Source: Arenicellales bacterium (GTDB taxonomy: Bacteria; Pseudomonadota; Gammaproteobacteria; Arenicellales; JAJDZL01). From it: 64,000 nucleotides of DNA. Where the stretch lies: positions 708,914 through 772,913 of the forward strand of contig OZ243975.1 in assembly GCA_965214785.1 (NCBI GenBank), given 5' to 3'. Positions 1 to 64,000 of this stretch are shown one piece after another (position 1 is the first letter of the stretch; each line of letters starts with the position of its first letter). Below the pieces are notes generated by a model. The model made no database searches, was not told where the DNA came from, and saw only the letters and a program-made list of their open reading frames with translations. The translations under genes were made by a program, and so were the position numbers.

Positions 1-62
1 CGTCTGAAACGGATGCAGCGTCAGAAGACGAGAACGAAAGTACGGAGAAAAATCAATCATGA
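1..62 (+). CDS. 3' end of an upstream CDS (partial). Probably the acidic C-terminal tail of 30S ribosomal protein S6.
   Basis: Frame 3 reads [19 protein letters not shown]. The stop TGA at 60-62 overlaps the rpsR ATG (ATGA). The acidic tail and the position directly upstream of rpsR-rplI fit rpsF, but only 19 codons are visible. Confidence 0.4.
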
Positions 63-289
63 ATTATCGCAGCCGCCAAAGAAGTCGAAGTTACTGCCGC
101 TTTACCGCTGCAGGGGTCACTGAAATCGATTACAAGGATATCGATACATTGAAGGATTTTGTTTCTGAATCTGGGAAGATCTATCCTAGCCGCAATACCG
201 GAACCAAAGCTATCTATCAACGCCAATTGGCACGAGCAATCAAGCGTGCTCGCTATCTGGCTTTGATCGGCTATACCGACTCTCACTAA
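59..289 (+). CDS. rpsR: 30S ribosomal protein S18
   Basis: 76-aa ORF. It contains [22 protein letters not shown]...[16 protein letters not shown], typical of S18, and lies in rpsR-rplI synteny. Confidence 0.95.
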
Positions 290-307
290 CTTACCGGAGA
301 GATTCAA

Positions 308-919
308 ATGGAAGTTATTTTGCTTGAGGCAATAAACAAACTTGGAAATCTGGGCGACACCGTTAAAGTCAAGCCAGGGTATGCTAGGAATTATCTGCTG
401 CCGCAGAAAAAAGCGGTTCGAGTTACAGCCGAATCAATTGCAGAAGTCGAGAATCGTCGCGCTCAGCTTGTCAAAGAAGAAAAAGAACGCTTAGACGTTG
501 CTGTGGCGCGGGCAGAGTCTTCGATCAAGTCTCTAACTTTTGTCAAGCGAGTTATTGACGATCAAGGACGTCTTTTCGGTTCGGTATCTGTTAGCGAGAT
601 TATTGATAAAGCCGAGCAAGAAGGTACAGAAATATTACGCTCAGAAGTCGACTTGATAAGCGGACCGATCAAAACTGTTGGCACACATCAGATAACCGTC
701 AAAGTCCATCCAGAAGTCGCTTTCAATATGGATATCATTGTTGAAAAAGGTGATATGGAATCCAGCATGTCAGATTTGATTAATGATGAGGCTGCACAAA
801 ACGAACAAGACGACACTGCAGATGAATCAACTGCAGCAGAGACTGAAACTTCAGCTGAATCAACCGAAGAACAATCACACAGTCAGACAGAAGAAGTGAC
901 TGAGAACAAGACTGATTAG
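308..919 (+). CDS. rplI: 50S ribosomal protein L9 with a roughly 55-aa acidic C-terminal extension
   Basis: The N-terminus MEVILLEAINKLGNLGDTVKVKPGYARNYLLPQKKAV matches L9. The protein is 203 aa, whereas E. coli L9 is 149 aa. The tail is rich in D/E/S/T/Q. Confidence 0.95.
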   Translation: MEVILLEAINKLGNLGDTVKVKPGYARNYLLPQKKAVRVTAESIAEVENRRAQLVKEEKERLDVAVARAESSIKSLTFVKRVIDDQGRLFGSVSVSEIIDKAEQEGTEILRSEVDLISGPIKTVGTHQITVKVHPEVAFNMDIIVEKGDMESSMSDLINDEAAQNEQDDTADESTAAETETSAESTEEQSHSQTEEVTENKTD

Positions 920-2355
920 TGGCAACTGTAAACCTATCAAGTCATGACCGTGAGGCTCTTGAAACCAAGCAGTCTTCTTCTCAATTAAACGTAGCGCCCA
1001 ATCAGCCATTTGCCGAACAAGCCGTCATCGGCGCCATATTAAGTGACAATGAGCAATACGATGCTGTTGCTGACAAACTCACGCCGCGAGATTTTTACAA
1101 TCAACGCCACCGGATTATTTTTGAGGCGATTAAGAGTCTGCATGATAATCGAGAAAGCATTGACTTAGTCACAATGAAAGAACAACTCGAAAGAGTTGGT
1201 GAGCTTGAAAATATCGGCGGAATTAAATACCTGGCAACGATTCAACAGGATACGCCTAGCACGCTAAATGCAGCATCATATGCCAAAATCGTGCAAGACA
1301 ATTCTATATTGCGCGGATTGCTTAGAAGCGCATATAAAATTCAGCAAATGGTGTATGACTGCAAAGACGCCAGCTCACAATCCGTATTAAGTGATGCGCA
1401 ACAGGTATTATCCGAACTTGGCGAAAATTACAGCCAAGGTGATGCCGTCATTCCCATTGCGCAGTCTGTTGCTGAGGCTTTTCAAGGAATTAATGAACGG
1501 CTGAAAAACCCCCAGCGCGGTAATATCACAGGGGTAGCCTCAGGCTTTATCGATCTCGATGGAGTGACATCAGGCTTCCAACCTTCAGACCTAATTGTTA
1601 TAGCGGGTCGACCATCTATGGGCAAGACCGCCTTGGCCATGAATGTTGCTGAACATGCAGCGATTGTTGACAACCGTACAGTTTTGATATTCAGCCTTGA
1701 GATGCAGGCAGTTCAGCTTGCCATGCGAAGCCTGTCATCAGTGAGCAGTGTGGATTCCAAAGCAATCAGGGAAGGAAACTTGGGACATGGAGCTGAAGGC
1801 ACACGCAATTGGGAAAGTCTTGCACAAGCTATGGAAGTACTCAATGGCGCACCTATATTCATTGATGTAACCCCTGGTGTTACAACATCAGAAATTATCG
1901 CCAAGTCTAGAAAACTCAAGCGGGAAAAACAGCTCGATCTGATCATCATTGACTATTTACAACTGATGCATACCAAAGACAATAACTACCAGAATAGGGC
2001 GACTGAACTTGCAAATATGACGCGTGATTTGAAGTTCCTTGCAAAAGAGCTGAATGTGCCGATCATCGCTTTGTCTCAGCTCAATCGTGAGGTTGAATCC
2101 CGCCCCAATAAGAGACCACTATTAGCAGACTTGCGAGAATCCGGTGCGATCGAACAAGATGCCGATCTGGTATTGCTTGTATATCGGGACGAATACTACA
2201 AACCCGACAGCAAAAACAAAGGACTCGCGGAAGTCAATGTTGCAAAGCACAGGAACGGGGAAACGAAAACAATCAAACTGGTTTTTGCCCATCAATACAC
2301 AAGATTCGACAATTACGCTGACGCTGCGGGTTACGAGGAGATCCCGGGAGACTAG
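919..2355 (+). CDS. dnaB: Replicative DNA helicase DnaB
   Basis: 478 aa. It has the Walker A motif GRPSMGKT, plus IIIDYLQLM and ALSQLNR motifs. The GTG start overlaps the rplI stop by 1 nt. Confidence 0.95.
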   Translation: MATVNLSSHDREALETKQSSSQLNVAPNQPFAEQAVIGAILSDNEQYDAVADKLTPRDFYNQRHRIIFEAIKSLHDNRESIDLVTMKEQLERVGELENIGGIKYLATIQQDTPSTLNAASYAKIVQDNSILRGLLRSAYKIQQMVYDCKDASSQSVLSDAQQVLSELGENYSQGDAVIPIAQSVAEAFQGINERLKNPQRGNITGVASGFIDLDGVTSGFQPSDLIVIAGRPSMGKTALAMNVAEHAAIVDNRTVLIFSLEMQAVQLAMRSLSSVSSVDSKAIREGNLGHGAEGTRNWESLAQAMEVLNGAPIFIDVTPGVTTSEIIAKSRKLKREKQLDLIIIDYLQLMHTKDNNYQNRATELANMTRDLKFLAKELNVPIIALSQLNREVESRPNKRPLLADLRESGAIEQDADLVLLVYRDEYYKPDSKNKGLAEVNVAKHRNGETKTIKLVFAHQYTRFDNYADAAGYEEIPGD

Positions 2356-2358
2356 CGA

Positions 2359-3453
2359 ATGATTGAAGAGTCTTCATCGAGACGAATATACGGATCGGTT
2401 GACTCTTTAGCAATCACCCACAATCTTGCGGTTGCCCGCAACTGCGCTCCAAATTCCAAAGTCATGGCGGTCGTCAAAACGAACGCTTACGGTCACGGTC
2501 TGGTTCCCGTTTCAAAGCTGTTGGACGATTCAATCGATGCATTAGCAGTAGCGACCGTAGATGAGGCGCTAACACTGCGACGTGCGCAAGTGCGCTCGCC
2601 GATTTGCGTACTGTCCGGATTTTATTCAGCAGATGACCTTGAACGGATCGTAGCCCGTGACATCTCGGTTGTGGTGCATTGTGTACAGCAGATTGAAGCG
2701 ATCAAGCATTCAAAAGTGTTCAATAAAGTTCCCATCTGGCTGAAAGTCAATTCAGGTATGAATAGATTGGGATTTTCGACGAATTCGATTGAATCAGTTT
2801 TTGACGAACTTGATAATATGGACAATGTCGACTTAGTTGGAATCATGTCGCATTTTGCTTGCGCTGATGATGTCAATTCGAACTATACACTCGAGCAGAC
2901 TGATCGATTCATCAACGCAACAAAGAATATCCCATTGCCGCGAAGTATTGCCAATTCTGCAGGGATTCTAAAGTGGCCAAATAGTCATCTGGATTGGGTT
3001 CGCCCCGGTATTATGCTTTACGGCGCGTCGCCGATCATAGGTCAGAATGCAAGCCAATTGGGTTTGCGTCCTGCGCTAGATCTCTACTCTACGATCATCG
3101 CCATTCACAAAATTCGAAAAGGCGAGAGAATTGGTTATGGATTGAACTGGACAGCTTCTGGCGACACCGTAGTGGGAATCGTCGCCTGTGGTTATGGTGA
3201 CGGTTATCTTCGAAGTGCGTCTTCACAAGCCCAAGTTCTCGTTAATGGAGTACCAGCTAACATCATTGGGACAATATCAATGGATACAATGGCTGTTGAC
3301 GTAACAGACCACTTGGAGGTGAAAACAGGCAGTGCCGTTAAATTAGTCGGCGCTGGAATTCCCGTTGAAGATGTTGCTGCTTGCGCAAATACGATTCCAT
3401 ATGAGTTTCTCTGTTCATTCAATCCGCGTACTGTAACGATTGATTTTGCCTGA
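2359..3453 (+). CDS. alr: Alanine racemase
   Basis: 364 aa. It has the PLP-lysine motif AVVKTNAYGHG and lies in dnaB-alr synteny as in other gammaproteobacteria. Confidence 0.9.
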   Translation: MIEESSSRRIYGSVDSLAITHNLAVARNCAPNSKVMAVVKTNAYGHGLVPVSKLLDDSIDALAVATVDEALTLRRAQVRSPICVLSGFYSADDLERIVARDISVVVHCVQQIEAIKHSKVFNKVPIWLKVNSGMNRLGFSTNSIESVFDELDNMDNVDLVGIMSHFACADDVNSNYTLEQTDRFINATKNIPLPRSIANSAGILKWPNSHLDWVRPGIMLYGASPIIGQNASQLGLRPALDLYSTIIAIHKIRKGERIGYGLNWTASGDTVVGIVACGYGDGYLRSASSQAQVLVNGVPANIIGTISMDTMAVDVTDHLEVKTGSAVKLVGAGIPVEDVAACANTIPYEFLCSFNPRTVTIDFA

Positions 3454-3464
3454 TCAATGCAACT

Positions 3465-4286
3465 TTAATCCGCTCGAAGCAATTCGTTCAAACTAGTTTT
3501 CGCTCTTGTTTTTTCGTCAACTTGCTTGACGATGACTGCGCAATAAAGGCTGTATTTTCCATCTGTCGAAGGCAGATTGCCGGAAACGACGACAGATCCT
3601 GGAGGAACCTTTCCGTAACTGATTTGACCTGTATCGCGGTTGTAGATTTTAGTGCTTTGGCCGATATACACACCCATCGATATGACTGATCCTCGACCGA
3701 TGATAACGCCCTCTACAATCTCACTGCGTGCTCCGATAAAACAGTCATCTTCAATGATCGTCGGTGACGCCTGCAGGGGTTCTAACACTCCACCTATGCC
3801 GACGCCTCCTGATAGGTGAACGTTTTTTCCTATTTGTGCACAAGACCCAACTGTAGCCCACGTGTCCACCATGGTACCGTCATCTACATAGGCACCGATA
3901 TTGACATAACTTGGCATCAGTACAACATTTTTCCCAATATAACAGCCTTCCCGTACGGTTGCCGGTGGCACAACTCTATATCCTCCATCGACAAATTGCT
4001 GTTGTGAAAAGGTTTCAAACTTTCTACCAACTTTATCGTAGTAGACTGCGCCTGCGTCGTTAATTACCCGGTTATCTCTGATTGCAAATGAAAGCAAAAT
4101 TGTCTTTTTCAACCATTGATGGACAATCCATTGGCCATCGATACTTTCGGCAACCCGCAATTGTCCGTTGTTGATGTAACCGATAACATTTTCTATCGCA
4201 TTGCGGATGTCTTCAGGACAATTGTTAGCACTTAGATTTGACTTGCTTTCAAAAGCGTCATTAATGATTGATTCGTAATGGTCCAT
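3465..4286 (-). CDS. dapD: 2,3,4,5-tetrahydropyridine-2,6-dicarboxylate N-succinyltransferase
   Basis: 273 aa with a hexapeptide-repeat C-terminal half. It lies in dapD-glnD-map synteny. Confidence 0.9.
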
Positions 4287-4551
4287 GGAACTTAAATTTT
4301 GAAATTGGAGTTTAAATATGTTTGCAACAAGTGAATTGGATGCCCCTTAGAGGGTAAAACGCCGCCATAGTGTGCCAGACTAGAATGACCCGTTCAAAAA
4401 AACAAATCGAACGAAGTATCCAGACGAAGAATATACAAAATATCTGCAAGTTTGGAGTCGACTAGAAATCAGCATCATTTCTGCGGGTAATCGGGTGTTT
4501 GATTTGGCGACAGTCTTTTCATCGATGTTACGGGTTAAACGGTGTGAGAAG

Positions 4552-7227
4552 TTACATTTGTTTAATGACTAAAGCCTTGATGATTTGGACTTCCAAGGAT
4601 CGCTGGACAGCTTCATCCTGCAAAGGCTCATCATCTCGGTCGACTATAAAAAAAACATCTTCGACTCTAGCGCCGGAGGTCGTAATTTTTGCAGAAAGCA
4701 AGTGTATTTTGTGGTCTAGCAGCGCTCGCACCACGTGATACAAAAGCCCGGGACGGTCCTGCGCGGTGACTTCCATAATCGTATAGTCATTGTTCGGAGA
4801 TCGGGTAAAGCGAACCTGCGTTGGAAATGCAATATGGCGTGCGACACGATCCTGAGCAACCAATCGTGGTGAGTGGTCAACTATCCGGTTGACCATAGCA
4901 CTTCTGACTTCTGATTCAAACTTACGTAAATTAGTATCACTGATACCTTCATCTGGTTGACGAACCAAAACTACAAACGTAAAAACTGTAAGTCCAGTTT
5001 TCAATGGATGCGTTCTGGCTTCGACCACGTTCAGATAACATCGGTCAATTGCACCTGCGATGATGGCAAACAGTTCTTCCGACTTGGCAGCGATCACAAA
5101 AATCTGATAAACATCAATAGAAGGGTGTACACGGAAATTCACGCAGGGCAGGGCAATCGCATTGGTTTTCGCACAATTTTCAACATGCCAGGCGATTGTG
5201 TTTGCATCATAACTGAGAAAATACTCATCATCACACAATTCCCACAACCGGTTGGCTACGTCTTTGAGCTGAGAATTTCTGCCGATTACCGCCAGTGTAT
5301 CGATCTTAATTTCCTCTATACGAGGTTCGATTTCGCGATGTGGTAGAGTATCGGTCAAAAGCATATGGGAAGTCGCAAGATACAGGTGTTCGAGCATTTT
5401 GCCTTTCCAGTCGTTCCACACCGTCGGGCCGGTGCCTTGCATGTCCGCAACAGTCAGCAAAAGCAAGTGATCGAGATGCTCTTGATTGCCAACTTTCACA
5501 GCAAACCTTGCGATTACTCCAGAGTCATTAAGATCTTCACGTTGACTTGTAAAACTCATTGCCAGATGATTTCGAACTAACCATGCTATGAGATGAGAGT
5601 CGTAGTCATCCATTCCCAGTTTCTTACAAAAGGCAAAAGTCTCATGTTCGCCCAGTTCACTGTGATCTCCTCCCTGGCCTTTGGCAATGTCATGAAACAG
5701 TCCTGCAAGAAACAGTCTTTCAATCTTTATGATTCGCGACATGGCTTCTGCAGCGAGTGGGAAAGTCTTCGCGCTGTCAGACAAAGTCAGTGAATGAAGA
5801 TTGCGTACGACATTCAATAAATGTGCGTCCACCGTGTACACATGAAAAAGATCATACTGCAATTGTCCTGTAATGCGTTTGAATTGGGGGACAAGTCTTC
5901 CAAGCAGTCCGGTATCGTCCATAAGTCCAAGGGTTTCAGGCAGACGATCGGCAGTAGCGAAAATACTGCGCAGCATGGACTGAACAGTTGGCTTTCGACG
6001 AATTTTGCTGTTAATCAGCATTCGGTTTGATCGCATAAGACGAAGAGTTTTTGCACGAACCCCACGGATACGTCCGTTATTTTGAAATACACAGCAAACT
6101 TCAAGCAACACTTCCGGCTGGGTGCTGACTTTGTCAGGCTCTATCAAGTCCAAGAAGCCATCGACCATTTGAAATTTGTGATCAATGGTTTTTATTTTTG
6201 AACGTTGACGAGTCAAAAATGATTCTTCATAATGCTGAAGTAATATCTGATTAATATGACGCAACTCTTTGACTGTGCTGAAGTATGTTTTCATCAACTT
6301 TTCTACAGCTTTGTTTGCGTTGTCGTCAGTAAAACCAAAATTCTTGGCAAGTTTGAGTTGATGAGAGAAAAGCAGCCTGTCGTCTCGACGTCCAAGTTCA
6401 AAGTGCAATTCGTTTCGCAGTCGCCAAAGGTAGTTCCGCCCTTCGATTAGTGTTTGATACTCGTCATTGTGTAAAAATCCTCTGTCAACGAGTTCACGCA
6501 GGTTGCGACTGCCAAAGTGGCGTTTTGTCACCCACGAAACGGTATGAATGTCACGTAATCCACCGGGGCCTTCCTTAATATTGGGTTCCAGGTTATAAGC
6601 GGTGTCTGCGAATTTGCGATGACGATTTCTTTGTTCTTGTAATTTGGCCTTAAAAAATTTACGAGCTGGCCAAATTTTCGATTGTTGAAGGCTGGTTTCA
6701 AGTTCGCGATAAAGCGATTGATGTCCTGCACAGTAACGCGATTCAAGCAAGTTGGTCATGACCGTGATATCTGCGGCAGACTGACTGATGCAGTCCGACA
6801 GTGTTCTTACACTGTGTCCCACTTCAAAACCGATGTCCCAGAAAAACCGCACCATTTGTTCAATAGAGCGGTTTACATTGTCATTGCATCCGGTACCCAG
6901 CACCGTCATGATATCGATATCAGAATGCGGATTGAGTTCTTCACGACCATATCCGCCAACTGCAACCAGACAGCAAGGGTTGTTGATTTCATGGGAAGCC
7001 ATAAACAGTTCCCAGACATCCTTGAGCACGCGATCGACTGTTTCGACCCGATACGCAACAAGCTGGGAGGCTGAACAGCCATTTTTGTGCAATGTTTTGA
7101 TTGCTTCAGCATCGTGTTCGACACGGTGCCGAAAGCTTTCAAGACAAACGTCTTTCGATGCAGAGTTGGCTTTCGGTAAAGCCAATTTTACGGAACCTGA
7201 TAAAAATCGGGATTGATAAGGAAACAA
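4552..7227 (-). CDS. glnD: Bifunctional [protein-PII] uridylyltransferase/uridylyl-removing enzyme
   Basis: 891 aa. It has a nucleotidyltransferase motif (GGYGREELNPHSDIDI), an HD domain (LFHDIAKG) and two C-terminal ACT-like regions. Confidence 0.9.
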   Translation of the reverse strand: MFPYQSRFLSGSVKLALPKANSASKDVCLESFRHRVEHDAEAIKTLHKNGCSASQLVAYRVETVDRVLKDVWELFMASHEINNPCCLVAVGGYGREELNPHSDIDIMTVLGTGCNDNVNRSIEQMVRFFWDIGFEVGHSVRTLSDCISQSAADITVMTNLLESRYCAGHQSLYRELETSLQQSKIWPARKFFKAKLQEQRNRHRKFADTAYNLEPNIKEGPGGLRDIHTVSWVTKRHFGSRNLRELVDRGFLHNDEYQTLIEGRNYLWRLRNELHFELGRRDDRLLFSHQLKLAKNFGFTDDNANKAVEKLMKTYFSTVKELRHINQILLQHYEESFLTRQRSKIKTIDHKFQMVDGFLDLIEPDKVSTQPEVLLEVCCVFQNNGRIRGVRAKTLRLMRSNRMLINSKIRRKPTVQSMLRSIFATADRLPETLGLMDDTGLLGRLVPQFKRITGQLQYDLFHVYTVDAHLLNVVRNLHSLTLSDSAKTFPLAAEAMSRIIKIERLFLAGLFHDIAKGQGGDHSELGEHETFAFCKKLGMDDYDSHLIAWLVRNHLAMSFTSQREDLNDSGVIARFAVKVGNQEHLDHLLLLTVADMQGTGPTVWNDWKGKMLEHLYLATSHMLLTDTLPHREIEPRIEEIKIDTLAVIGRNSQLKDVANRLWELCDDEYFLSYDANTIAWHVENCAKTNAIALPCVNFRVHPSIDVYQIFVIAAKSEELFAIIAGAIDRCYLNVVEARTHPLKTGLTVFTFVVLVRQPDEGISDTNLRKFESEVRSAMVNRIVDHSPRLVAQDRVARHIAFPTQVRFTRSPNNDYTIMEVTAQDRPGLLYHVVRALLDHKIHLLSAKITTSGARVEDVFFIVDRDDEPLQDEAVQRSLEVQIIKALVIKQM

Positions 7228-7265
7228 ACCATCAGATCAAACTATATAAATTCGGCAAATAGTGC

Positions 7266-8042
7266 TTAGACTTCGCCAGTCATAGGGGAAAGAGTAAGAA
7301 TTTCATATCCATTTTGCGTTACTGCAATGGTGTGTTCCCACTGAGCTGAAAGGCTGCCGTCGTTAGTCACCACTGTCCAGCCATCGGCCTGTAGCCTCGT
7401 TTCTTTTTTACCTGCGTTGATCATGGGCTCAACCGTAAACACCATACCAGGCATGATTTTCAAACCCGAATTTGGTTCTCCGTAATGCACAACTTGAGGT
7501 TCTTCGTGGAAATTCCGACCAATTCCGTGTCCGCAATATTCACGCACTATTGAATAGCCGTGGCGCTCAGCATATCGTTGTATTGCATAGCCGATGTCAC
7601 CAAGTGTAGCCCCTGGTGCGATTTGCTCGATGCCTTTGACCATGCTCTCATGACAGATTCGACAGATTCTTGCAGCTTTGATGGAGGGTTTGCCAACCAA
7701 AAACATTCGAGATGTATCTCCGTGGAATTCGTCTTTAATCACCGTTATGTCAATGTTGATGATGTCTCCGTTTTTTAAGACTTTGTCATTCGGAATTCCA
7801 TGACAGACGACATTATTGACTGAAGTGCAGATTGATTTTGGAAATCCGCGATAGTTCAAAGGCGCTGGTATGCACTGCAAATCCTTAGTAATGTATTCGT
7901 GACAAATTCGATTTAGTTCGTCAGTAGAAACACCTTCGACAACGTGCGGTTCAATCATGTCGAGTACAGAAGCGGCAAGGCGGCCAGCGACACGCATTTT
8001 TTCGATTTCTGCTTGAGTTTTTAAAGTAAAAGGGGCTGTCAC
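7266..8042 (-). CDS. map: Type I methionine aminopeptidase
   Basis: 258 aa. Motifs include VCHGIP, DIINIDITV, GHGIG and EPM. GTG start. Confidence 0.95.
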   Translation of the reverse strand: MTAPFTLKTQAEIEKMRVAGRLAASVLDMIEPHVVEGVSTDELNRICHEYITKDLQCIPAPLNYRGFPKSICTSVNNVVCHGIPNDKVLKNGDIINIDITVIKDEFHGDTSRMFLVGKPSIKAARICRICHESMVKGIEQIAPGATLGDIGYAIQRYAERHGYSIVREYCGHGIGRNFHEEPQVVHYGEPNSGLKIMPGMVFTVEPMINAGKKETRLQADGWTVVTNDGSLSAQWEHTIAVTQNGYEILTLSPMTGEV

Positions 8043-8387
8043 GGTTTACAACGATTCAAAATTCTTTCTTTTCAACTTCTATTGTCGGATGACACTTGCA
8101 CTCATAGTCCGTCAATTGTCGCATATCAGTGCTACGCTTGCCACGGATACAGGGGATGATCGTGCAGGGGGAGTACGATAACACAAGATAATGTTCAATT
8201 GACGAAATACTGCGGAACAAATGGGCTCATGAACTGTATTAGCCGAACATTATTCAAATAGTCAATGCGTTAATATTCAGTGAACATACGAACTGTAAGA
8301 TTACGTAAAGTGAATTGTTACAAGAGGCAGTGAATACTTTGTGCTGACTTCACCATGGCCATTCGCAGTGAGGCAGCGCACTGAGCA

Positions 8388-9878
8388 TCAATCAACGGTA
8401 TATTGAGCAACCATATCGACTGCCTTTTTCCATCTCCTCAATAACCTTTTACGTTCATTGCAATCCATCTGCGGTTCAAAAACGCGGTCAAGCTGCCAGT
8501 TATTTTTGATTGAATTCAAAGATGAAAACAACCCGATGTGCAGTCCCGCCAGAAAAGCAGCGCCTAACGCGGTAGTTTCGGTATTGGTTGGCCGATCGAC
8601 CGGGAGATTGATTACATTACAAAGAAACTTGCAGAACCAGTCGTTGTTCGCCATTGCGCCATCGATTCGCAGACGTGCGACGGTACTGCCGTCGCTACGA
8701 ATCGCTTCAAGCAAGTCTGCTGTTTGGTAAGCAACTGATTCCAAGGCCGCGCGGGTGATTTGTGCTTTTCCGGTATCCCTCGTTATTCCGAAAACTGCAC
8801 CACGCGCGTTTGGCAACCAGTGCGGTGCACCTAGTCCGGTTAGCGCAGGCACCAGATAAACCCCACAGTTGTCATTGAGTGAAGCAGCGATATCCGCAGA
8901 TTGCGCCGCGTCTTCGAAAAAATTCAATTCGTCCCTTAACCACTGCATTGCTGCTCCTGCCACAAAAATTGATCCTTCCATCGCATAACAAGTCTGTCCG
9001 TTGAGACGGTAACCAACCGTAGATAGCATCTTGTGTTGAGACTTGATCAATTCACGGTCCGTATTGATTACAACGAAACATCCGGTGCCATAGGTGCTTT
9101 TGACCATGCCGGGCTCAAAGCATGCTTGTCCAATCAAAGCTGCTTGCTGATCACCTGCAACACCGCAAATCGGTAGAGTCTGGCCCAATATCAAAGCGTC
9201 GCTAACACCGAAGTCGTCTGCACTGTTTTTCACTTGAGGCAAACACTGTTCAGGAATGGAAAACAAACGCAGCAGATCTGGATCCCAACGCTGGTTGCGG
9301 ATGTCAAATAACATCGTTCTTGAGGCATTGGTGGCATCGGTCACGTGGTTTGCTCTACCAGTCAAATGCCAAATCAAAAAGGTGTCGACCGTTCCGAACA
9401 TCAGTTCGGCGCGCTCGGCACGTTGTCGCACTCCTTCGACATTGTCCAGAATCCATTTAAACTTGGTAGCTGAAAAATAAGGGTCTGGGAACAGTCCTGT
9501 CTTATCTTGAATTAACGGAATCAATCCATCGTGTTGTAGGGAAGCACAGTAGGATGCTGTTCGTCGATCTTGCCATACGATTGCGTTATAAACGGATTCG
9601 CCTGTATTGCGATCCCACACTACAGCGGTTTCGCGCTGATTTGTAATTCCTATTGCTTTGACAGCACCGGGCAAACTTTCCGCGTATTGCAATACTGCAC
9701 GAGCCACCTCGAGTGTCGTTCCCAAAATATCATTCGGGTCGTGTTCAACCCAGCCATCGTTTGGAAAATGTTGAGCAAACTCTTTTTGCTCAGTGTGGCG
9801 AACCTGTCCGTCCTGATCAATCAGGAGTGCCCGAGAACTGGTTGTACCCTGATCTATGCTTAGAATATAGGATTGCAT
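8388..9878 (-). CDS. glpK: Glycerol kinase
   Basis: 496 aa. The N-terminus YILSIDQGTTSSRALLID and the GITNQRET motif are typical of FGGY-family GlpK. Confidence 0.95.
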   Translation of the reverse strand: MQSYILSIDQGTTSSRALLIDQDGQVRHTEQKEFAQHFPNDGWVEHDPNDILGTTLEVARAVLQYAESLPGAVKAIGITNQRETAVVWDRNTGESVYNAIVWQDRRTASYCASLQHDGLIPLIQDKTGLFPDPYFSATKFKWILDNVEGVRQRAERAELMFGTVDTFLIWHLTGRANHVTDATNASRTMLFDIRNQRWDPDLLRLFSIPEQCLPQVKNSADDFGVSDALILGQTLPICGVAGDQQAALIGQACFEPGMVKSTYGTGCFVVINTDRELIKSQHKMLSTVGYRLNGQTCYAMEGSIFVAGAAMQWLRDELNFFEDAAQSADIAASLNDNCGVYLVPALTGLGAPHWLPNARGAVFGITRDTGKAQITRAALESVAYQTADLLEAIRSDGSTVARLRIDGAMANNDWFCKFLCNVINLPVDRPTNTETTALGAAFLAGLHIGLFSSLNSIKNNWQLDRVFEPQMDCNERKRLLRRWKKAVDMVAQYTVD

Positions 9879-10092
9879 TGAAATTTTCGTTTGTCAAAGC
9901 GTTGTTTCTGAGTCTGTATCAATGATATTCGTTTATATCTTGAATTCCGAAGAGTTAAATCGCATAGGATGACACGATTCTATTTCATCATCGTCAGAGT
10001 GTCAGGAAGTGTATTGGACGCGGAATATTTCAACAGTACAAGCGTCAAGGTAATACAATAAGCGCCTGAGTTTTGATGGACTAATACTGACA

Positions 10093-12834
10093 GTGGTAGG
10101 AACAAGACTTAAACAAAAGTGCTTGAAAATGCAATTCACACACATAAATTTCAGTAACCGAACCGAGTTTTATTCATCGCGGCATCCGCGTTATAAATCC
10201 AAACCGTTCTACCCCCCCCCCGCTGGATCTAGTCGCCGCTTAGCACCGCCTGTCGTAAGCGCAAGTACTGCGACAGATCACTTTCGTCTTCATCCTCAAA
10301 CTTGCGGCATCAAGACCGCATTTTTGTGCTCAGCCTTATCAGCAGCACTTGCAGCATCGCTGTCAAGCGCTGATACCACACAGCAAACGATTGAACAGGC
10401 CATTGACTATCCGGAAGGTGCTGTAGCCAGAATCACTTCTGTCGCACCCAAAGATGCGCTGTGGACGCTTGAGGGTGAAGACGCAAAAAGATTATTGATC
10501 GAAGACGGTGTACTTCGATTTTCTGAAGACGGCCTTCGAGTCGCCCGACCTGATTTTGAAATCCCCCGTGATGCAGACGGTGACAATGTCTACCGCGTTC
10601 GCGTAACGCGCATTATCGATGATGCAGATAAAAAGCGAAGCTATGATTTCGTAATCAGGGTCACCGACCGCGATGAACCAGGTCGCATCAAGACATCCAC
10701 CGTTCACCCAGTCAACGGTGAAACTGTTCAGGTTCATCTTACAGACCCTGATGACATCGAAGGAGAGATCCGATGGCGCTGGCAGCGCTCGGCGGAACCT
10801 GACCAATGGATTTCCATTGATGCCGTCAATTCTTCCTCCTACACCCCAAACGCAGGCGATACAGGTCACTTCATTCGCGTCATCGCTGAGTACCACGACC
10901 GTCTAGGCGGTCCCCGTACGGTAAAGGCTCTTTTACCTGAAACTGTAATTGGCCCAAAGCTACTATCTTTAGATGCCAAAACCGACCATGGCGGAAAAAC
11001 ACTTCATCCGCTGTTTGACCCTGTCATCACTCACTACGGCATCGAATGTGACGAGCGCGATGTGTTGAGTGTGAACTTCACCTTACCACAAGATATCAAA
11101 GCATCAGTCAACGCCATACAGCCTCGCCCGGGGCGCAAGACAGGAGCAGCGGCAGCTGTAGAAGAAACCAGTGATACAAAGATTGTCTTATCTCAAGCAG
11201 ACGGTGCGAGTACGACCTACACCATACACTGTCTGCCACAGCAGCTTGCCAAGATACGAACCAAACCGGATCCGAACAATCCGCTTGACGTACTGCTTGG
11301 GGTAACAGCAGGGCCCTTTGCAGCAGTGATTGACGAAAACGGAGTCTCGCGCGCGCATATCAAGGCAAGCCGCGGCAAATCAGGTTTCTTTTTTCGACCT
11401 TTCGGCTCAGGGCACAACATGCGCTTTGCGCATGTTGAAACATCAGCAGAAGAAAAACAGCACTGGCGAGTGCTTGATCGAAACTTCAATACGGTGCGCA
11501 CCGTTGCCACCGCTTCGCCTTTGACCACGACCGGGCGTCACGACTTTCGGCTGCTTGCAGATGGTTCTTCTCTGCTGATGACTTATGAACCTCAAGTTCG
11601 GGACTTCAGTTATCTTTCTTTTCCTGACCCAGACGGTGAACCGTGGGGAAGCGCGGTAGAAACCGAAGATTCAGCTATTCAATGGCTCGGTCCTGACGGC
11701 AAAGTGCGGTGGACCTGGAATTCCTGGGGCCGAATACCACTTGAAGACTGTTCACAGCACCGTTTTCCGCAAGACTGGGCGCATGTCAATTCAATTGAAT
11801 GGACAGATCAAGGCGTACTGGCATCTTTTCGCGGCTGCTCTTCAATTTTGATGATTGACCCTAAAGCTCCATCAGGAGACGAGATCGTCTGGCGTATTGG
11901 CAGAACCAATTTGCAGGCAGATGAGTGGAAAGAACGCGGTCTTAGTCCGCCTCCGCTTGCGATTGTCGGTGATCCGGAAGGTGAGTTTTGCGGTCAGCAC
12001 GCGGCAATGCTGCTGGCGCCACCTGCAGGATTGGAGCTTTCGCGCTTACTTTTGTTTGATAACGGTGTTGCTTGTGTAACCAACCCACATACAGGTGAGT
12101 CACTTGGCCGCGAATCTGACCGTTACAGCAGAGCTTTAGAATACGCAATTGATGTTGCAAACGAAGAAGCGATCTTTGTACGCGACCATGCTCTTGGCAA
12201 TAGCCGAGACCGCCTTGGCTTTGCAGGCGGTCATGTAGAACCTTTATCTGACGGCAAGTGGCTTGTGAGTTGGGGCGGAGGTGGAGCAAACAACACCGGT
12301 GAAAACCTTGGCCTTGAGATTACTGACTTGGTGACAGCAGTTGATCCAGACAAAGGACAAGAAACCTTTTCCATCCCGGTTGGCGATGATGACAAAGCGA
12401 CTGCCGGATTTCGGGTACTGCCTGTTGCATTGGATCTGTTGATGCGCCCGCAAGCGCAATTGCATGCATTTTTTCCAGACCCGCTGCCACCTTCTCACGA
12501 TGGTGCAGGTAAGACATTTTCGATTCTTGTGTCTTTTTCTCGGCCGATCTCAGACTTTGGTGTAGATACCCCGTCCATTGAGATTAGCGGCGGTGAACTT
12601 ACCGAAGTACAAGCTTTCACTTCATTCGGGCGACCTGCAAACAGTTATGAGATTTTCATCAAACCTGCTGCAAGCGATCCGATGTGCCTGTCGTTTCGGA
12701 CAAAAATCAGCTGCACTGAAAGAGAAAGCATATGCAGTGCTGACGGGACTGAGCTCACCGAAGCACCAGAACCTTTTTTGATTCCAGGCAGTGACTTATC
12801 CAACGGTCAGTCGCACACAAACAAGTGCACATGA
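10093..12834 (+). CDS. Secreted multidomain protein with cadherin-like beta-sandwich modules and an arylsulfotransferase (ASST)-like beta-propeller. The start codon is uncertain.
   Basis: A signal-peptide-like segment KTAFLCSALSAALAASLSSA|DT occurs only at residues 74-93. A cadherin-like segment reads LSLDAKTDHGGKTLHPLFDPVITHYGIEC...TTYTIHC. ASST-like motifs are GRHDFRLLADG and DWAHVNSIEWTDQGVLASFRGCSSILMIDP...IVWRIGRTN. No ATG, GTG or TTG lies between the C10 tract and the signal peptide. Confidence 0.7.
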   Translation: MVGTRLKQKCLKMQFTHINFSNRTEFYSSRHPRYKSKPFYPPPAGSSRRLAPPVVSASTATDHFRLHPQTCGIKTAFLCSALSAALAASLSSADTTQQTIEQAIDYPEGAVARITSVAPKDALWTLEGEDAKRLLIEDGVLRFSEDGLRVARPDFEIPRDADGDNVYRVRVTRIIDDADKKRSYDFVIRVTDRDEPGRIKTSTVHPVNGETVQVHLTDPDDIEGEIRWRWQRSAEPDQWISIDAVNSSSYTPNAGDTGHFIRVIAEYHDRLGGPRTVKALLPETVIGPKLLSLDAKTDHGGKTLHPLFDPVITHYGIECDERDVLSVNFTLPQDIKASVNAIQPRPGRKTGAAAAVEETSDTKIVLSQADGASTTYTIHCLPQQLAKIRTKPDPNNPLDVLLGVTAGPFAAVIDENGVSRAHIKASRGKSGFFFRPFGSGHNMRFAHVETSAEEKQHWRVLDRNFNTVRTVATASPLTTTGRHDFRLLADGSSLLMTYEPQVRDFSYLSFPDPDGEPWGSAVETEDSAIQWLGPDGKVRWTWNSWGRIPLEDCSQHRFPQDWAHVNSIEWTDQGVLASFRGCSSILMIDPKAPSGDEIVWRIGRTNLQADEWKERGLSPPPLAIVGDPEGEFCGQHAAMLLAPPAGLELSRLLLFDNGVACVTNPHTGESLGRESDRYSRALEYAIDVANEEAIFVRDHALGNSRDRLGFAGGHVEPLSDGKWLVSWGGGGANNTGENLGLEITDLVTAVDPDKGQETFSIPVGDDDKATAGFRVLPVALDLLMRPQAQLHAFFPDPLPPSHDGAGKTFSILVSFSRPISDFGVDTPSIEISGGELTEVQAFTSFGRPANSYEIFIKPAASDPMCLSFRTKISCTERESICSADGTELTEAPEPFLIPGSDLSNGQSHTNKCT
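10212..10221 (+). repeat. Homopolymeric C10 tract inside the 5' end of the 10093-12834 ORF
   Basis: Read directly: tac ccc ccc ccc gct (Y40-P41-P42-P43). The ten consecutive C residues lie 28 codons after the ATG at 10129 and about 90 nt before the signal-peptide coding region. Confidence 0.95.
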
Positions 12835-12901
12835 ACAAATCAAAAGATCCAAAACCCTTGCGCGTTTGTCGCAATCGGTCAGATAACAAAGGAGTTTACC
12901 T

Positions 12902-15900
12902 ATGAACGGTTCAAGCAAAGATCGAACTGACAATCCGGTTATTGAAATTAGGCCTAAGTTTTGTTTTAAACGATGTAGTCGGTTGAGTCATTACAGGGCT
13001 GGCGCTGCATCGCAATATGCTGGACGCTTATTTCGAAATGTGATGACCGGATTGCTGGCGCTGCTGATCGCGGCTACGTGGATGTCGGGGGCGCAGGCGC
13101 AATCAACGGCCAATCCCGCTGGCTTGTGCGAAGGTCAGATAACGGAAGTCACTTTTTCAGATGTTTCAGCAAGCAGCACCACCACCCCAACTTGGGTCGA
13201 TATAACCAATACTTCTTTTTCTTCCGGTCATGTGTGGTTTGTGAATACCGACGGCACGAATGCGGGTCAGTCCAATTTTCCGGTGAGCGTGGTAAACGAC
13301 AGTTTTACTGTACGAATTCAGCTTGCAGATAATCTCGTGACGAGTTCTGGAGCGTCAACCGTATCTGTTAGTGAATTGAGTTCGAGCTATTGGGACGGCG
13401 TAAGATTTGATATCTGGGATTCTACGGATTCGAGATGCGCGGCCAGTACCACCGACGGCGTCACCCTTTCCGTATCCGCCCTAACTTTGACCGAGCTTGG
13501 TAGTTCCAGCGATGCCGAGAAGACCTACACCGTAGTGCTTGACACCGATCCGGGCGCCGATGTGACCTTCACGGCGACGGTGCCGGCGGCAAACAGCTCC
13601 GAGGTCGAGATCAAGACCGGCAGCGGCGCTTTCGGCAGCAGCGCCACGCTCACTTTCACCCATGGCAATACCGGCAACTGGAGTTCGGCGCAGACGGTGA
13701 CGGTCAGGGCGCTGAACGATGCCAATGCAACCAACACCACCTCCTTCAACCTCACTCACAGCCTGACCGTGGCCAGCGGTCCCTACGCAAGCATCACACC
13801 GGACCCGGTTGCGGTGTCGGTGACCGACGCCGGCCACGGGGTCACCGTGTCCAAGGCCAGCGTTTCGGCGACGGTGGGTGGCGCTACCGGGACCTACACG
13901 ATCCAGCTCAAAAGCCAGCCTGGCGGCTCGGTGGTCATCACGCCGACCTCGAGCGCCACGGCGAGGGCCACGGTGTCGGGCGCCCTGACTTTTACGAACT
14001 CGAACTGGTCCACGCCGCAGACGGTGACCGTGACTGGCGTCGATGCTGGCTCGGCCACGATCAGCCACATGGTGACGACCGGCACCACGGACTACCCGAC
14101 CAGCACGACGATCGCCTCGGTGACGGCGACGGTCACAACGTCAACGTCGTCAGTTCCGGTGATTTCGATGTCGCTTCCGAGCGGCGAGAGCGAGATGTAC
14201 ACGGATGACGACGAGCTGATCCGCCCGGAAAGCGAGGGCGGTACCGGCGTGCTGTTCACCGTGAGTGCCGACCGGCCGCTGCCGAGCACGCTGACGGTGT
14301 GCGTGCGGGTGACCGAGAGCGGCGGCGACCGGGTGACCTCGGGCAATGAGGGCATCAAGACGGTGAGCCTGCCCAGCGAGACCCTCACCACCAGTTCGAA
14401 CACCCACAGTCTCACCTGGACAAACACGAACACGGACGACCAGGACAGCAGCGTGACCGTCGAGGTAGTGGCGCCCAGCACAGTGGGCTGCTCGGTGGCC
14501 AACGACGCCTACACGGTCTCGTCCAGCGACGCCTCGGACAAGCTACTCATTCAGGATGACGAGGCGACCACGGTCTCGCTCACAAGTACAGACATAACCA
14601 TGACCGAGGGCGATGCCTCGGACACTGCTACGCTCACGGTTTCGCTGTCCCGCCAGCTCTATGCCGGCGAGGTCATCGTCGTACCGTTGACGTTGGCGTC
14701 GAGCACCGGAGCGCGGCTGCCGGGGAGCACGAACAGCGGCACTGCCAACCACGATTTTACGGTCGCGGCGGCGGCCGCGTCCGGACATAGCGGTTTGACA
14801 ATCGCGAACGCATTGACGGCCACGCCGAGCCTGACCTTCACCGGCCACGACAGCAATACGGTGCAGACGGCGACGGTGACGCTGACCCCGGTGGCGAACC
14901 GCGATGACGGAAACATGGCCCGCGAGTCGATCACCGTGACACTAGCGTCCGACAGCATACTCGGCGCCACCGGGACGGGCACGACGGTGAGCGGCGGCGT
15001 TCAGCGGCATGCGTCGAACAACGCGGCGACCCTGACCTTAGAGGACGACGAGGCAGTTCCGGCCGGCACGCCGGGCATCACCCTGTCGCCGCTCGGCCCG
15101 CTGCGCCTGCTGGAGACCGGCACGACGAGCTACACGGTAGTGCTCGACGCGGCGCCGACGCATGATGTGACGGTCACTGTTACCAAGAGCCAGGCGGGTT
15201 TAACGGGAACGGGAACGGGACGCACACCCGACCAAAATGCTGCGGACCCCAGCTCGAATCAACTCACCTTCACGACTACGAACTGGAGCCAGCCGCAGAC
15301 GGTGACCGTGACAGGGGCGGACGAGTCCGGCAGGCACCGGAACCGCGCGATGCGTTTAATCCATTCGGCAGGATCGACCGACTCCCGCTACACTGGCTTC
15401 AACACCAACATCCGGGTCGATGTGGACGACGCGCCCGAGGTTGAGGCGTTTTGGTACATCAAGGGCGGCGGCGCGCTCAATTCGCGGATCCGGCGACCGC
15501 ATACGATAACGTCAAGCGGGCTGACGGCGTGGCAGAACGCGGCACCCGGCGACAGAATAAACTACGCCGTACGCCTGTCGAACCGCCCGGCGCCCGGCGG
15601 CACGGTGACAGTGACAGCGACGGTGCCTTCCGACAAGCGCAACCTCGTCGGCCTGTCGCTGACCGAAGGCGGCACGGCGCAAGACACGGTGACGGTTGAG
15701 TTCAAGGACCGCAGTCCCGGCGCAGGCACGGGCTGCAGCAACTGGTTCGGCCATCAAGCGCATCAATACTTCGACAGCCACGGCAACACGCGGACAGTGT
15801 CGGGCCGCCAGCCAGGCGAGAGCTACGACGGCACGGCGGACACGCCCTGGGAGTGCTGGCGCATGATTTATGTGGTGCGCAAGGACGCCTCGCGCGACAT

Positions 15901-18900
15901 CGATGACACTTGCGTCGACATCACCCACACCGCCACAGGCGGCGGCGTGCGCAAGGTCACGGTCGATACGATCCGCGCCCATGTAAGGAACCCGTCGCGC
16001 AACAGACGGGGGTCAAGAGGTTACAATAGCCAATGCTCCAACCTGACCGGCAACACGCTTTCCCCGCAAGGATCGCCCGCGAAGGCCGCACCCACACCCA
16101 CCGAGGCGGTGGCCAATGTTCAGGTGACGGCGGTGGACGACACCAGTGCCAGCGTCACCTGGGATGCGGTAGAGCACGCCACCTCCTATGACGTGTCGTG
16201 GAGTGCTGAAAGCAGCGACGCTCTGAACGCTTCGGCCGGTGACTTGCCCGGCATAACGGCCACCACGACCACCATCGACCACGGCGCCTCGGTACCGATG
16301 ACACTTACGGTTACAGTAATACCGGAATACATCGATGAAAACGGTGACACCGTACAATTGGATGATCTTGGTACAACAGCAACATTGGAAGTCGGCCCTG
16401 GAAGCGATGCCCTTCGCGCTGAAGCACAAAGCCCGGATACACAATCGACGCAATCGGCTGTAACACCCGCGCAGCGTTTGGAGGCAGCTAAGCTGTGCGT
16501 GTCAGACACGCTGATGGAAAAGACAAAGCGTTATTACGAACTTCACCGAAACAAGGCACCGGGTTATGGTGCGAACTGGTTTGCTATTTTGACTGCGTTT
16601 GGCGAACGTACGCAAGTCGACTGGACAGCTGACAGTCGTAGCATAGAGCCGATGAGCGCCGCTTCTTCGCGCGAGCGCGAGTCGAAGTGGAGCGGCTGGA
16701 AGCCTTTTACCGAAGCATTGGAATGTGTAGAGGGAGAACTTGCAAAGGTACAAGCTGCCGCACAAGCCGAAGCACAAGCGGCAGAACAAGCGGCAGAACA
16801 AGCCGATGAAGTCGCACCACTAGTGCTACCGGATGATCTGACAGTGACATTAGAATCCGCTGATTCAGCATCCGGCGTAACAGAAGGCACTGAAGTGTCT
16901 TTTACGCTCAAGGCAGACAGTGCACCGACAAAAGAGCTTGAAGTGACGGTAACGGTCACTCAGACAGGCAGCGTTGCAGATACTTCAGCCACAGGCGAGC
17001 GCAAAGTAACGATTCCGGTCGGTCAGACGCAAGCGGCTTTTAAAGTAGCAACATTAGCCGATGACACCGATGAGGTACAAGGTTCTCTAACGGCAACCGT
17101 ATCAGACGGTACAGGCTATAAGACAGATGATCAAAGTGCAAGTGTAACGGTAGCTGTAAATGATGATGATGCAACATCCATTACGCTCAGTGCCAGTGCA
17201 GACGATCTGACAGAGATTGTTTCTGAAGGATCAAGCAAAAAGACACTGACAGTCACATTAGGGCGTACACTGATCGAAGGTGAAAGCATCGAAGTGCCGC
17301 TTGTCTTTACCGGCACCGCATCGCTTGGCAGCGACTATACGCTTGAAGCGCCAAAGACAGTACCAACCGGGGTGAGCTATGCCAACCTTGGAGGCAGTGA
17401 TCCTGCCAAGGCACCGACAGTGACTTTTGCAGGTTCTACAGGTGGTGTATCTTCACTAACAGCAACACTGACGCTGACCACAGTTGCCGACAGCAAAGCT
17501 GAAGATGACAAAGAGACCGTTACAGTCAAATTGGGCACACCGGCTACAACAGGATTAGGCGGCGGTGTTTCGACTTCTGGAAACGTACAGTTCTCCATCT
17601 TGGAGCCTGTACCTGAGATTTCCATTACAGCAAAGACAGAAACGGTTACAGAAGGTACAGATGCGGTATTCACTGTAAAAGCTAGCCGATCTTCAGGATC
17701 TGACCTTACAGTTAATCTTACAGTCTCAGAATCGGAGGGCAGCGACTTCGTTGCCGCAGATAAAGAAGGTACAGCTACAGTTACCATCACCAAAGGGGAG
17801 ACGGAAGCTGACTTTTCAGTACCGACTGTAAACGATACGGTCAATGAACCCGATGGGTCGGTAACCGTAACGGTTGTCGAAGACGGTGAAAAAGGACAGT
17901 ATTACTCTCAAGCCTCATCACCTGGAGATTCAGCTTCTATAAAAATCACCGACAACGATGCAGTTGCGACGGGACCGGAATTTTCTGTAGCTGATGAAAC
18001 CGCCAATGAGAATGTGGGTTTAATGTACTTTACGGTTCGCTTGGATCGTTCATTGAGTCAAAAAGTACAAGTGACATTCAACGTACGCGAATCGAGTCCT
18101 GTCTCAGCCCGTATGGGACAAGATTACTTTTGGTGGTGGGAAGACGGTCTTGCGCTTACCTTTTACCCGGGTCAGACCCAAAAGAAGATGTGGGTATATG
18201 TCTATAACGACAATCACGACGAAGACCCTGAGACCTTTGAGGTGGTGTTATCGAATCCGACAGGGGGTACAGCCATCGGTGATGGTGTTGCGGTTGGTAC
18301 CATTGTGAACTCTGATCCGATGCCAGCTGCGTGGTTGTCGAGGTTTGGGCGCACCGCTGCGCAGCAAGCCTTAGACGGCATTGCCGCTCGCATTGAATCT
18401 TCAAGAACTTCAGGTATTGAAGGCTCTATAGCCGGACAGGCGCTTGTGTTTGATCCCCAATCCAAATCACTTGTCACAAGCGGTACAGCACAAAACAGTA
18501 CTGCAAACAGTCTTACTGAAACATCATCGCTTGCAAGCTTTGATGCAGATCATGCATTTGGAGATAAAAAAGACGCATCAGGCAATACCGATCCCTTCGG
18601 TTACCAGTCGTATTCTATGACTGAGCGAGAAGCGCTTTTAGCAAGCTCTTTCACGGCAACCGAAGATAAAGATTCATCTGGAGGCTCTTTGGCCTTTTGG
18701 GGCCAGGCTTCACAATCGAACTTCGATGGAACAGAAGGGACGTTTTCCTTAGACGGAGAGGCGACTACTTTGATGAGCGGTACCGATTATGCACGAGGCG
18801 AGTGGCTTTTAGGCATCGCATTGATGCAATCCAAAGGCAAAGGCGGTTATCGCGATACCGATACGGTAAAGCAAGCGGATCTTCCGCAATGTAAAGAAGA

Positions 18901-26181: not shown

Positions 26182-27384
26182 ATGGAAACTATGAAAACTC
26201 TTACGATCTTAGGCTCACCAAGCAGTGTAGGGCGGCAAACCTTAGATGTTGTTCGCCACCATCCCGACGATTTTTCATTCGTTGCACTGACATCGCGTTC
26301 GGCCAGTGATTTGCTTGTCGACCAATGTGTTGAATTCAAGCCGAAATATGTTGTGGTCGATGACGAATACGCACACGAAATGGTACAAAAACTCAAGCAC
26401 CGACAGTGTGAATCCGAGGTGATCACTCAAAGTGATGCGCAAACAGATTCAACGATATTTCAAACCGACGTTACGGTTACCGGAATACCTGGTTCAAGTG
26501 GACTTCATCCAACCCTGCAAGCCGTCCAGTACAGTAAAACCGTTTTGATTATCAATAAAGAACCTGTCGTGATGCTCGGTGCACTGCTACAGCAGCAAGT
26601 TCAAAAGTACAAAACGACTGTATTGCCTGTAGACAGCGAACACAATGCAATTTTCCAGTGTTCCGAAGGTGCCAATCGCGGTCGATATGAACCGTTTTCG
26701 CCAATCGCAGGGCTGCGACGCATATTGCTGGCCGGTACAGGCGGACCGTTTCTACGCACCGATCTCGACTTACTGCCGTCGATTACACCGGACCAAGCGG
26801 CCGCCCATCCGGTGTGGAACATGGGGATGAAAATTTCGATTGATTCGGCAACCATGATGAATAAAGGTCTTGAGATTATCGAGGCCAGGTGGTTGTTCAA
26901 CGCTGCGGTCGATCAAATCGAAGTGGCAATTCACCCTCAGGGTATGGTTCATTCGATGGTGGAATACATGGACGGGTCTGTAATCGCACAAATGGCCACC
27001 CCTGATATGCGAGTGCCTATCGCTAATGCATTGTTCTGGCCAGCCAGGAAGTTCAGCGGTGCAGAATTTATCGACATTTTCAAGATGCAAAACCTGACCT
27101 TTGAGTCCCCGGACTACCAGAGGTTTCCGTGCCTGAAGCTGGCGAGCGAAGTCGCTTGCGCAGGCGGCAGTTCTGCAACTGTAATGAATGCCGCAAATGA
27201 AATTGCGGTTGACGCCTTTGTAAAAACCGAGATTAAGTTCACAGATATCTTCAAAGTTATACGCAACTGTGTTGACACACTAGGCGATCATCCCGTGGAA
27301 AGTATCGAGCATGTTATGGAAGTTGATAAAATGGCACGACGCAGTGCTCAACAAATAATCCAATCACTGCGAACAAACAAATAA
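26182..27384 (+). CDS. dxr: 1-deoxy-D-xylulose 5-phosphate reductoisomerase
   Basis: The ATG at 26182 follows directly after the cdsA stop. The protein starts METMKTLTILGSPSSVGRQTLDVV and contains the PVDSEHNAIFQC motif. The ORF-track start at 26116 overlaps cdsA. Confidence 0.93.
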   Translation: METMKTLTILGSPSSVGRQTLDVVRHHPDDFSFVALTSRSASDLLVDQCVEFKPKYVVVDDEYAHEMVQKLKHRQCESEVITQSDAQTDSTIFQTDVTVTGIPGSSGLHPTLQAVQYSKTVLIINKEPVVMLGALLQQQVQKYKTTVLPVDSEHNAIFQCSEGANRGRYEPFSPIAGLRRILLAGTGGPFLRTDLDLLPSITPDQAAAHPVWNMGMKISIDSATMMNKGLEIIEARWLFNAAVDQIEVAIHPQGMVHSMVEYMDGSVIAQMATPDMRVPIANALFWPARKFSGAEFIDIFKMQNLTFESPDYQRFPCLKLASEVACAGGSSATVMNAANEIAVDAFVKTEIKFTDIFKVIRNCVDTLGDHPVESIEHVMEVDKMARRSAQQIIQSLRTNK

Positions 27385-27415
27385 AAACAACTCGCACCAC
27401 CAGGAACGATAATCA

Positions 27416-28780
27416 ATGGGTGAAATCTTATACAGCGTGATTTTTTTCATCGTCGCGGTCGGTGCACTCATTACTTTTCACGAATACGGTCACTTCTGGA
27501 TGGCCAGAAGAGCCGGCGTAACAGTGTTGCGGTTTTCGGTTGGATTTGGTCCGGCAATTTTTCGTTTCCAAAGAAAAGACTCGCCTACTGAATACGTTAT
27601 CGCTGCGATCCCCTTGGGCGGTTATGTCAAGATGCTTGATGAGACTGTCGACGAAGTCAGCCAAGAACTTGCGCCTACTGCGTTTAATCGCCAGCGGCTA
27701 TACAAGCGTTCCGCAATTGTCGCTGCTGGGCCTTTGGCGAATTTCTTACTGGCAGCTTTGCTCTATGCAACTACCTATGTCATTGGCACAGACGGAATTC
27801 GTCCGGTTATTGGACAATTTACCCAGGACAGCATTGCTGAACAATCCGGACTTCTAATTGGTGATGAGCTTGTTGAAGTTGATGGAAAATCAATTCAAAG
27901 CTGGGATCAGCATCACTTTTATCTGCTAAATCAAATTGTCAGTGACAGCACTGTTGAGTACAAAGTTGTAACCGACCAGCGCGAACGGGTCGCTGCGGTC
28001 GATTTTTCGAAGCTTCAGTCCGTAGATCTGCAAAATCAGTCGCTTGAGCAAATTATCGGCATGTACCCTCAATTGCCGACAATCGCACCCATCGTCGGCG
28101 ATGTGGTCAGCGGTTATCCCGCCGCGCAAGCCGGGCTTGAACCGAACGATCGGATCATCGGTATCAACGGAAAGGAAATATCAAACTGGAACGAACTTGT
28201 CGAAACAGTGCGTCACAGCGATACCGGTGAACTTCAGTTTGCTGTCGAAAGGAACGAGACGATTTTGGACTTCGCCATCACACCGCGTGTTGTCTCGATC
28301 GATGGCAATGAGGTCAAACAAATCGGAATTTCGGTTAGTCCACAACAGCAAATCGAAGACTCTGACTATAAGGTGACGGTTCGTCACGGTCCGCTGACAG
28401 CACTGGCTAAGGGATTCGAAACGATGTGGTCGACTACAGCGCTGACTGTAAAAATGTTGATTGGGCTATTTAGCATGAAGCAGTCTGCTGAAGCGATCGG
28501 CGGTCCGATTGCAATTGCGGAATATGCCGGCAAAGCCGCACAGGCAGGGCTGAACAACTACCTGACTTTCCTGGCATTGCTTAGCATCTCTCTTGGCATT
28601 TTGAATCTGCTTCCCATCCCTGTATTGGATGGAGGACATCTGGTGTTTCACGCTTATGAAGCGGTAACCGGTTCTCCGCCTACTGAAAAAATGGTCGGTT
28701 TTGCAAACCAGATTGGTTTGATAATGCTGGTTTGTTTAATGGGCTTTGCGTTTTATAATGACTTAACCAGAGTTCTGTAA
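27416..28780 (+). CDS. rseP: Site-2 zinc metalloprotease RseP
   Basis: 454 aa. It has the HEYGHF zinc motif, two PDZ-like regions and NLLPIPVLDGGH. Confidence 0.93.
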   Translation: MGEILYSVIFFIVAVGALITFHEYGHFWMARRAGVTVLRFSVGFGPAIFRFQRKDSPTEYVIAAIPLGGYVKMLDETVDEVSQELAPTAFNRQRLYKRSAIVAAGPLANFLLAALLYATTYVIGTDGIRPVIGQFTQDSIAEQSGLLIGDELVEVDGKSIQSWDQHHFYLLNQIVSDSTVEYKVVTDQRERVAAVDFSKLQSVDLQNQSLEQIIGMYPQLPTIAPIVGDVVSGYPAAQAGLEPNDRIIGINGKEISNWNELVETVRHSDTGELQFAVERNETILDFAITPRVVSIDGNEVKQIGISVSPQQQIEDSDYKVTVRHGPLTALAKGFETMWSTTALTVKMLIGLFSMKQSAEAIGGPIAIAEYAGKAAQAGLNNYLTFLALLSISLGILNLLPIPVLDGGHLVFHAYEAVTGSPPTEKMVGFANQIGLIMLVCLMGFAFYNDLTRVL

Positions 28781-28795
28781 CCTCCTGATCAGGAA

Positions 28796-31183
28796 ATGAA
28801 AAAAATATCTCTTTTAGGAACGCTTGCTTTGTTGCTTTCTACAGCGGCTTTGGCGATTGATGCATTTATTATCGACGACATCGAAATAGAGGGTCTTCAA
28901 CGGGTTTCCGCAGGAGCTGTATTTGTTGCATTGCCGGTAAAAGCCGGAGATCAGATGAACAATTCTGTATCGGCTGCGTCTATCCAGGCAATCTACGCCA
29001 CCGGGCTGTTTGACGATGTTCAACTGCACCGGCAAGGCAACACGCTGATCGTCTCAGTGATCGAACGTCCCCTAATTGCTGAAACATCATTCAGTGGCAA
29101 CCGGAAGATTAAAAAAGAAGCGTTCGAAAGCGCTTTGAATTTCGCGGGTATGAATGCCGGTGGAATCTACAACCCCGAAGATGTTGATAGATTCATTGAT
29201 GAGTTGAAACAAGAATACGCAAAAGTCGGTTATTTTTCAGTAGTCGTAGAAACTTCTGTCGTCCCTGTTGAACGCAATCGGGTTGAAATATATTTCAAAA
29301 TATACGAAGGCAAAGTCGCACTGATTAAGGAAATTCGCATCGTAGGAAATGAAAATCTGTCCGACGATGAGATTAAAGAACTGATGAAAGCAACGACAAA
29401 GAAAACCTGGGGTATCCTGAATCGCAACAACCGCTATAACCGCGAAGTGTTGCGTGCCGATGTTGAAAGTATAGTCAGTCATTACAACAATGCTGGATTT
29501 ATCAATTTCAATGTCAATTCACTGAATTCATTCATCTCAGATGATCAGCGCAGCATTTTGATCGTTCTATCGGTCACTGAAGGCGAGCAGTACAAGTTCG
29601 GTGATGTCATGGTCAGCGCAACCGATCCGATTGTGCCGCAACCGACACTTGAATCTTTAGTGGTCGAAGAAGCTGGAGACCCATATTCGTTTGATACGGT
29701 AGGGCAGACGCGCTCGAGCATCACTGAAGAGTTTGCAAATCGAGGTTATGCCCGCACCCAAGTCGACCCATTGCCCACAGTTGATGATGAACAGCAGTCG
29801 ATTGATGTGAATTACGTAGTCGACCCGGGCAAACGAACATATGTTCGCAGAATCATCTTCAATGGCAACTACGTCACCGACGATGAAGTGCTGCGAAGAG
29901 AGATGCGAATCTATGAAGGAAGCGCATATTCGGCAGAGCAGATCAGACAGTCGCGCGCCCGGCTAAACAGACTTGGCATCTTTCAAAACGTCGATATTCA
30001 GGTTATTGATGTAACCGAAGCAGACGATCAAGTCGATATCATCGTCGATGTAAAAGAAAGTCTAACCGGATCAATTTTGTTTGGAGTCGGTTACAGTGAA
30101 TCTGAAGACGCCTCATTTAATGTTCAGTTTTCGCAAAGAAATCTCTACGGCACAGGTAAAGAACTCACTGTAGATGCAAATTATGGAAAAATCACAAAGT
30201 CATTGGATTTTGATTATTTAAATCCGTATCACACCTTAGATGGAGTCTCTCGCGGATTTTCTCTAGGCTATAGAAGAACCGATACTTCTGAGTCCGATAC
30301 CCAATCTGTTTATGACTATGACTCGGTTTCCGGAGGTGTGTATTACGGATTTCCGGTTTCCGAAGTATCTCGTGTGGGTTTGAGACTGTCTGGCGAACAG
30401 TTCGAATTCAAGGATAATGCAACAGCTCAAGGTGATTTTGTTGTTCAGGAATTTATTGATGAACAACCGAAAGGTTCCAATGCGATTGTAACAATCAGTT
30501 ACAGAAGAGACACTCGCAACCGAGCAGTATTTGCTTCAAGCGGATCGGATTTGTATCTCGCATCAGAGTTCACCGGTGGGAAATTAGACTTCTATACGCT
30601 TAAAGGGCGATATGCCCATTTCTTTTCGCTAGGAGGCGATGTCACGCTGCGTCTTGGCGCCAATGTTGACTACGGCAGCCCTAAACTGCCTTTTTATCGA
30701 AATTTCTATATGCTCGGTTCCACTCAGATACGCGGTTTTGAAAGCGGCAGATTAGGAGCCAAAGAGGTTTGCAAAATTACAACCGGCACCTCACCTGACA
30801 TTGAAACCACCTACCAAGAATGTACAAACGCTTTGTCTCTTGGCGGGAATATGAGATTTTTTACACGCGCGGATTTATACCTCCCGTTTCTTGGAACACG
30901 CGATAGTGACGACAAGCGGTTTTCACTGTTCGTAGACGCAGGCAATACTTTCATGACATCGAACAGCCAATACAGCAAGCGAATCAAAGGCGTGGATTCA
31001 GACGGTCAACTGAAAGATCATTTGGAACGACCAAATTTCTCAAATCTGCGAGCATCAAGCGGTCTGGCCTTTGAATGGCTGTCACCAATTGGCCCATTTG
31101 GAATCAGTTACGGCATCCCGGTCAAAGAAAAAAGAGGGGATAAGCACAATAAATTTCAAATCACACTTGGATATTTGAACTAA
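28796..31183 (+). CDS. bamA: Outer membrane protein assembly factor BamA
   Basis: 795 aa. It has a signal peptide, POTRA repeats (IEIEGLQRVS...) and a C-terminal barrel ending ...FQITLGYLN. Confidence 0.95.
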   Translation: MKKISLLGTLALLLSTAALAIDAFIIDDIEIEGLQRVSAGAVFVALPVKAGDQMNNSVSAASIQAIYATGLFDDVQLHRQGNTLIVSVIERPLIAETSFSGNRKIKKEAFESALNFAGMNAGGIYNPEDVDRFIDELKQEYAKVGYFSVVVETSVVPVERNRVEIYFKIYEGKVALIKEIRIVGNENLSDDEIKELMKATTKKTWGILNRNNRYNREVLRADVESIVSHYNNAGFINFNVNSLNSFISDDQRSILIVLSVTEGEQYKFGDVMVSATDPIVPQPTLESLVVEEAGDPYSFDTVGQTRSSITEEFANRGYARTQVDPLPTVDDEQQSIDVNYVVDPGKRTYVRRIIFNGNYVTDDEVLRREMRIYEGSAYSAEQIRQSRARLNRLGIFQNVDIQVIDVTEADDQVDIIVDVKESLTGSILFGVGYSESEDASFNVQFSQRNLYGTGKELTVDANYGKITKSLDFDYLNPYHTLDGVSRGFSLGYRRTDTSESDTQSVYDYDSVSGGVYYGFPVSEVSRVGLRLSGEQFEFKDNATAQGDFVVQEFIDEQPKGSNAIVTISYRRDTRNRAVFASSGSDLYLASEFTGGKLDFYTLKGRYAHFFSLGGDVTLRLGANVDYGSPKLPFYRNFYMLGSTQIRGFESGRLGAKEVCKITTGTSPDIETTYQECTNALSLGGNMRFFTRADLYLPFLGTRDSDDKRFSLFVDAGNTFMTSNSQYSKRIKGVDSDGQLKDHLERPNFSNLRASSGLAFEWLSPIGPFGISYGIPVKEKRGDKHNKFQITLGYLN

Positions 31184-31200
31184 GAAAATTGAAAAATAAA

Positions 31201-31734
31201 ATGAAAAAAAGGATGTTGAATCGAATAGGAACTTTGATCTCGCTGGTGGCACTGATGGTGGCGCCAGCGTATGCTCAAAACGAACCTTTGAAAATCGGAT
31301 ACATCGATGCAAATCGAGTCGTATCTGAAGCACCCCAAGGTACTCAGGCACTGAAAGATTTGCAGGAAGAATTCGCTCAACGAGAAGAAACACTGCGTAG
31401 TATGCAGATCGAATTGATCGATGTTCAAGACAAACTTGAAAATGCAGAAGCTTCAGATCTTTCGATTTCGGAAGTGCGAAATCTTGAAACCAAGCTGCGT
31501 AGACTGCAACGAGACCTGGACAGACGGTCCGAAGAGCTAAACGAAGACTTTAACTATCGGCGCAATCAGGAACTCGAATCGTTGCAGACAACCATCAGTG
31601 ATTTGATTCTGCAGATGGCAAGAGAGAAGAACTTCGATCTGATCGTACAAAGTCCGGTGGTCTGGGCAAGCGAAAGAATTGATATTACTGATGAGGTTTT
31701 AGACGAACTTCAGCGGATGTTCCAAAGTGAGTGA
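31201..31734 (+). CDS. skp: Periplasmic chaperone Skp (OmpH)
   Basis: The ATG at 31201 gives MKKRMLNRIGTLISLVALMVAPAYA|Q, a signal peptide, followed by a coiled-coil-rich body. It sits between bamA and lpxD. The ORF-track alternative is TTG at 31189. Confidence 0.85.
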   Translation: MKKRMLNRIGTLISLVALMVAPAYAQNEPLKIGYIDANRVVSEAPQGTQALKDLQEEFAQREETLRSMQIELIDVQDKLENAEASDLSISEVRNLETKLRRLQRDLDRRSEELNEDFNYRRNQELESLQTTISDLILQMAREKNFDLIVQSPVVWASERIDITDEVLDELQRMFQSE

Positions 31735-32725
31735 ATTAAATACGTCGAACGCAAACTGGACTTTATCTGAACTGGCCGAATTAGTTGGCGGACGATTTCA
31801 CGGAAATCCGTCAAAACAAGTATCACGCATTTCCAGCCTGCAGGATGCAACCGCAGAATCTATCGCACACTGTTCGAGCGAATCGCAGTCCAAATTCCTC
31901 ACAACCACAGCAGCAGGCATTGTTATTTTGCCTGAACAGCACAATTGGATTTTTAACGGCGATCGTCTCATAACCGGTAATCCTCGCATTGCGTTTGGTA
32001 TGATTGTCTCAGCCATGCACGCGCATCAAAAACACGAAGCAGGCATTCACAGCACTGCAGTTATCGGCAAGCGCTGCCAGATTTCACAATCAGCGCGTAT
32101 CGAAGCCAATGCAGTTATTGCAGATGACGTGCAAATCGAACAAGGCGTATCGATCGGCAGCAGCAGCGTAATTGGAGATCGCTGCAAGATCGCACCGGGA
32201 ACGCATATAGAACACAATGTCACAGTGTATCGCGACACTGTAATCGGTGCCAATTGCCGCATTTTGGCTGGTGCTGTAATCGGCGCCAGTGGATTTAGTT
32301 TTGAATGGGACGGCGCAAAATGGTTTGAAATCGAAAATGTCGGTTCAGTTGCAATAGGTGACGATGTGTCCATTGGAGCTTGCACTTCCATCGACCGTGC
32401 ATCGATCGGAATAACTCGTATCGGCAATGGAGTCAAGATTGATAATAATGTTCAGATCGGACACAATTGCGATATTGGAGACCATACGTTGATTGTTGCC
32501 AACGCCGGTGTAGCAGGCAGTGTCAAAATAGGCAAACGCTGTACAATTGCAGGACACTGTGCGATAGCCAGTCACAGCGAAATCGCCGATGATGTCGTGA
32601 TACAGGCAGGCAGCATTGTTTGCAAGTCTTTGAGAAAATCAGGTGTCTACGGTGCGACAATACCGGTACGTGAAGCTCGAGACTGGCAAAAGACACTGGC
32701 AAAACTGAACCGCTTGAATTCATAA
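31727..32725 (+). CDS. lpxD: UDP-3-O-acylglucosamine N-acyltransferase
   Basis: 332-aa left-handed beta-helix protein with hexapeptide repeats. It lies in skp-lpxD-fabZ synteny. Confidence 0.93.
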   Translation: MSELNTSNANWTLSELAELVGGRFHGNPSKQVSRISSLQDATAESIAHCSSESQSKFLTTTAAGIVILPEQHNWIFNGDRLITGNPRIAFGMIVSAMHAHQKHEAGIHSTAVIGKRCQISQSARIEANAVIADDVQIEQGVSIGSSSVIGDRCKIAPGTHIEHNVTVYRDTVIGANCRILAGAVIGASGFSFEWDGAKWFEIENVGSVAIGDDVSIGACTSIDRASIGITRIGNGVKIDNNVQIGHNCDIGDHTLIVANAGVAGSVKIGKRCTIAGHCAIASHSEIADDVVIQAGSIVCKSLRKSGVYGATIPVREARDWQKTLAKLNRLNS

Positions 32726-32790
32726 ACTAAGTGCTTTGCAATTAATCGATTGATTGAACTGACACAAATCCAGACAATAAATGTAACTCC

Positions 32791-33231
32791 ATGCCAACAT
32801 TGACAATCAACGAGATTCGCGAATTGCTGCCACATCGTTATCCGATGTTGCTTGTTGACCGCATTGTTGACTATGACGACGAATCACTGACCGCGCTAAA
32901 GACCGTTACCATCAATGAACCCGTGTTCCAAGGTCATTTTCCGCACTATCCGGTTTTTCCCGGTGTCTTGATTCTCGAATCGATGGTGCAGGCTTCAGCG
33001 ATCATGGCCAGCCTGTCGCTTGGCGCAAAAGCAAGCGATAACAGAGTCTACCTTTTCGCTGGAATCGACAACGCTCGCTTTAAAAAGCAAGTCATCCCCG
33101 GTGACTGCATCGAAATCAAAACCCGCACAGTGCGTCGAATTCGAAATATCTGGAAAACTGCAGCCGATGCAAGAGTAGACGGAGCAGTTGTCTGCACAGC
33201 AGAATTGCTATTTACTTTTCAGGAAGTGTGA
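32791..33231 (+). CDS. fabZ: 3-hydroxyacyl-ACP dehydratase FabZ
   Basis: 146 aa. Motifs are LPHRYPMLLVDR and FQGHFP..PVFPGVL. Confidence 0.95.
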   Translation: MPTLTINEIRELLPHRYPMLLVDRIVDYDDESLTALKTVTINEPVFQGHFPHYPVFPGVLILESMVQASAIMASLSLGAKASDNRVYLFAGIDNARFKKQVIPGDCIEIKTRTVRRIRNIWKTAADARVDGAVVCTAELLFTFQEV

Positions 33232-34002
33232 ATGATCGATTCTAAGGCGATCGTTTCCTCCAACTCAAAAATCGGCAACAACGTCAGAATTGATGCTTTT
33301 GCAATCATTGAAGACGATGTGGAAATCGCCGACAACTGCTGGATCGCCAGCCACAGCGTTATCCGCAGTCATACCCGCCTTGGCTGCAACAACCGCATCC
33401 ATGAATTCGCGGTACTCGGAGGAGACCCGCAGTCTATACACTACGGCGGTGAATCAAGCACGTTGGTAATCGGAGATCACAACAACATTCGCGAGTTTGT
33501 CACCATCTCTCGAGGAACCGAACGTTCAACAGGCGTTACCTCCATTGGCAGCCACAACACCTTCATGGCCTATTCTCACATCGCCCATGATTGCGAAGTT
33601 GGAGACTATTGCACCTTTGTAAACGGAACCAACCTGGCCGGACATGTTACAGTTGCTGACTTCGCTTTTCTCGGCGGCTTTACACTGATTCATCAAAACT
33701 GTCGGATTGGTACTTTTTGTATGACTGGCATCAAAACGGTTTTGCGTCAGGATGTCGCACCTTACGTGACTGTGAGTGGCGACCCTGCTCAAGCAGTCTC
33801 AATTAACTCAAGAGGATTGCGAAGACACAATTGTGAGGACAACTCCATTCGCGCATTGAAAAAAGTGTTTCACTTGTATTTTCGCAAAAATAGACACGGA
33901 AAAGATTTGAAAAAACTGCTTGACCAAGATGTGCTCAGCGATCACAGGGTCAAGCATTTAATAGAATTTGTGCTGTCATCCGAGCGCGGAATCGTCCGTT
34001 AG
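33232..34002 (+). CDS. lpxA: Acyl-ACP--UDP-N-acetylglucosamine O-acyltransferase
   Basis: 256-aa hexapeptide-repeat protein lying between fabZ and lpxB. Confidence 0.95.
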   Translation: MIDSKAIVSSNSKIGNNVRIDAFAIIEDDVEIADNCWIASHSVIRSHTRLGCNNRIHEFAVLGGDPQSIHYGGESSTLVIGDHNNIREFVTISRGTERSTGVTSIGSHNTFMAYSHIAHDCEVGDYCTFVNGTNLAGHVTVADFAFLGGFTLIHQNCRIGTFCMTGIKTVLRQDVAPYVTVSGDPAQAVSINSRGLRRHNCEDNSIRALKKVFHLYFRKNRHGKDLKKLLDQDVLSDHRVKHLIEFVLSSERGIVR

Positions 34003-34105
34003 AGAATCAACACAAGATATTTCCAGGCAAACTGCTTGAATCATTCCATGCCAAGTCGCATTGATCACACAGATGCGGGTATTCGTTGCAGGTGAACTGT
34101 TCACG

Positions 34106-35245
34106 ATGGGTAGTCGCAAGAAAATTGCAATCGTCGCGGGAGAAGACTCCGGTGATGTTTTGGGTGCCGGGTTAATCCGGTGTCTTCAATCCAAAGACAG
34201 CAATCTGGAATTCTTTGGCATTTGCGGACCCGCAATGATTGGTGAAGGTGCAGCTGCGCTGCACAGCATCGAGAATTTGAATGCAATCGGCTTGGAAGGC
34301 CTGTTTGGACGACTCCGGAAAATTCTGCACATCCGTAAACAGCTCATCGAACATCTAATCAAAGTGCGACCTGAGCTTTACATCGGAATAGACGCGCCGG
34401 ATTTTAATTTACAAGTTCATAAACGACTCAACGAAGCCGGTATCCCGAGCATCCAGTATGTCGCACCGACGCTGTGGGCATGGCGTTCGTACCGCATCCG
34501 CAAAATCAAAAAGTATGTTACCAAACTATTGACTGTCTATCCATTCGAAAGTCATTTGTATGAGGCGGCGCAAGTCCCGTTTACCTATGTTGGACACCCT
34601 GTGGCTGATGAGATCGATGGCCAACCAAATCTGCAATATCGTTGTGAAATGGGATTTGAAGACACAGATGTTCTGATCGCTTTGCTGCCTGGCAGTCGCT
34701 TGTCGGAAGTAAAAAAACTCGCTCCCATATTTGTTGACACCGCCTTAAAACTGATGCAAACAGACAGCCGCTTTAAGTTCGCCACCCCAGCGGTCAACAG
34801 CGATGTTGCAACGTACTTGCAAAACGTTCTCAGTGCCAAGGCACCGCAACTGCCAATTGTTGTGCAAGACCGAAACTCCCGCAATCTCATCGCAGCAGCC
34901 GATATTGTGTTAACCGCCTCAGGGACCGCTGCGTTAGAAGCAGCATTGTCGAAAAAACCGGTTGTTGTTGGCTACCGGGTGTCATTGCCAACCTTGATTC
35001 TTGTCAAATTGATGGTTAAAGTCAAACACTATTCGATTTTGAATCACTTAGGAGACCACCCTGTAATTCCAGAATTTATGCAGGGTGACTGCAATGCTGA
35101 CAATCTGCTCGGTGAAGTATTGAAGTTGGCAAATAATTCAGACTATCGCAAACAAATGCTGAGCAATTTTGAACAATTCACAGATCAGCTTCGGCTCGGT
35201 GCAAATGAACGAGCAGCGCAAGAAGTGATCAAACTTTTGCGATAA
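34106..35245 (+). CDS. lpxB: Lipid-A-disaccharide synthase
   Basis: The ATG at 34106 gives MGSRKKIAIVAGEDSGDVLGAGL, a typical LpxB N-terminus. The ORF-track start at 34061 adds 15 unlikely residues. Confidence 0.9.
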   Translation: MGSRKKIAIVAGEDSGDVLGAGLIRCLQSKDSNLEFFGICGPAMIGEGAAALHSIENLNAIGLEGLFGRLRKILHIRKQLIEHLIKVRPELYIGIDAPDFNLQVHKRLNEAGIPSIQYVAPTLWAWRSYRIRKIKKYVTKLLTVYPFESHLYEAAQVPFTYVGHPVADEIDGQPNLQYRCEMGFEDTDVLIALLPGSRLSEVKKLAPIFVDTALKLMQTDSRFKFATPAVNSDVATYLQNVLSAKAPQLPIVVQDRNSRNLIAAADIVLTASGTAALEAALSKKPVVVGYRVSLPTLILVKLMVKVKHYSILNHLGDHPVIPEFMQGDCNADNLLGEVLKLANNSDYRKQMLSNFEQFTDQLRLGANERAAQEVIKLLR

Positions 35246-35832
35246 TGAGCACTGATCACATCGCAGGAGTTGATGAAGCCGGAAGAGGTGCTCTTGCCGG
35301 ACCGGTTGTCGCCGCCGCTGTCATTCTTCCACCGAAACACGGCATTGAAGGCTTGGCGGATTCAAAAAAGCTAAGTTCGGCTGCAAGAACACATTTGGCC
35401 GGTGAAATTGTCAATGAATGCATTTGCTGGGCTTACAGTTGTGGACAGCCAGAAGAAATTGATCAAATCAATATACTTCGTTCCACGCTGGCATCAATGA
35501 AGCGTGCAATCGAAGCGCTGAACATTCAGCCTCAAGTGGTGCTAGTCGATGGCAATCAGGTTCCAGATGTATCAATAGAAACCCAAGCGATCGTAAAAGG
35601 TGACGAAAGTGTCCCCGTAATTTCAGCGGCTTCCATACTTGCAAAGACAACTCGAGATCGAATAATGTGTCAATGGGCGAAAAAGTATCCTCACTATGGG
35701 TTTGATTCTCATGTTGGTTATGGCACCAAACAACACATCGAAGCGCTGCATCGTCATGGGGTTTTGCCGATTCATCGGCGAACATTTTCCCCGGTTACAA
35801 AGGTAATCGAAAACAAACACAGGATTGTTTGA
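35245..35832 (+). CDS. rnhB: Ribonuclease HII
   Basis: 195 aa. It has the GVDEAGRGALAGPVVAAAV motif. Its start overlaps the lpxB stop. Confidence 0.93.
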   Translation: MSTDHIAGVDEAGRGALAGPVVAAAVILPPKHGIEGLADSKKLSSAARTHLAGEIVNECICWAYSCGQPEEIDQINILRSTLASMKRAIEALNIQPQVVLVDGNQVPDVSIETQAIVKGDESVPVISAASILAKTTRDRIMCQWAKKYPHYGFDSHVGYGTKQHIEALHRHGVLPIHRRTFSPVTKVIENKHRIV

Positions 35833-38800
35833 ATTGAGTTTTGTACATTTACGCGTCCGGACTGAGTACTCATTAGTCGATAGTATTATCAGGGTGAACG
35901 AACTGGCGAGCTATGCGGCCGAGCTTCGCATGCCAGCTGTGGCCGTTACAGACTATCAAAACATTCATTGCGCAATCAAGTTCTACACAGCTTGTTTAAG
36001 TACTGGTGTAAAACCGATTATCGGTGCTGAAGTCATTATTGAAGACGACTTGCGACCTGAACATCCGTATTCACTTGTGATTCTGTGTCAGAACTTAAAG
36101 GGCTACCGATCGTTGTGTGCTCTGATGAGCAAAGCGCAAGTGAAAAATGCCGCGGTTGCCGAAAGCGCCCCTCATATTAAACGTTCATGGCTAAGTGCCG
36201 ATTGTGTAGAAGGCATGATCGCACTGTCAGCTGGACAGTCAGGAAACATTGGGCACTACCTTTGCCGGAACAAATTAGACCAGGCAGCAGATGCGCTTGA
36301 CGGATATCGAAACATCTTCGGTGACCGGTTTTACCTGGAACTCTCACGCGATGGACGCGAACTCGAAGCTATGCACAATAAACTGGTTCTCGATCTGGCG
36401 CAAGAGACAAACACACCGGTTGTAGCAACCCATCACCCGCGATTTTTACTGCAAGATCAGTTCGACGCACATGAATTAAAAGTGTGCATCCAATCCAAGA
36501 CGAGTCTGTCAGACTCTAACCGCTCAACTGCTTATACGGAAGATCAATACTTCAAGTCTCACGAGCAGATGTCAGAGCTATTCTCGGATTTACCTGGTGC
36601 AATACAAAACACACTGGAAATTGCCAAACGGTGCAATCTGCATTTCGACATTGATAAAACGCATATGCCTGCGTATCCAATGAAAATACAAGAGCCAACT
36701 ATTGATGATCATCTGGTAAAGATGAGTCAAGACGGGTTGGCGGAACGATTTGAAGGTTTGGCCAATGAGGAGTATAGCGAACGTCTTAATCACGAACTCA
36801 ACATTATTCGTAAAACCGAGTTTGCCGGTTATTTTCTAATCGTTGCAGACATCATCGGCTGGGCGAAGTCCGAGAATATCCCTGTTGGACCTGGACGAGG
36901 ATCTGGCGCCGGGTCCCTGGTTGCATATTGTTTGAAAATTACGGATGTCGATCCGATTGAACATGATTTGCTTTTTGAGCGCTTTTTGAATCCTGAGCGG
37001 GTTTCACCTCCTGATTTTGATATTGATATATGCATTCACGAAAGAGAGCGAGTCATTGAGTATGTGGCGCAGCGATATGGCAAAGACCGGGTCGCACAGA
37101 TTGTCACTTACAACACCATGGCAGCCAAGGCAGCAGTTAGATTTGTTGGTAGAGCGATTCGTCCGGACTACCTGTATTACGATGCACTGGCGCGGATGAT
37201 CCCCGATGATCTGAACATCACGCTGAGCGACGCACTCGAAAAAAGTCCAGAGTTGAAAAAACGACACGAAGCAGAATCTCGCGTAACTGAACTTTTTGAT
37301 TTCGCATTGCAACTCGAAGGAATGATTCAAAACATAGGCAAACATCCAGCCGGACTTGTTATTGCTCCTTCTGGAATAACTGACTTTACCGCCATATTTC
37401 TAGATGGAGAAACCGGAGGGGAGATCACCCATTTCGACAAATATGATGTCGAGTCTATTGGTCTTGTCAAATTTGACTTTCTTGGACTGAAAACGCTTAC
37501 GATTATCGACGAAACACTAAAAAGCCTGAAACGAAGAAATATTCCAGACGTTCCGCAATCCAGTGAATTGATTCCCAAAGATGACCCGCAGACTTATCAA
37601 TACATCAGTACGGGAAGTACGATCGGTGTATTTCAACTTGAAAGTAAAGGAATGCAGCGACTGATATTGTCGATGCAGCCAAGCCGGTTCGATGATCTCG
37701 TTGCATTACTTGCATTGTTTCGTCCCGGACCTTTGCAGAACAAGATGGATGATATCTATATAGAAAACAAAACATCCAATGACTACAAACTGATAAACGA
37801 TGACCTTAAGACTATACTTGAGTCTACATACGGAGTCATTTTGTATCAAGAGCAAGTCATGCAAATCGCTCAGGTCATGTCAGGATATTCACTCGGAGAG
37901 GCGGATATCTTACGCTGGGCGATGGGAAAAAAGGTCAAAAGGGAAATGGAAGTGCAGCGCATTCGTTTCGTTGACGGTGCGCAGAAAAACGGTTATTCAC
38001 ACAAGATCGCAACCCAGGTGTATGACCTCATCGAGAGTTTTGGCGGATACGGATTCAACAAATCGCATTCAGTCGCCTATGCTTTGCTTGCTTATCGAAC
38101 CGGGTACTTGAAAACTCATTATTGCGCCGATTTTTTATCTGTGTGCATGACCATCGACAATCGAATTGAAGCGATTACAAAAATGTACTCCGATGCAGTC
38201 AATCAGCACATTACTATTGTCCCGCCAGATATCAACCAAAGTGAGTACGGTTTTAAAGCAATTGATGATCGCAATGTTCTTTATGGATTAGGTGCATTGC
38301 GGCAAATCGGTCATCCGGTCGCCGATGCAATTGTCGCGGCACGTGAATCTGGTGGGAAATTTACCAGTGTGCTTGACTTTTGCCAGCGGGTTGATTTGAG
38401 TTATGTCGGCAAAGCCGCCGTCAATGCCTTGATTTGTGCAGGTTCGTTTGACAAAATTGAATCCAACCGAGCGCAGTTGTGCGCTTATCTGGACCAGGAC
38501 TATGGGTTAGCATTAAAACAGGTTGAAGAACGCGAGCACGGTCAAATGAACATGTTTGGCAGCGAAGAGCTTGCACAGCCCAATGGAAGAAGTCCAGTGC
38601 CACAATGGTCACTCGCCAAAAAGCTTCGGGAAGAATACAGAATTCTTGGCCTTTATGCGAGTGGACACCCACTTGAAGTATACAAAAAAGAATTGCGCTC
38701 TTTGGACACGCTCCATAAAATCAGTGAGCTCGAATCGAACTCCCAGAATGCTCATATTTGCGGCTGGGTGTCAAATCTACAGACAATTGCATCCAAAAAA

Positions 38801-39280
38801 GGTGGATACAATGTTTACTTTGACTTAAAAGACTTAACTGGAGAGATATTCGTAACCATATATTCTGAGACATATTCTGCAGGCGCAAACAATATCACAA
38901 ACAATCAGATGATACTGGTTTCGGGGACATTGTCTCAAGAACGGGAAAATCTGCCTAAAAGGTTCGTTGCCAATGCCTATTTCGACTTGCAATGGCTGCG
39001 AAGTTCACCAAGTGCCTGTTTGGTAATTGAACTTGATCACAACAACTGCTGCGCTGATTCATTGTTACAAGCCAAACGGCTTATTGAGAGTAACAGTCAG
39101 GGTAAACAGGCTATAGATATCAGATACCAGTCAAAATGCGGATATAAGACGCATTACTCATTGGGTGACGATTGGAGAGTCAACATGAATGAAGATTTTA
39201 TCAACTCACTAAAAAGTATATTCGGGGAGTCTTCAGTTTGTCCGAATTATTCGAATGTGCAGCTTCACGCACACCGATAG
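35825..39280 (+). CDS. dnaE: DNA polymerase III alpha subunit
   Basis: 1151 aa. The PHP domain N-terminus reads FVHLRVRTEYSLVDS, followed by polymerase core and OB-fold regions. TTG start (35825, or alternatively 35834). Confidence 0.95.
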   Translation: MFELSFVHLRVRTEYSLVDSIIRVNELASYAAELRMPAVAVTDYQNIHCAIKFYTACLSTGVKPIIGAEVIIEDDLRPEHPYSLVILCQNLKGYRSLCALMSKAQVKNAAVAESAPHIKRSWLSADCVEGMIALSAGQSGNIGHYLCRNKLDQAADALDGYRNIFGDRFYLELSRDGRELEAMHNKLVLDLAQETNTPVVATHHPRFLLQDQFDAHELKVCIQSKTSLSDSNRSTAYTEDQYFKSHEQMSELFSDLPGAIQNTLEIAKRCNLHFDIDKTHMPAYPMKIQEPTIDDHLVKMSQDGLAERFEGLANEEYSERLNHELNIIRKTEFAGYFLIVADIIGWAKSENIPVGPGRGSGAGSLVAYCLKITDVDPIEHDLLFERFLNPERVSPPDFDIDICIHERERVIEYVAQRYGKDRVAQIVTYNTMAAKAAVRFVGRAIRPDYLYYDALARMIPDDLNITLSDALEKSPELKKRHEAESRVTELFDFALQLEGMIQNIGKHPAGLVIAPSGITDFTAIFLDGETGGEITHFDKYDVESIGLVKFDFLGLKTLTIIDETLKSLKRRNIPDVPQSSELIPKDDPQTYQYISTGSTIGVFQLESKGMQRLILSMQPSRFDDLVALLALFRPGPLQNKMDDIYIENKTSNDYKLINDDLKTILESTYGVILYQEQVMQIAQVMSGYSLGEADILRWAMGKKVKREMEVQRIRFVDGAQKNGYSHKIATQVYDLIESFGGYGFNKSHSVAYALLAYRTGYLKTHYCADFLSVCMTIDNRIEAITKMYSDAVNQHITIVPPDINQSEYGFKAIDDRNVLYGLGALRQIGHPVADAIVAARESGGKFTSVLDFCQRVDLSYVGKAAVNALICAGSFDKIESNRAQLCAYLDQDYGLALKQVEEREHGQMNMFGSEELAQPNGRSPVPQWSLAKKLREEYRILGLYASGHPLEVYKKELRSLDTLHKISELESNSQNAHICGWVSNLQTIASKKGGYNVYFDLKDLTGEIFVTIYSETYSAGANNITNNQMILVSGTLSQERENLPKRFVANAYFDLQWLRSSPSACLVIELDHNNCCADSLLQAKRLIESNSQGKQAIDIRYQSKCGYKTHYSLGDDWRVNMNEDFINSLKSIFGESSVCPNYSNVQLHAHR

Positions 39281-39335
39281 CGATAACATTCTGATTTGAA
39301 ACTGTACACTTGACAAATCACCACAGGGCAATCCA

Positions 39336-40292
39336 TTGAGCACTACTTTTCTGGAATTTGAGAAATCAATCGCGGAAATCAATGCCAAGATTGAAGAGCT
39401 TCGGCGCGTAAACGACAATTCGGAAATTGACCTGTCTGATGAAATTCGTCGTCTGGAACTGCAAAACATACAGCTGACCAAATCGATTTTTTCTTCATTG
39501 ACGCCGTGGCAGATTACTCAATTGGCACGTCACCCGCTTCGTCCGTACACACTGGACTATATTGAGCGCATTTTTACTGACTTTCAGGAAATGCACGGAG
39601 ATCGAGCCTATGCAGACGATGCTGCAATCGTCGGTGGGCTGGCTCGTTTCAACGGGATCGGTGTTGCGGTAATCGGCCATCAAAAAGGCAGAGATACCAA
39701 TTCCAAACTTACTCGCAATTTTGGCATGCCCAGACCAGAAGGGTATCGCAAGGTTCAACGTATTGTCGACCTGGCTGAGCGATTTTCACTGCCGATTTTT
39801 ACTTTTATAGACACCCCTGGAGCATACCCGGGAATTGGCGCAGAGGAAAGGGGACAGTCTCAGGCAATTGCTTCGAGCTTGCTCGCGTTTATTCAGACAC
39901 AATGCCCGATTATTACTTCGGTAATCGGTGAAGGGGGCTCTGGCGGAGCGTTGGCAATCGGTATCGCAGACCACATCGCGATGCTCCAATACGCTACTTA
40001 TTCTGTCATTTCACCAGAAGGCTGTGCATCGATTCTATGGAAAGACGCAGGCAAGGCTGAAGAAGCCGCTGCAGTAATGGGGCTTACCGCCCAGGCTCTG
40101 CTGAAACACCAATTGATCGACGCAGTCGTCAATGAGCCTCTCGGCGGCGCACATCGGGATTATGATTTTACCGCAGCGAATTTAAAGCGTGAGTTAGAAA
40201 GCGGATTGCAAACCCTGTCGACCTGTACCGTCTCTGAACTTCTAGATAGAAGAAATCAGCGCTTGATGTCGTATGGGGAGTTTACACAATAG
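39336..40292 (+). CDS. accA: Acetyl-CoA carboxylase carboxyltransferase alpha subunit
   Basis: 318 aa. (M)[22 protein letters not shown] aligns with the E. coli AccA N-terminus. Confidence 0.95.
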
Positions 40293-40357
40293 TCTGCAAG
40301 TTCAAAACAGATGCGATTACGGCAGAATCTACCAGTTGAGCCAAGTATCGCAAAACA

Positions 40358-41716
40358 GTGAACAGTCTTGATTCGGAAACTTTCTTTGATCATCTTACGG
40401 ATATTGTTCCCGTAGATCAAAACTCCTTGATTTCAGTTGCCTTTAGCGGTGGTATCGACTCTACGGTATTGCTTCATCTGTTAAAACGCGCACAGGGCGA
40501 AAACCGATTCAAACTGAAGGCATTGCATGTTGACCACGCTATCGATCAACAATCGAAGATGTGGCATGATCATTGCAAGGATTTTTGCCGCTCGATTGAT
40601 GTTCCGTATCAACATACGAGGTTGGCATGGCCAGACAATAAAAAGCAATATGGCGAACATGAAATGCGCGAAGCGCGTTTCGACTGGCTCCGAAAAAAAG
40701 TCAGTAGAGGCGACTTGCTGATGACCGCACATCATCTAAACGATCAGGCGGAAACGCTCTTGCAGAATCTAATGCGCGGGTCTGGCGCCAGAGGTCTTTC
40801 AGCTATTCAGGAAGTGACACCATTTGGAAACGGACAACTGGTTCGTCCCATGCTGAATTTTTCAAAGGAGCAAATTTGCAAGTATGCAGCCGAACACAAT
40901 TTGTCTTTTATCGAAGACCCGGCAAACTTGGACCTAACCTACGATCGAAATTACATTCGTCATGTCATCATCCCTTCACTAGCGAAACGGTGGCCTGCTG
41001 CAGCAACACAGATTGCGCGTTCTGCATCGTATCTGACAGATGCAAGATCGATGCTAGAACAATTAGGCAAAATAGATATGGAGGCATGCGCTTCGAAAGG
41101 CGGAGGTTTTTTCGCCATAGGATATCAGTTGAGCGTAGAGCGCATAAGGGATCTTGAGCGATCACGACAGATAAATCTTATTCGATACTGGACACGAAGT
41201 TTCGACCTTGGAGAACCTGGCCGAAACTCACTTGACAATTTAATCGACTCAGTGATTCGAGATGGTGCGAGATACTATGAACTCAGCGGGTTAAATGGGT
41301 ATCGAATCTGTTGTTATGGTGATAACCTTTATCTAACATCAGACAATAATATTGACACATCTGAAATTAAAATCCCTTGGGATTTGAAACAGGCGCTGTA
41401 TGTTCCGCAACTGGAGTTGAATCTTGTGCCTGTGACAACATCAGGTGATGGCATTGCAATTGGGACAGATGATGAGATCTTCACCGTAAAGTTTCGAGTC
41501 GGAGGAGAGCGTATATTGTTACCAGGCGCTGAGCACTCATCGTGCCTGAAAAAACTCTTCCAACATCACCGGATTCCGCCGTGGGAACGCAATCGGCTGC
41601 CGTTAATCTACCGAGGTGATGTGTTGGTTGCTGTAATTCCATGGCTATATGCTTTGCGCTCAAATGCAGGAACTGCAAAGCGAACCGTGAAAGTTTCCGC
41701 AGATTATTTATTCTGA
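40358..41716 (+). CDS. tilS: tRNA(Ile)-lysidine synthase
   Basis: 452 aa. It has the PP-loop motif AFSGGIDSTVLLH and lies in accA-tilS synteny. Confidence 0.9.
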   Translation: MNSLDSETFFDHLTDIVPVDQNSLISVAFSGGIDSTVLLHLLKRAQGENRFKLKALHVDHAIDQQSKMWHDHCKDFCRSIDVPYQHTRLAWPDNKKQYGEHEMREARFDWLRKKVSRGDLLMTAHHLNDQAETLLQNLMRGSGARGLSAIQEVTPFGNGQLVRPMLNFSKEQICKYAAEHNLSFIEDPANLDLTYDRNYIRHVIIPSLAKRWPAAATQIARSASYLTDARSMLEQLGKIDMEACASKGGGFFAIGYQLSVERIRDLERSRQINLIRYWTRSFDLGEPGRNSLDNLIDSVIRDGARYYELSGLNGYRICCYGDNLYLTSDNNIDTSEIKIPWDLKQALYVPQLELNLVPVTTSGDGIAIGTDDEIFTVKFRVGGERILLPGAEHSSCLKKLFQHHRIPPWERNRLPLIYRGDVLVAVIPWLYALRSNAGTAKRTVKVSADYLF

Positions 41717-41994
41717 AACAATTAATGCACGCAAAACGGTTCTCGTCAATCCGCTTCAGGCAATTGGAGTGAGAGGTTTGTACACCGTGCAGATCATGAT
41801 TGTTTCAAGTCAGTCATCGGCAATGATCAAACCTCAATTCAGCTTTGTCAATTCACGACAATCACAAGTGCCATTTTTTAAAATTCTGTGAAATCACTGC
41901 CGCAAATGTGGTAACCTATTCATCCGTCCAACTTGCTTTTCCTTTAGCAGGTAAACACAGTTCTGTATCTATTTAAATTGCATCGCTGAAGTAA

Positions 41995-44477
<2,483 letters not shown>

Positions 44478-44495
44478 AAGCCCGTTTGAATTACT

Positions 44496-45776
44496 ATGAA
44501 CCGAATCACTGAAGTCAGTGCTATCGAAATTCTCGATTCGCGCGCAAATCCAACCGTTGAAGCTGAGGTAAAACTCGACAGCGGTCACGTTGGACGAAGT
44601 GCCGTCCCCTCAGGGGCTTCAACCGGAATTCGTGAGGCCGTTGAATTGCGCGACAACGATAAATCACGTTATTTGGGCAAAGGTGTCCTTAAAGCCATCG
44701 CGAATATTAATGAAAAGATCGCACCAGCAATTGTTGGTATGGACCCGTTTGACCAGTCTAGGCTTGATCGTGCATTGATTGAACTTGATGGCACGACAAA
44801 TAAGGAAAATCTAGGCGCCAATGCCACACTTGCAGTATCCATGGCGACGGTGAGAGCAGCGGCAAGTGCTGCCAAGCTGCCTGTATACGATTACCTTGCC
44901 AATGGAACTCGAAAAACTCTACCGATTGGACTTTTCAACATTCTAAACGGCGGGGCTCACGCGAACAATAATATTGATTTTCAGGAATTTATGGTTGTAC
45001 CGCTTGGTATGGCCAGTTTCAAAGAAGCGTTGCGCTGTGGTGTAGAAGTGTATCACTCGCTAAAAGACATTCTGAATCGTTCCGGCTTCAGTACTGCTGT
45101 AGGTGATGAAGGTGGATTTGCGCCCGATCTGCAATCAAATGCTCAAACTTTAGAACTTGTCTGTGAAGCTATTGATCGAGCTGGATACGAACCTGGCTCT
45201 CAAGTTGGAATTGCACTTGATGTCGCTAGCTCAGAATTGTATCAAGATGGTAAATATCTTCTGTCGTCTGAAAATCTGTCATTAACTTCTGATCAGATGG
45301 TCGATTATTTGGAACAGCTGTGCCAGCGGTTTCCGATTATTTCTATAGAAGACGGGATGGGTGAAACAGACTGGCAAGGATGGAAGACACTCACAAAACG
45401 CCTCGGTAAAAAAGTACAATTAGTAGGCGACGACGTATTTGTCACAAATCCTGAGATATTGAAATCCGGAATCGCGTCTATGGTTGGCAATGCAATTTTG
45501 ATTAAACTGAATCAAATCGGAAGCGTTACCGAGACTTTGGATGCCGTCAGGATTGCTCAGGACGCAAATTATGGAGTTGTTATCTCTCACCGTTCTGGTG
45601 AAACAGAAGACCCCTTTATCGCTGACTTCTCAGTAGCCACTGGTGCAGGCCAGATTAAAGCTGGCGCACCATGTCGTGCTGAAAGAACCTCCAAGTTCAA
45701 CCAACTGCTTCGAATCGAAGCAGCATTAAAAGATGAAGCATTTTTTCCACAATCGCTGACCCAATCATTGAGATGA
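44496..45776 (+). CDS. eno: Enolase
   Basis: 426 aa. Motifs are [23 protein letters not shown] and LLRIE. Confidence 0.97.
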
Positions 45777-45780
45777 AAAA

Positions 45781-46134
45781 ATGAGAAGAAATCGTCAAGT
45801 TCGAAGGTCAAATTACAATTGGCAATTGATGCTGATATTTTTATTTGCAGCTGCTAATTTGCAGTATTCATTTTGGTATGGTGACAATTCCGTATCATCC
45901 CTTAAACAGAAGCACCAACTAATCGCAACTGAGAAAGATGCCAACGAAAAACTCATTGAAGTCAATAACGTTCTAAAAGCAGAAGTAATCGACTTAAGAG
46001 ACGGCAGCGAAACGATGGAAGAACGGGCTCGCAGAGAACTTGGACTGGTTAAATCTGACGAAAATTTCTATCGCATCATTGAAGCGGATTCGGATCCATC
46101 TTTACAAAGTTCACAGCGATCTGAAAATCAGTGA
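45781..46134 (+). CDS. ftsB: Cell division protein FtsB
   Basis: 117 aa. It has an N-terminal TM helix, then a coiled coil, then EERARRELGLVKSDENFYRI. It follows eno, as is typical. Confidence 0.85.
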   Translation: MRRNRQVRRSNYNWQLMLIFLFAAANLQYSFWYGDNSVSSLKQKHQLIATEKDANEKLIEVNNVLKAEVIDLRDGSETMEERARRELGLVKSDENFYRIIEADSDPSLQSSQRSENQ

Positions 46135-46216
46135 TTTGAGTTGGTTAGAGTCGCACCAAACTTACCACACTTAAGTCGAAACTCACAAACCAGGTTACCG
46201 ATTAAATTGGTAACTA

Positions 46217-47137
46217 TTACGATGTGTTTTTATTGAGTTGCGGAATTGTATAGGGCATCTGATCGACACTAAGACGTATTGGTGTTGCGTTTTCGAGTTT
46301 CAATTCATTCGCACCAAGAAATCTCAGCGGTAAAGACACCAGCAGACGCTGAGTTCCATCGTCATGTTCAAGCTGTGACTCAACAACCGTTCCAGTCTGA
46401 TTTCCCGGGATGTCCGAACATTCGATTTTAGTCCCAACGGTGATAGTAGTTGCCGACTCGCAAGTTGCCTGAAACATTCTGTGGTTAACGCCACCTTTGT
46501 AATGCAGTCTGGCGACAATCTCTTGTCCAGGGTAGCATCCTTTGACAAAACTGACCGCACCAATTAAGTCCAGATTCACAGCTTGCGGCACATACTGTTC
46601 GTGGTTTGCTTTCCTTATCCATGCAATGGCGGCATAGACATCCTGTAAAAACCAGTTGGCGGCTTGTGGTTGAATATTATGAGAACTGATGGATTTTTCA
46701 TTCGCCAGTATGACAAATCTCTGAGATCTTCCGGGTAAACGCACAGTTTTACATTGGTGATACAAACCTGTTTCGAGATCATTGTCAGGTAATTGAACAT
46801 CAGATTCTATGCTGTCAGCAGCACCTTGAATCCCATATGCTGTCATACCACACAACGTCTGGATGTCGACTTTATCCCGAAAAACAAAAATTTTCAATCG
46901 ATTCACAAAATCATCGACAAGATCGCTTGCTAGAATGAGGTAATAGTTATTCTCGCCATCCAAAATGATGATGAAATTAGCGATAATGCGACCTTTGGGT
47001 GAAAGATAAGCGCCGAAAGAAGCTTTCGTACTTGTCACTGCATGCATATCGTTTGTCAATTGTCTCTGAAGAAATGAAAACGCATCTTCACCAGAAATTT
47101 GAACGACAGAAAAAAAATCAAGTTGTGTAAATCGCAT
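46217..47137 (-). CDS. ygfZ: Folate-binding tRNA-modification/Fe-S cluster repair protein YgfZ (GcvT-like)
   Basis: 306 aa. It has the signature KGCYPGQEIVARLHYKGGVNHRM. Confidence 0.8.
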   Translation of the reverse strand: MRFTQLDFFSVVQISGEDAFSFLQRQLTNDMHAVTSTKASFGAYLSPKGRIIANFIIILDGENNYYLILASDLVDDFVNRLKIFVFRDKVDIQTLCGMTAYGIQGAADSIESDVQLPDNDLETGLYHQCKTVRLPGRSQRFVILANEKSISSHNIQPQAANWFLQDVYAAIAWIRKANHEQYVPQAVNLDLIGAVSFVKGCYPGQEIVARLHYKGGVNHRMFQATCESATTITVGTKIECSDIPGNQTGTVVESQLEHDDGTQRLLVSLPLRFLGANELKLENATPIRLSVDQMPYTIPQLNKNTS

Positions 47138-47486
47138 TTTTTATACAACCATTTTTACGCAATAGCTTGCCGATAAAACTCAATTAAACCAATTTACAAA
47201 AAAGTAATTGCTCGTCTTTATGGAAATAGGTGTTGTATCGTAAGGGCAAATACATTAAGCCAATGCAATCGATCATCATTTCTACGACTTGGTTAATTTA
47301 TTCTTGCAGGTAAAGGAATTGACAACAAAATTGAATCGTACAACGGCCGATCAGTACGTTGAAAGTGTTGGTTCTTGTATAGCATCGACTCGGCATGTGC
47401 AGGCTATGCCAAGGTAGCTTCTATCAAGTCATTGCCTGGCTTGGAATTGTGTCTTTTGAAATATTAAAGTGTCCAAGGTTTTAGAA

Positions 47487-47783
47487 TCATTGACCGGAAC
47501 AGCTGTTTATCTTTTTTCGGAGTGAATCAACCTGTTCGCGATTGAGTCTCGTTAACTCGACAATCTCATCGGATTTCATACCCCTTAGCAGCAATTTTGC
47601 CGCGACCTCTTCATGACCTTTTTCAATGCCTTGTTCAATGCCTTGTTCAATACCTTTTTCAATGCCTTGTTCAATGCCTTTTTTTAAACCTTCTTCCTGA
47701 AGTTCATCTATAGCTGACATCACCATCTGTTTTTCCTCTGGCGTTCTGGTTTCAAAACTCGATTTCTCTAAACGGTCGGCCAA
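47487..47783 (-). CDS. Stand-alone copy of the Rpn-like C-terminal tail domain (RpnS-like small protein), long-repeat variant
   Basis: 98-aa ORF with a TTG start and no obvious SD. MADRLEKSSFETRTPEEKQMVMSAIDELQEEGLKK(GIEQ/GIEK)x5 GHEEVAAKLLLRGMKSDEIVELTRLNREQVDSLRKKINSCSGQ is homologous to the last roughly 75 aa of the 48313-49245 protein. Confidence 0.5.
   Translation of the reverse strand: MADRLEKSSFETRTPEEKQMVMSAIDELQEEGLKKGIEQGIEKGIEQGIEQGIEKGHEEVAAKLLLRGMKSDEIVELTRLNREQVDSLRKKINSCSGQ
47619..47690 (-). repeat. 12-bp in-frame coding repeat (GIEQ/GIEK units), six units
   Basis: Plus strand: tttttcaatgcc ttgttcaatgcc ttgttcaatacc tttttcaatgcc ttgttcaatgcc tttttttaaacc. The paralogous copy at 48051-48074 has two units. 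The parental gene has EEGR-type units instead. Confidence 0.9.
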
Positions 47784-47918
47784 TGCGAGTGAATTGTTGA
47801 CTTTCGTATAAAGTCGACTTGAAATGTACAGGCTTTTACCAAAAGGCAGCTTCTATTGAAACGCTACTTATCTTGGAATTGTGTCTTTTGGAATATCGAA
47901 GTGTCCAAGGTTTTAGAA

Positions 47919-48179
47919 TCATTGTCCGGAAGAGCCGTTTATCTTTTTTCGGAGTGAATCAACCTGTTCGCGATTGAGTCTCGTTAACTCGACAATCTCA
48001 TCGGATTTCATACCCCTTAGCAGCAATTTTGCCGCGACCTCTTCATGACCTTTTTCAATGCCTTGTTCAATGCCTTCTTTCCGACCTTCTTCCCGAAGTT
48101 CATCTATAGCGGACATCACCATCTGTTTTTCCTCTGACGTTCTGGTTTCAAAACTCGATTTCTCAAAACGGTCGGCCAA
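47919..48179 (-). CDS. Stand-alone copy of the Rpn-like C-terminal tail domain (RpnS-like small protein), short-repeat variant
   Basis: 86-aa ORF with a TTG start. The sequence is MADRFEKSSFETRTSEEKQMVMSAIDELREEGRKEGIEQGIEKGHEEVAAKLLLRGMKSDEIVELTRLNREQVDSLRKKINGSSGQ. Confidence 0.5.
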   Translation of the reverse strand: MADRFEKSSFETRTSEEKQMVMSAIDELREEGRKEGIEQGIEKGHEEVAAKLLLRGMKSDEIVELTRLNREQVDSLRKKINGSSGQ

Positions 48180-48312
48180 TGCGAGTGAATTGTTGACTTT
48201 CGTATAAAGTCGACTTGAAATGTACAGGCTTTTACCAAGGCAGCTTCTATCGAAACGCTACTTATCTTGGAATTGTGTCTTTTGGAATATCGAAGTGTCC
48301 AAGGTTTTCGAA

Positions 48313-58011: not shown

Positions 58012-58584
58012 ATGAAAACCGAATTTGACCAACAACTTTCTGCTTTGGTCGATGGCGAACTTGACGATCACACTCAAGAGCTTCTTCTTGCTGAAGTTGC
58101 TAAAGACGATGATTTGCGTGATCAGTTCCTCAAACTCCAACTTATGCGTCAGGCTGTGCGCGGACAGTGTTCTGCGTCTTACCTGAGAAAGTCTTTTGAA
58201 AACGAAAGTGACTTCAACAGTGTTGCTGAGCACACTTCGAAGCAGCCACAAAAGAAACAATCCAGATTGCCTGAACTTATGCAAAATTTGTTTTTTCCTG
58301 GACAGGGGAGACTTCGGTGGGCTGCCGGTGTGAGCGTGGCAATCGCTATTGGGTATTTTTCACACGATCTTGTTGAGCAGCAAATCTTCAATTCCGCTAC
58401 TGTAACCCAGCAAACTGTGGCATACAACCACGACAGCTGGCAGTTTTCATCAGATAACGGATCATCAAGAATCGAAAACTATCTCAACCAATCTCTTTTG
58501 AGTCTTGGTGATACCTCAAGTGTATTGAACCTCAACAGCAAAACCAATGCTTTGCTTGTCAGTTACAACACACAAAACCAGTAA
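58012..58584 (+). CDS. rseA: Anti-sigma-E factor (RseA/MucA-like)
   Basis: 190 aa. It has the N-terminal motif LSALVDGELDD and a central TM segment (WAAGVSVAIAIGYF). Confidence 0.8.
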   Translation: MKTEFDQQLSALVDGELDDHTQELLLAEVAKDDDLRDQFLKLQLMRQAVRGQCSASYLRKSFENESDFNSVAEHTSKQPQKKQSRLPELMQNLFFPGQGRLRWAAGVSVAIAIGYFSHDLVEQQIFNSATVTQQTVAYNHDSWQFSSDNGSSRIENYLNQSLLSLGDTSSVLNLNSKTNALLVSYNTQNQ

Positions 58585-58586
58585 GA

Positions 58587-59585
58587 TTGAAACGTCCCAT
58601 ATCAGTGCCCGTTGTGAGTAAGAAAATCCCAATTGTTTTTACGGCAATTTTATTGGCTGTGAGCTTGTTAAAAGTCGCAGCAGCCGACGATATACAAGAC
58701 GTTTTGACTGAACTCGCACACGCAGCGAGCACAACGAGTTACACAGGCACGCTTGTCTATACGCGCGGAGCTGAGTCAAAAACCATGAAAATCGCTCGAG
58801 TTGTAGACAACAATGGCTTCCAAGAGCGGATTTCAGCACTCGACGGTGCTCCATCGGAAATTTTTCGTACTAACAAAGGTGTCTGGTGTTATTTTCCAGA
58901 TCGCAACGAAGGATTCTATAAACCCAGTGACAAGCCTTTGAACAGAATAGTTGACGTCAATTTTCCCAATACCCAAGGGGTTGCCGAGTTGTATCTTATG
59001 AACTCAATCGGTCGTGAGCGAGTCGCAGGCCGTTGGGCTACTCGAACTTCTCTAACTGCTCAAGACGAATATCGCTACAGCCTGCAACTGTGGATCGATG
59101 AGACAACCGGAATGGTTCTTCGTTCAGATTTGATGGATCATTCTTCTAATGTGATTGACAGCTACAAGTTCGCTGACATTCAAATTTACAAATCTGCACC
59201 TCAAGTGCCGTTACAACCCACATTCTCTGGCAAAAATTTCCGGTGGTCCTTCGCATCAGCCAGCGTTGTCAAAGACGGTCAGACTGATTTTCTGTGGAGA
59301 TTAAAACGGGTGCCAGATGGGTTTATGGAAGTCGAGCATATTGAGAACTCATCATCTATTTCGAGCAGCGAACAGTGGGTTTATTCAGATGGTCTTGCAT
59401 CGGTAATGATCACAGTTGAAAGATTCGACAACTCTTCGGAAAATCCCAAGTTTGAAGGGGCAAGTCAACTTGGTGCTGTAAACGCATTCGGCAGAATGAT
59501 AAATGAATACCAGATTACAGCGATGGGAGAAGTCCCTGCCGACACCGTATACGAATTCGCCCATGCTGTGTACCGCATGAACTGA
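58587..59585 (+). CDS. rseB: Sigma-E regulatory protein RseB (MucB)
   Basis: 332 aa with a signal peptide. YTGTLVYTRG...ERI and Y.L.LWID..TGM are typical of RseB. Confidence 0.85.
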   Translation: MKRPISVPVVSKKIPIVFTAILLAVSLLKVAAADDIQDVLTELAHAASTTSYTGTLVYTRGAESKTMKIARVVDNNGFQERISALDGAPSEIFRTNKGVWCYFPDRNEGFYKPSDKPLNRIVDVNFPNTQGVAELYLMNSIGRERVAGRWATRTSLTAQDEYRYSLQLWIDETTGMVLRSDLMDHSSNVIDSYKFADIQIYKSAPQVPLQPTFSGKNFRWSFASASVVKDGQTDFLWRLKRVPDGFMEVEHIENSSSISSSEQWVYSDGLASVMITVERFDNSSENPKFEGASQLGAVNAFGRMINEYQITAMGEVPADTVYEFAHAVYRMN

Positions 59586-59688
59586 CAGTTAATGAGCTGT
59601 TCATACAGTTTAAGTCATCTGAGTTTTAACACAAACGCGCTACCCCTCGTGTTCGCTGACAGTCAAACAATAGTTACGACGCACATCT

Positions 59689-59925
59689 TTATGGCATAAA
59701 TGAATCGCTGTTCAATTCACCACCAAAGCGCGTATTGTGGGGGATTGTCTGCGTTATAATTTCGCTGTGAGTTGACTTTATTGTGTAATCAATAGCATCA
59801 CAGCCACCACTAGTCAATTTTGCACCACTTTCCGCAAAAAGGTGAGTTTTCTTTTTATTTACATCTCTGCATTGATTTGACAAATCGTTGTTGTCAAACA
59901 AGACAAAGCCAATGCAGTTGCGCAT
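59689..59925 (-). CDS. Hypothetical small protein; doubtful
   Basis: 78-aa ORF with no recognisable motif, in the rseB-lepB gap. Confidence 0.2.
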   Translation of the reverse strand: MRNCIGFVLFDNNDLSNQCRDVNKKKTHLFAESGAKLTSGGCDAIDYTIKSTHSEIITQTIPHNTRFGGELNSDSFMP

Positions 59926-59951
59926 CTGAACTGAATTAATCGCGTGAATTT

Positions 59952-60758
59952 ATGAACTTCGAATTAATACTGGCTATAACACTGGCTGTTACCGGACTGA
60001 TTTGGCTGATTGACTTGGTCAGCAGATTGTTTAGAAGACTGAGCACCGCAGGTGGGCCGCCCGACGCACATCCAAAGCGGGTATCGTGGGTTGTAGATTT
60101 TGCAAGATCTTTTTTTCCGGTATTATTGATTGTTTTCGCTCTGCGCTCTTTTGTGGTGGAGCCGTTTCGAATTCCATCAGGATCCATGCTTCCTACACTG
60201 AAAATTGGAGACTTTATTCTGGTGAACAAATATCGTTACGGCGTGCGATTGCCCATTGTAAATGACAAGTTAATTAACGTAGGCGCACCTCAGTACGGCG
60301 ATGTAATGGTATTTCGTTATCCGCATGACGAATCGGTCAACTATATCAAGCGAGTCATCGGTTTACCAGGTGATCGAGTTTCATATGCCGACAAGACTCT
60401 TTCAGTCAATGGACAGGTAGTTCAGCAGGAAGTTGTCGGTGACTATTCAACGATTCAGAAAGTCAACGACCGTCAGCGCAGACTGGAACTGAGCATTTTT
60501 CGGGAGTCTTTTGGCGATAAGGACACACATCAAATTCTTCACGATGAAAAAAGACCACCGCTAGATTTGGATTTTATTGTGCCTGAAGATCAGTATTTTG
60601 TTATGGGAGACAATCGCGACCATAGCAATGACAGTCGGTATTGGGGATTCGTTCCTCAAGACAACATAATTGGCAAAGCTTTTCTTGTCTGGTTCAGTTG
60701 GGACTATGCCGGTGGAAATGGCGTACACTGGGAGAGAATCGGTTCATCTATTGAATGA
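59952..60758 (+). CDS. lepB: Signal peptidase I
   Basis: 268 aa. It has the catalytic Ser motif IPSGSMLPTL, the Lys box YIKRVIGLPGD, and GDNRDHSNDSRYWGFVP. Confidence 0.95.
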   Translation: MNFELILAITLAVTGLIWLIDLVSRLFRRLSTAGGPPDAHPKRVSWVVDFARSFFPVLLIVFALRSFVVEPFRIPSGSMLPTLKIGDFILVNKYRYGVRLPIVNDKLINVGAPQYGDVMVFRYPHDESVNYIKRVIGLPGDRVSYADKTLSVNGQVVQQEVVGDYSTIQKVNDRQRRLELSIFRESFGDKDTHQILHDEKRPPLDLDFIVPEDQYFVMGDNRDHSNDSRYWGFVPQDNIIGKAFLVWFSWDYAGGNGVHWERIGSSIE

Positions 60759-60866
60759 TCCAAACCTTGACCACACAAAAGTAGTCGAACAGGTTCAGCT
60801 CTTCGTGCGGTCATCGGTCGCGTCGATAAGTATCAAACAGAACCGCACAAACAATCTCGAATCATT

Positions 60867-61550
60867 GTGGATACAGACAAACTGGTCAAATTTTCTGACA
60901 TCATTCAGTATGCCTTCGACGATTTGACGCTCTTAGAACGTGCCTTGACACACAGCAGTACGGGACAGGAGCACAACGAACGACTTGAATTTCTAGGTGA
61001 TGCGGCCCTTGGAATCGTTGTTTCAAAGTTCCTGTTTTTACGGTTTCCAGATGCTACAGAAGGGGAGTTAACCTGGCTTCGTTCGCAAATTGTAAACAAC
61101 ACGACTTCATTGAGCAGTATCGGTGAATCAATTCCACTGATGCCGTATTTGAAAGTAGACAAAGGATTCCCGATGAGTAACAAGCGTGCTCGTGGAAATC
61201 TGCTCGCAGATGCAGTTGAAGCATTGATCGGCGCAATCTACTTAGATGGGGGACTCGCAGCGGCTCAAGAGTTTATAGAAAATCAATTTTCATCGATATT
61301 GGAAAACGCAACTCTCGATGTGAAGAGAAGTTCCAAATCACTGCTTCAGGAACACTTGCAAAAAATGGCACAATCTGTACCTCAATATGAAACGATCGAA
61401 CAAAGTGGACAATTACATGCGCCGCGTTTTGTAGTGACATGTCGAATCGAGTCATTCGACATAACAGTAAAAGGAGAAGGTGGCAGCGTTAAGGAGGCAG
61501 AACAAAAAGCTGCAGCTAAAGCATATGAGCAACTTAGCAGACAAACCTGA
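60867..61550 (+). CDS. rnc: Ribonuclease III
   Basis: 227 aa. It has the signature ERLEFLGDAAL and a C-terminal dsRBD (GEGGSVKEAEQKAAAKAY). GTG start. Confidence 0.95.
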   Translation: MDTDKLVKFSDIIQYAFDDLTLLERALTHSSTGQEHNERLEFLGDAALGIVVSKFLFLRFPDATEGELTWLRSQIVNNTTSLSSIGESIPLMPYLKVDKGFPMSNKRARGNLLADAVEALIGAIYLDGGLAAAQEFIENQFSSILENATLDVKRSSKSLLQEHLQKMAQSVPQYETIEQSGQLHAPRFVVTCRIESFDITVKGEGGSVKEAEQKAAAKAYEQLSRQT

Positions 61551-62448
61551 TACTCCTGATTTTCGAGCAGGCATGATTGCTTTGGTCGGACGACCAAATG
61601 TAGGAAAGTCTACGTTGCTCAATTATTTGTTAGGCCAAAAGGTGAGCATAACGTCACGAAAAGCGAATACTACTAGAAATCGCATTATCGGAATTGCAAA
61701 TGAGCAGCACTGTCAGTATGTGTTTGTAGATTTACCGGGGATTGACAATCGTCCAAAACGTCTTGTAGAACGCTCTTTGCACAAAACAGCAACATCCAGT
61801 ATCAGTGGTGTGGACTTGGTTTTGTTGCTTGTGGAATACAAAGGGTGGCAGCAGCAGGATTTCAAAATTTGGAAACAGATTTCGCAACATGCAGTTCCCT
61901 GCGTTGTTGTCATCACGAAGATTGATCGGATGACGGACAAATCTCAATTGCTTCCGATTATGCAAGAAATATCTCAACAAACCGGAATTAATGATATTGT
62001 TCCGGTTTCAGCATTAAGAAAAGAGAATCTCAGCGACTTGAAACGAACATCTGCACGATTCTTGCCAATCAGTCAACCGCTTTTTCCACCCAATTACGTC
62101 ACAGACAAAGATGATCTTTTTTTTGCATCTGAACTCATTCGTGAACAGGTATTTCGAACTTATGGAGACGAAGTTCCATATTCGTGTGCCATTGAACTTG
62201 AACACTATGAGATAGTCGAGGATGTGCTGCACATCGATGCGTTAATTTGCGTCGAAACAGCCGGACAAAAACGAATCATTATCGGCTCCGGCGGACAAAA
62301 ACTCAAACGTATCGGCAGCGAAGTCAGGAAAAATCTTGAAGCCCGGTTGGAAACGAAAGTCTTCTTGAAGTTGTGGGTGAAAGTTCGCTCTCAGTGGACC
62401 AACAATGAACAAATGATTCACCGTTTCGGATACTCACATATGGAGTGA
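61525..62448 (+). CDS. era: GTPase Era
   Basis: The ATG at 61525 gives a 307-aa protein. It has G1 (GRPNVGKST), G3 (DLPG), G4 (TKID) and a KH domain. It overlaps the rnc 3' end. The ORF-track start at 61480 is unlikely. Confidence 0.92.
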   Translation: MSNLADKPDTPDFRAGMIALVGRPNVGKSTLLNYLLGQKVSITSRKANTTRNRIIGIANEQHCQYVFVDLPGIDNRPKRLVERSLHKTATSSISGVDLVLLLVEYKGWQQQDFKIWKQISQHAVPCVVVITKIDRMTDKSQLLPIMQEISQQTGINDIVPVSALRKENLSDLKRTSARFLPISQPLFPPNYVTDKDDLFFASELIREQVFRTYGDEVPYSCAIELEHYEIVEDVLHIDALICVETAGQKRIIIGSGGQKLKRIGSEVRKNLEARLETKVFLKLWVKVRSQWTNNEQMIHRFGYSHME

Positions 62449-62451
62449 TCG

Positions 62452-63162
62452 ATGCGCGTGTCAAATGAACGGTGTTATGTGCTGCATTCGGTTCCATACT
62501 CAGAATCCAGCTTGGTGGTAAACTTCTTTTCGGAAAATTACGGCCGAATCAACCTTCTGACAAAAGGCGCACGCAGAGTAAAATCCCAGTTCCGCGGACT
62601 GATCCGTCCGTTTGTATTGCTAAAAGGCAGTTGGAAAGGTAAGGGTAACGTCCCTGTTCTTATCAATTTAACCAGTGATGCTGGTGCTTTTCAGATATCC
62701 GATCAGGTTTATTATTGCTGCACTTATCTAAACGAACTCATCATGCGTCTTTTGGCCGACAGAGATCCGCATCAAGAGTTATTCGGAATTTATGAATCCA
62801 CGTTGGATTCACTTATTGTTGAACATACAGAGCCTTTTACTGCACTTCGCATTTTTGAAAAGAATCTTCTGCAGCAGTTGGGTTATGAGTTGGTTCTTAC
62901 AACCGAGTCTGACCGCAAGACACCGATTGATGCACACGACTACTATCTCTACGATTTTGGCAGTGGGCCGATTCGATCAAGCAGCAAAGAACCAGCATCT
63001 TTCTCGGGAAGAACCTTGATGGCAATCAGTCAGGGAGAGTTTGTTACGGAGCAGACAAAAACTGAAAGCAGAAAATTTATGGAAACGGTATTGGCTCACC
63101 ATCTCGAAGGAAAACGAATACACAGTCGCGGAATATACGGTCAAACGCTTCGAAAAACATAG
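62452..63162 (+). CDS. recO: DNA repair protein RecO
   Basis: 236 aa. It starts ERCYVLHSVPYSESSLVVNFFSENYGRINLLTKGARR and lies in era-recO synteny. Confidence 0.9.
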   Translation: MRVSNERCYVLHSVPYSESSLVVNFFSENYGRINLLTKGARRVKSQFRGLIRPFVLLKGSWKGKGNVPVLINLTSDAGAFQISDQVYYCCTYLNELIMRLLADRDPHQELFGIYESTLDSLIVEHTEPFTALRIFEKNLLQQLGYELVLTTESDRKTPIDAHDYYLYDFGSGPIRSSSKEPASFSGRTLMAISQGEFVTEQTKTESRKFMETVLAHHLEGKRIHSRGIYGQTLRKT

Positions 63163-63177
63163 AGAGTATAGCATTCG

Positions 63178-63459
63178 CTATTTTTTGCGCTGCGCAGCAA
63201 ATCCCGGTGGAAGTTTTCCCAGGTCTCCTTCTCCGAACAGAAAACCGAGCATATGCTGCTCGATTAATTTTTGGGTGTCCAAGTCTCCAGTGGTCATCTG
63301 GTTTTCATTGATAATGGTAACAAGGCGTTCCAGCCATTGTTTCCATCCTTCTCGCGAGACATTTTCGAGAATTCTCTGACCCAATTCACCAGGATAGGGA
63401 GGCGCGTCTAACGCTTCGGCTTTTTCATTCAGTACAACACAGTCAACCAGTTTAGGCAT
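63178..63459 (-). CDS. yggX: Fe(2+)-trafficking/oxidative-damage protection protein YggX
   Basis: 93 aa. PYPGELGQRILENVSREGWKQWLERLVTIINE aligns with E. coli YggX ([22 protein letters not shown]...LINE). Confidence 0.88.
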   Translation of the reverse strand: MPKLVDCVVLNEKAEALDAPPYPGELGQRILENVSREGWKQWLERLVTIINENQMTTGDLDTQKLIEQHMLGFLFGEGDLGKLPPGFAAQRKK

Positions 63460-64000
63460 GGCAGTTTCCTTGTCTCAATAGATGATGGTGAAGCTTGGAA
63501 TATAGATTAACGACAAAGTGCGCCTTGTTCAAATCTATGGGTGCTTTTCATCGTTGTCGTCAAGTAGAAAAATTCGAAGCAATCGTTGCTCTACACAATA
63601 TGATTTGGGCAGGCTATGACAATCAGACAGCTATGTAAATCTATAGATTTGAATTACGTTGTTGTTAATGAGGTAACGTTTTACAGACAGACGAAGATTT
63701 TCTTGGAATAGCATTAATTTTATCTGGAATTTTCAGAAGTTCAAGAAACTTTGAATTCAAAAACAACGGGAGTCGAAGAGATAAAGTTCATTTTTACGAA
63801 TGTGGTGAATTGAATCCATTACAGAAACTCGCCAAACAAATTCTCTGAGACAGACAGTCGAGTGAGCGAATGGCGGCTAATTCAGCAGCAATTTGTCACC
63901 AGTTACAAATTTGCGTCGAACTGGGACTGTGGCAATCGCCAAAGATGATTGGCAACTAAATTTGGAGATTCAAGTGTCAAGATCCGTTCACGCCAACTTG

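Follow-up and report, generated by a model that had tools for sequence, protein, structure and literature searches.

The window, i.e. the whole 64,000-nucleotide stretch analysed here (46.9% G+C), carries at 10093–12834 an open reading frame for a putatively secreted protein of 913 aa; all features described below lie on the forward (+) strand. The body of the protein (10372–12834) contains a β-propeller match at residues 549–773 in the 913-aa numbering (about 11737–12411). It matched PF05935 (ASST) with E=8.9e-17 and 61.6 bits against a cut-off of 24.2, covering profile positions 161–373 of 374, and PF14269 with E=1.8e-5; no NCBIfam model matched the protein. On its PF05935 score the predicted secreted protein was classed as ASST-like, and about 40 full-length homologues were found. 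The body is preceded by a signal-peptide-like segment, IKTAFLCSALSAALAASLSSA followed by D (10309–10371), in which a hydrophobic core and small residues at −3 and −1 can be read, and all homologues have its equivalent. The loci compared come from long-read or short-read metagenome assemblies and include L001, a syntenic locus with 96% nucleotide identity to the window, and L002, an orthologue in an Arenicellales MAG which is 63% identical. The signal-peptide-like segment opens with ATC where Met would be expected; its first codon is ATC in the window, L002 and L011, ATT in L008 and ATG in L009.

The ASST-like gene is followed by a gene encoding a giant Calx-beta repeat protein of 2327 aa (12902–19885), which is its conserved partner and was found in L001, L002, L010, L011, L013 and L015 and also in L008. 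The gap of 67 bp between the two same-strand genes (12835–12901), already described in the sequence-only reading, has the same length in L001 and L002. Parts of it are conserved in blocks, it has a Shine-Dalgarno-like sequence, and neither a terminator nor a promoter was matched in it; it is likely to be an operon junction. The giant protein itself has about 47 residues ahead of its own signal peptide. It had been taken for an autotransporter, which was not borne out: Pfam and NCBIfam detected Calx-beta alone, neither an autotransporter domain nor a C-terminal β-barrel translocator was found in the 2327 aa, and the protein cannot be assigned to type V secretion. The orthologues of the giant gene carry He_PIG, Big_12, fn3 and Calx-beta domains.

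Exactly ten C residues, preceded by TA and followed by G, stand at 10212–10221. This proposed slippage site consists of the third base of the Tyr codon and three Pro codons in TAC CCC CCC CCC GCT (Y40, P41–P43, A44 of the 10093–12834 frame). The earlier description of a C10 tract encoding P41–P43 was confirmed; the tract is the only run of at least seven C or G residues in the window, and neither C10 nor G10 occurred in any of 100 dinucleotide-preserving shuffles of the window. It begins 83 nt past ATG 10129, within a sequence bearing a coding signature, and a G/C homopolymer of about eight or more residues in the 5′ coding region or the promoter is what is found in contingency genes. It counts against a switch that ten C residues are at the lower end of the tracts that are highly mutable in bacteria with active mismatch repair.

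Three in-frame start codons lie 5′ of the tract. GTG 10093 and ATG 10129 had been named as the only ones; both are present, and TTG 10123 had been overlooked. ATG 10129 (10129–10131), whose counterpart in a codon-by-codon alignment with L002 is GTG 5965, is most likely the true start of the ON allele, and the in-frame similarity to L002 ends 5′ of it, at a 2-nt indel. No Shine-Dalgarno-like sequence was found at this ATG, and its assignment is therefore less than proven. A consensus scan gave a weak candidate for a σ70-type promoter, TCAACA-18-TACAAT (10030–10059), the sequence of which is kept in L001.

The leader before the tract, MQFTHINFSNRTEFYSSRHPRYKSKPFY (10129–10211), comprises 27 codons and the first two bases of the Tyr codon. 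Over the 36 codons that begin with ATG 10129 and take in the tract, the window and L002 differ at the first, second and third codon positions in 10, 2 and 16 cases, respectively. The leader has pS 0.48 and pN 0.19 in the frame of the tract, and the other two frames are without such a bias. As a control, the same counts were made for the corresponding region of L008 and L009, a pair without the tract; they were 10, 15 and 10, with pS close to pN. Judged by this pattern of substitutions, the leader is translated and under coding constraint in the frame of the tract. A wider protein family or a sorting signal was also considered for the leader and rejected: an exhaustive HMMER search against 1.84 billion representatives returned two internal low-complexity matches only and no homologues outside the clade, and Pfam gave no N-terminal family.

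The linker AGSSRRLAPPVVSASTATDHFRLHPQTCG (10222–10308), which joins the tract to the signal-peptide-like segment, is fast-evolving (dN/dS 0.67 against L001 over 34 codons) and lacks a canonical start codon. Its indels relative to L002 are 12 and 3 nt long, and the frame past the tract is therefore preserved between the two loci. As had been claimed, the stretch from the tract to the hydrophobic segment has no in-frame ATG, GTG or TTG; TTG 10324 (10324–10326, L78), also in frame, falls inside the segment. This TTG is the start assigned by gene callers to the 836-aa alleles and may be a weak re-initiation site. The proteins P0001 and P0053, called without the leader, begin with MCSALSAAL, i.e. 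at TTG 10324, and P0053 is probably a second copy in the window's own genome. The post-tract SRRL was considered as a twin-arginine signal and rejected, as it is replaced by HG in L002 and lies about 30 residues from the hydrophobic core.

An extension of about 60 residues ahead of a signal peptide is unusual, and the leader might instead be a separate upstream ORF, the protein starting at TTG 10324 or ATC 10309, a near-cognate codon; the tract would then shift only the end of the upstream ORF and so alter coupling or attenuation, not the frame of the protein. Starts at these codons could allow tract-independent expression, which counts against a switch. The start given to OFF alleles by gene callers agrees with such an arrangement, as do the kept ATC at the beginning of the n-region (window, L002 and L011; ATG in L009), the strong Shine-Dalgarno-like GGGAGGG 12 nt 5′ of the ATC in L002 and a weak terminator-like hairpin at 10303–10320. 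However, the 12- and 3-nt indels preserve the continuity of frame from the leader to the body, and at every locus, the out-of-frame ones included, the frame of the body extends back through the tract with no stop. No Shine-Dalgarno-like sequence was found at TTG 10324, initiation there would remove the charged n-region, and ATC is a very poor initiator. The hairpin was rejected as an attenuator (5-bp stem, z −1.47, not significant; T-run missing in L002). A separate upstream ORF is very unlikely on this evidence.

The consequences of a change in tract length were followed by frame simulation. Translation from ATG 10129 meets TAG 10230 (10230–10232) with C11 or C8 and TAG 10241 (10241–10243) with C9 or C12. 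The former stop codon is part of GGATCTAG, a stretch shared without change by the window, L001 and L002. The latter is actually met by the C9 allele of L001 (product ...YPPPLDLAAA, then stop), and a TAG is kept in L002 at the position aligned to 10241. With C8, C9, C11 or C12, no ATG, GTG or TTG start is left 5′ of 10324. The simulation thus bore out the proposal that one C gained or lost cuts the start off from the secreted body; as in contingency genes, a change by one repeat unit in either direction shifts the frame and truncates the product.

The homopolymer is kept at the level of nucleotides. Between the window and L002, with dS of about 2, synonymous sites are saturated. CCC is the rarest Pro codon here (16% and 27% of Pro codons) and is used in both genes at only 1 of the 44 other conserved Pro positions. 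TAC-CCC-CCC-CCC is nevertheless retained in both; given the peptide YPPP and the codon usage, this sequence has a probability of 0.002 for the window and 0.012 for L002. As in contingency genes, the pure repeat is maintained beyond the need of the encoded peptide, and by the measure of codon usage, against which it runs, the homopolymer itself is under selection at the nucleotide level. The tract might also be a fixed poly-proline feature or the site of a simple, unregulated frameshift, with the C9 of L001 and the out-of-frame C10 of L011 being assembly or consensus errors or dead alleles. Selection on the peptide would, however, leave unexplained a TAC and three codons of the rarest Pro type at saturated synonymous sites.

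The length of the tract was found not to be fixed when it was tallied across related loci, a check proposed in the sequence-only reading: C10, C9 and C24 were seen. L002 has C10 in frame. L001 has C9 and is out of frame, this difference being one of two indels, both in homopolymers, in the 8.8-kb alignment of the window and L001. Of the more distant homologues, which have the tract at the same position, L011 has ATG, nine codons and TA-C10, out of frame as assembled, and L010 has ATG ATT GTT TA-C24. TA precedes the tract in every tract-bearing locus (window, L001, L002, L010 and L011). In L008 it is the giant partner gene which has a Shine-Dalgarno-like sequence, ATG, 44 codons and C21, followed by the signal peptide; in the assembly, this C21 leaves the gene out of frame. 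In the coordinates of their own loci, the runs stand at 5890–5898 in L001, 6048–6057 in L002, 2884–2893 in L011, 2792–2815 in L010 and 6092–6112 in L008. All six G/C runs of at least eight residues in 152 kb of cassette loci are poly-C on the coding strand and lie in such leaders. In a sample that is small and open to assembly error, close relatives thus differ in tract length and are in or out of frame with intact bodies, as is found for contingency genes. Further alleles were sought by a scan of genome contigs for TAC7+...GCNGGATCTAG, which returned the Arenicellales MAG (L002) alone, and by two metagenome scans, which gave nothing or chance C7 matches only.

These lengths bear directly on the possibility of errors and dead alleles. 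Every comparison locus is a metagenome assembly, and C9 versus C10 could be technical because homopolymer length is the commonest consensus error in such assemblies. The two indels that separate the window from L001 are both in homopolymers, and the low-coverage contig of L012 (4x) also has frame inconsistencies. In L001, two leader residues kept between the window and L002 are altered non-conservatively (F8S and R18W), changes that a leader inactivated for good could equally show. The neighbouring FGGY kinase gene of L001 is split, which agrees with dead alleles; the split is due to a nonsense codon, not a homopolymer indel, and is therefore uninformative on assembly quality at homopolymers. 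Against errors, the contigs of L001, L010 and L011 have high coverage or circular closure (118x, 296x and circular). Against decay, the L001 body has 836 codons, no stops and dN/dS of 0.27, so that the C9 allele, judged by its intact body and purifying selection, is not decaying. Nor would selection on the peptide account for the pure C runs of 10, 21 and 24 which other lineages have at the corresponding position. A fixed tract or an artefact is therefore an improbable explanation.

The tract could also act at the level of RNA, through polymerase slippage or ribosomal frameshifting that mixes the frames, and set the dose of the protein instead of, or besides, turning it ON and OFF; some full-length protein would then come from every allele. 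C21 and C24 are in the length range where transcriptional slippage is expected, the out-of-frame alleles retain intact bodies, and poly-C occupies the coding strand in 6/6 runs. Moreover, CCC-C is a +1 frameshift-prone site for tRNA-Pro, and PPP stalls ribosomes. However, no stimulatory structure (z +0.6 and +0.7) and no Rfam family was found, and the tract lengths do differ between close relatives at the genomic level. Nothing in the sequence separates action on RNA from slippage of DNA, and both can coexist; such a role at the level of RNA is quite unlikely.

Two other roles of the region were considered and rejected. As regards a structured RNA, a search of the whole window against Rfam gave nothing that reached the gathering score, and matches at E<5 around the tract were no better than chance; there, the fold z-scores (+0.59 and +0.72) indicated folds no stabler than those of shuffled sequences. 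As regards a promoter-spacer tract, no convincing −10, −35 or σ54 element was seen by eye beside the tract, and the coding signature of its flanks argues against a promoter role.

The explanation we prefer, to which we give a probability of roughly 0.7, is that C10 is a conserved hypermutable homopolymer in a translated leader and acts as a slipped-strand ON/OFF switch of the ASST-like protein. Such a geometry had been proposed from the window alone, and it is supported by the coding leader, the conserved homopolymer, the varied lengths and frames and the intact body of the out-of-frame L001. In the ON state, translation would start at ATG 10129 and proceed through 28 leader codons, Pro-Pro-Pro, the 29-codon linker and the signal peptide into the body. 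Slipped-strand mispairing during replication would add or remove one C, and such changes would presumably be frequent and reversible within a population. In the OFF state, the ribosome would stop at TAG 10241 (C9 or C12) or at TAG 10230 (C11 or C8), and the secreted protein would be absent or present in traces because no canonical start remains 5′ of the signal peptide; export would thus probably be abolished. The OFF state may also lower the expression of the giant Calx-beta gene, and such polarity is plausible because the conserved 67-bp spacer has no terminator.

A different type of repeat was observed in the high-GC loci L012–L015, where perfect 8-nt arrays of 10–20 copies start 1–2 nt after TATAAT (the −10 box). 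We tentatively suggest, at somewhat less than even odds, that the genes for the ASST-like and giant Calx-beta proteins form a host-interaction cassette of distinct and partly co-resident symbionts of marine invertebrates and sponges, in each lineage of which the cassette is under a stochastic hypermutable repeat at the 5′ end. This repeat may be poly-C (C9 to C24) in the pre-signal leader of either gene in gammaproteobacterial and mid-GC lineages, and perfect 8-nt arrays (10–20 copies) at the −10 box in high-GC lineages. Replacement of the signal-peptide Met by ATC or ATT would make expression depend on the repeat. The KELL22 samples presumably come from a sponge.

Homopolymer phase variation is textbook biology of human mucosal pathogens, and no report of it in marine invertebrate or sponge symbionts was found in the literature searched. 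If the suggested cassette is real, it would be the first contingency-locus system described in such symbionts. If the tract switches, a clonal population of these uncultured symbionts would come to vary in a secreted propeller enzyme and perhaps also in a giant adhesin-like protein, which would bear on the way in which symbionts evade or negotiate host recognition as well as phage pressure. The secretome and pseudogene counts of such MAGs are distorted at these loci because tract length sets whether a protein of 913 aa with an export signal or one of 836 aa without it is called. That one cassette is repeatedly associated with different types of repeat in several lineages gives a concrete hypothesis which can be tested at the level of reads.

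A documented counterpart is the gene nanH3 for a secreted sialidase of Gardnerella piotii, which has a poly-C tract of 8–14 C about 100 nt into the ORF, adjoining the segment coding for the signal peptide (bioRxiv 10.1101/2020.09.16.300947). Most of its tract lengths lead to truncated peptides of 37–44 aa, an out-of-frame tract causes the annotation to lose the signal peptide, and length variation within a colony was shown experimentally (bioRxiv 10.1101/2020.09.16.300947). Similarly, P0001 and P0053 are annotated without a signal peptide. The nanH3 tract lies just after the signal peptide, whereas that of the window lies about 90 nt before it, in a lineage-specific pre-signal leader. Furthermore, the host of nanH3 is a Gram-positive human commensal in which the variation is experimental, whereas the window belongs to a marine gammaproteobacterial MAG known from assembled sequence.

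In Neisseria, Haemophilus, Campylobacter and Helicobacter, genes whose products are secreted or located at the surface carry intragenic poly-G/C tracts close to their 5′ ends. Contingency genes of this type show frame-dependent ON/OFF expression, tract lengths varying between strains and intact OFF alleles. These genera have tens of such loci with measured rates, whereas the analysis here covered a single cassette, in uncultured bacteria. Poly-C in the fim2 and fim3 promoters of Bordetella, and poly-G of uspA1 and AGAT repeats of uspA2 in the 5′ UTRs of Moraxella catarrhalis, tune transcription. They are the nearest analogues of the L012–L015 arrays at the −10 box, and we know of no exact counterpart of 8-nt arrays following TATAAT. 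In contrast to these promoter and 5′ UTR repeats, the tract of the window is itself translated.

The ESPR of autotransporters and two-partner secretion proteins is an N-terminal extension before a normal Sec signal peptide, and both the ASST-like protein and its giant neighbour (about 47 aa) have a pre-signal extension as well. Unlike ESPR, to which it is unrelated in sequence, the leader of about 60 aa has no Pfam N-terminal match and no homologues outside the clade. As runs of this type, varying in length and frame, recur at this position in related marine symbiont genomes, the tract looks like an ordinary slipped-strand ON/OFF switch of a known kind, in bacteria for which the literature searched describes none.

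The run that the sequence-only reading had placed in the 5′ coding region of the ASST-like gene was confirmed: exactly ten C residues occupy positions 10212-10221, in the context CCGTTCTA-CCCCCCCCCC-GCTGGATCTAG. It is the sole C or G run of at least 7 nt in the 64-kb window (46.9% G+C), and neither C10 nor G10 occurred in any of 100 dinucleotide-preserving shuffles of the window. The tract provides the last base of Tyr40 and the whole of Pro41-43 in the ORF 10093-12834 (913 aa), the product of which matches the PF05935 ASST beta-propeller in residues 549-773 (E 8.9e-17). A signal-peptide-like segment, IKTAFLCSALSAALAASLSSA followed by D, is encoded at 10309-10371. Ahead of the tract, the ORF offers three in-frame starts, GTG 10093, TTG 10123 and ATG 10129. 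From the tract to the hydrophobic segment there is no further ATG, GTG or TTG in frame; within this segment there is one, TTG 10324. The earlier description of the starts thus held for GTG 10093, ATG 10129 and the gap before the signal peptide; the TTG codons had been overlooked. The upstream neighbours (FGGY sugar kinase, map and glnD) are divergent from the ASST-like gene.

The nearest homologues of the protein are P0001 (93% identity, 836 aa), called from the TTG equivalent to 10324, and P0002 (63% identity, 874 aa), in which ...YSSRHP...YPPPAGSS... is kept. Translation of the leader, the part from ATG 10129 to the signal peptide, was assessed by codon-by-codon alignment of the window with L002, the 63%-identical orthologous locus from an Arenicellales metagenome-assembled genome. 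Since 36 codons from ATG 10129 align without gaps to those from GTG 5965 of L002, the two start codons are aligned. Codon positions 1/2/3 account for 10/2/16 of the 28 differences (pS 0.48, pN 0.19; p ~0.005 by a hand-calculated chi-square against an even spread), and such a bias was absent from the remaining two frames of the leader. Upstream of ATG 10129 there is a 2-nt indel and similarity fades, and the indels downstream of the tract are 12 and 3 nt long. As a control, the same comparison was made for the homologous loci L008 and L009, which lack the tract: the sequence preceding the signal peptide gave 10/15/10 with pS ~ pN, and the gene bodies gave 23/19/48. From these comparisons we concluded that translation of the leader runs through the tract in the frame of the ORF and most likely starts at ATG 10129. 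Leader homologues outside its clade were not found among 1.84 billion representative proteins. The leader has no twin-arginine motif, and its identity as an ESPR was rejected as well.

Synonymous sites have reached saturation between the window and L002 (dS ~2), and the sequence TAC CCC CCC CCC is present in both. In the long ORFs of the window, proline is least often encoded by CCC (16%), which accounts for 27% in L002; at other conserved prolines CCC is found in both genes at only 1 of 44 positions. Selection for the YPPP peptide cannot account for the shared TAC CCC CCC CCC, and the C run is therefore maintained at the nucleotide level. Judged from these alignments, it is the homopolymer itself that is under selection.

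The locus L001, which encodes P0001, shares its gene order with the window (glnD-map-FGGY-ASST-giant), at ~96% identity over 8.8 kb. MAFFT alignment of the two revealed only two indels, both in homopolymers: an intergenic A7/A6 and the tract, C10/C9. Reading from the ATG across C9 terminates at the TAG equivalent to 10241 (...YPPPLDLAAA*), which is why the L001 gene was called from the TTG. The body of the L001 gene has 836 codons, no stop and a dN/dS of 0.27 against the window (0.06-0.08 for the housekeeping neighbours), and hence is still under selection on both sides. In a simulation of C7-C13, the body was connected to an ATG, GTG or TTG only with C7, C10 or C13; translation ended at TAG 10241 with C9 or C12 and at TAG 10230 with C8 or C11. 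Both TAGs are kept at the aligned positions of L002, which may be a simple by-product of the conserved AGSS peptide. A nonsense mutation in codon 198 interrupts the L001 FGGY sugar kinase gene (4066-5556, orthologous to window 8388-9878), which was annotated as two genes; apart from this, comparison with the window indicates strong purifying selection (dN/dS 0.08). The 836-aa P0053, likewise called from the TTG used for P0001, is a third ASST-like variant and probably the product of a second gene copy in the window's own genome. It equals P0001 in residues 1-60 and the window protein in residues 100-300, a mosaic which suggests recombination or gene conversion.

Eight further homologous loci were compared. 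In L011 (50% identity, circular 3.46-Mb contig, 58% G+C), the leader reads ATG AAT AAC GAT CCG CGA TTT TCG ATC TA-C10 (tract region 2855-3001). Between tract and signal peptide the body frame is open. Only C8 or C11 would put the ATG in this frame; the assembled gene, with C10, is therefore out of frame. L010 (57% identity, 4.29-Mb contig, 64% G+C), from the sample common to L001 and L002, has the leader ATG ATT GTT TA-C24 (2781-3001). Its body frame is open back through the tract for 62 codons; C23 or C26 would bring the ATG into frame, and C24 does so for a TTG. The tract is absent from the ASST-like gene of L008. The 5′ part of the giant Calx-beta partner gene of L008 (5959-6300) has a Shine-Dalgarno-like sequence, ATG 5959, 44 codons, C21 (6092-6112) and then a signal peptide; the frame is open through C21, and the gene is out of frame as assembled. 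Its sister contig L009 stops exactly within the giant-gene leader, possibly an assembly break at a tract. The window and loci together (152 kb) have six G/C runs of at least 8 nt, every one of them coding-strand poly-C in such a leader. Tract length differs between relatives, with C9 in L001 and C24 in L010; the main caveat is technical, all comparison loci being metagenome assemblies, of which homopolymer length is the weakest point.

Classical slipped-strand phase variation of translation is the best-supported reading, and the ON/OFF geometry proposed earlier is upheld in its core by the coding flanks, the nucleotide-level selection, the length and frame polymorphism between relatives and the in silico frame logic. 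The C10 allele of the window would be ON and the C9 allele of L001 OFF; length changes would be frequent and reversible within a population, and the OFF state would abolish export and might exert polarity on the giant gene. RNA-level slippage, above all at C21 and C24, is a possible modifier or rival. There were no Rfam family matches and no significant RNA structure around the tract; a terminator-like hairpin at 10303-10320 was dismissed as weak and not conserved. Initiation at ATC 10309 or TTG 10324 is likewise a possible modifier or rival. The codon expected to encode the signal-peptide Met is ATC in the tract-bearing window (10309-10311), L002 (~6133) and L011 (~2965), ATT in L008 and ATG in L009 (both ~3140; P0015 'MADRKSP...'). 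ATC or ATT in place of Met is compatible with expression dependent on an upstream start; ATC may also permit weak near-cognate initiation, and in L002 a strong Shine-Dalgarno-like GGGAGGG lies 12 nt upstream of it. None of the candidate starts of the window's ASST-like gene has a Shine-Dalgarno-like sequence, nor do several further genes of the window.

The giant gene (12902-19885) begins after a spacer of 67 bp without a promoter or terminator match. It had been taken to encode an autotransporter; no autotransporter domain was detected by Pfam or NCBIfam in the 2327-aa Calx-beta protein. Despite saturated divergence, the spacer has an identical length of 67 bp in the window (12835-12901), L001 (8512-8578) and L002 (8626-8692), and contains the conserved blocks TGCNCATGAAC and TTGCAATCGRTCA. 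A strong Shine-Dalgarno-like sequence precedes the start of the giant gene, and the protein begins (window 12902-13100) with ~47 residues, MNGSSKDRTDNPVIEIRPKFCFKRCSRLSHYRAGAASQYAGRLFRNV, followed by the signal-peptide-like MTGLLALLIAATWMSGAQA. Long pre-signal extensions therefore seem common to both genes of the cassette. In L014, the ASST-like gene is bordered by a phage-type integrase and by a set of IS66 transposase genes (1-1082, 6167-8606), with a 111-aa ORF in place of the giant partner, a setting which hints that the cassette is mobile. Four high-GC homologous loci have a consensus promoter-like pair (TTGACA and TATAAT or TACAAT) with a 20-nt spacer (18 in L015), the 20-nt length being unusual for sigma-70, and 1-2 nt further on a perfect 8-nt tandem array: L012 2186-2265, L013 2841-2968, L014 2813-2972 and L015 335-486. 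The units are AGCCGCGA (x10 and x16), AGCCGGTC (x20) and AGTCGATC (x19), lineage-specific in sequence and constant in position, 30-160 nt ahead of the ASST-like gene; one gene caller rendered an array as (SVDQSISR)n. Also observed, in a minus-strand ORF region of the window (47616-47696, 48049-48466), were several tandem repeats of 12-nt units, a length that keeps the frame (CCTTGTTCAATG and others like it).

Arenicellales have been reported from sponges, and a relative of the locus is found in 'MAG: Arenicellales bacterium' OZ243952.1. Our literature search found no sponge or marine symbiont for which such loci have been reported. The mechanism is ordinary; useful and testable leads are the conservation of the tract across several uncultured symbiont lineages and the parallel, other 5′ repeats on the same cassette. 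G/C-tract contingency genes are known in Neisseria, Haemophilus and Campylobacter, and the tract described here matches them in general. The closest documented case that we found is Gardnerella nanH3, in which a poly-C tract of 8-14 C adjoins the signal-peptide-coding region, most lengths truncate the product and the tract causes annotations without a signal peptide (bioRxiv 10.1101/2020.09.16.300947). In contrast to nanH3, the tract here precedes the signal peptide and lies within a lineage-specific leader of ~60 residues.

Follow-up and report, generated by a model that had tools for sequence, protein, structure and literature searches.

A giant candidate adhesin with a predicted C-terminal beta-barrel and a passenger apparently imported in part from high-GC bacteria

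The longest open reading frame in the window, by which we mean the whole 64-kb stretch of DNA analysed here, encodes a protein of 2327 amino acids that we read as a type V-like, Ca2+-dependent giant adhesin, for which symbiont lineages living together exchange cassettes of the exposed passenger by recombination; we place the probability of this reading at about 0.65. Specifically, codons ~204-1133 form a block with a GC3 of ~0.84, against ~0.45 in the remainder of the gene and in its neighbours, and nucleotide comparisons indicate that this block is a recent import from unrelated bacteria of high GC, which appear to be sponge symbionts. The protein ends in a predicted outer-membrane barrel that, judging from structural models and profile searches, appears to be distantly related to the autotransporter beta-domain and appears to be larger. 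An adhesin role had already been proposed when the DNA was read without database searches (hereafter the sequence-only reading); as a prediction it is a reasonable reading of a protein with secreted beta-sandwich modules and a C-terminal barrel.

The gene lies on the forward strand, as do all features described below, and occupies positions 12902..19885 (2327 codons plus stop). It starts with ATG and has no internal stops; the second-longest frame in the window, DnaE, encodes 1151 amino acids, so this is indeed the largest gene there and is intact. A chance open reading frame is excluded because homologues match at E = 0. The Shine-Dalgarno sequence AAGGAG (12889..12894) sits 7 nucleotides 5′ of the ATG at 12902, and none was found upstream of Met48, which was checked as an alternative start. 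The first 47 residues (12902..13042) form a leader, an extended signal-peptide region that is conserved in the homologue P0121 (MNGPNKDQTGNPVIE..SQYAGRSFRNVMTG); long pre-signal extensions are seen in other family members as well. By Pfam this leader is not an ESPR, as residues 1-433 gave no match to PF13018 at E<=10. The Sec-type signal peptide that follows (residues 48-67, 13043..13102) is the sole hydrophobic run of at least 14 residues; it reads MTGLLALLIAATWMSGAQA followed by QS, with likely cleavage between AQA and QS at a site judged by eye. Both the long leader and the signal peptide had been named in the sequence-only reading, and both are supported, the first by its conservation and by a Shine-Dalgarno sequence only before the ATG at 12902, the second by its hydrophobicity and the candidate cleavage site. 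The 67-nucleotide gap between the upstream gene at 10093-12834 and this frame contains no promoter-like site, and it is therefore possible that the two are co-transcribed. When the surroundings of the gene were scanned for promoters and terminators, the scores did not exceed those of shuffled sequence.

Behind the Sec signal, the passenger is made up of Calx-beta, Ig and FN3 modules, which bears out the proposal of a secreted beta-sandwich passenger. It begins with a tip domain (residues 68-195, 13103..13486, GC3 0.48) for which neither a Pfam match nor an internal-repeat match was found. Next come two Ig-like modules with the pattern LTFT..NW..QTVTV (residues 196-300 and 310-412, 13487..14137), with a third further along (residues 725-845, 15074..15436); the motifs lie at residues 250, 362 and 788. 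These three modules, also recognised in the sequence-only reading, detect one another in a phmmer self-comparison, and in Pfam the first two give only weak fn3_6/DUF7363 matches. The internal repeats were detected by phmmer with --max; BLASTP of the protein against itself returned none. Between the second and third Ig-like modules lie two Calx-beta-like modules (residues 415-560 and 560-715, 14144..15046) that end in LIQDDE and LTLEDDE. Their assignment, made in the sequence-only reading, stands on internal similarity, in that residues 415-715 resemble residues 1570-1690 and 1420-1570 at E 1e-7 to 6e-7, but not on Pfam, which gave no direct Calx-beta match for this stretch.

The remaining domains upstream of the helical region are known mainly through their predicted folds. 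Residues 885-1028 (15554..15985) form a beta-sandwich without family assignment in the AlphaFold2 (AF2) model m78ec6c82d0db (pLDDT 77-94), and its Foldseek matches are tandem Ig/FN3 folds. The following FN3 domain (residues ~1066-1174, 16097..16423) had been placed at residues 1066-1140; the fold is upheld, as the AF2 domain 1074-1174 superposes on the monobody 6bx5_C with a TM score of 0.73 (rmsd 3.4 A, 21% identity) and on PTPRZ FN with a TM score of 0.61, but PF00041 reaches only 20.8 bits against a cut-off of 25 (E 4e-4, residues 1069-1123). An enzymatic or lectin domain within residues 845-1300 was considered and rejected, AF2 and Foldseek yielding only beta-sandwiches and a helical bundle.

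A helical bundle and a long Ala/Gln/Glu helix (residues 1189-1303, 16466..16810) separate this part of the passenger from the stalk. The Ala/Gln/Glu linker, previously placed at about residues 1281-1305, does lie within a predicted long helix (AF2, residues 1264-1303) and is coded by a 12-nucleotide tandem repeat of 4.5 copies at 16750-16803. Many homologues are stand-alone proteins that terminate at ..RWxPVLEALxCxE, i.e. at the helical region. The stalk itself consists of four Calx-beta modules (residues 1310-1805, 16829..18316) with a host-like GC3 of 0.35-0.50. PF03160 passes its cut-off of 27 with 40.1 bits for the whole protein and with 50.2 bits, in three stretches, for residues 1301-1800 (best stretch, residues 1694-1791), and this score together with the internal repeats agrees with the four modules proposed from the sequence. 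In addition, a profile of homologues (alignment A2) matches the calcium-binding domains of NCX1 at E 2e-6. A weak LapA-domain Pfam match falls at residues 1573-1684.

The compositional break within the gene had not been described in the sequence-only reading. Along the gene, GC3 passes from 0.48 to 0.77-0.89 and then to 0.35-0.56, with neighbouring genes at 0.41-0.46; the profile and its change points place the high-GC3 block at residues ~204-1133 (13511..16300). Its boundaries are sharp, each switch taking place within 15-30 codons, and the right-hand junction (change point at residue 1133) falls at the C-terminal end of the FN3 domain. At the nucleotide level the block is 79-89% identical to loci L001, L002, L004, L010, L011 and L020 over 1-3.3 kb, and its best whole-block match is likewise only 79-89% identical. 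Four of these (L004, L010, L011 and L020) lie on chromosomes or large contigs of metagenome-assembled genomes (MAGs) of Alphaproteobacteria, Thalassobaculaceae and Ca. Binatia; they are 83-89% identical to the block over 1-2.2 kb and only 64-67% identical to the part of the gene that encodes residues 1325-2327. The best 300-nucleotide windows of the block reach 96-97% identity, third positions included. This is the identity that residues 885-1028 share with the same four loci, and by sequence comparison they are probably the segment shared most recently with other phyla.

Related mosaics occur in other genomes. The gene at L001 has a GC3 of 0.8-0.98 except at codons 100-200, where it drops to 0.44-0.54; this reciprocal low-GC patch is 90% identical in amino acids and 92% in nucleotides to residues 101-200 of the protein studied here. 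Two paralogues at L002 repeat the pattern of an imported passenger on a resident stalk. Finally, L003, on a separate contig with a different context, is 96% identical in nucleotides over residues 419-2327 and shows the same GC3 steps, and it is the single independent support for the junctions; its identity to the window is patchy. A 99%-identical strain is known through its DnaE (P0241), and its contig, L088, begins 6 kb downstream of the gene. The presence of the family in other lineages, with equivalent and reciprocal patches, leads us to propose that co-resident symbionts share a pool of passenger cassettes.

It is worth considering whether the GC3 steps could have arisen without any transfer. 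One such explanation is an assembly chimera, in which conserved repeats led to reads of a high-GC organism being built into a low-GC contig. Multiple copies and conserved stretches, both features of this family, could mislead an assembler; nonetheless, two in-frame switches 2.8 kb apart would be required, the steps recur in the independent contig L003, which has different flanks and 96% identity across both junctions, and similar mosaics are found in L001, in L002 and in chromosome-level assemblies. We consider a chimera extremely improbable. Another explanation is that the high GC3 was made in place, by GC-biased gene conversion among paralogous repeats or by selection on codon usage. Consistent with this, the family is richer in GC than the host backbone at nearly all loci, barrel included (0.75 versus 0.60 at L047, 0.73 versus 0.57 at L069), and patchy identity of the kind seen between the window and L003 is what gene conversion predicts. 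However, the boundaries are sharp, the patches of 96-97% identity lie on chromosomes of other classes and phyla, and the reciprocal low-GC patch of L001 is impossible to produce by GC-biased conversion. An origin in place thus seems very improbable, and recent import of the block is the reading that we carry forward.

The C-terminal part of the protein raises a different question, namely whether this is an autotransporter in the usual sense. Beyond the stalk, the AF2 model and alignment A1 define a conserved junction helix, PAAWLSRFGRTAAQQALDGIAARIES (residues 1809-1832, 18326..18397, model positions 14-37, pLDDT 83-94), which is parted from a short helix at residues 1907-1912 by a low-confidence linker of ~50 amino acids; the core of that linker (residues 1854-1904, 18461..18613) has pLDDT below 50 and is poorly conserved in A1. 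Residues 1916-2327 (18647..19882) are predicted to form an outer-membrane beta-barrel ending in ..FEAIARW (pLDDT mostly 84-98; 79 for the model, with pTM 0.72 and a terminal Trp). DSSP assigns ~18 long strands over residues 1929-2326, where pLDDT is mostly >84, the strand number and the closure of the barrel being taken from the DSSP string and from weak Foldseek TM scores (0.25-0.55). In the model, barrel strand 3 is followed by a Cys-Cys loop with a helix. The last strand, V-R-F-E-A-I-A-R-W, alternates hydrophobic residues and ends in an aromatic, which by eye is the beta-signal of an outer-membrane protein. Foldseek retrieved outer-membrane barrels exclusively, large barrels at TM 0.3-0.4 and the beta-domain of BrkA at E 1e-5 with a target-normalised TM of 0.50-0.55 and an rmsd of 8-9 A.

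In the simplest alternative, the protein would be a canonical type Va autotransporter, with a 12-stranded PF03797 barrel and a pore-spanning helix, in which only the beta-sandwich passenger is unusual. Its order of Sec signal, passenger, helix and C-terminal barrel with a terminal aromatic is that of BrkA, Ag43 and EspP, and an N-terminal extension of the signal is shared as well; BrkA is among the best fold matches, and some homologues carry the NCBI name autotransporter barrel protein. Several members of the family are also detectably homologous to autotransporters over the first strands. PF03797 is passed by 4 of 45 homologues, at 28-36 bits against a cut-off of 26 and over model positions 1-207 of 255 only, and TIGR01414 is matched by 27 of the 45 at E<=0.01, mostly over positions ~160-227 of 432; the homologues concerned are 50-65% identical to the query, and their matches are limited to those first strands. 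The link between this barrel and the autotransporters is thus a transitive one at the sequence level, suggested through homologues.

Against a canonical type Va protein, the query itself falls below the threshold of every autotransporter model. PF03797 and TIGR01414 gave no match at E<=10 with the whole protein, its last 532 residues or its last 432 residues, and neither a sequence search of the PDB nor a profile search with the barrel retrieved an autotransporter. An hhalign comparison with an alignment of four E. coli autotransporter barrels (Ag43, YfaL, YpjA and YcgV) was not significant in local mode (E 0.03, probability 1.6%), global mode being meaningless. The superposition on BrkA is poor, and the barrel region is ~410 amino acids with ~18 predicted strands rather than ~255 amino acids with 12. 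The leader is not an ESPR, and the passenger is built of beta-sandwich modules instead of a beta-helix. The sequence-only reading had described a C-terminal autotransporter beta-domain ending in Trp: a predicted barrel and its Trp are there, but the predicted size and the silence of both models speak against the class, and a C-terminus missing the autotransporter models, which that reading had itself named as the result to set against it, is what the searches returned. A canonical type Va autotransporter is therefore an unlikely description, and type V-like remains our preferred term.

A further alternative is that the barrel is a mere membrane anchor or a porin-like element, and that the beta-sandwich region is periplasmic or is exported by a type I or type II secretion system (T1SS/T2SS). 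Many homologues of residues ~400-1282 stand alone: they have a signal peptide of their own but lack a barrel, and hence these modules can do without it; furthermore, an 18-stranded barrel is no established type V translocator. On the other hand, neither RTX repeats nor T1SS features are found, and the protein carries an N-terminal Sec signal; modules of the Calx-beta, FN3 and Ig types are typical of extracellular adhesins; and in all of the top 150 of 4,975 family representatives, which are giant repeat proteins, the barrel forms the very C-terminal end, in keeping with type V logic. An anchor-only role is quite improbable by comparison with display by a type V-like route. An RTX/T1SS adhesin of the LapA type was rejected as a candidate, given the lack of GGxGxD, the Sec-type signal and a C-terminus that is a predicted beta-barrel.

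The family to which this gene belongs is large. The 4,975 representatives are of 50%-identity clusters found at E<=1e-30, and in GTDB species genomes 343 loci, spread over many phyla and multi-copy, were confirmed by tblastn; the 80 of these that were listed are all MAGs. Open frames that end in this barrel range from 880 to >3,800 amino acids at the genome loci. Proteins in the databases are often N-terminally truncated gene calls of 550-920 amino acids, so protein-database lengths are unreliable; likewise, a word-indexed protein search missed the 96%-identical product of L003. A giant beta-sandwich passenger with a C-terminal barrel is thus the norm for a large family in symbiont MAGs, a point that the sequence-only reading had not made either. 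Members that carry a name are MAGs, and many of these are sponge-derived according to their names and to the literature (PMC8163846, PMC12859430). This makes a sponge symbiont the probable source organism, and the earlier suggestion of a marine bacterium is borne out through relatives that are marine and host-associated.

Comparison with other giant adhesins helps to define what is distinctive here. The type Ve inverse autotransporters, such as intimin and invasin, likewise use tandem Ig-like beta-sandwich passengers on an outer-membrane barrel for adhesion, but there the barrel comes first and the passenger follows it towards the C-terminus, the reverse of the present order, and Pfam found neither IAT_beta nor BIg in the query. 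LapA, SiiE, other RTX adhesins and BapP of Pseudoalteromonas tunicata share long tandem extender modules (Calx-beta, cadherin-like or BIg) that are thought to be rigidified by Ca2+, and BapP has an N-terminal Sec signal, as here (PMC12153261). In contrast to the present protein, which has no RTX motif, these are exported by a T1SS or by a route not yet known, and a C-terminal beta-barrel is absent from all of them. Closest in habitat are the adhesion-domain proteins of sponge symbionts, with their Calx-beta, FN3 and cadherin-like domains; an enrichment in Calx-beta domains has been reported for these communities, as has the lateral movement of adhesion genes between distant lineages (PMC8163846, PMC9531527, PMC11706023). 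Those papers deal with domain counts and transfer at the whole-gene level, whereas here a sub-genic cassette is fused in frame with the stalk and barrel of a resident gene, and the family is defined by that specific barrel, a description of which was not found in the three papers, by full-text literature searches on autotransporters or by a search for terms inside PMC8163846.

Mosaic surface-protein genes that arise by recombination are familiar from naturally transformable species, for example the opa, pil and tbp genes of Neisseria and the outer-membrane proteins of Helicobacter. As in those genes, segments of different histories cluster in the exposed regions of a surface protein, and relatives of the present gene also have a simple-sequence repeat at the 5′ end. 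In those relatives the repeat, an octamer array, lies 3′ of the promoter -10 box, outside the coding leader; the window has no such array, and an Rfam search of the octamer-array leader of L011 gave no match. A larger difference is that the partners in the present case come from different classes and phyla, with GC contents ~20-25 points apart.

Taken as a working model, the Sec signal with its 47-residue extension would direct the protein to the periplasm, the C-terminal barrel of ~410 residues would insert into the outer membrane, and the passenger of ~1,800 residues would be displayed outside the cell by a type V-like route. From its N-terminus the passenger would present the tip, Ig-like, Calx-beta-like, beta-sandwich and FN3 domains, then a helical hinge and the four-module Calx-beta stalk, and extracellular Ca2+ probably folds and rigidifies the Calx-beta modules. 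The likely ligand is host matrix, candidates in a sponge being the Calx-beta-rich Aggregation Factor and sulfated glycans. We read the gene as a recombinant: tip, stalk and barrel are long-resident in a gammaproteobacterium with ~45% GC, and codons ~204-1133 were probably exchanged recently, in frame, for homologous sequence of a high-GC donor. More generally, cassettes pooled among classes and phyla of co-resident symbionts would recombine into resident translocator genes.

One can imagine a more ambitious version that joins all of these elements, and we regard it, taken as a whole, as tentative and rather doubtful. In it, Gamma- and Alphaproteobacteria, Binatia, Nitrospirales, Spirochaetia and Acidobacteriota that live in a single animal host would draw on one cassette pool; the barrel would be a previously undescribed, enlarged relative of the autotransporter barrel with ~18 strands, and would thereby define a new subclass of type V; the Calx-beta arrays on display would bind or mimic the Calx-beta Aggregation Factor of the sponge; and in the high-GC members a conserved promoter and a hypervariable (ATCGCCGG)n leader would tune or switch expression.

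Given that the host has ~45% GC and the donors ~65-70%, imported and resident parts of such a gene can be read from codon composition, and the gene offers unusually clean evidence that co-resident symbionts of different phyla trade adhesin cassettes below the level of the gene, where earlier proposals for sponge symbionts concerned the transfer of whole genes. The family also runs to thousands of clusters at 50% identity, made up of giant proteins whose C-terminal barrel is mostly missed by current autotransporter models. This barrel may exceed any known type V translocator in size and, if so, would bear on the export of beta-sandwich passengers of great length. Finally, the Aggregation Factor, the cell-recognition glue of sponges, consists of Calx-beta domains (PMC5400394), and this suggests a specific hypothesis: that the displayed Calx-beta modules serve in the attachment of the symbiont or in its escape from being eaten.

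At 12902..19885 (+) lies a single, uninterrupted, ATG-initiated ORF of 2327 codons, the longest in the window; the sequence-only reading had called it by far the largest gene there, and the runner-up, DnaE, indeed has only 1151 aa. A strong Shine-Dalgarno sequence (AAGGAG, 7-nt spacing) precedes the ATG at 12902, and nothing comparable lies ahead of Met48. The resulting 47-residue leader is conserved in the homologous protein P0121 (MNGPNKDQTGNPVIE...SQYAGRSFRNVMTG), which suggests that it is probably translated, and the Pfam model of the extended signal peptide region (ESPR) does not match it. Residues 48–67 are the only long hydrophobic stretch in the protein and are directly followed by AQA/QS, so the earlier proposal of a leader (1–47) ahead of a signal peptide (48–67) stands. 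The gene sits in a ~12 kb block between map and rpsB, in the conserved gammaproteobacterial dapD-glnD-map / rpsB-tsf-pyrH...bamA...dnaE region; the block holds an FGGY kinase gene, a 913-aa secreted arylsulfotransferase-like protein, the giant ORF, and a 216-aa orphan. Window GC is ~0.45. The window DnaE has a 99% identical protein counterpart on ENA contig ERZ25070917:ctg118799, the related locus L088 shows 99.1% nucleotide identity to the window across 21.8 kb, and further DnaE relatives stand at 77% and then <=58% identity. These identities place the source organism in an isolated lineage of the Gammaproteobacteria, and a conspecific strain is present in the ERZ25070917 sample.

Several other genes in the window deserve description. 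The 913-aa protein (10093–12834, +) carries an arylsulfotransferase (ASST) beta-propeller at residues 549–773 and, by eye, cadherin-type repeats near its N-terminus; its gene has a GC of ~0.52, higher than the window background, and stops 67 nt short of the giant gene; the gap contains no promoter-like site. These two genes may be co-transcribed and functionally linked, for example via sulfated host glycans. Directly downstream of the giant gene, the low-GC (0.40–0.43) 216-aa ORF (20016–20666, +) has no Pfam match and no exact copy in the assembly collection searched. Ribosomal protein S2 (21111–22292, +; 393 aa) has its S2 domain up to ~residue 224, followed by an acidic, low-complexity, Ser/Asp/Glu-rich C-terminal tail of ~170 aa. 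Elsewhere, a Transposase_31/Rpn-like gene (48313–49371, −), whose 99% identical L088 counterpart carries PF04754, is followed by small ORFs (47919–48179 and 47487–47783, −) that repeat its ~85-aa C-terminal tail (..TRTPEEKQMVMSAIDEL..KLLLRGMKSDEIVELTRLNREQVDSLRKKIN..). One copy of this tail module has 12-nt GIEQ-coding repeats, and the modules in 47487–49371 (−) are duplicated.

The giant gene is a compositional mosaic, a feature that the sequence-only reading overlooked. GC3 is 0.48 in codons 1–200, 0.77–0.89 in codons ~204–1133, and 0.35–0.56 in codons 1134–2327; eight other window genes have values of 0.41–0.46. A maximum-likelihood fit places the change points at codons 204 and 1133, and the shift is complete within 15–30 codons. 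Both junctions preserve the reading frame, and the right one coincides with the end of the predicted FN3 domain, where the sequence is nearly invariant among homologues. The mosaic is not an artefact, because the same GC3 steps are present in L003, the one independent contig that confirms the junctions (ERZ25070917 ctg113047, 34x), whose flanking genes differ from those of the window and whose backbone GC is 0.45–0.50. Nucleotide identity between the two copies is 96% over residues 419–2327 and patchy, at 91–100% per 300 nt. The L003 copy (2261–10728) has other surroundings, NAD-glutamate dehydrogenase lying downstream, and is longer by ~500 residues at its N-terminus. Loss of a single nucleotide near window ORF nt 2634 breaks it into two ORFs (1375 aa and 1443 aa), the window copy being intact; the break marks either a pseudogene or an error in sequencing.

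Comparison of the high-GC block with named GTDB genomes reveals counterparts in other lineages: an Alphaproteobacteria MAG chromosome (L004, OZ244041; residues 407–1149, 82.8% nucleotide identity), a Thalassobaculaceae locus (L010; 788–1149, 86.2%), a second alphaproteobacterial one (L011, OZ243917; 787–1149, 84.9%), and a Ca. Binatia chromosome (L020, OZ243916; 837–1153, 89.1%). The best 300-nt windows are 96–97% identical in these four and also in two further loci, L001 and L002, whereas the same four show only 64–67% nucleotide identity to residues 1325–2327. At the protein level, L004 is 87% identical at 788–1133, 41% at 1134–1305, 67% in the stalk (1310–1805), and 64% in the C-terminal barrel. 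The converse arrangement is found in L001, where the backbone GC is 0.62–0.66 and the family gene (10001–14191) has a GC3 of 0.8–0.98 that falls to 0.44–0.54 at codons ~100–200 (10301–10600). This low-GC patch is 92% identical in nucleotides to window residues 101–200, and 88% identical at third positions; it is the mirror image of the window mosaic and indicates that exchange runs both ways. In L002, two paralogues join a passenger with GC3 of 0.77–0.95 to a host-like stalk and barrel of 0.55–0.65 (backbone GC3 ~0.62). GC-biased gene conversion was rejected as it cannot yield the low-GC patch of L001, and purifying selection was rejected as it cannot keep third positions identical; the account that fits is one of recent recombination between lineages. 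The imported block corresponds to the outer half of the passenger, excluding the extreme tip, a highly conserved domain with 90% amino acid identity to L001. The family genes of L001 and L002 adjoin mobility or stability genes: a phage-type integrase (L001 17788–19014) lies 3.6 kb downstream, and a PhdYeFM/PIN toxin–antitoxin pair (L002 7202–7824) lies between the two paralogues.

The module map proposed earlier is largely correct. Ig-like modules with LTFT..NW..QTVTV (residues 196–300, 310–412, and 725–845) recognize one another in self-comparison, and four Calx-beta modules form the stalk (PF03160, 50 bits, three stretches). Two parts fall below direct Pfam support: residues 415–715, where Pfam gives no direct Calx-beta match and the modules at 415–560 and 560–715 are recognized by internal similarity to 1570–1690 and 1420–1570 (E 1e-7 to 6e-7), and the predicted FN3 domain at 1074–1174 (PF00041, 20.8 bits vs a cut-off of 25; TM 0.73 to a monobody). 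Structure prediction adds a beta-sandwich without family assignment (885–1028) and a helical bundle (1189–1303) whose long last helix spans the A/Q/E linker. This linker (1284–1301) is specified by a 12-nt tandem repeat at 16750–16803 (unit ACAAGCGGCAGA, x4.5, 85% match), which codes for the QAAEQAAEQA part of the hinge helix and could be variable in length. A profile of homologues matches the calcium-binding domains of the sodium/calcium exchanger NCX1 (E 2e-6); neither an enzymatic domain nor an RTX (GGxGxD) motif was found in the protein. Many homologues of residues ~400–1282 are stand-alone secreted proteins terminating exactly at the helical domain (..RWxPVLEALxCxE), and others run on into a Calx-beta stalk and barrel; the window architecture is one among several module combinations.

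The C-terminal region had been proposed to be an autotransporter beta-domain ending in Trp. The query itself matches neither PF03797 nor TIGR01414 even at E<=10, sequence and profile searches of the PDB returned nothing, and comparison with a profile built on the barrels of four E. coli autotransporters gave no significant similarity. A transitive link comes from 45 homologues of 50–65% identity: four pass PF03797 (up to 36 bits), covering only model positions 1–207 of 255, and 27 match TIGR01414 at E<=0.01, chiefly at positions ~160–227 of 432. A few bear the NCBI name 'autotransporter outer membrane beta-barrel domain-containing protein'. An AlphaFold2 model from the 45-sequence alignment (pLDDT 79, pTM 0.72) begins with a conserved helix (1809–1832) and a variable ~50-aa linker, followed by ~18 long beta-strands between residues 1929 and 2326, with a helix within a Cys-flanked loop after strand 3 and an amphipathic last strand ending in Trp. 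Its Foldseek matches are exclusively outer-membrane barrels: TonB-dependent transporters (TM 0.3–0.4) and the BrkA beta-domain (E 1e-5, TM 0.50–0.55, rmsd 8–9 Å). We conclude that the domain is a predicted outer-membrane barrel and a distant relative of the autotransporter beta-domain; the terminal Trp and the barrel of the original proposal survive, and direct membership of an autotransporter model does not. The modelled barrel would be larger by roughly 170 residues, or six to eight strands, and its strand count when closed is inferred.

At E<=1e-3 the barrel profile matches 18,072 representatives of 50%-identity clusters, and at E<=1e-30 it matches 4,975. Of the best 150, nearly all are roughly 1,000–7,300 aa long (a few entries are shorter), and in nearly all the domain lies at the extreme C-terminus. 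Confirmed loci in GTDB species genomes number 343, the best 80 of which are all from MAGs; these 80 include Alphaproteobacteria, Paracoccaceae, Thalassobaculaceae, Gammaproteobacteria, Ca. Binatia, Vicinamibacteria, Spirochaetia, Nitrospirales, Gemmatimonadota, and Ca. Poriferihabitaceae. The family is often multi-copy within one genome, and since open frames ending in the barrel span 880 to >3,800 aa, a length of 2,327 aa is ordinary for it. Bin names such as COS, RHO, CAR, and SB resemble, in naming style alone, those of a sponge MAG survey (PMC8163846), and a sponge genome note (PMC12859430) mentions Ca. Poriferihabitaceae.

Homologous giant genes carry at their 5′ end a perfect octanucleotide tandem array, (ATCGCCGG)n, of 8–44 units: L004 4963–5028, L005 5400–5508, L007 6200–6277, L009 6024–6157, L010 5320–5433, L011 5137–5373, L026 5429–5567, L039 4880–5002, L044 5330–5502, L055 4598–4720, L078 3277–3626, and, on the − strand, L020 ~20930–21009. 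The lineages are Alphaproteobacteria, Thalassobaculaceae, Ca. Binatia, Ca. Poriferihabitaceae, and Paracoccaceae. The array starts directly at the −10 box of a promoter close to consensus, whose TTGACA is invariant in 11/11 aligned loci; each unit contains GATC and CCGG, and copy number varies between paralogues of one genome. It has no Rfam match, and the window contains no instance with 2 mismatches allowed. The array may serve as a transcript leader of variable length or as a contingency switch.

The giant protein would work like the type V autotransporters, yet it fails membership by sequence model and, going by the predicted fold, probably by the 12-strand count too. It shares its extender logic with the RTX, LapA, and BapP adhesins but differs in secretion route, and its Ig-type passenger is like that of intimin, with passenger and barrel in the opposite order. 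For sponge symbionts, earlier publications already cover domain enrichment and the transfer of whole genes; full-text searches on autotransporters and a term search of PMC8163846 yielded neither in-frame exchange of sub-genic cassettes across phyla, nor reciprocal patches, nor the present barrel family.

The domain types, together with a Sec signal and a terminal barrel, point to a surface-displayed adhesin, and we retain this earlier suggestion at that strength. The Calx-beta modules, which end in DDD/DDE, suggest that Ca2+ stiffens the protein and possibly also drives its folding outside the cell. Sponge symbionts are enriched in Calx-beta domains (PMC9531527, PMC11706023), lateral transfer of adhesion genes among them is described in PMC8163846, and the sponge Aggregation Factor is itself made of up to 14 Calx-beta domains (PMC5400394). 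We hypothesize that the giant protein may bind to, or imitate, the sponge Aggregation Factor.

Follow-up and report, generated by a model that had tools for sequence, protein, structure and literature searches.

Within a stretch of 64,000 nucleotides from an Arenicellales bacterium (hereafter 'the window'), a single long reading frame encodes a giant protein, with a putative surface location and host-interaction function, whose central part is written in codons far richer in G+C than those at either end. The question raised by this locus is how one gene came to carry two compositions, and in particular whether the central block was acquired, as the original prediction held, by recent recombinational capture of a cassette from a high-GC donor. 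The product is exactly identical to P0248 of the protein collection (on a contig of 2,960,598 bp), and its gene lies in an accessory insert that interrupts a conserved dapD-glnD-map / rpsB-tsf-pyrH-frr cluster and that also contains an FGGY kinase, an ASST-like gene and a 216-aa orphan (Table 1). No mobile-element gene was found beside the window copy of the giant gene, and no viral contigs carrying the GC-rich module were found. The true start of the protein may be M47 rather than M1, as read from its translation, and the AQA motif of the putative signal peptide is also kept in L002, a ~63%-GC organism from the same metagenome. The host itself is a low-GC bacterium and apparently a sponge symbiont, to judge by how the MAGs with homologs are named.

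Table 1. Features of the giant gene and its surroundings (window positions)
Feature	Position	Strand	Basis
Accessory insert, ~13 kb, between map and rpsB	8388..20666	.	gene order
Giant surface-protein ORF (putative), single, 2327 aa	12902..19885	+	ORF list and translation
Probable Sec signal peptide, putative (MTGLLALLIAATWMSGAQA, aa 47-65)	13040..13096	+	read from translation
N-terminal domain, host-like codon usage, GC3 0.40-0.57	13100..13435	+	
5' compositional junction, ML point 13436 (2-lnL support)	13424..13523	+	change-point fit
GC-rich block, codons 179-1133, GC 0.652, GC3 0.823	13436..16300	+	GC windows, codon positions, ML fit
S1: two beta-sandwich modules with NW..QTVTVT motif	13436..14135	+	
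S2: Calx-beta-like beta-sandwich modules	14156..15054	+	AF2, structural match
S3: one beta-sandwich module	15062..15420	+	
S4: cysteine-containing beta-sandwich and most of FN3-like domain	15421..16300	+	
3' compositional and recombination junction, ML point 16300 (2-lnL support), inside the end of FN3-like domain	16282..16309	+	
Rest of extracellular part: linker domain and Calx-beta repeats, GC3 ~0.44, host composition	16301..18400	+	
C-terminal outer-membrane beta-barrel, predicted, host-like composition, ends ...FEAIARW	18401..19882	+	AF2, Foldseek
Four long antisense ORFs	13481-14068, 14092-14502, 15512-15982, 16013-16453	-	ORF list

Composition and limits of the block

In 1-kb windows across the whole 64 kb, raw GC stood at 0.655-0.656 over positions 14001-16000 and at 0.39-0.55 elsewhere, while in 200-nt windows it ran from 0.585 to 0.695 over 13400-16299 and dropped to 0.46-0.50 immediately 5' and to 0.52-0.55 immediately 3' of the block. 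These profiles, together with a step in GC3 at both edges, bear out the original prediction of an abrupt GC-rich block of about 2.9 kb inside one reading frame. Its range of 62-80% G+C was roughly right for short windows (50-nt windows span 0.50-0.82 around the mean of 0.652), and its figure of 45-48% outside the block does not fit the 3' side, where GC is 0.50-0.57 for about 700 bp. A maximum-likelihood fit of two change points to third codon positions (2ΔlnL = 362) moved the limits only slightly, from 13430-16310 (residues 177-1135) to 13436-16300.

By codon position, the block displays GC1 0.548, GC2 0.584 and GC3 0.821, against 0.576, 0.519 and 0.439 in its C-terminal flank and a GC3 of 0.46 in its N-terminal flank. 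GC1 and GC2 are nearly flat between block and flank, and the step is confined to synonymous sites, lying 10 SD off the backbone (42 ORFs in the window, GC3 0.444 ± 0.038, range 0.37-0.53). The 2.9-kb block contains four antisense ORFs reaching 120 aa or more, whereas the remaining 57 kb have about nine, and two of its antisense frames show stop densities as low as 0.010 and 0.021 where the backbone has ~0.04; these counts support the earlier view of the antisense cluster as a spurious by-product, which arises because GC-rich DNA is depleted of stop codons.

Segments, relatives and the 3' junction

When the block and its flanks were compared separately, the block was found to match other classes and phyla, and the identity of the flank to collapse at 16300. 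Judged from these matches, four segments or more (S1 to S4) are pieced together in the block, with breakpoints near 14140-14156, 15054-15062 and 15411-15420, and with nearest relatives that differ segment by segment. S1, the structure model of which has low confidence, displays ~89% identity (BLAST) to the sister copy L005, rising to 92-95% in most sub-windows and falling to 71% in a low-GC patch at 13862-13981; its identity to L002 over 13862-14100 is 91-97%. In L005, S1 is immediately followed by a 1.49-kb insertion of He_PIG-type modules. S2 displays 74-83% nucleotide identity to copies from Alphaproteobacteria, Binatia and Gammaproteobacteria, many of the foreign HSPs starting exactly at 14156, and its AF2 model (pLDDT mostly >80) matches NCX1 CBD12 with a TMt of 0.51. 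Inside the block the likeness to Calx-beta is structural only; the sequence match that places the protein in that domain class (PF03160, two stretches; aa 1694-1791, nt 17981-18274, with E = 4e-15 when that segment is scanned alone) lies outside it.

The two remaining segments have closer relatives. S3 is 97-99% identical at the nucleotide level to high-GC L002, and its 3' end is the recurrent breakpoint near 15411-15420. S4 displays 86-93% nucleotide identity to copies from Thalassobaculaceae, other Alphaproteobacteria, Binatia and Gammaproteobacteria, and 93-100% amino-acid identity to P0130, a paralog on the window's own 2.96-Mb contig that resembles the giant protein at 93-100% from aa 841 on and at 38-80% before. 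The fn3 model (PF00041) scores 21.3 bits at aa 1069-1123 (E = 3.3e-4), below the Pfam cutoff of 25; the structure model shows a beta-sandwich there, and some homologs of the giant protein carry a precomputed PF00041 match.

At 16300 the similarity to distant taxa changes abruptly. Against seven foreign full-length copies, nucleotide identity of the window is 86-93% upstream of that point and 53-55% downstream (aa 1134-1300), with 62-66% in the Calx-beta repeats, only 53-66% over 16301..18400 as a whole, and 57-62% in the barrel; the same foreign copies compared with one another are 83-95% identical over aa 1134-1300, with no break at the junction. The protein alignment to them runs on through this point (TLTVTVTPEY.DENGDT), and the codons switch from GC-ending to AT-ending at ~16297-16303. 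That flip is identical in the window, in L005 and in L001, a sister strain, and the junction recurs in three diverged contigs and in one paralog (P0130). The 5' compositional junction is likewise present in L002 and L005. Upstream of it, the N-terminal domain displays 89-96% nucleotide identity to P0002 of L002, and L005 carries another low-GC domain in its place.

The module itself was found in ~60 loci spread over at least 12 bacterial classes, almost all of these loci being in MAGs with sponge-symbiont names, and with GC 0.64-0.73 and GC3 0.80-0.95 regardless of the GC of the flanks (0.47-0.71). Its composition is native to high-GC hosts, whereas in low-GC hosts it forms an island; the GC3 of the barrel in each lower-GC host drifts towards that of the host (0.56-0.77), with the core remaining at 0.84-0.91. 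Nucleotide identity between copies reaches 96% for Thalassobaculaceae and Binatia, 98% for Thalassobaculaceae and the Alphaproteobacteria MAG OZ244041, and 91% for Thalassobaculaceae and Thermoanaerobaculia. Full-length homologs (~2000 aa), forming a family without a name that is annotated 'hypothetical protein', occur in many genomes with the same collinear order of block, linker, Calx-beta repeats and barrel, which indicates that the event was a replacement within an existing family member. No single donor was found for the block, the best foreign matches displaying 79-93% identity over long stretches.

Probable origin of the mosaic

The giant gene is very probably a mosaic, produced by repeated sub-genic homologous replacement out of a high-GC pool that spans phyla. 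The N-terminal ~178 and C-terminal ~1190 codons would have resided long enough in a gammaproteobacterial lineage of ~45% GC to acquire host codon usage, and codons 179-1133 would have been drawn from a pool of homologous high-GC modules circulating among co-resident bacteria of many phyla. DNA of a homologous family member would replace the matching part of the resident gene, presumably by homologous recombination, with crossovers in conserved stretches that would preserve reading frame and domain order. Repeated piecemeal, in segments of ~0.3-1 kb, such replacement would hold the block at a donor-like GC3, with the vertically inherited anchor matching the host. The composition and the AT-biased private changes suggest transfer into the window lineage, although traffic between low-GC and high-GC hosts appears to run both ways, given the low-GC N-terminal domain carried by L002.

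Of the capture originally proposed, the foreign high-GC segment and its in-frame join are borne out by the codon step and the drop in identity; the widespread collinear homologs argue against a novel cassette, and the patchwork against a single donor. The word 'recent' applies in a relative sense. The 97-99% tracts in L002 and the other block variant in L001 indicate that replacement is still going on, but the junction at 16300 is older than the split between paralogs and alleles, which have diverged by ~4-5%, so that the founding event was not very recent. AT-biased private substitutions have also already appeared in the block, clearly so in S4.

Among the alternatives, a single ancient acquisition of the whole gene from a high-GC donor, with subsequent amelioration that went to completion elsewhere but lagged in the block, is very unlikely. 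It would fit an architecture that is common in its entirety to high-GC genomes, and a barrel that is partly ameliorated in other low-GC hosts, but amelioration would not make a step within ~30 nt and leaves the fall from 92% to 54% identity at one codon position unexplained. Nor does it account for L001, in which the same rpsB locus has a backbone 98.1% identical to the window and a block that, upstream of window position 16076, is 82% identical or unmatched, its corresponding segment displaying 94.0% identity to a Binatia copy; close relatives (L001 and P0130) thus share flanks and differ in the segment.

Local GC-biased gene conversion, or mutational bias in hyper-recombining repeats, acting without foreign import, is very unlikely. 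Recombination raises GC3 in bacteria, and the block often recombines among paralogs and alleles; such processes, however, cannot give 86-93% identity to other classes and phyla that stops exactly at the junction, and the private changes of the window lineage run from GC to AT. In S4, the changes that set the window apart from the foreign consensus are biased in that direction by 33:5, versus 13:18 in pooled controls (Fisher p = 1e-4), with nearly the same counts in the L005 block copy; the signal in S2 is weak (p = 0.011, not significant under a stricter control set).

An assembly chimera, in which a metagenome assembler joined a high-GC homolog into a low-GC genome, had been raised as a doubt at the outset. 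The source is indeed a metagenome assembly, in which co-resident genomes with tracts up to 97-99% identical could mislead an assembler, but the same 3' junction is found in the window, in L001 (118x coverage) and in L005 (34x), contigs that differ by 2-5%, and in the paralog P0130. This recurrence, the near-identical AT-biased difference counts of the window and L005 blocks, and a reading frame uninterrupted over 7 kb make a chimera most improbable. Equally negligible is the proposal that amino-acid bias or local selection on composition demands GC-rich codons, which the GC3 and expected-GC computations refute: T, A, G, V and S are frequent in the block and its GC2 is a little higher (0.584 vs 0.519), but its amino acids recoded with backbone codon usage predict GC 0.524 and GC3 0.45 against the observed 0.652 and 0.823 (in both flanks observed and expected GC agree), codon choice flips within one continuous conserved domain, and the same folds are encoded by distant Aldehydirespirator homologs with a GC3 of 0.45 and by the AT-codon patch of L005, so that the protein does not need GC-rich coding.

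The gene offers a clear example of a horizontally imported intragenic tract with a boundary that can be placed to ~30 nt, and donor pool, transfer direction and early amelioration are all legible from its sequence. By this example, a large uncharacterised surface family would seem to exchange its exposed part across phyla in an apparent sponge microbiome and to inherit its anchor vertically, as would be predicted if those exposed modules served a host interaction common to the symbionts. The example marks aa 419-1166 as a concrete candidate region for host binding, and it is a warning, too, for binning and HGT pipelines in which genes are scored as wholes. More tentatively, and with rather less than even confidence, these modules may form an inter-phylum 'commons', apparently specific to the sponge holobiont, in which segments of ~0.3-1 kb and not genes are exchanged in both directions between low- and high-GC hosts, ongoing recombination keeps 90-98% identity over at least 12 classes, and outer-membrane anchors particular to each lineage take up the segments, so that unrelated symbionts present the same kind of surface to the host. 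Such a surface might mimic or bind the Calx-beta-rich sponge aggregation factor (PMC11670116).

Comparison with known systems

The block had been called a 'passenger' domain, and like type V secretion proteins the giant protein has an N-terminal signal peptide (here putative), a long beta-rich extracellular region and a predicted C-terminal outer-membrane barrel with an aromatic end. The AF2 model of the barrel (pLDDT 60, moderate confidence) has ~19 strands over ~410 residues, unlike the 12 strands and ~280 residues of type V; its Foldseek matches mix TonB-dependent-receptor barrels with the BrkA beta domain (TMt 0.50, a partial match), and no match was found at E <= 1-10 against Pfam, NCBIfam or PDB sequences. 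The label may hold in part, in that an outer-membrane barrel is predicted, but a classical type Va autotransporter is not supported: neither Pfam Autotransporter (PF03797) nor the NCBIfam autotransporter barrel models match the giant protein, the barrel apparently exceeds 12 strands, and the would-be passenger consists of Ig/Calx-beta/FN3-like sandwiches, not a beta-helix.

The mechanism is already known, and the giant gene is a striking example of it. Mosaic precedents include penA/pbp of Neisseria and Streptococcus, the shuffling of passenger or head domains in autotransporters such as Moraxella UspA, and the intimin/eae and vacA mosaics. As in mosaic adhesin and surface genes, an exposed segment is replaced in frame with the membrane anchor conserved, breakpoints fall in conserved stretches, alleles vary between close strains, and the imported tract is marked by a discontinuity of composition or divergence. 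Here, however, the donors come from other classes and phyla (Alphaproteobacteria, Binatota, Acidobacteriota, Actinomycetota, Chloroflexota and others) and not from congeners, the GC3 contrast is ~0.38, and the units exchanged are domain-sized segments of a community-wide pool.

Lateral transfer between sponge symbionts has been described for proteins with attachment and eukaryotic-like domains (fibronectin III, cadherin, Calx-beta; Robbins et al. 2021, PMC8163846), and enrichment of such proteins has been described as well (PMC11706023, PMC9531527). The present case agrees with those studies in the kind of habitat (by MAG names), in the domain classes and in movement between disparate lineages; it differs in that whole genes were scored there, from the top BLASTN match and from counts of domains, whereas the transfer described here is sub-genic, leaves a lineage-specific anchor in place, and has a junction resolved to ~30 nt.

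A composition step within a single reading frame

The giant gene, which encodes a putative surface protein identical to P0248 of the protein collection (on a contig of 2,960,598 bp), resides in a window whose core gene arrangement is gammaproteobacterial (rplI-dnaB-alr; dapD-glnD-map; then rpsB-tsf-pyrH-frr-uppS-cdsA-dxr-rseP-bamA-skp-lpxD-fabZ-lpxA-lpxB-rnhB). The accessory insert that carries it also contains an FGGY kinase gene, an arylsulfotransferase-like (ASST-like) gene and an orphan of 216 residues for which no family match was found. No RNA genes were identified in the window by tRNA or Rfam scanning. The neighboring rpsB product is 393 residues long, with its S2 Pfam domain confined to residues 9-224, and its long C-terminal extension is kept in the sister-strain contig (L001). 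Elsewhere in the window, a YhgA-like (Transposase_31) ORF adjoins the lowest-GC kilobase, around which GC skew is strongly negative.

Features of the window discussed in the text (window positions)
Feature	Position	Strand	Remarks
Accessory insert	8388-20666		about 13 kb, between map and rpsB of the otherwise conserved dapD-glnD-map-rpsB-tsf cluster
ASST-like gene, 5' end	10028-10702		counterpart at L005:1500-2172
Giant gene	12902-19885	+	2327 aa
Block, 5' edge	13436		support 13424-13523
Block segment S1	13436-14135
Block segment S2	14156-15054
Block segment S3	15062-15420
Block segment S4	15421-16300
Block, 3' edge	16300		support 16282-16309
Predicted barrel	18401-19882
rpsB ORF	21111-22292
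Lowest-GC kilobase	47001-48000		GC 0.388
YhgA-like ORF	48313-49371	-

The original prediction described an abrupt GC-rich block inside this one frame, and that block is real: 1-kb windows at 14-16 kb have a GC of 0.655-0.656, as compared to 0.39-0.55 for the rest of the 64 kb, and 200-nt windows have 0.585-0.695 across 13400-16299, with lower values to the 5' side (0.46-0.50) and to the 3' side (0.52-0.55); the entire feature is enclosed by the ORF. When split by codon position, the composition shift is almost entirely synonymous, with GC1, GC2 and GC3 of 0.548, 0.584 and 0.821 in the block as compared to 0.576, 0.519 and 0.439 in the C-terminal part of the gene, a GC3 of 0.46 in the N-terminal part, and a GC3 of 0.444 ± 0.038 across 42 backbone ORFs. 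A two-change-point likelihood fit on third codon positions (2ΔlnL = 362) placed the edges where the prediction had put them. The four long antisense ORFs within the block, which the prediction had likewise associated with its composition, accompany an antisense stop density that is two- to four-fold lower in two of the three frames.

The explanation that amino-acid bias alone generates the step, which the prediction had itself raised, was excluded by recoding the amino acids of the block with backbone codon usage: the expected GC and GC3 (0.524 and 0.45) are far below those observed (0.652 and 0.823), while both flanks have the composition expected from that usage.

Junctions and patchwork structure of the block

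Across the 3' junction the protein aligns without a break to foreign copies, which are homologs in Alphaproteobacteria, Binatia and other Gammaproteobacteria (…MTLTVTVTPEY.DENGDT.QL…), and a switch from GC-ending to AT-ending codons is found at about 16297-16303 in the window, in the sister strain and in L005, a second locus with GDH downstream. Nucleotide identity to seven foreign full-length genes falls at this point, as tabulated below, and BLASTN matches to many foreign loci stop at about 16344-16362.

Nucleotide identity around the 3' junction
Region	Window vs foreign	Foreign vs foreign
880 nt before junction	86-93%	85-97%
500 nt after junction	53-55%	83-95%
Calx-beta repeats	62-66%	69-94%
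Barrel	57-62%	64-90%

The corresponding low-to-high GC3 switch at the 5' junction also occurs in L005 and in L002, a locus from an organism of approximately 63% GC. L002 matches window positions 13082-13440 at 89-96% nucleotide identity, AT-ending codons included, and the N-terminal domain of its gene (P0002, L002:10001-14191) has a low GC3 of 0.42-0.57; the locus is a reverse mosaic, which indicates that segments also move from low-GC to high-GC hosts. The L002 gene belongs to an island, adjoining rpsF-rpsR, that also encodes a tyrosine integrase, ParB, RadC and DUF2201. That integrase/ParB island is a possible transfer vehicle; a scan of viral contigs returned no module copy, leaving a phage vehicle unsupported.

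The block itself is a patchwork whose breakpoints recur near 14140-14156, 15054-15062 and 15411-15420. L002 is 91-97% identical to the window over 13862-14100 and 97-99% over 15062-15420, and 51-84% elsewhere in the block. From 14156 onward to the end of the gene, L005 and the window show 95.9% identity, with no break at the junction; L005 also carries one AT-codon patch and an insertion of He_PIG modules, 1.49 kb long. A frameshift splits the L005 gene, and upstream of this gene lies a 675-bp fragment matching the 5' end of the window's ASST-like gene at 91% identity, which means that a segmental duplication took part of the upstream gene along. The same-genome paralog P0130 (1971 aa, on the same 2.96-Mb contig) is 93-100% identical to the window protein from residue 841 to its end and 38-80% before, which suggests gene conversion or a recent duplication, with the N-terminal modules probably replaced independently. 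In the sister strain, at the same rpsB locus, the backbone is 98.1% identical, and upstream of 16076 similarity to the window is lost. For the corresponding sister-strain segment, identity is 94.0% with a copy from Binatia and 91% with one from Alphaproteobacteria that belongs to a different subfamily. From these comparisons of alleles and paralogs, the junction at 16300 is older than the divergence of the alleles, and overwriting of block content is ongoing.

Where the window lineage alone departs from the foreign consensus, the changes are biased from GC to AT, at a ratio of 33:5 in S4 as compared to 13:18 in controls (p = 1e-4) and of 66:15 in S2, where the contrast is weaker; the counts for L005 nearly equal those of the window. 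This bias is consistent with a block that entered a low-GC lineage and has since begun to ameliorate. A single old import that ameliorated unevenly can yield neither a step within about 30 nt nor strain-specific variants of the block, and gBGC without import cannot produce similarity to other phyla that stops at the block boundary and is contrary to private changes that run toward AT. An assembly chimera, against which the prediction had cited the uninterrupted frame, is made further unlikely by a comparison among contigs, in which three diverged contigs and a paralog share the junctions.

Family layout, predicted anchor and distribution across phyla

For the block (residues 177-1135), 395 homologs were found that are 40-87% identical to it, and almost all of them come from metagenome assemblies; the names of the few that have one (Ca. 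Poriferisodalis, Nitrospira SB0677_bin_15, Acidimicrobiaceae) point to sponge symbionts. The C-terminal part is nearly identical in two relatives (96% and 94%), after which identity drops to approximately 59%, a level at which more than 100 proteins of approximately 1950-2000 residues share the architecture of the giant protein. In their alignment the block belongs to the standard collinear layout of the family, and it is therefore not an alien cassette placed into an unrelated gene; the proposed capture of a passenger-domain cassette is supported as recombinational import of a high-GC segment, probably by replacement inside an existing family member.

Pfam identified only Calx-beta in the giant protein (residues 1694-1791), with fn3, fn3_6 and LapA below threshold. 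An AlphaFold model of the block (58 sequences; mean pLDDT 72.6, residues 240-959 mostly above 80) is a chain of beta-sandwich domains, for which Foldseek returned only generic multi-Ig-domain matches (alpha-2-macroglobulin/CD109, integrin legs, NCX1 Calx-beta CBD12) that assign no specific function. The C-terminal 494 residues are modeled as a beta-barrel of approximately 19 strands (pLDDT 60), similar in Foldseek to outer-membrane barrels, among them the beta domain of the autotransporter BrkA; searches of Pfam, NCBIfam and PDB sequences returned nothing useful for this region. Because a barrel-like model is accompanied by no match to an autotransporter sequence model, the protein is best described as a predicted outer-membrane-anchored, autotransporter-like surface protein rather than as an established member of type Va. 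The modeled barrel, which may represent an undescribed type, is unusually large, and a highly conserved motif (DPMPAAWL.RFGRT) precedes it.

A scan of one genome per species identified 61 module loci in Alphaproteobacteria (including Thalassobaculaceae), Gammaproteobacteria (Arenicellales, Pseudomonadales, Ca. Porisulfidus and Ca. Poriferihabitaceae), Binatia, Thermodesulfobacteriota, Acidimicrobiia, Dehalococcoidia, Poribacteria, Nitrospira, Thermoanaerobaculia and Vicinamibacteria. Apart from two distant homologs, module GC is 0.64-0.73 and GC3 0.80-0.95, with host flanks anywhere from 0.47 to 0.71. In high-GC hosts the module is compositionally native, and GC3 is flat across the whole gene (0.82-0.96). 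In lower-GC hosts (Thermodesulfobacteriota with at least eight copies, Arenicellales, Nitrospira and the window) it forms an island. In every lower-GC host, barrel GC3 has moved toward that of the host (0.56-0.77), and the core block has remained at 0.84-0.91. The copies in OZ219878.1, a 2.0-Mb Thermodesulfobacteriota MAG with flanks of 0.47-0.53 GC (at least eight; loci L018, L019, L024, L029, L038, L046 and L050, and also L003), all have a GC3 of 0.80-0.85; in several, a fused Laminin_G_3 or pentaxin-like end takes the place of the barrel.

Segments of 0.9 kb display 90-98% nucleotide identity between copies in different classes and phyla (for example, 96% between Thalassobaculaceae and Binatia, and 91% between Thermoanaerobaculia and Thalassobaculaceae), which is incompatible with vertical descent, and within one genome, module copies often reach 98-100%. 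Such identities indicate recent exchange, together with homogenisation of copies within genomes.

Comparison with known systems

Mosaic surface-protein genes formed by intragenic recombination are of a well-known kind, to which the giant gene adds an exposed block that is shared while the anchor is inherited vertically, two-way exchange, and a very large GC3 contrast. The block may be part of a holobiont-wide pool of domain-sized modules. In sponge symbionts, lateral transfer of genes for FN3, cadherin and other eukaryotic-like domains has been described at the level of whole genes (PMC8163846), and enrichment of Calx-beta and fn3 domains has also been reported (PMC11706023, PMC9531527); in contrast to those whole-gene transfers, the case in the window is resolved at the sub-genic level.
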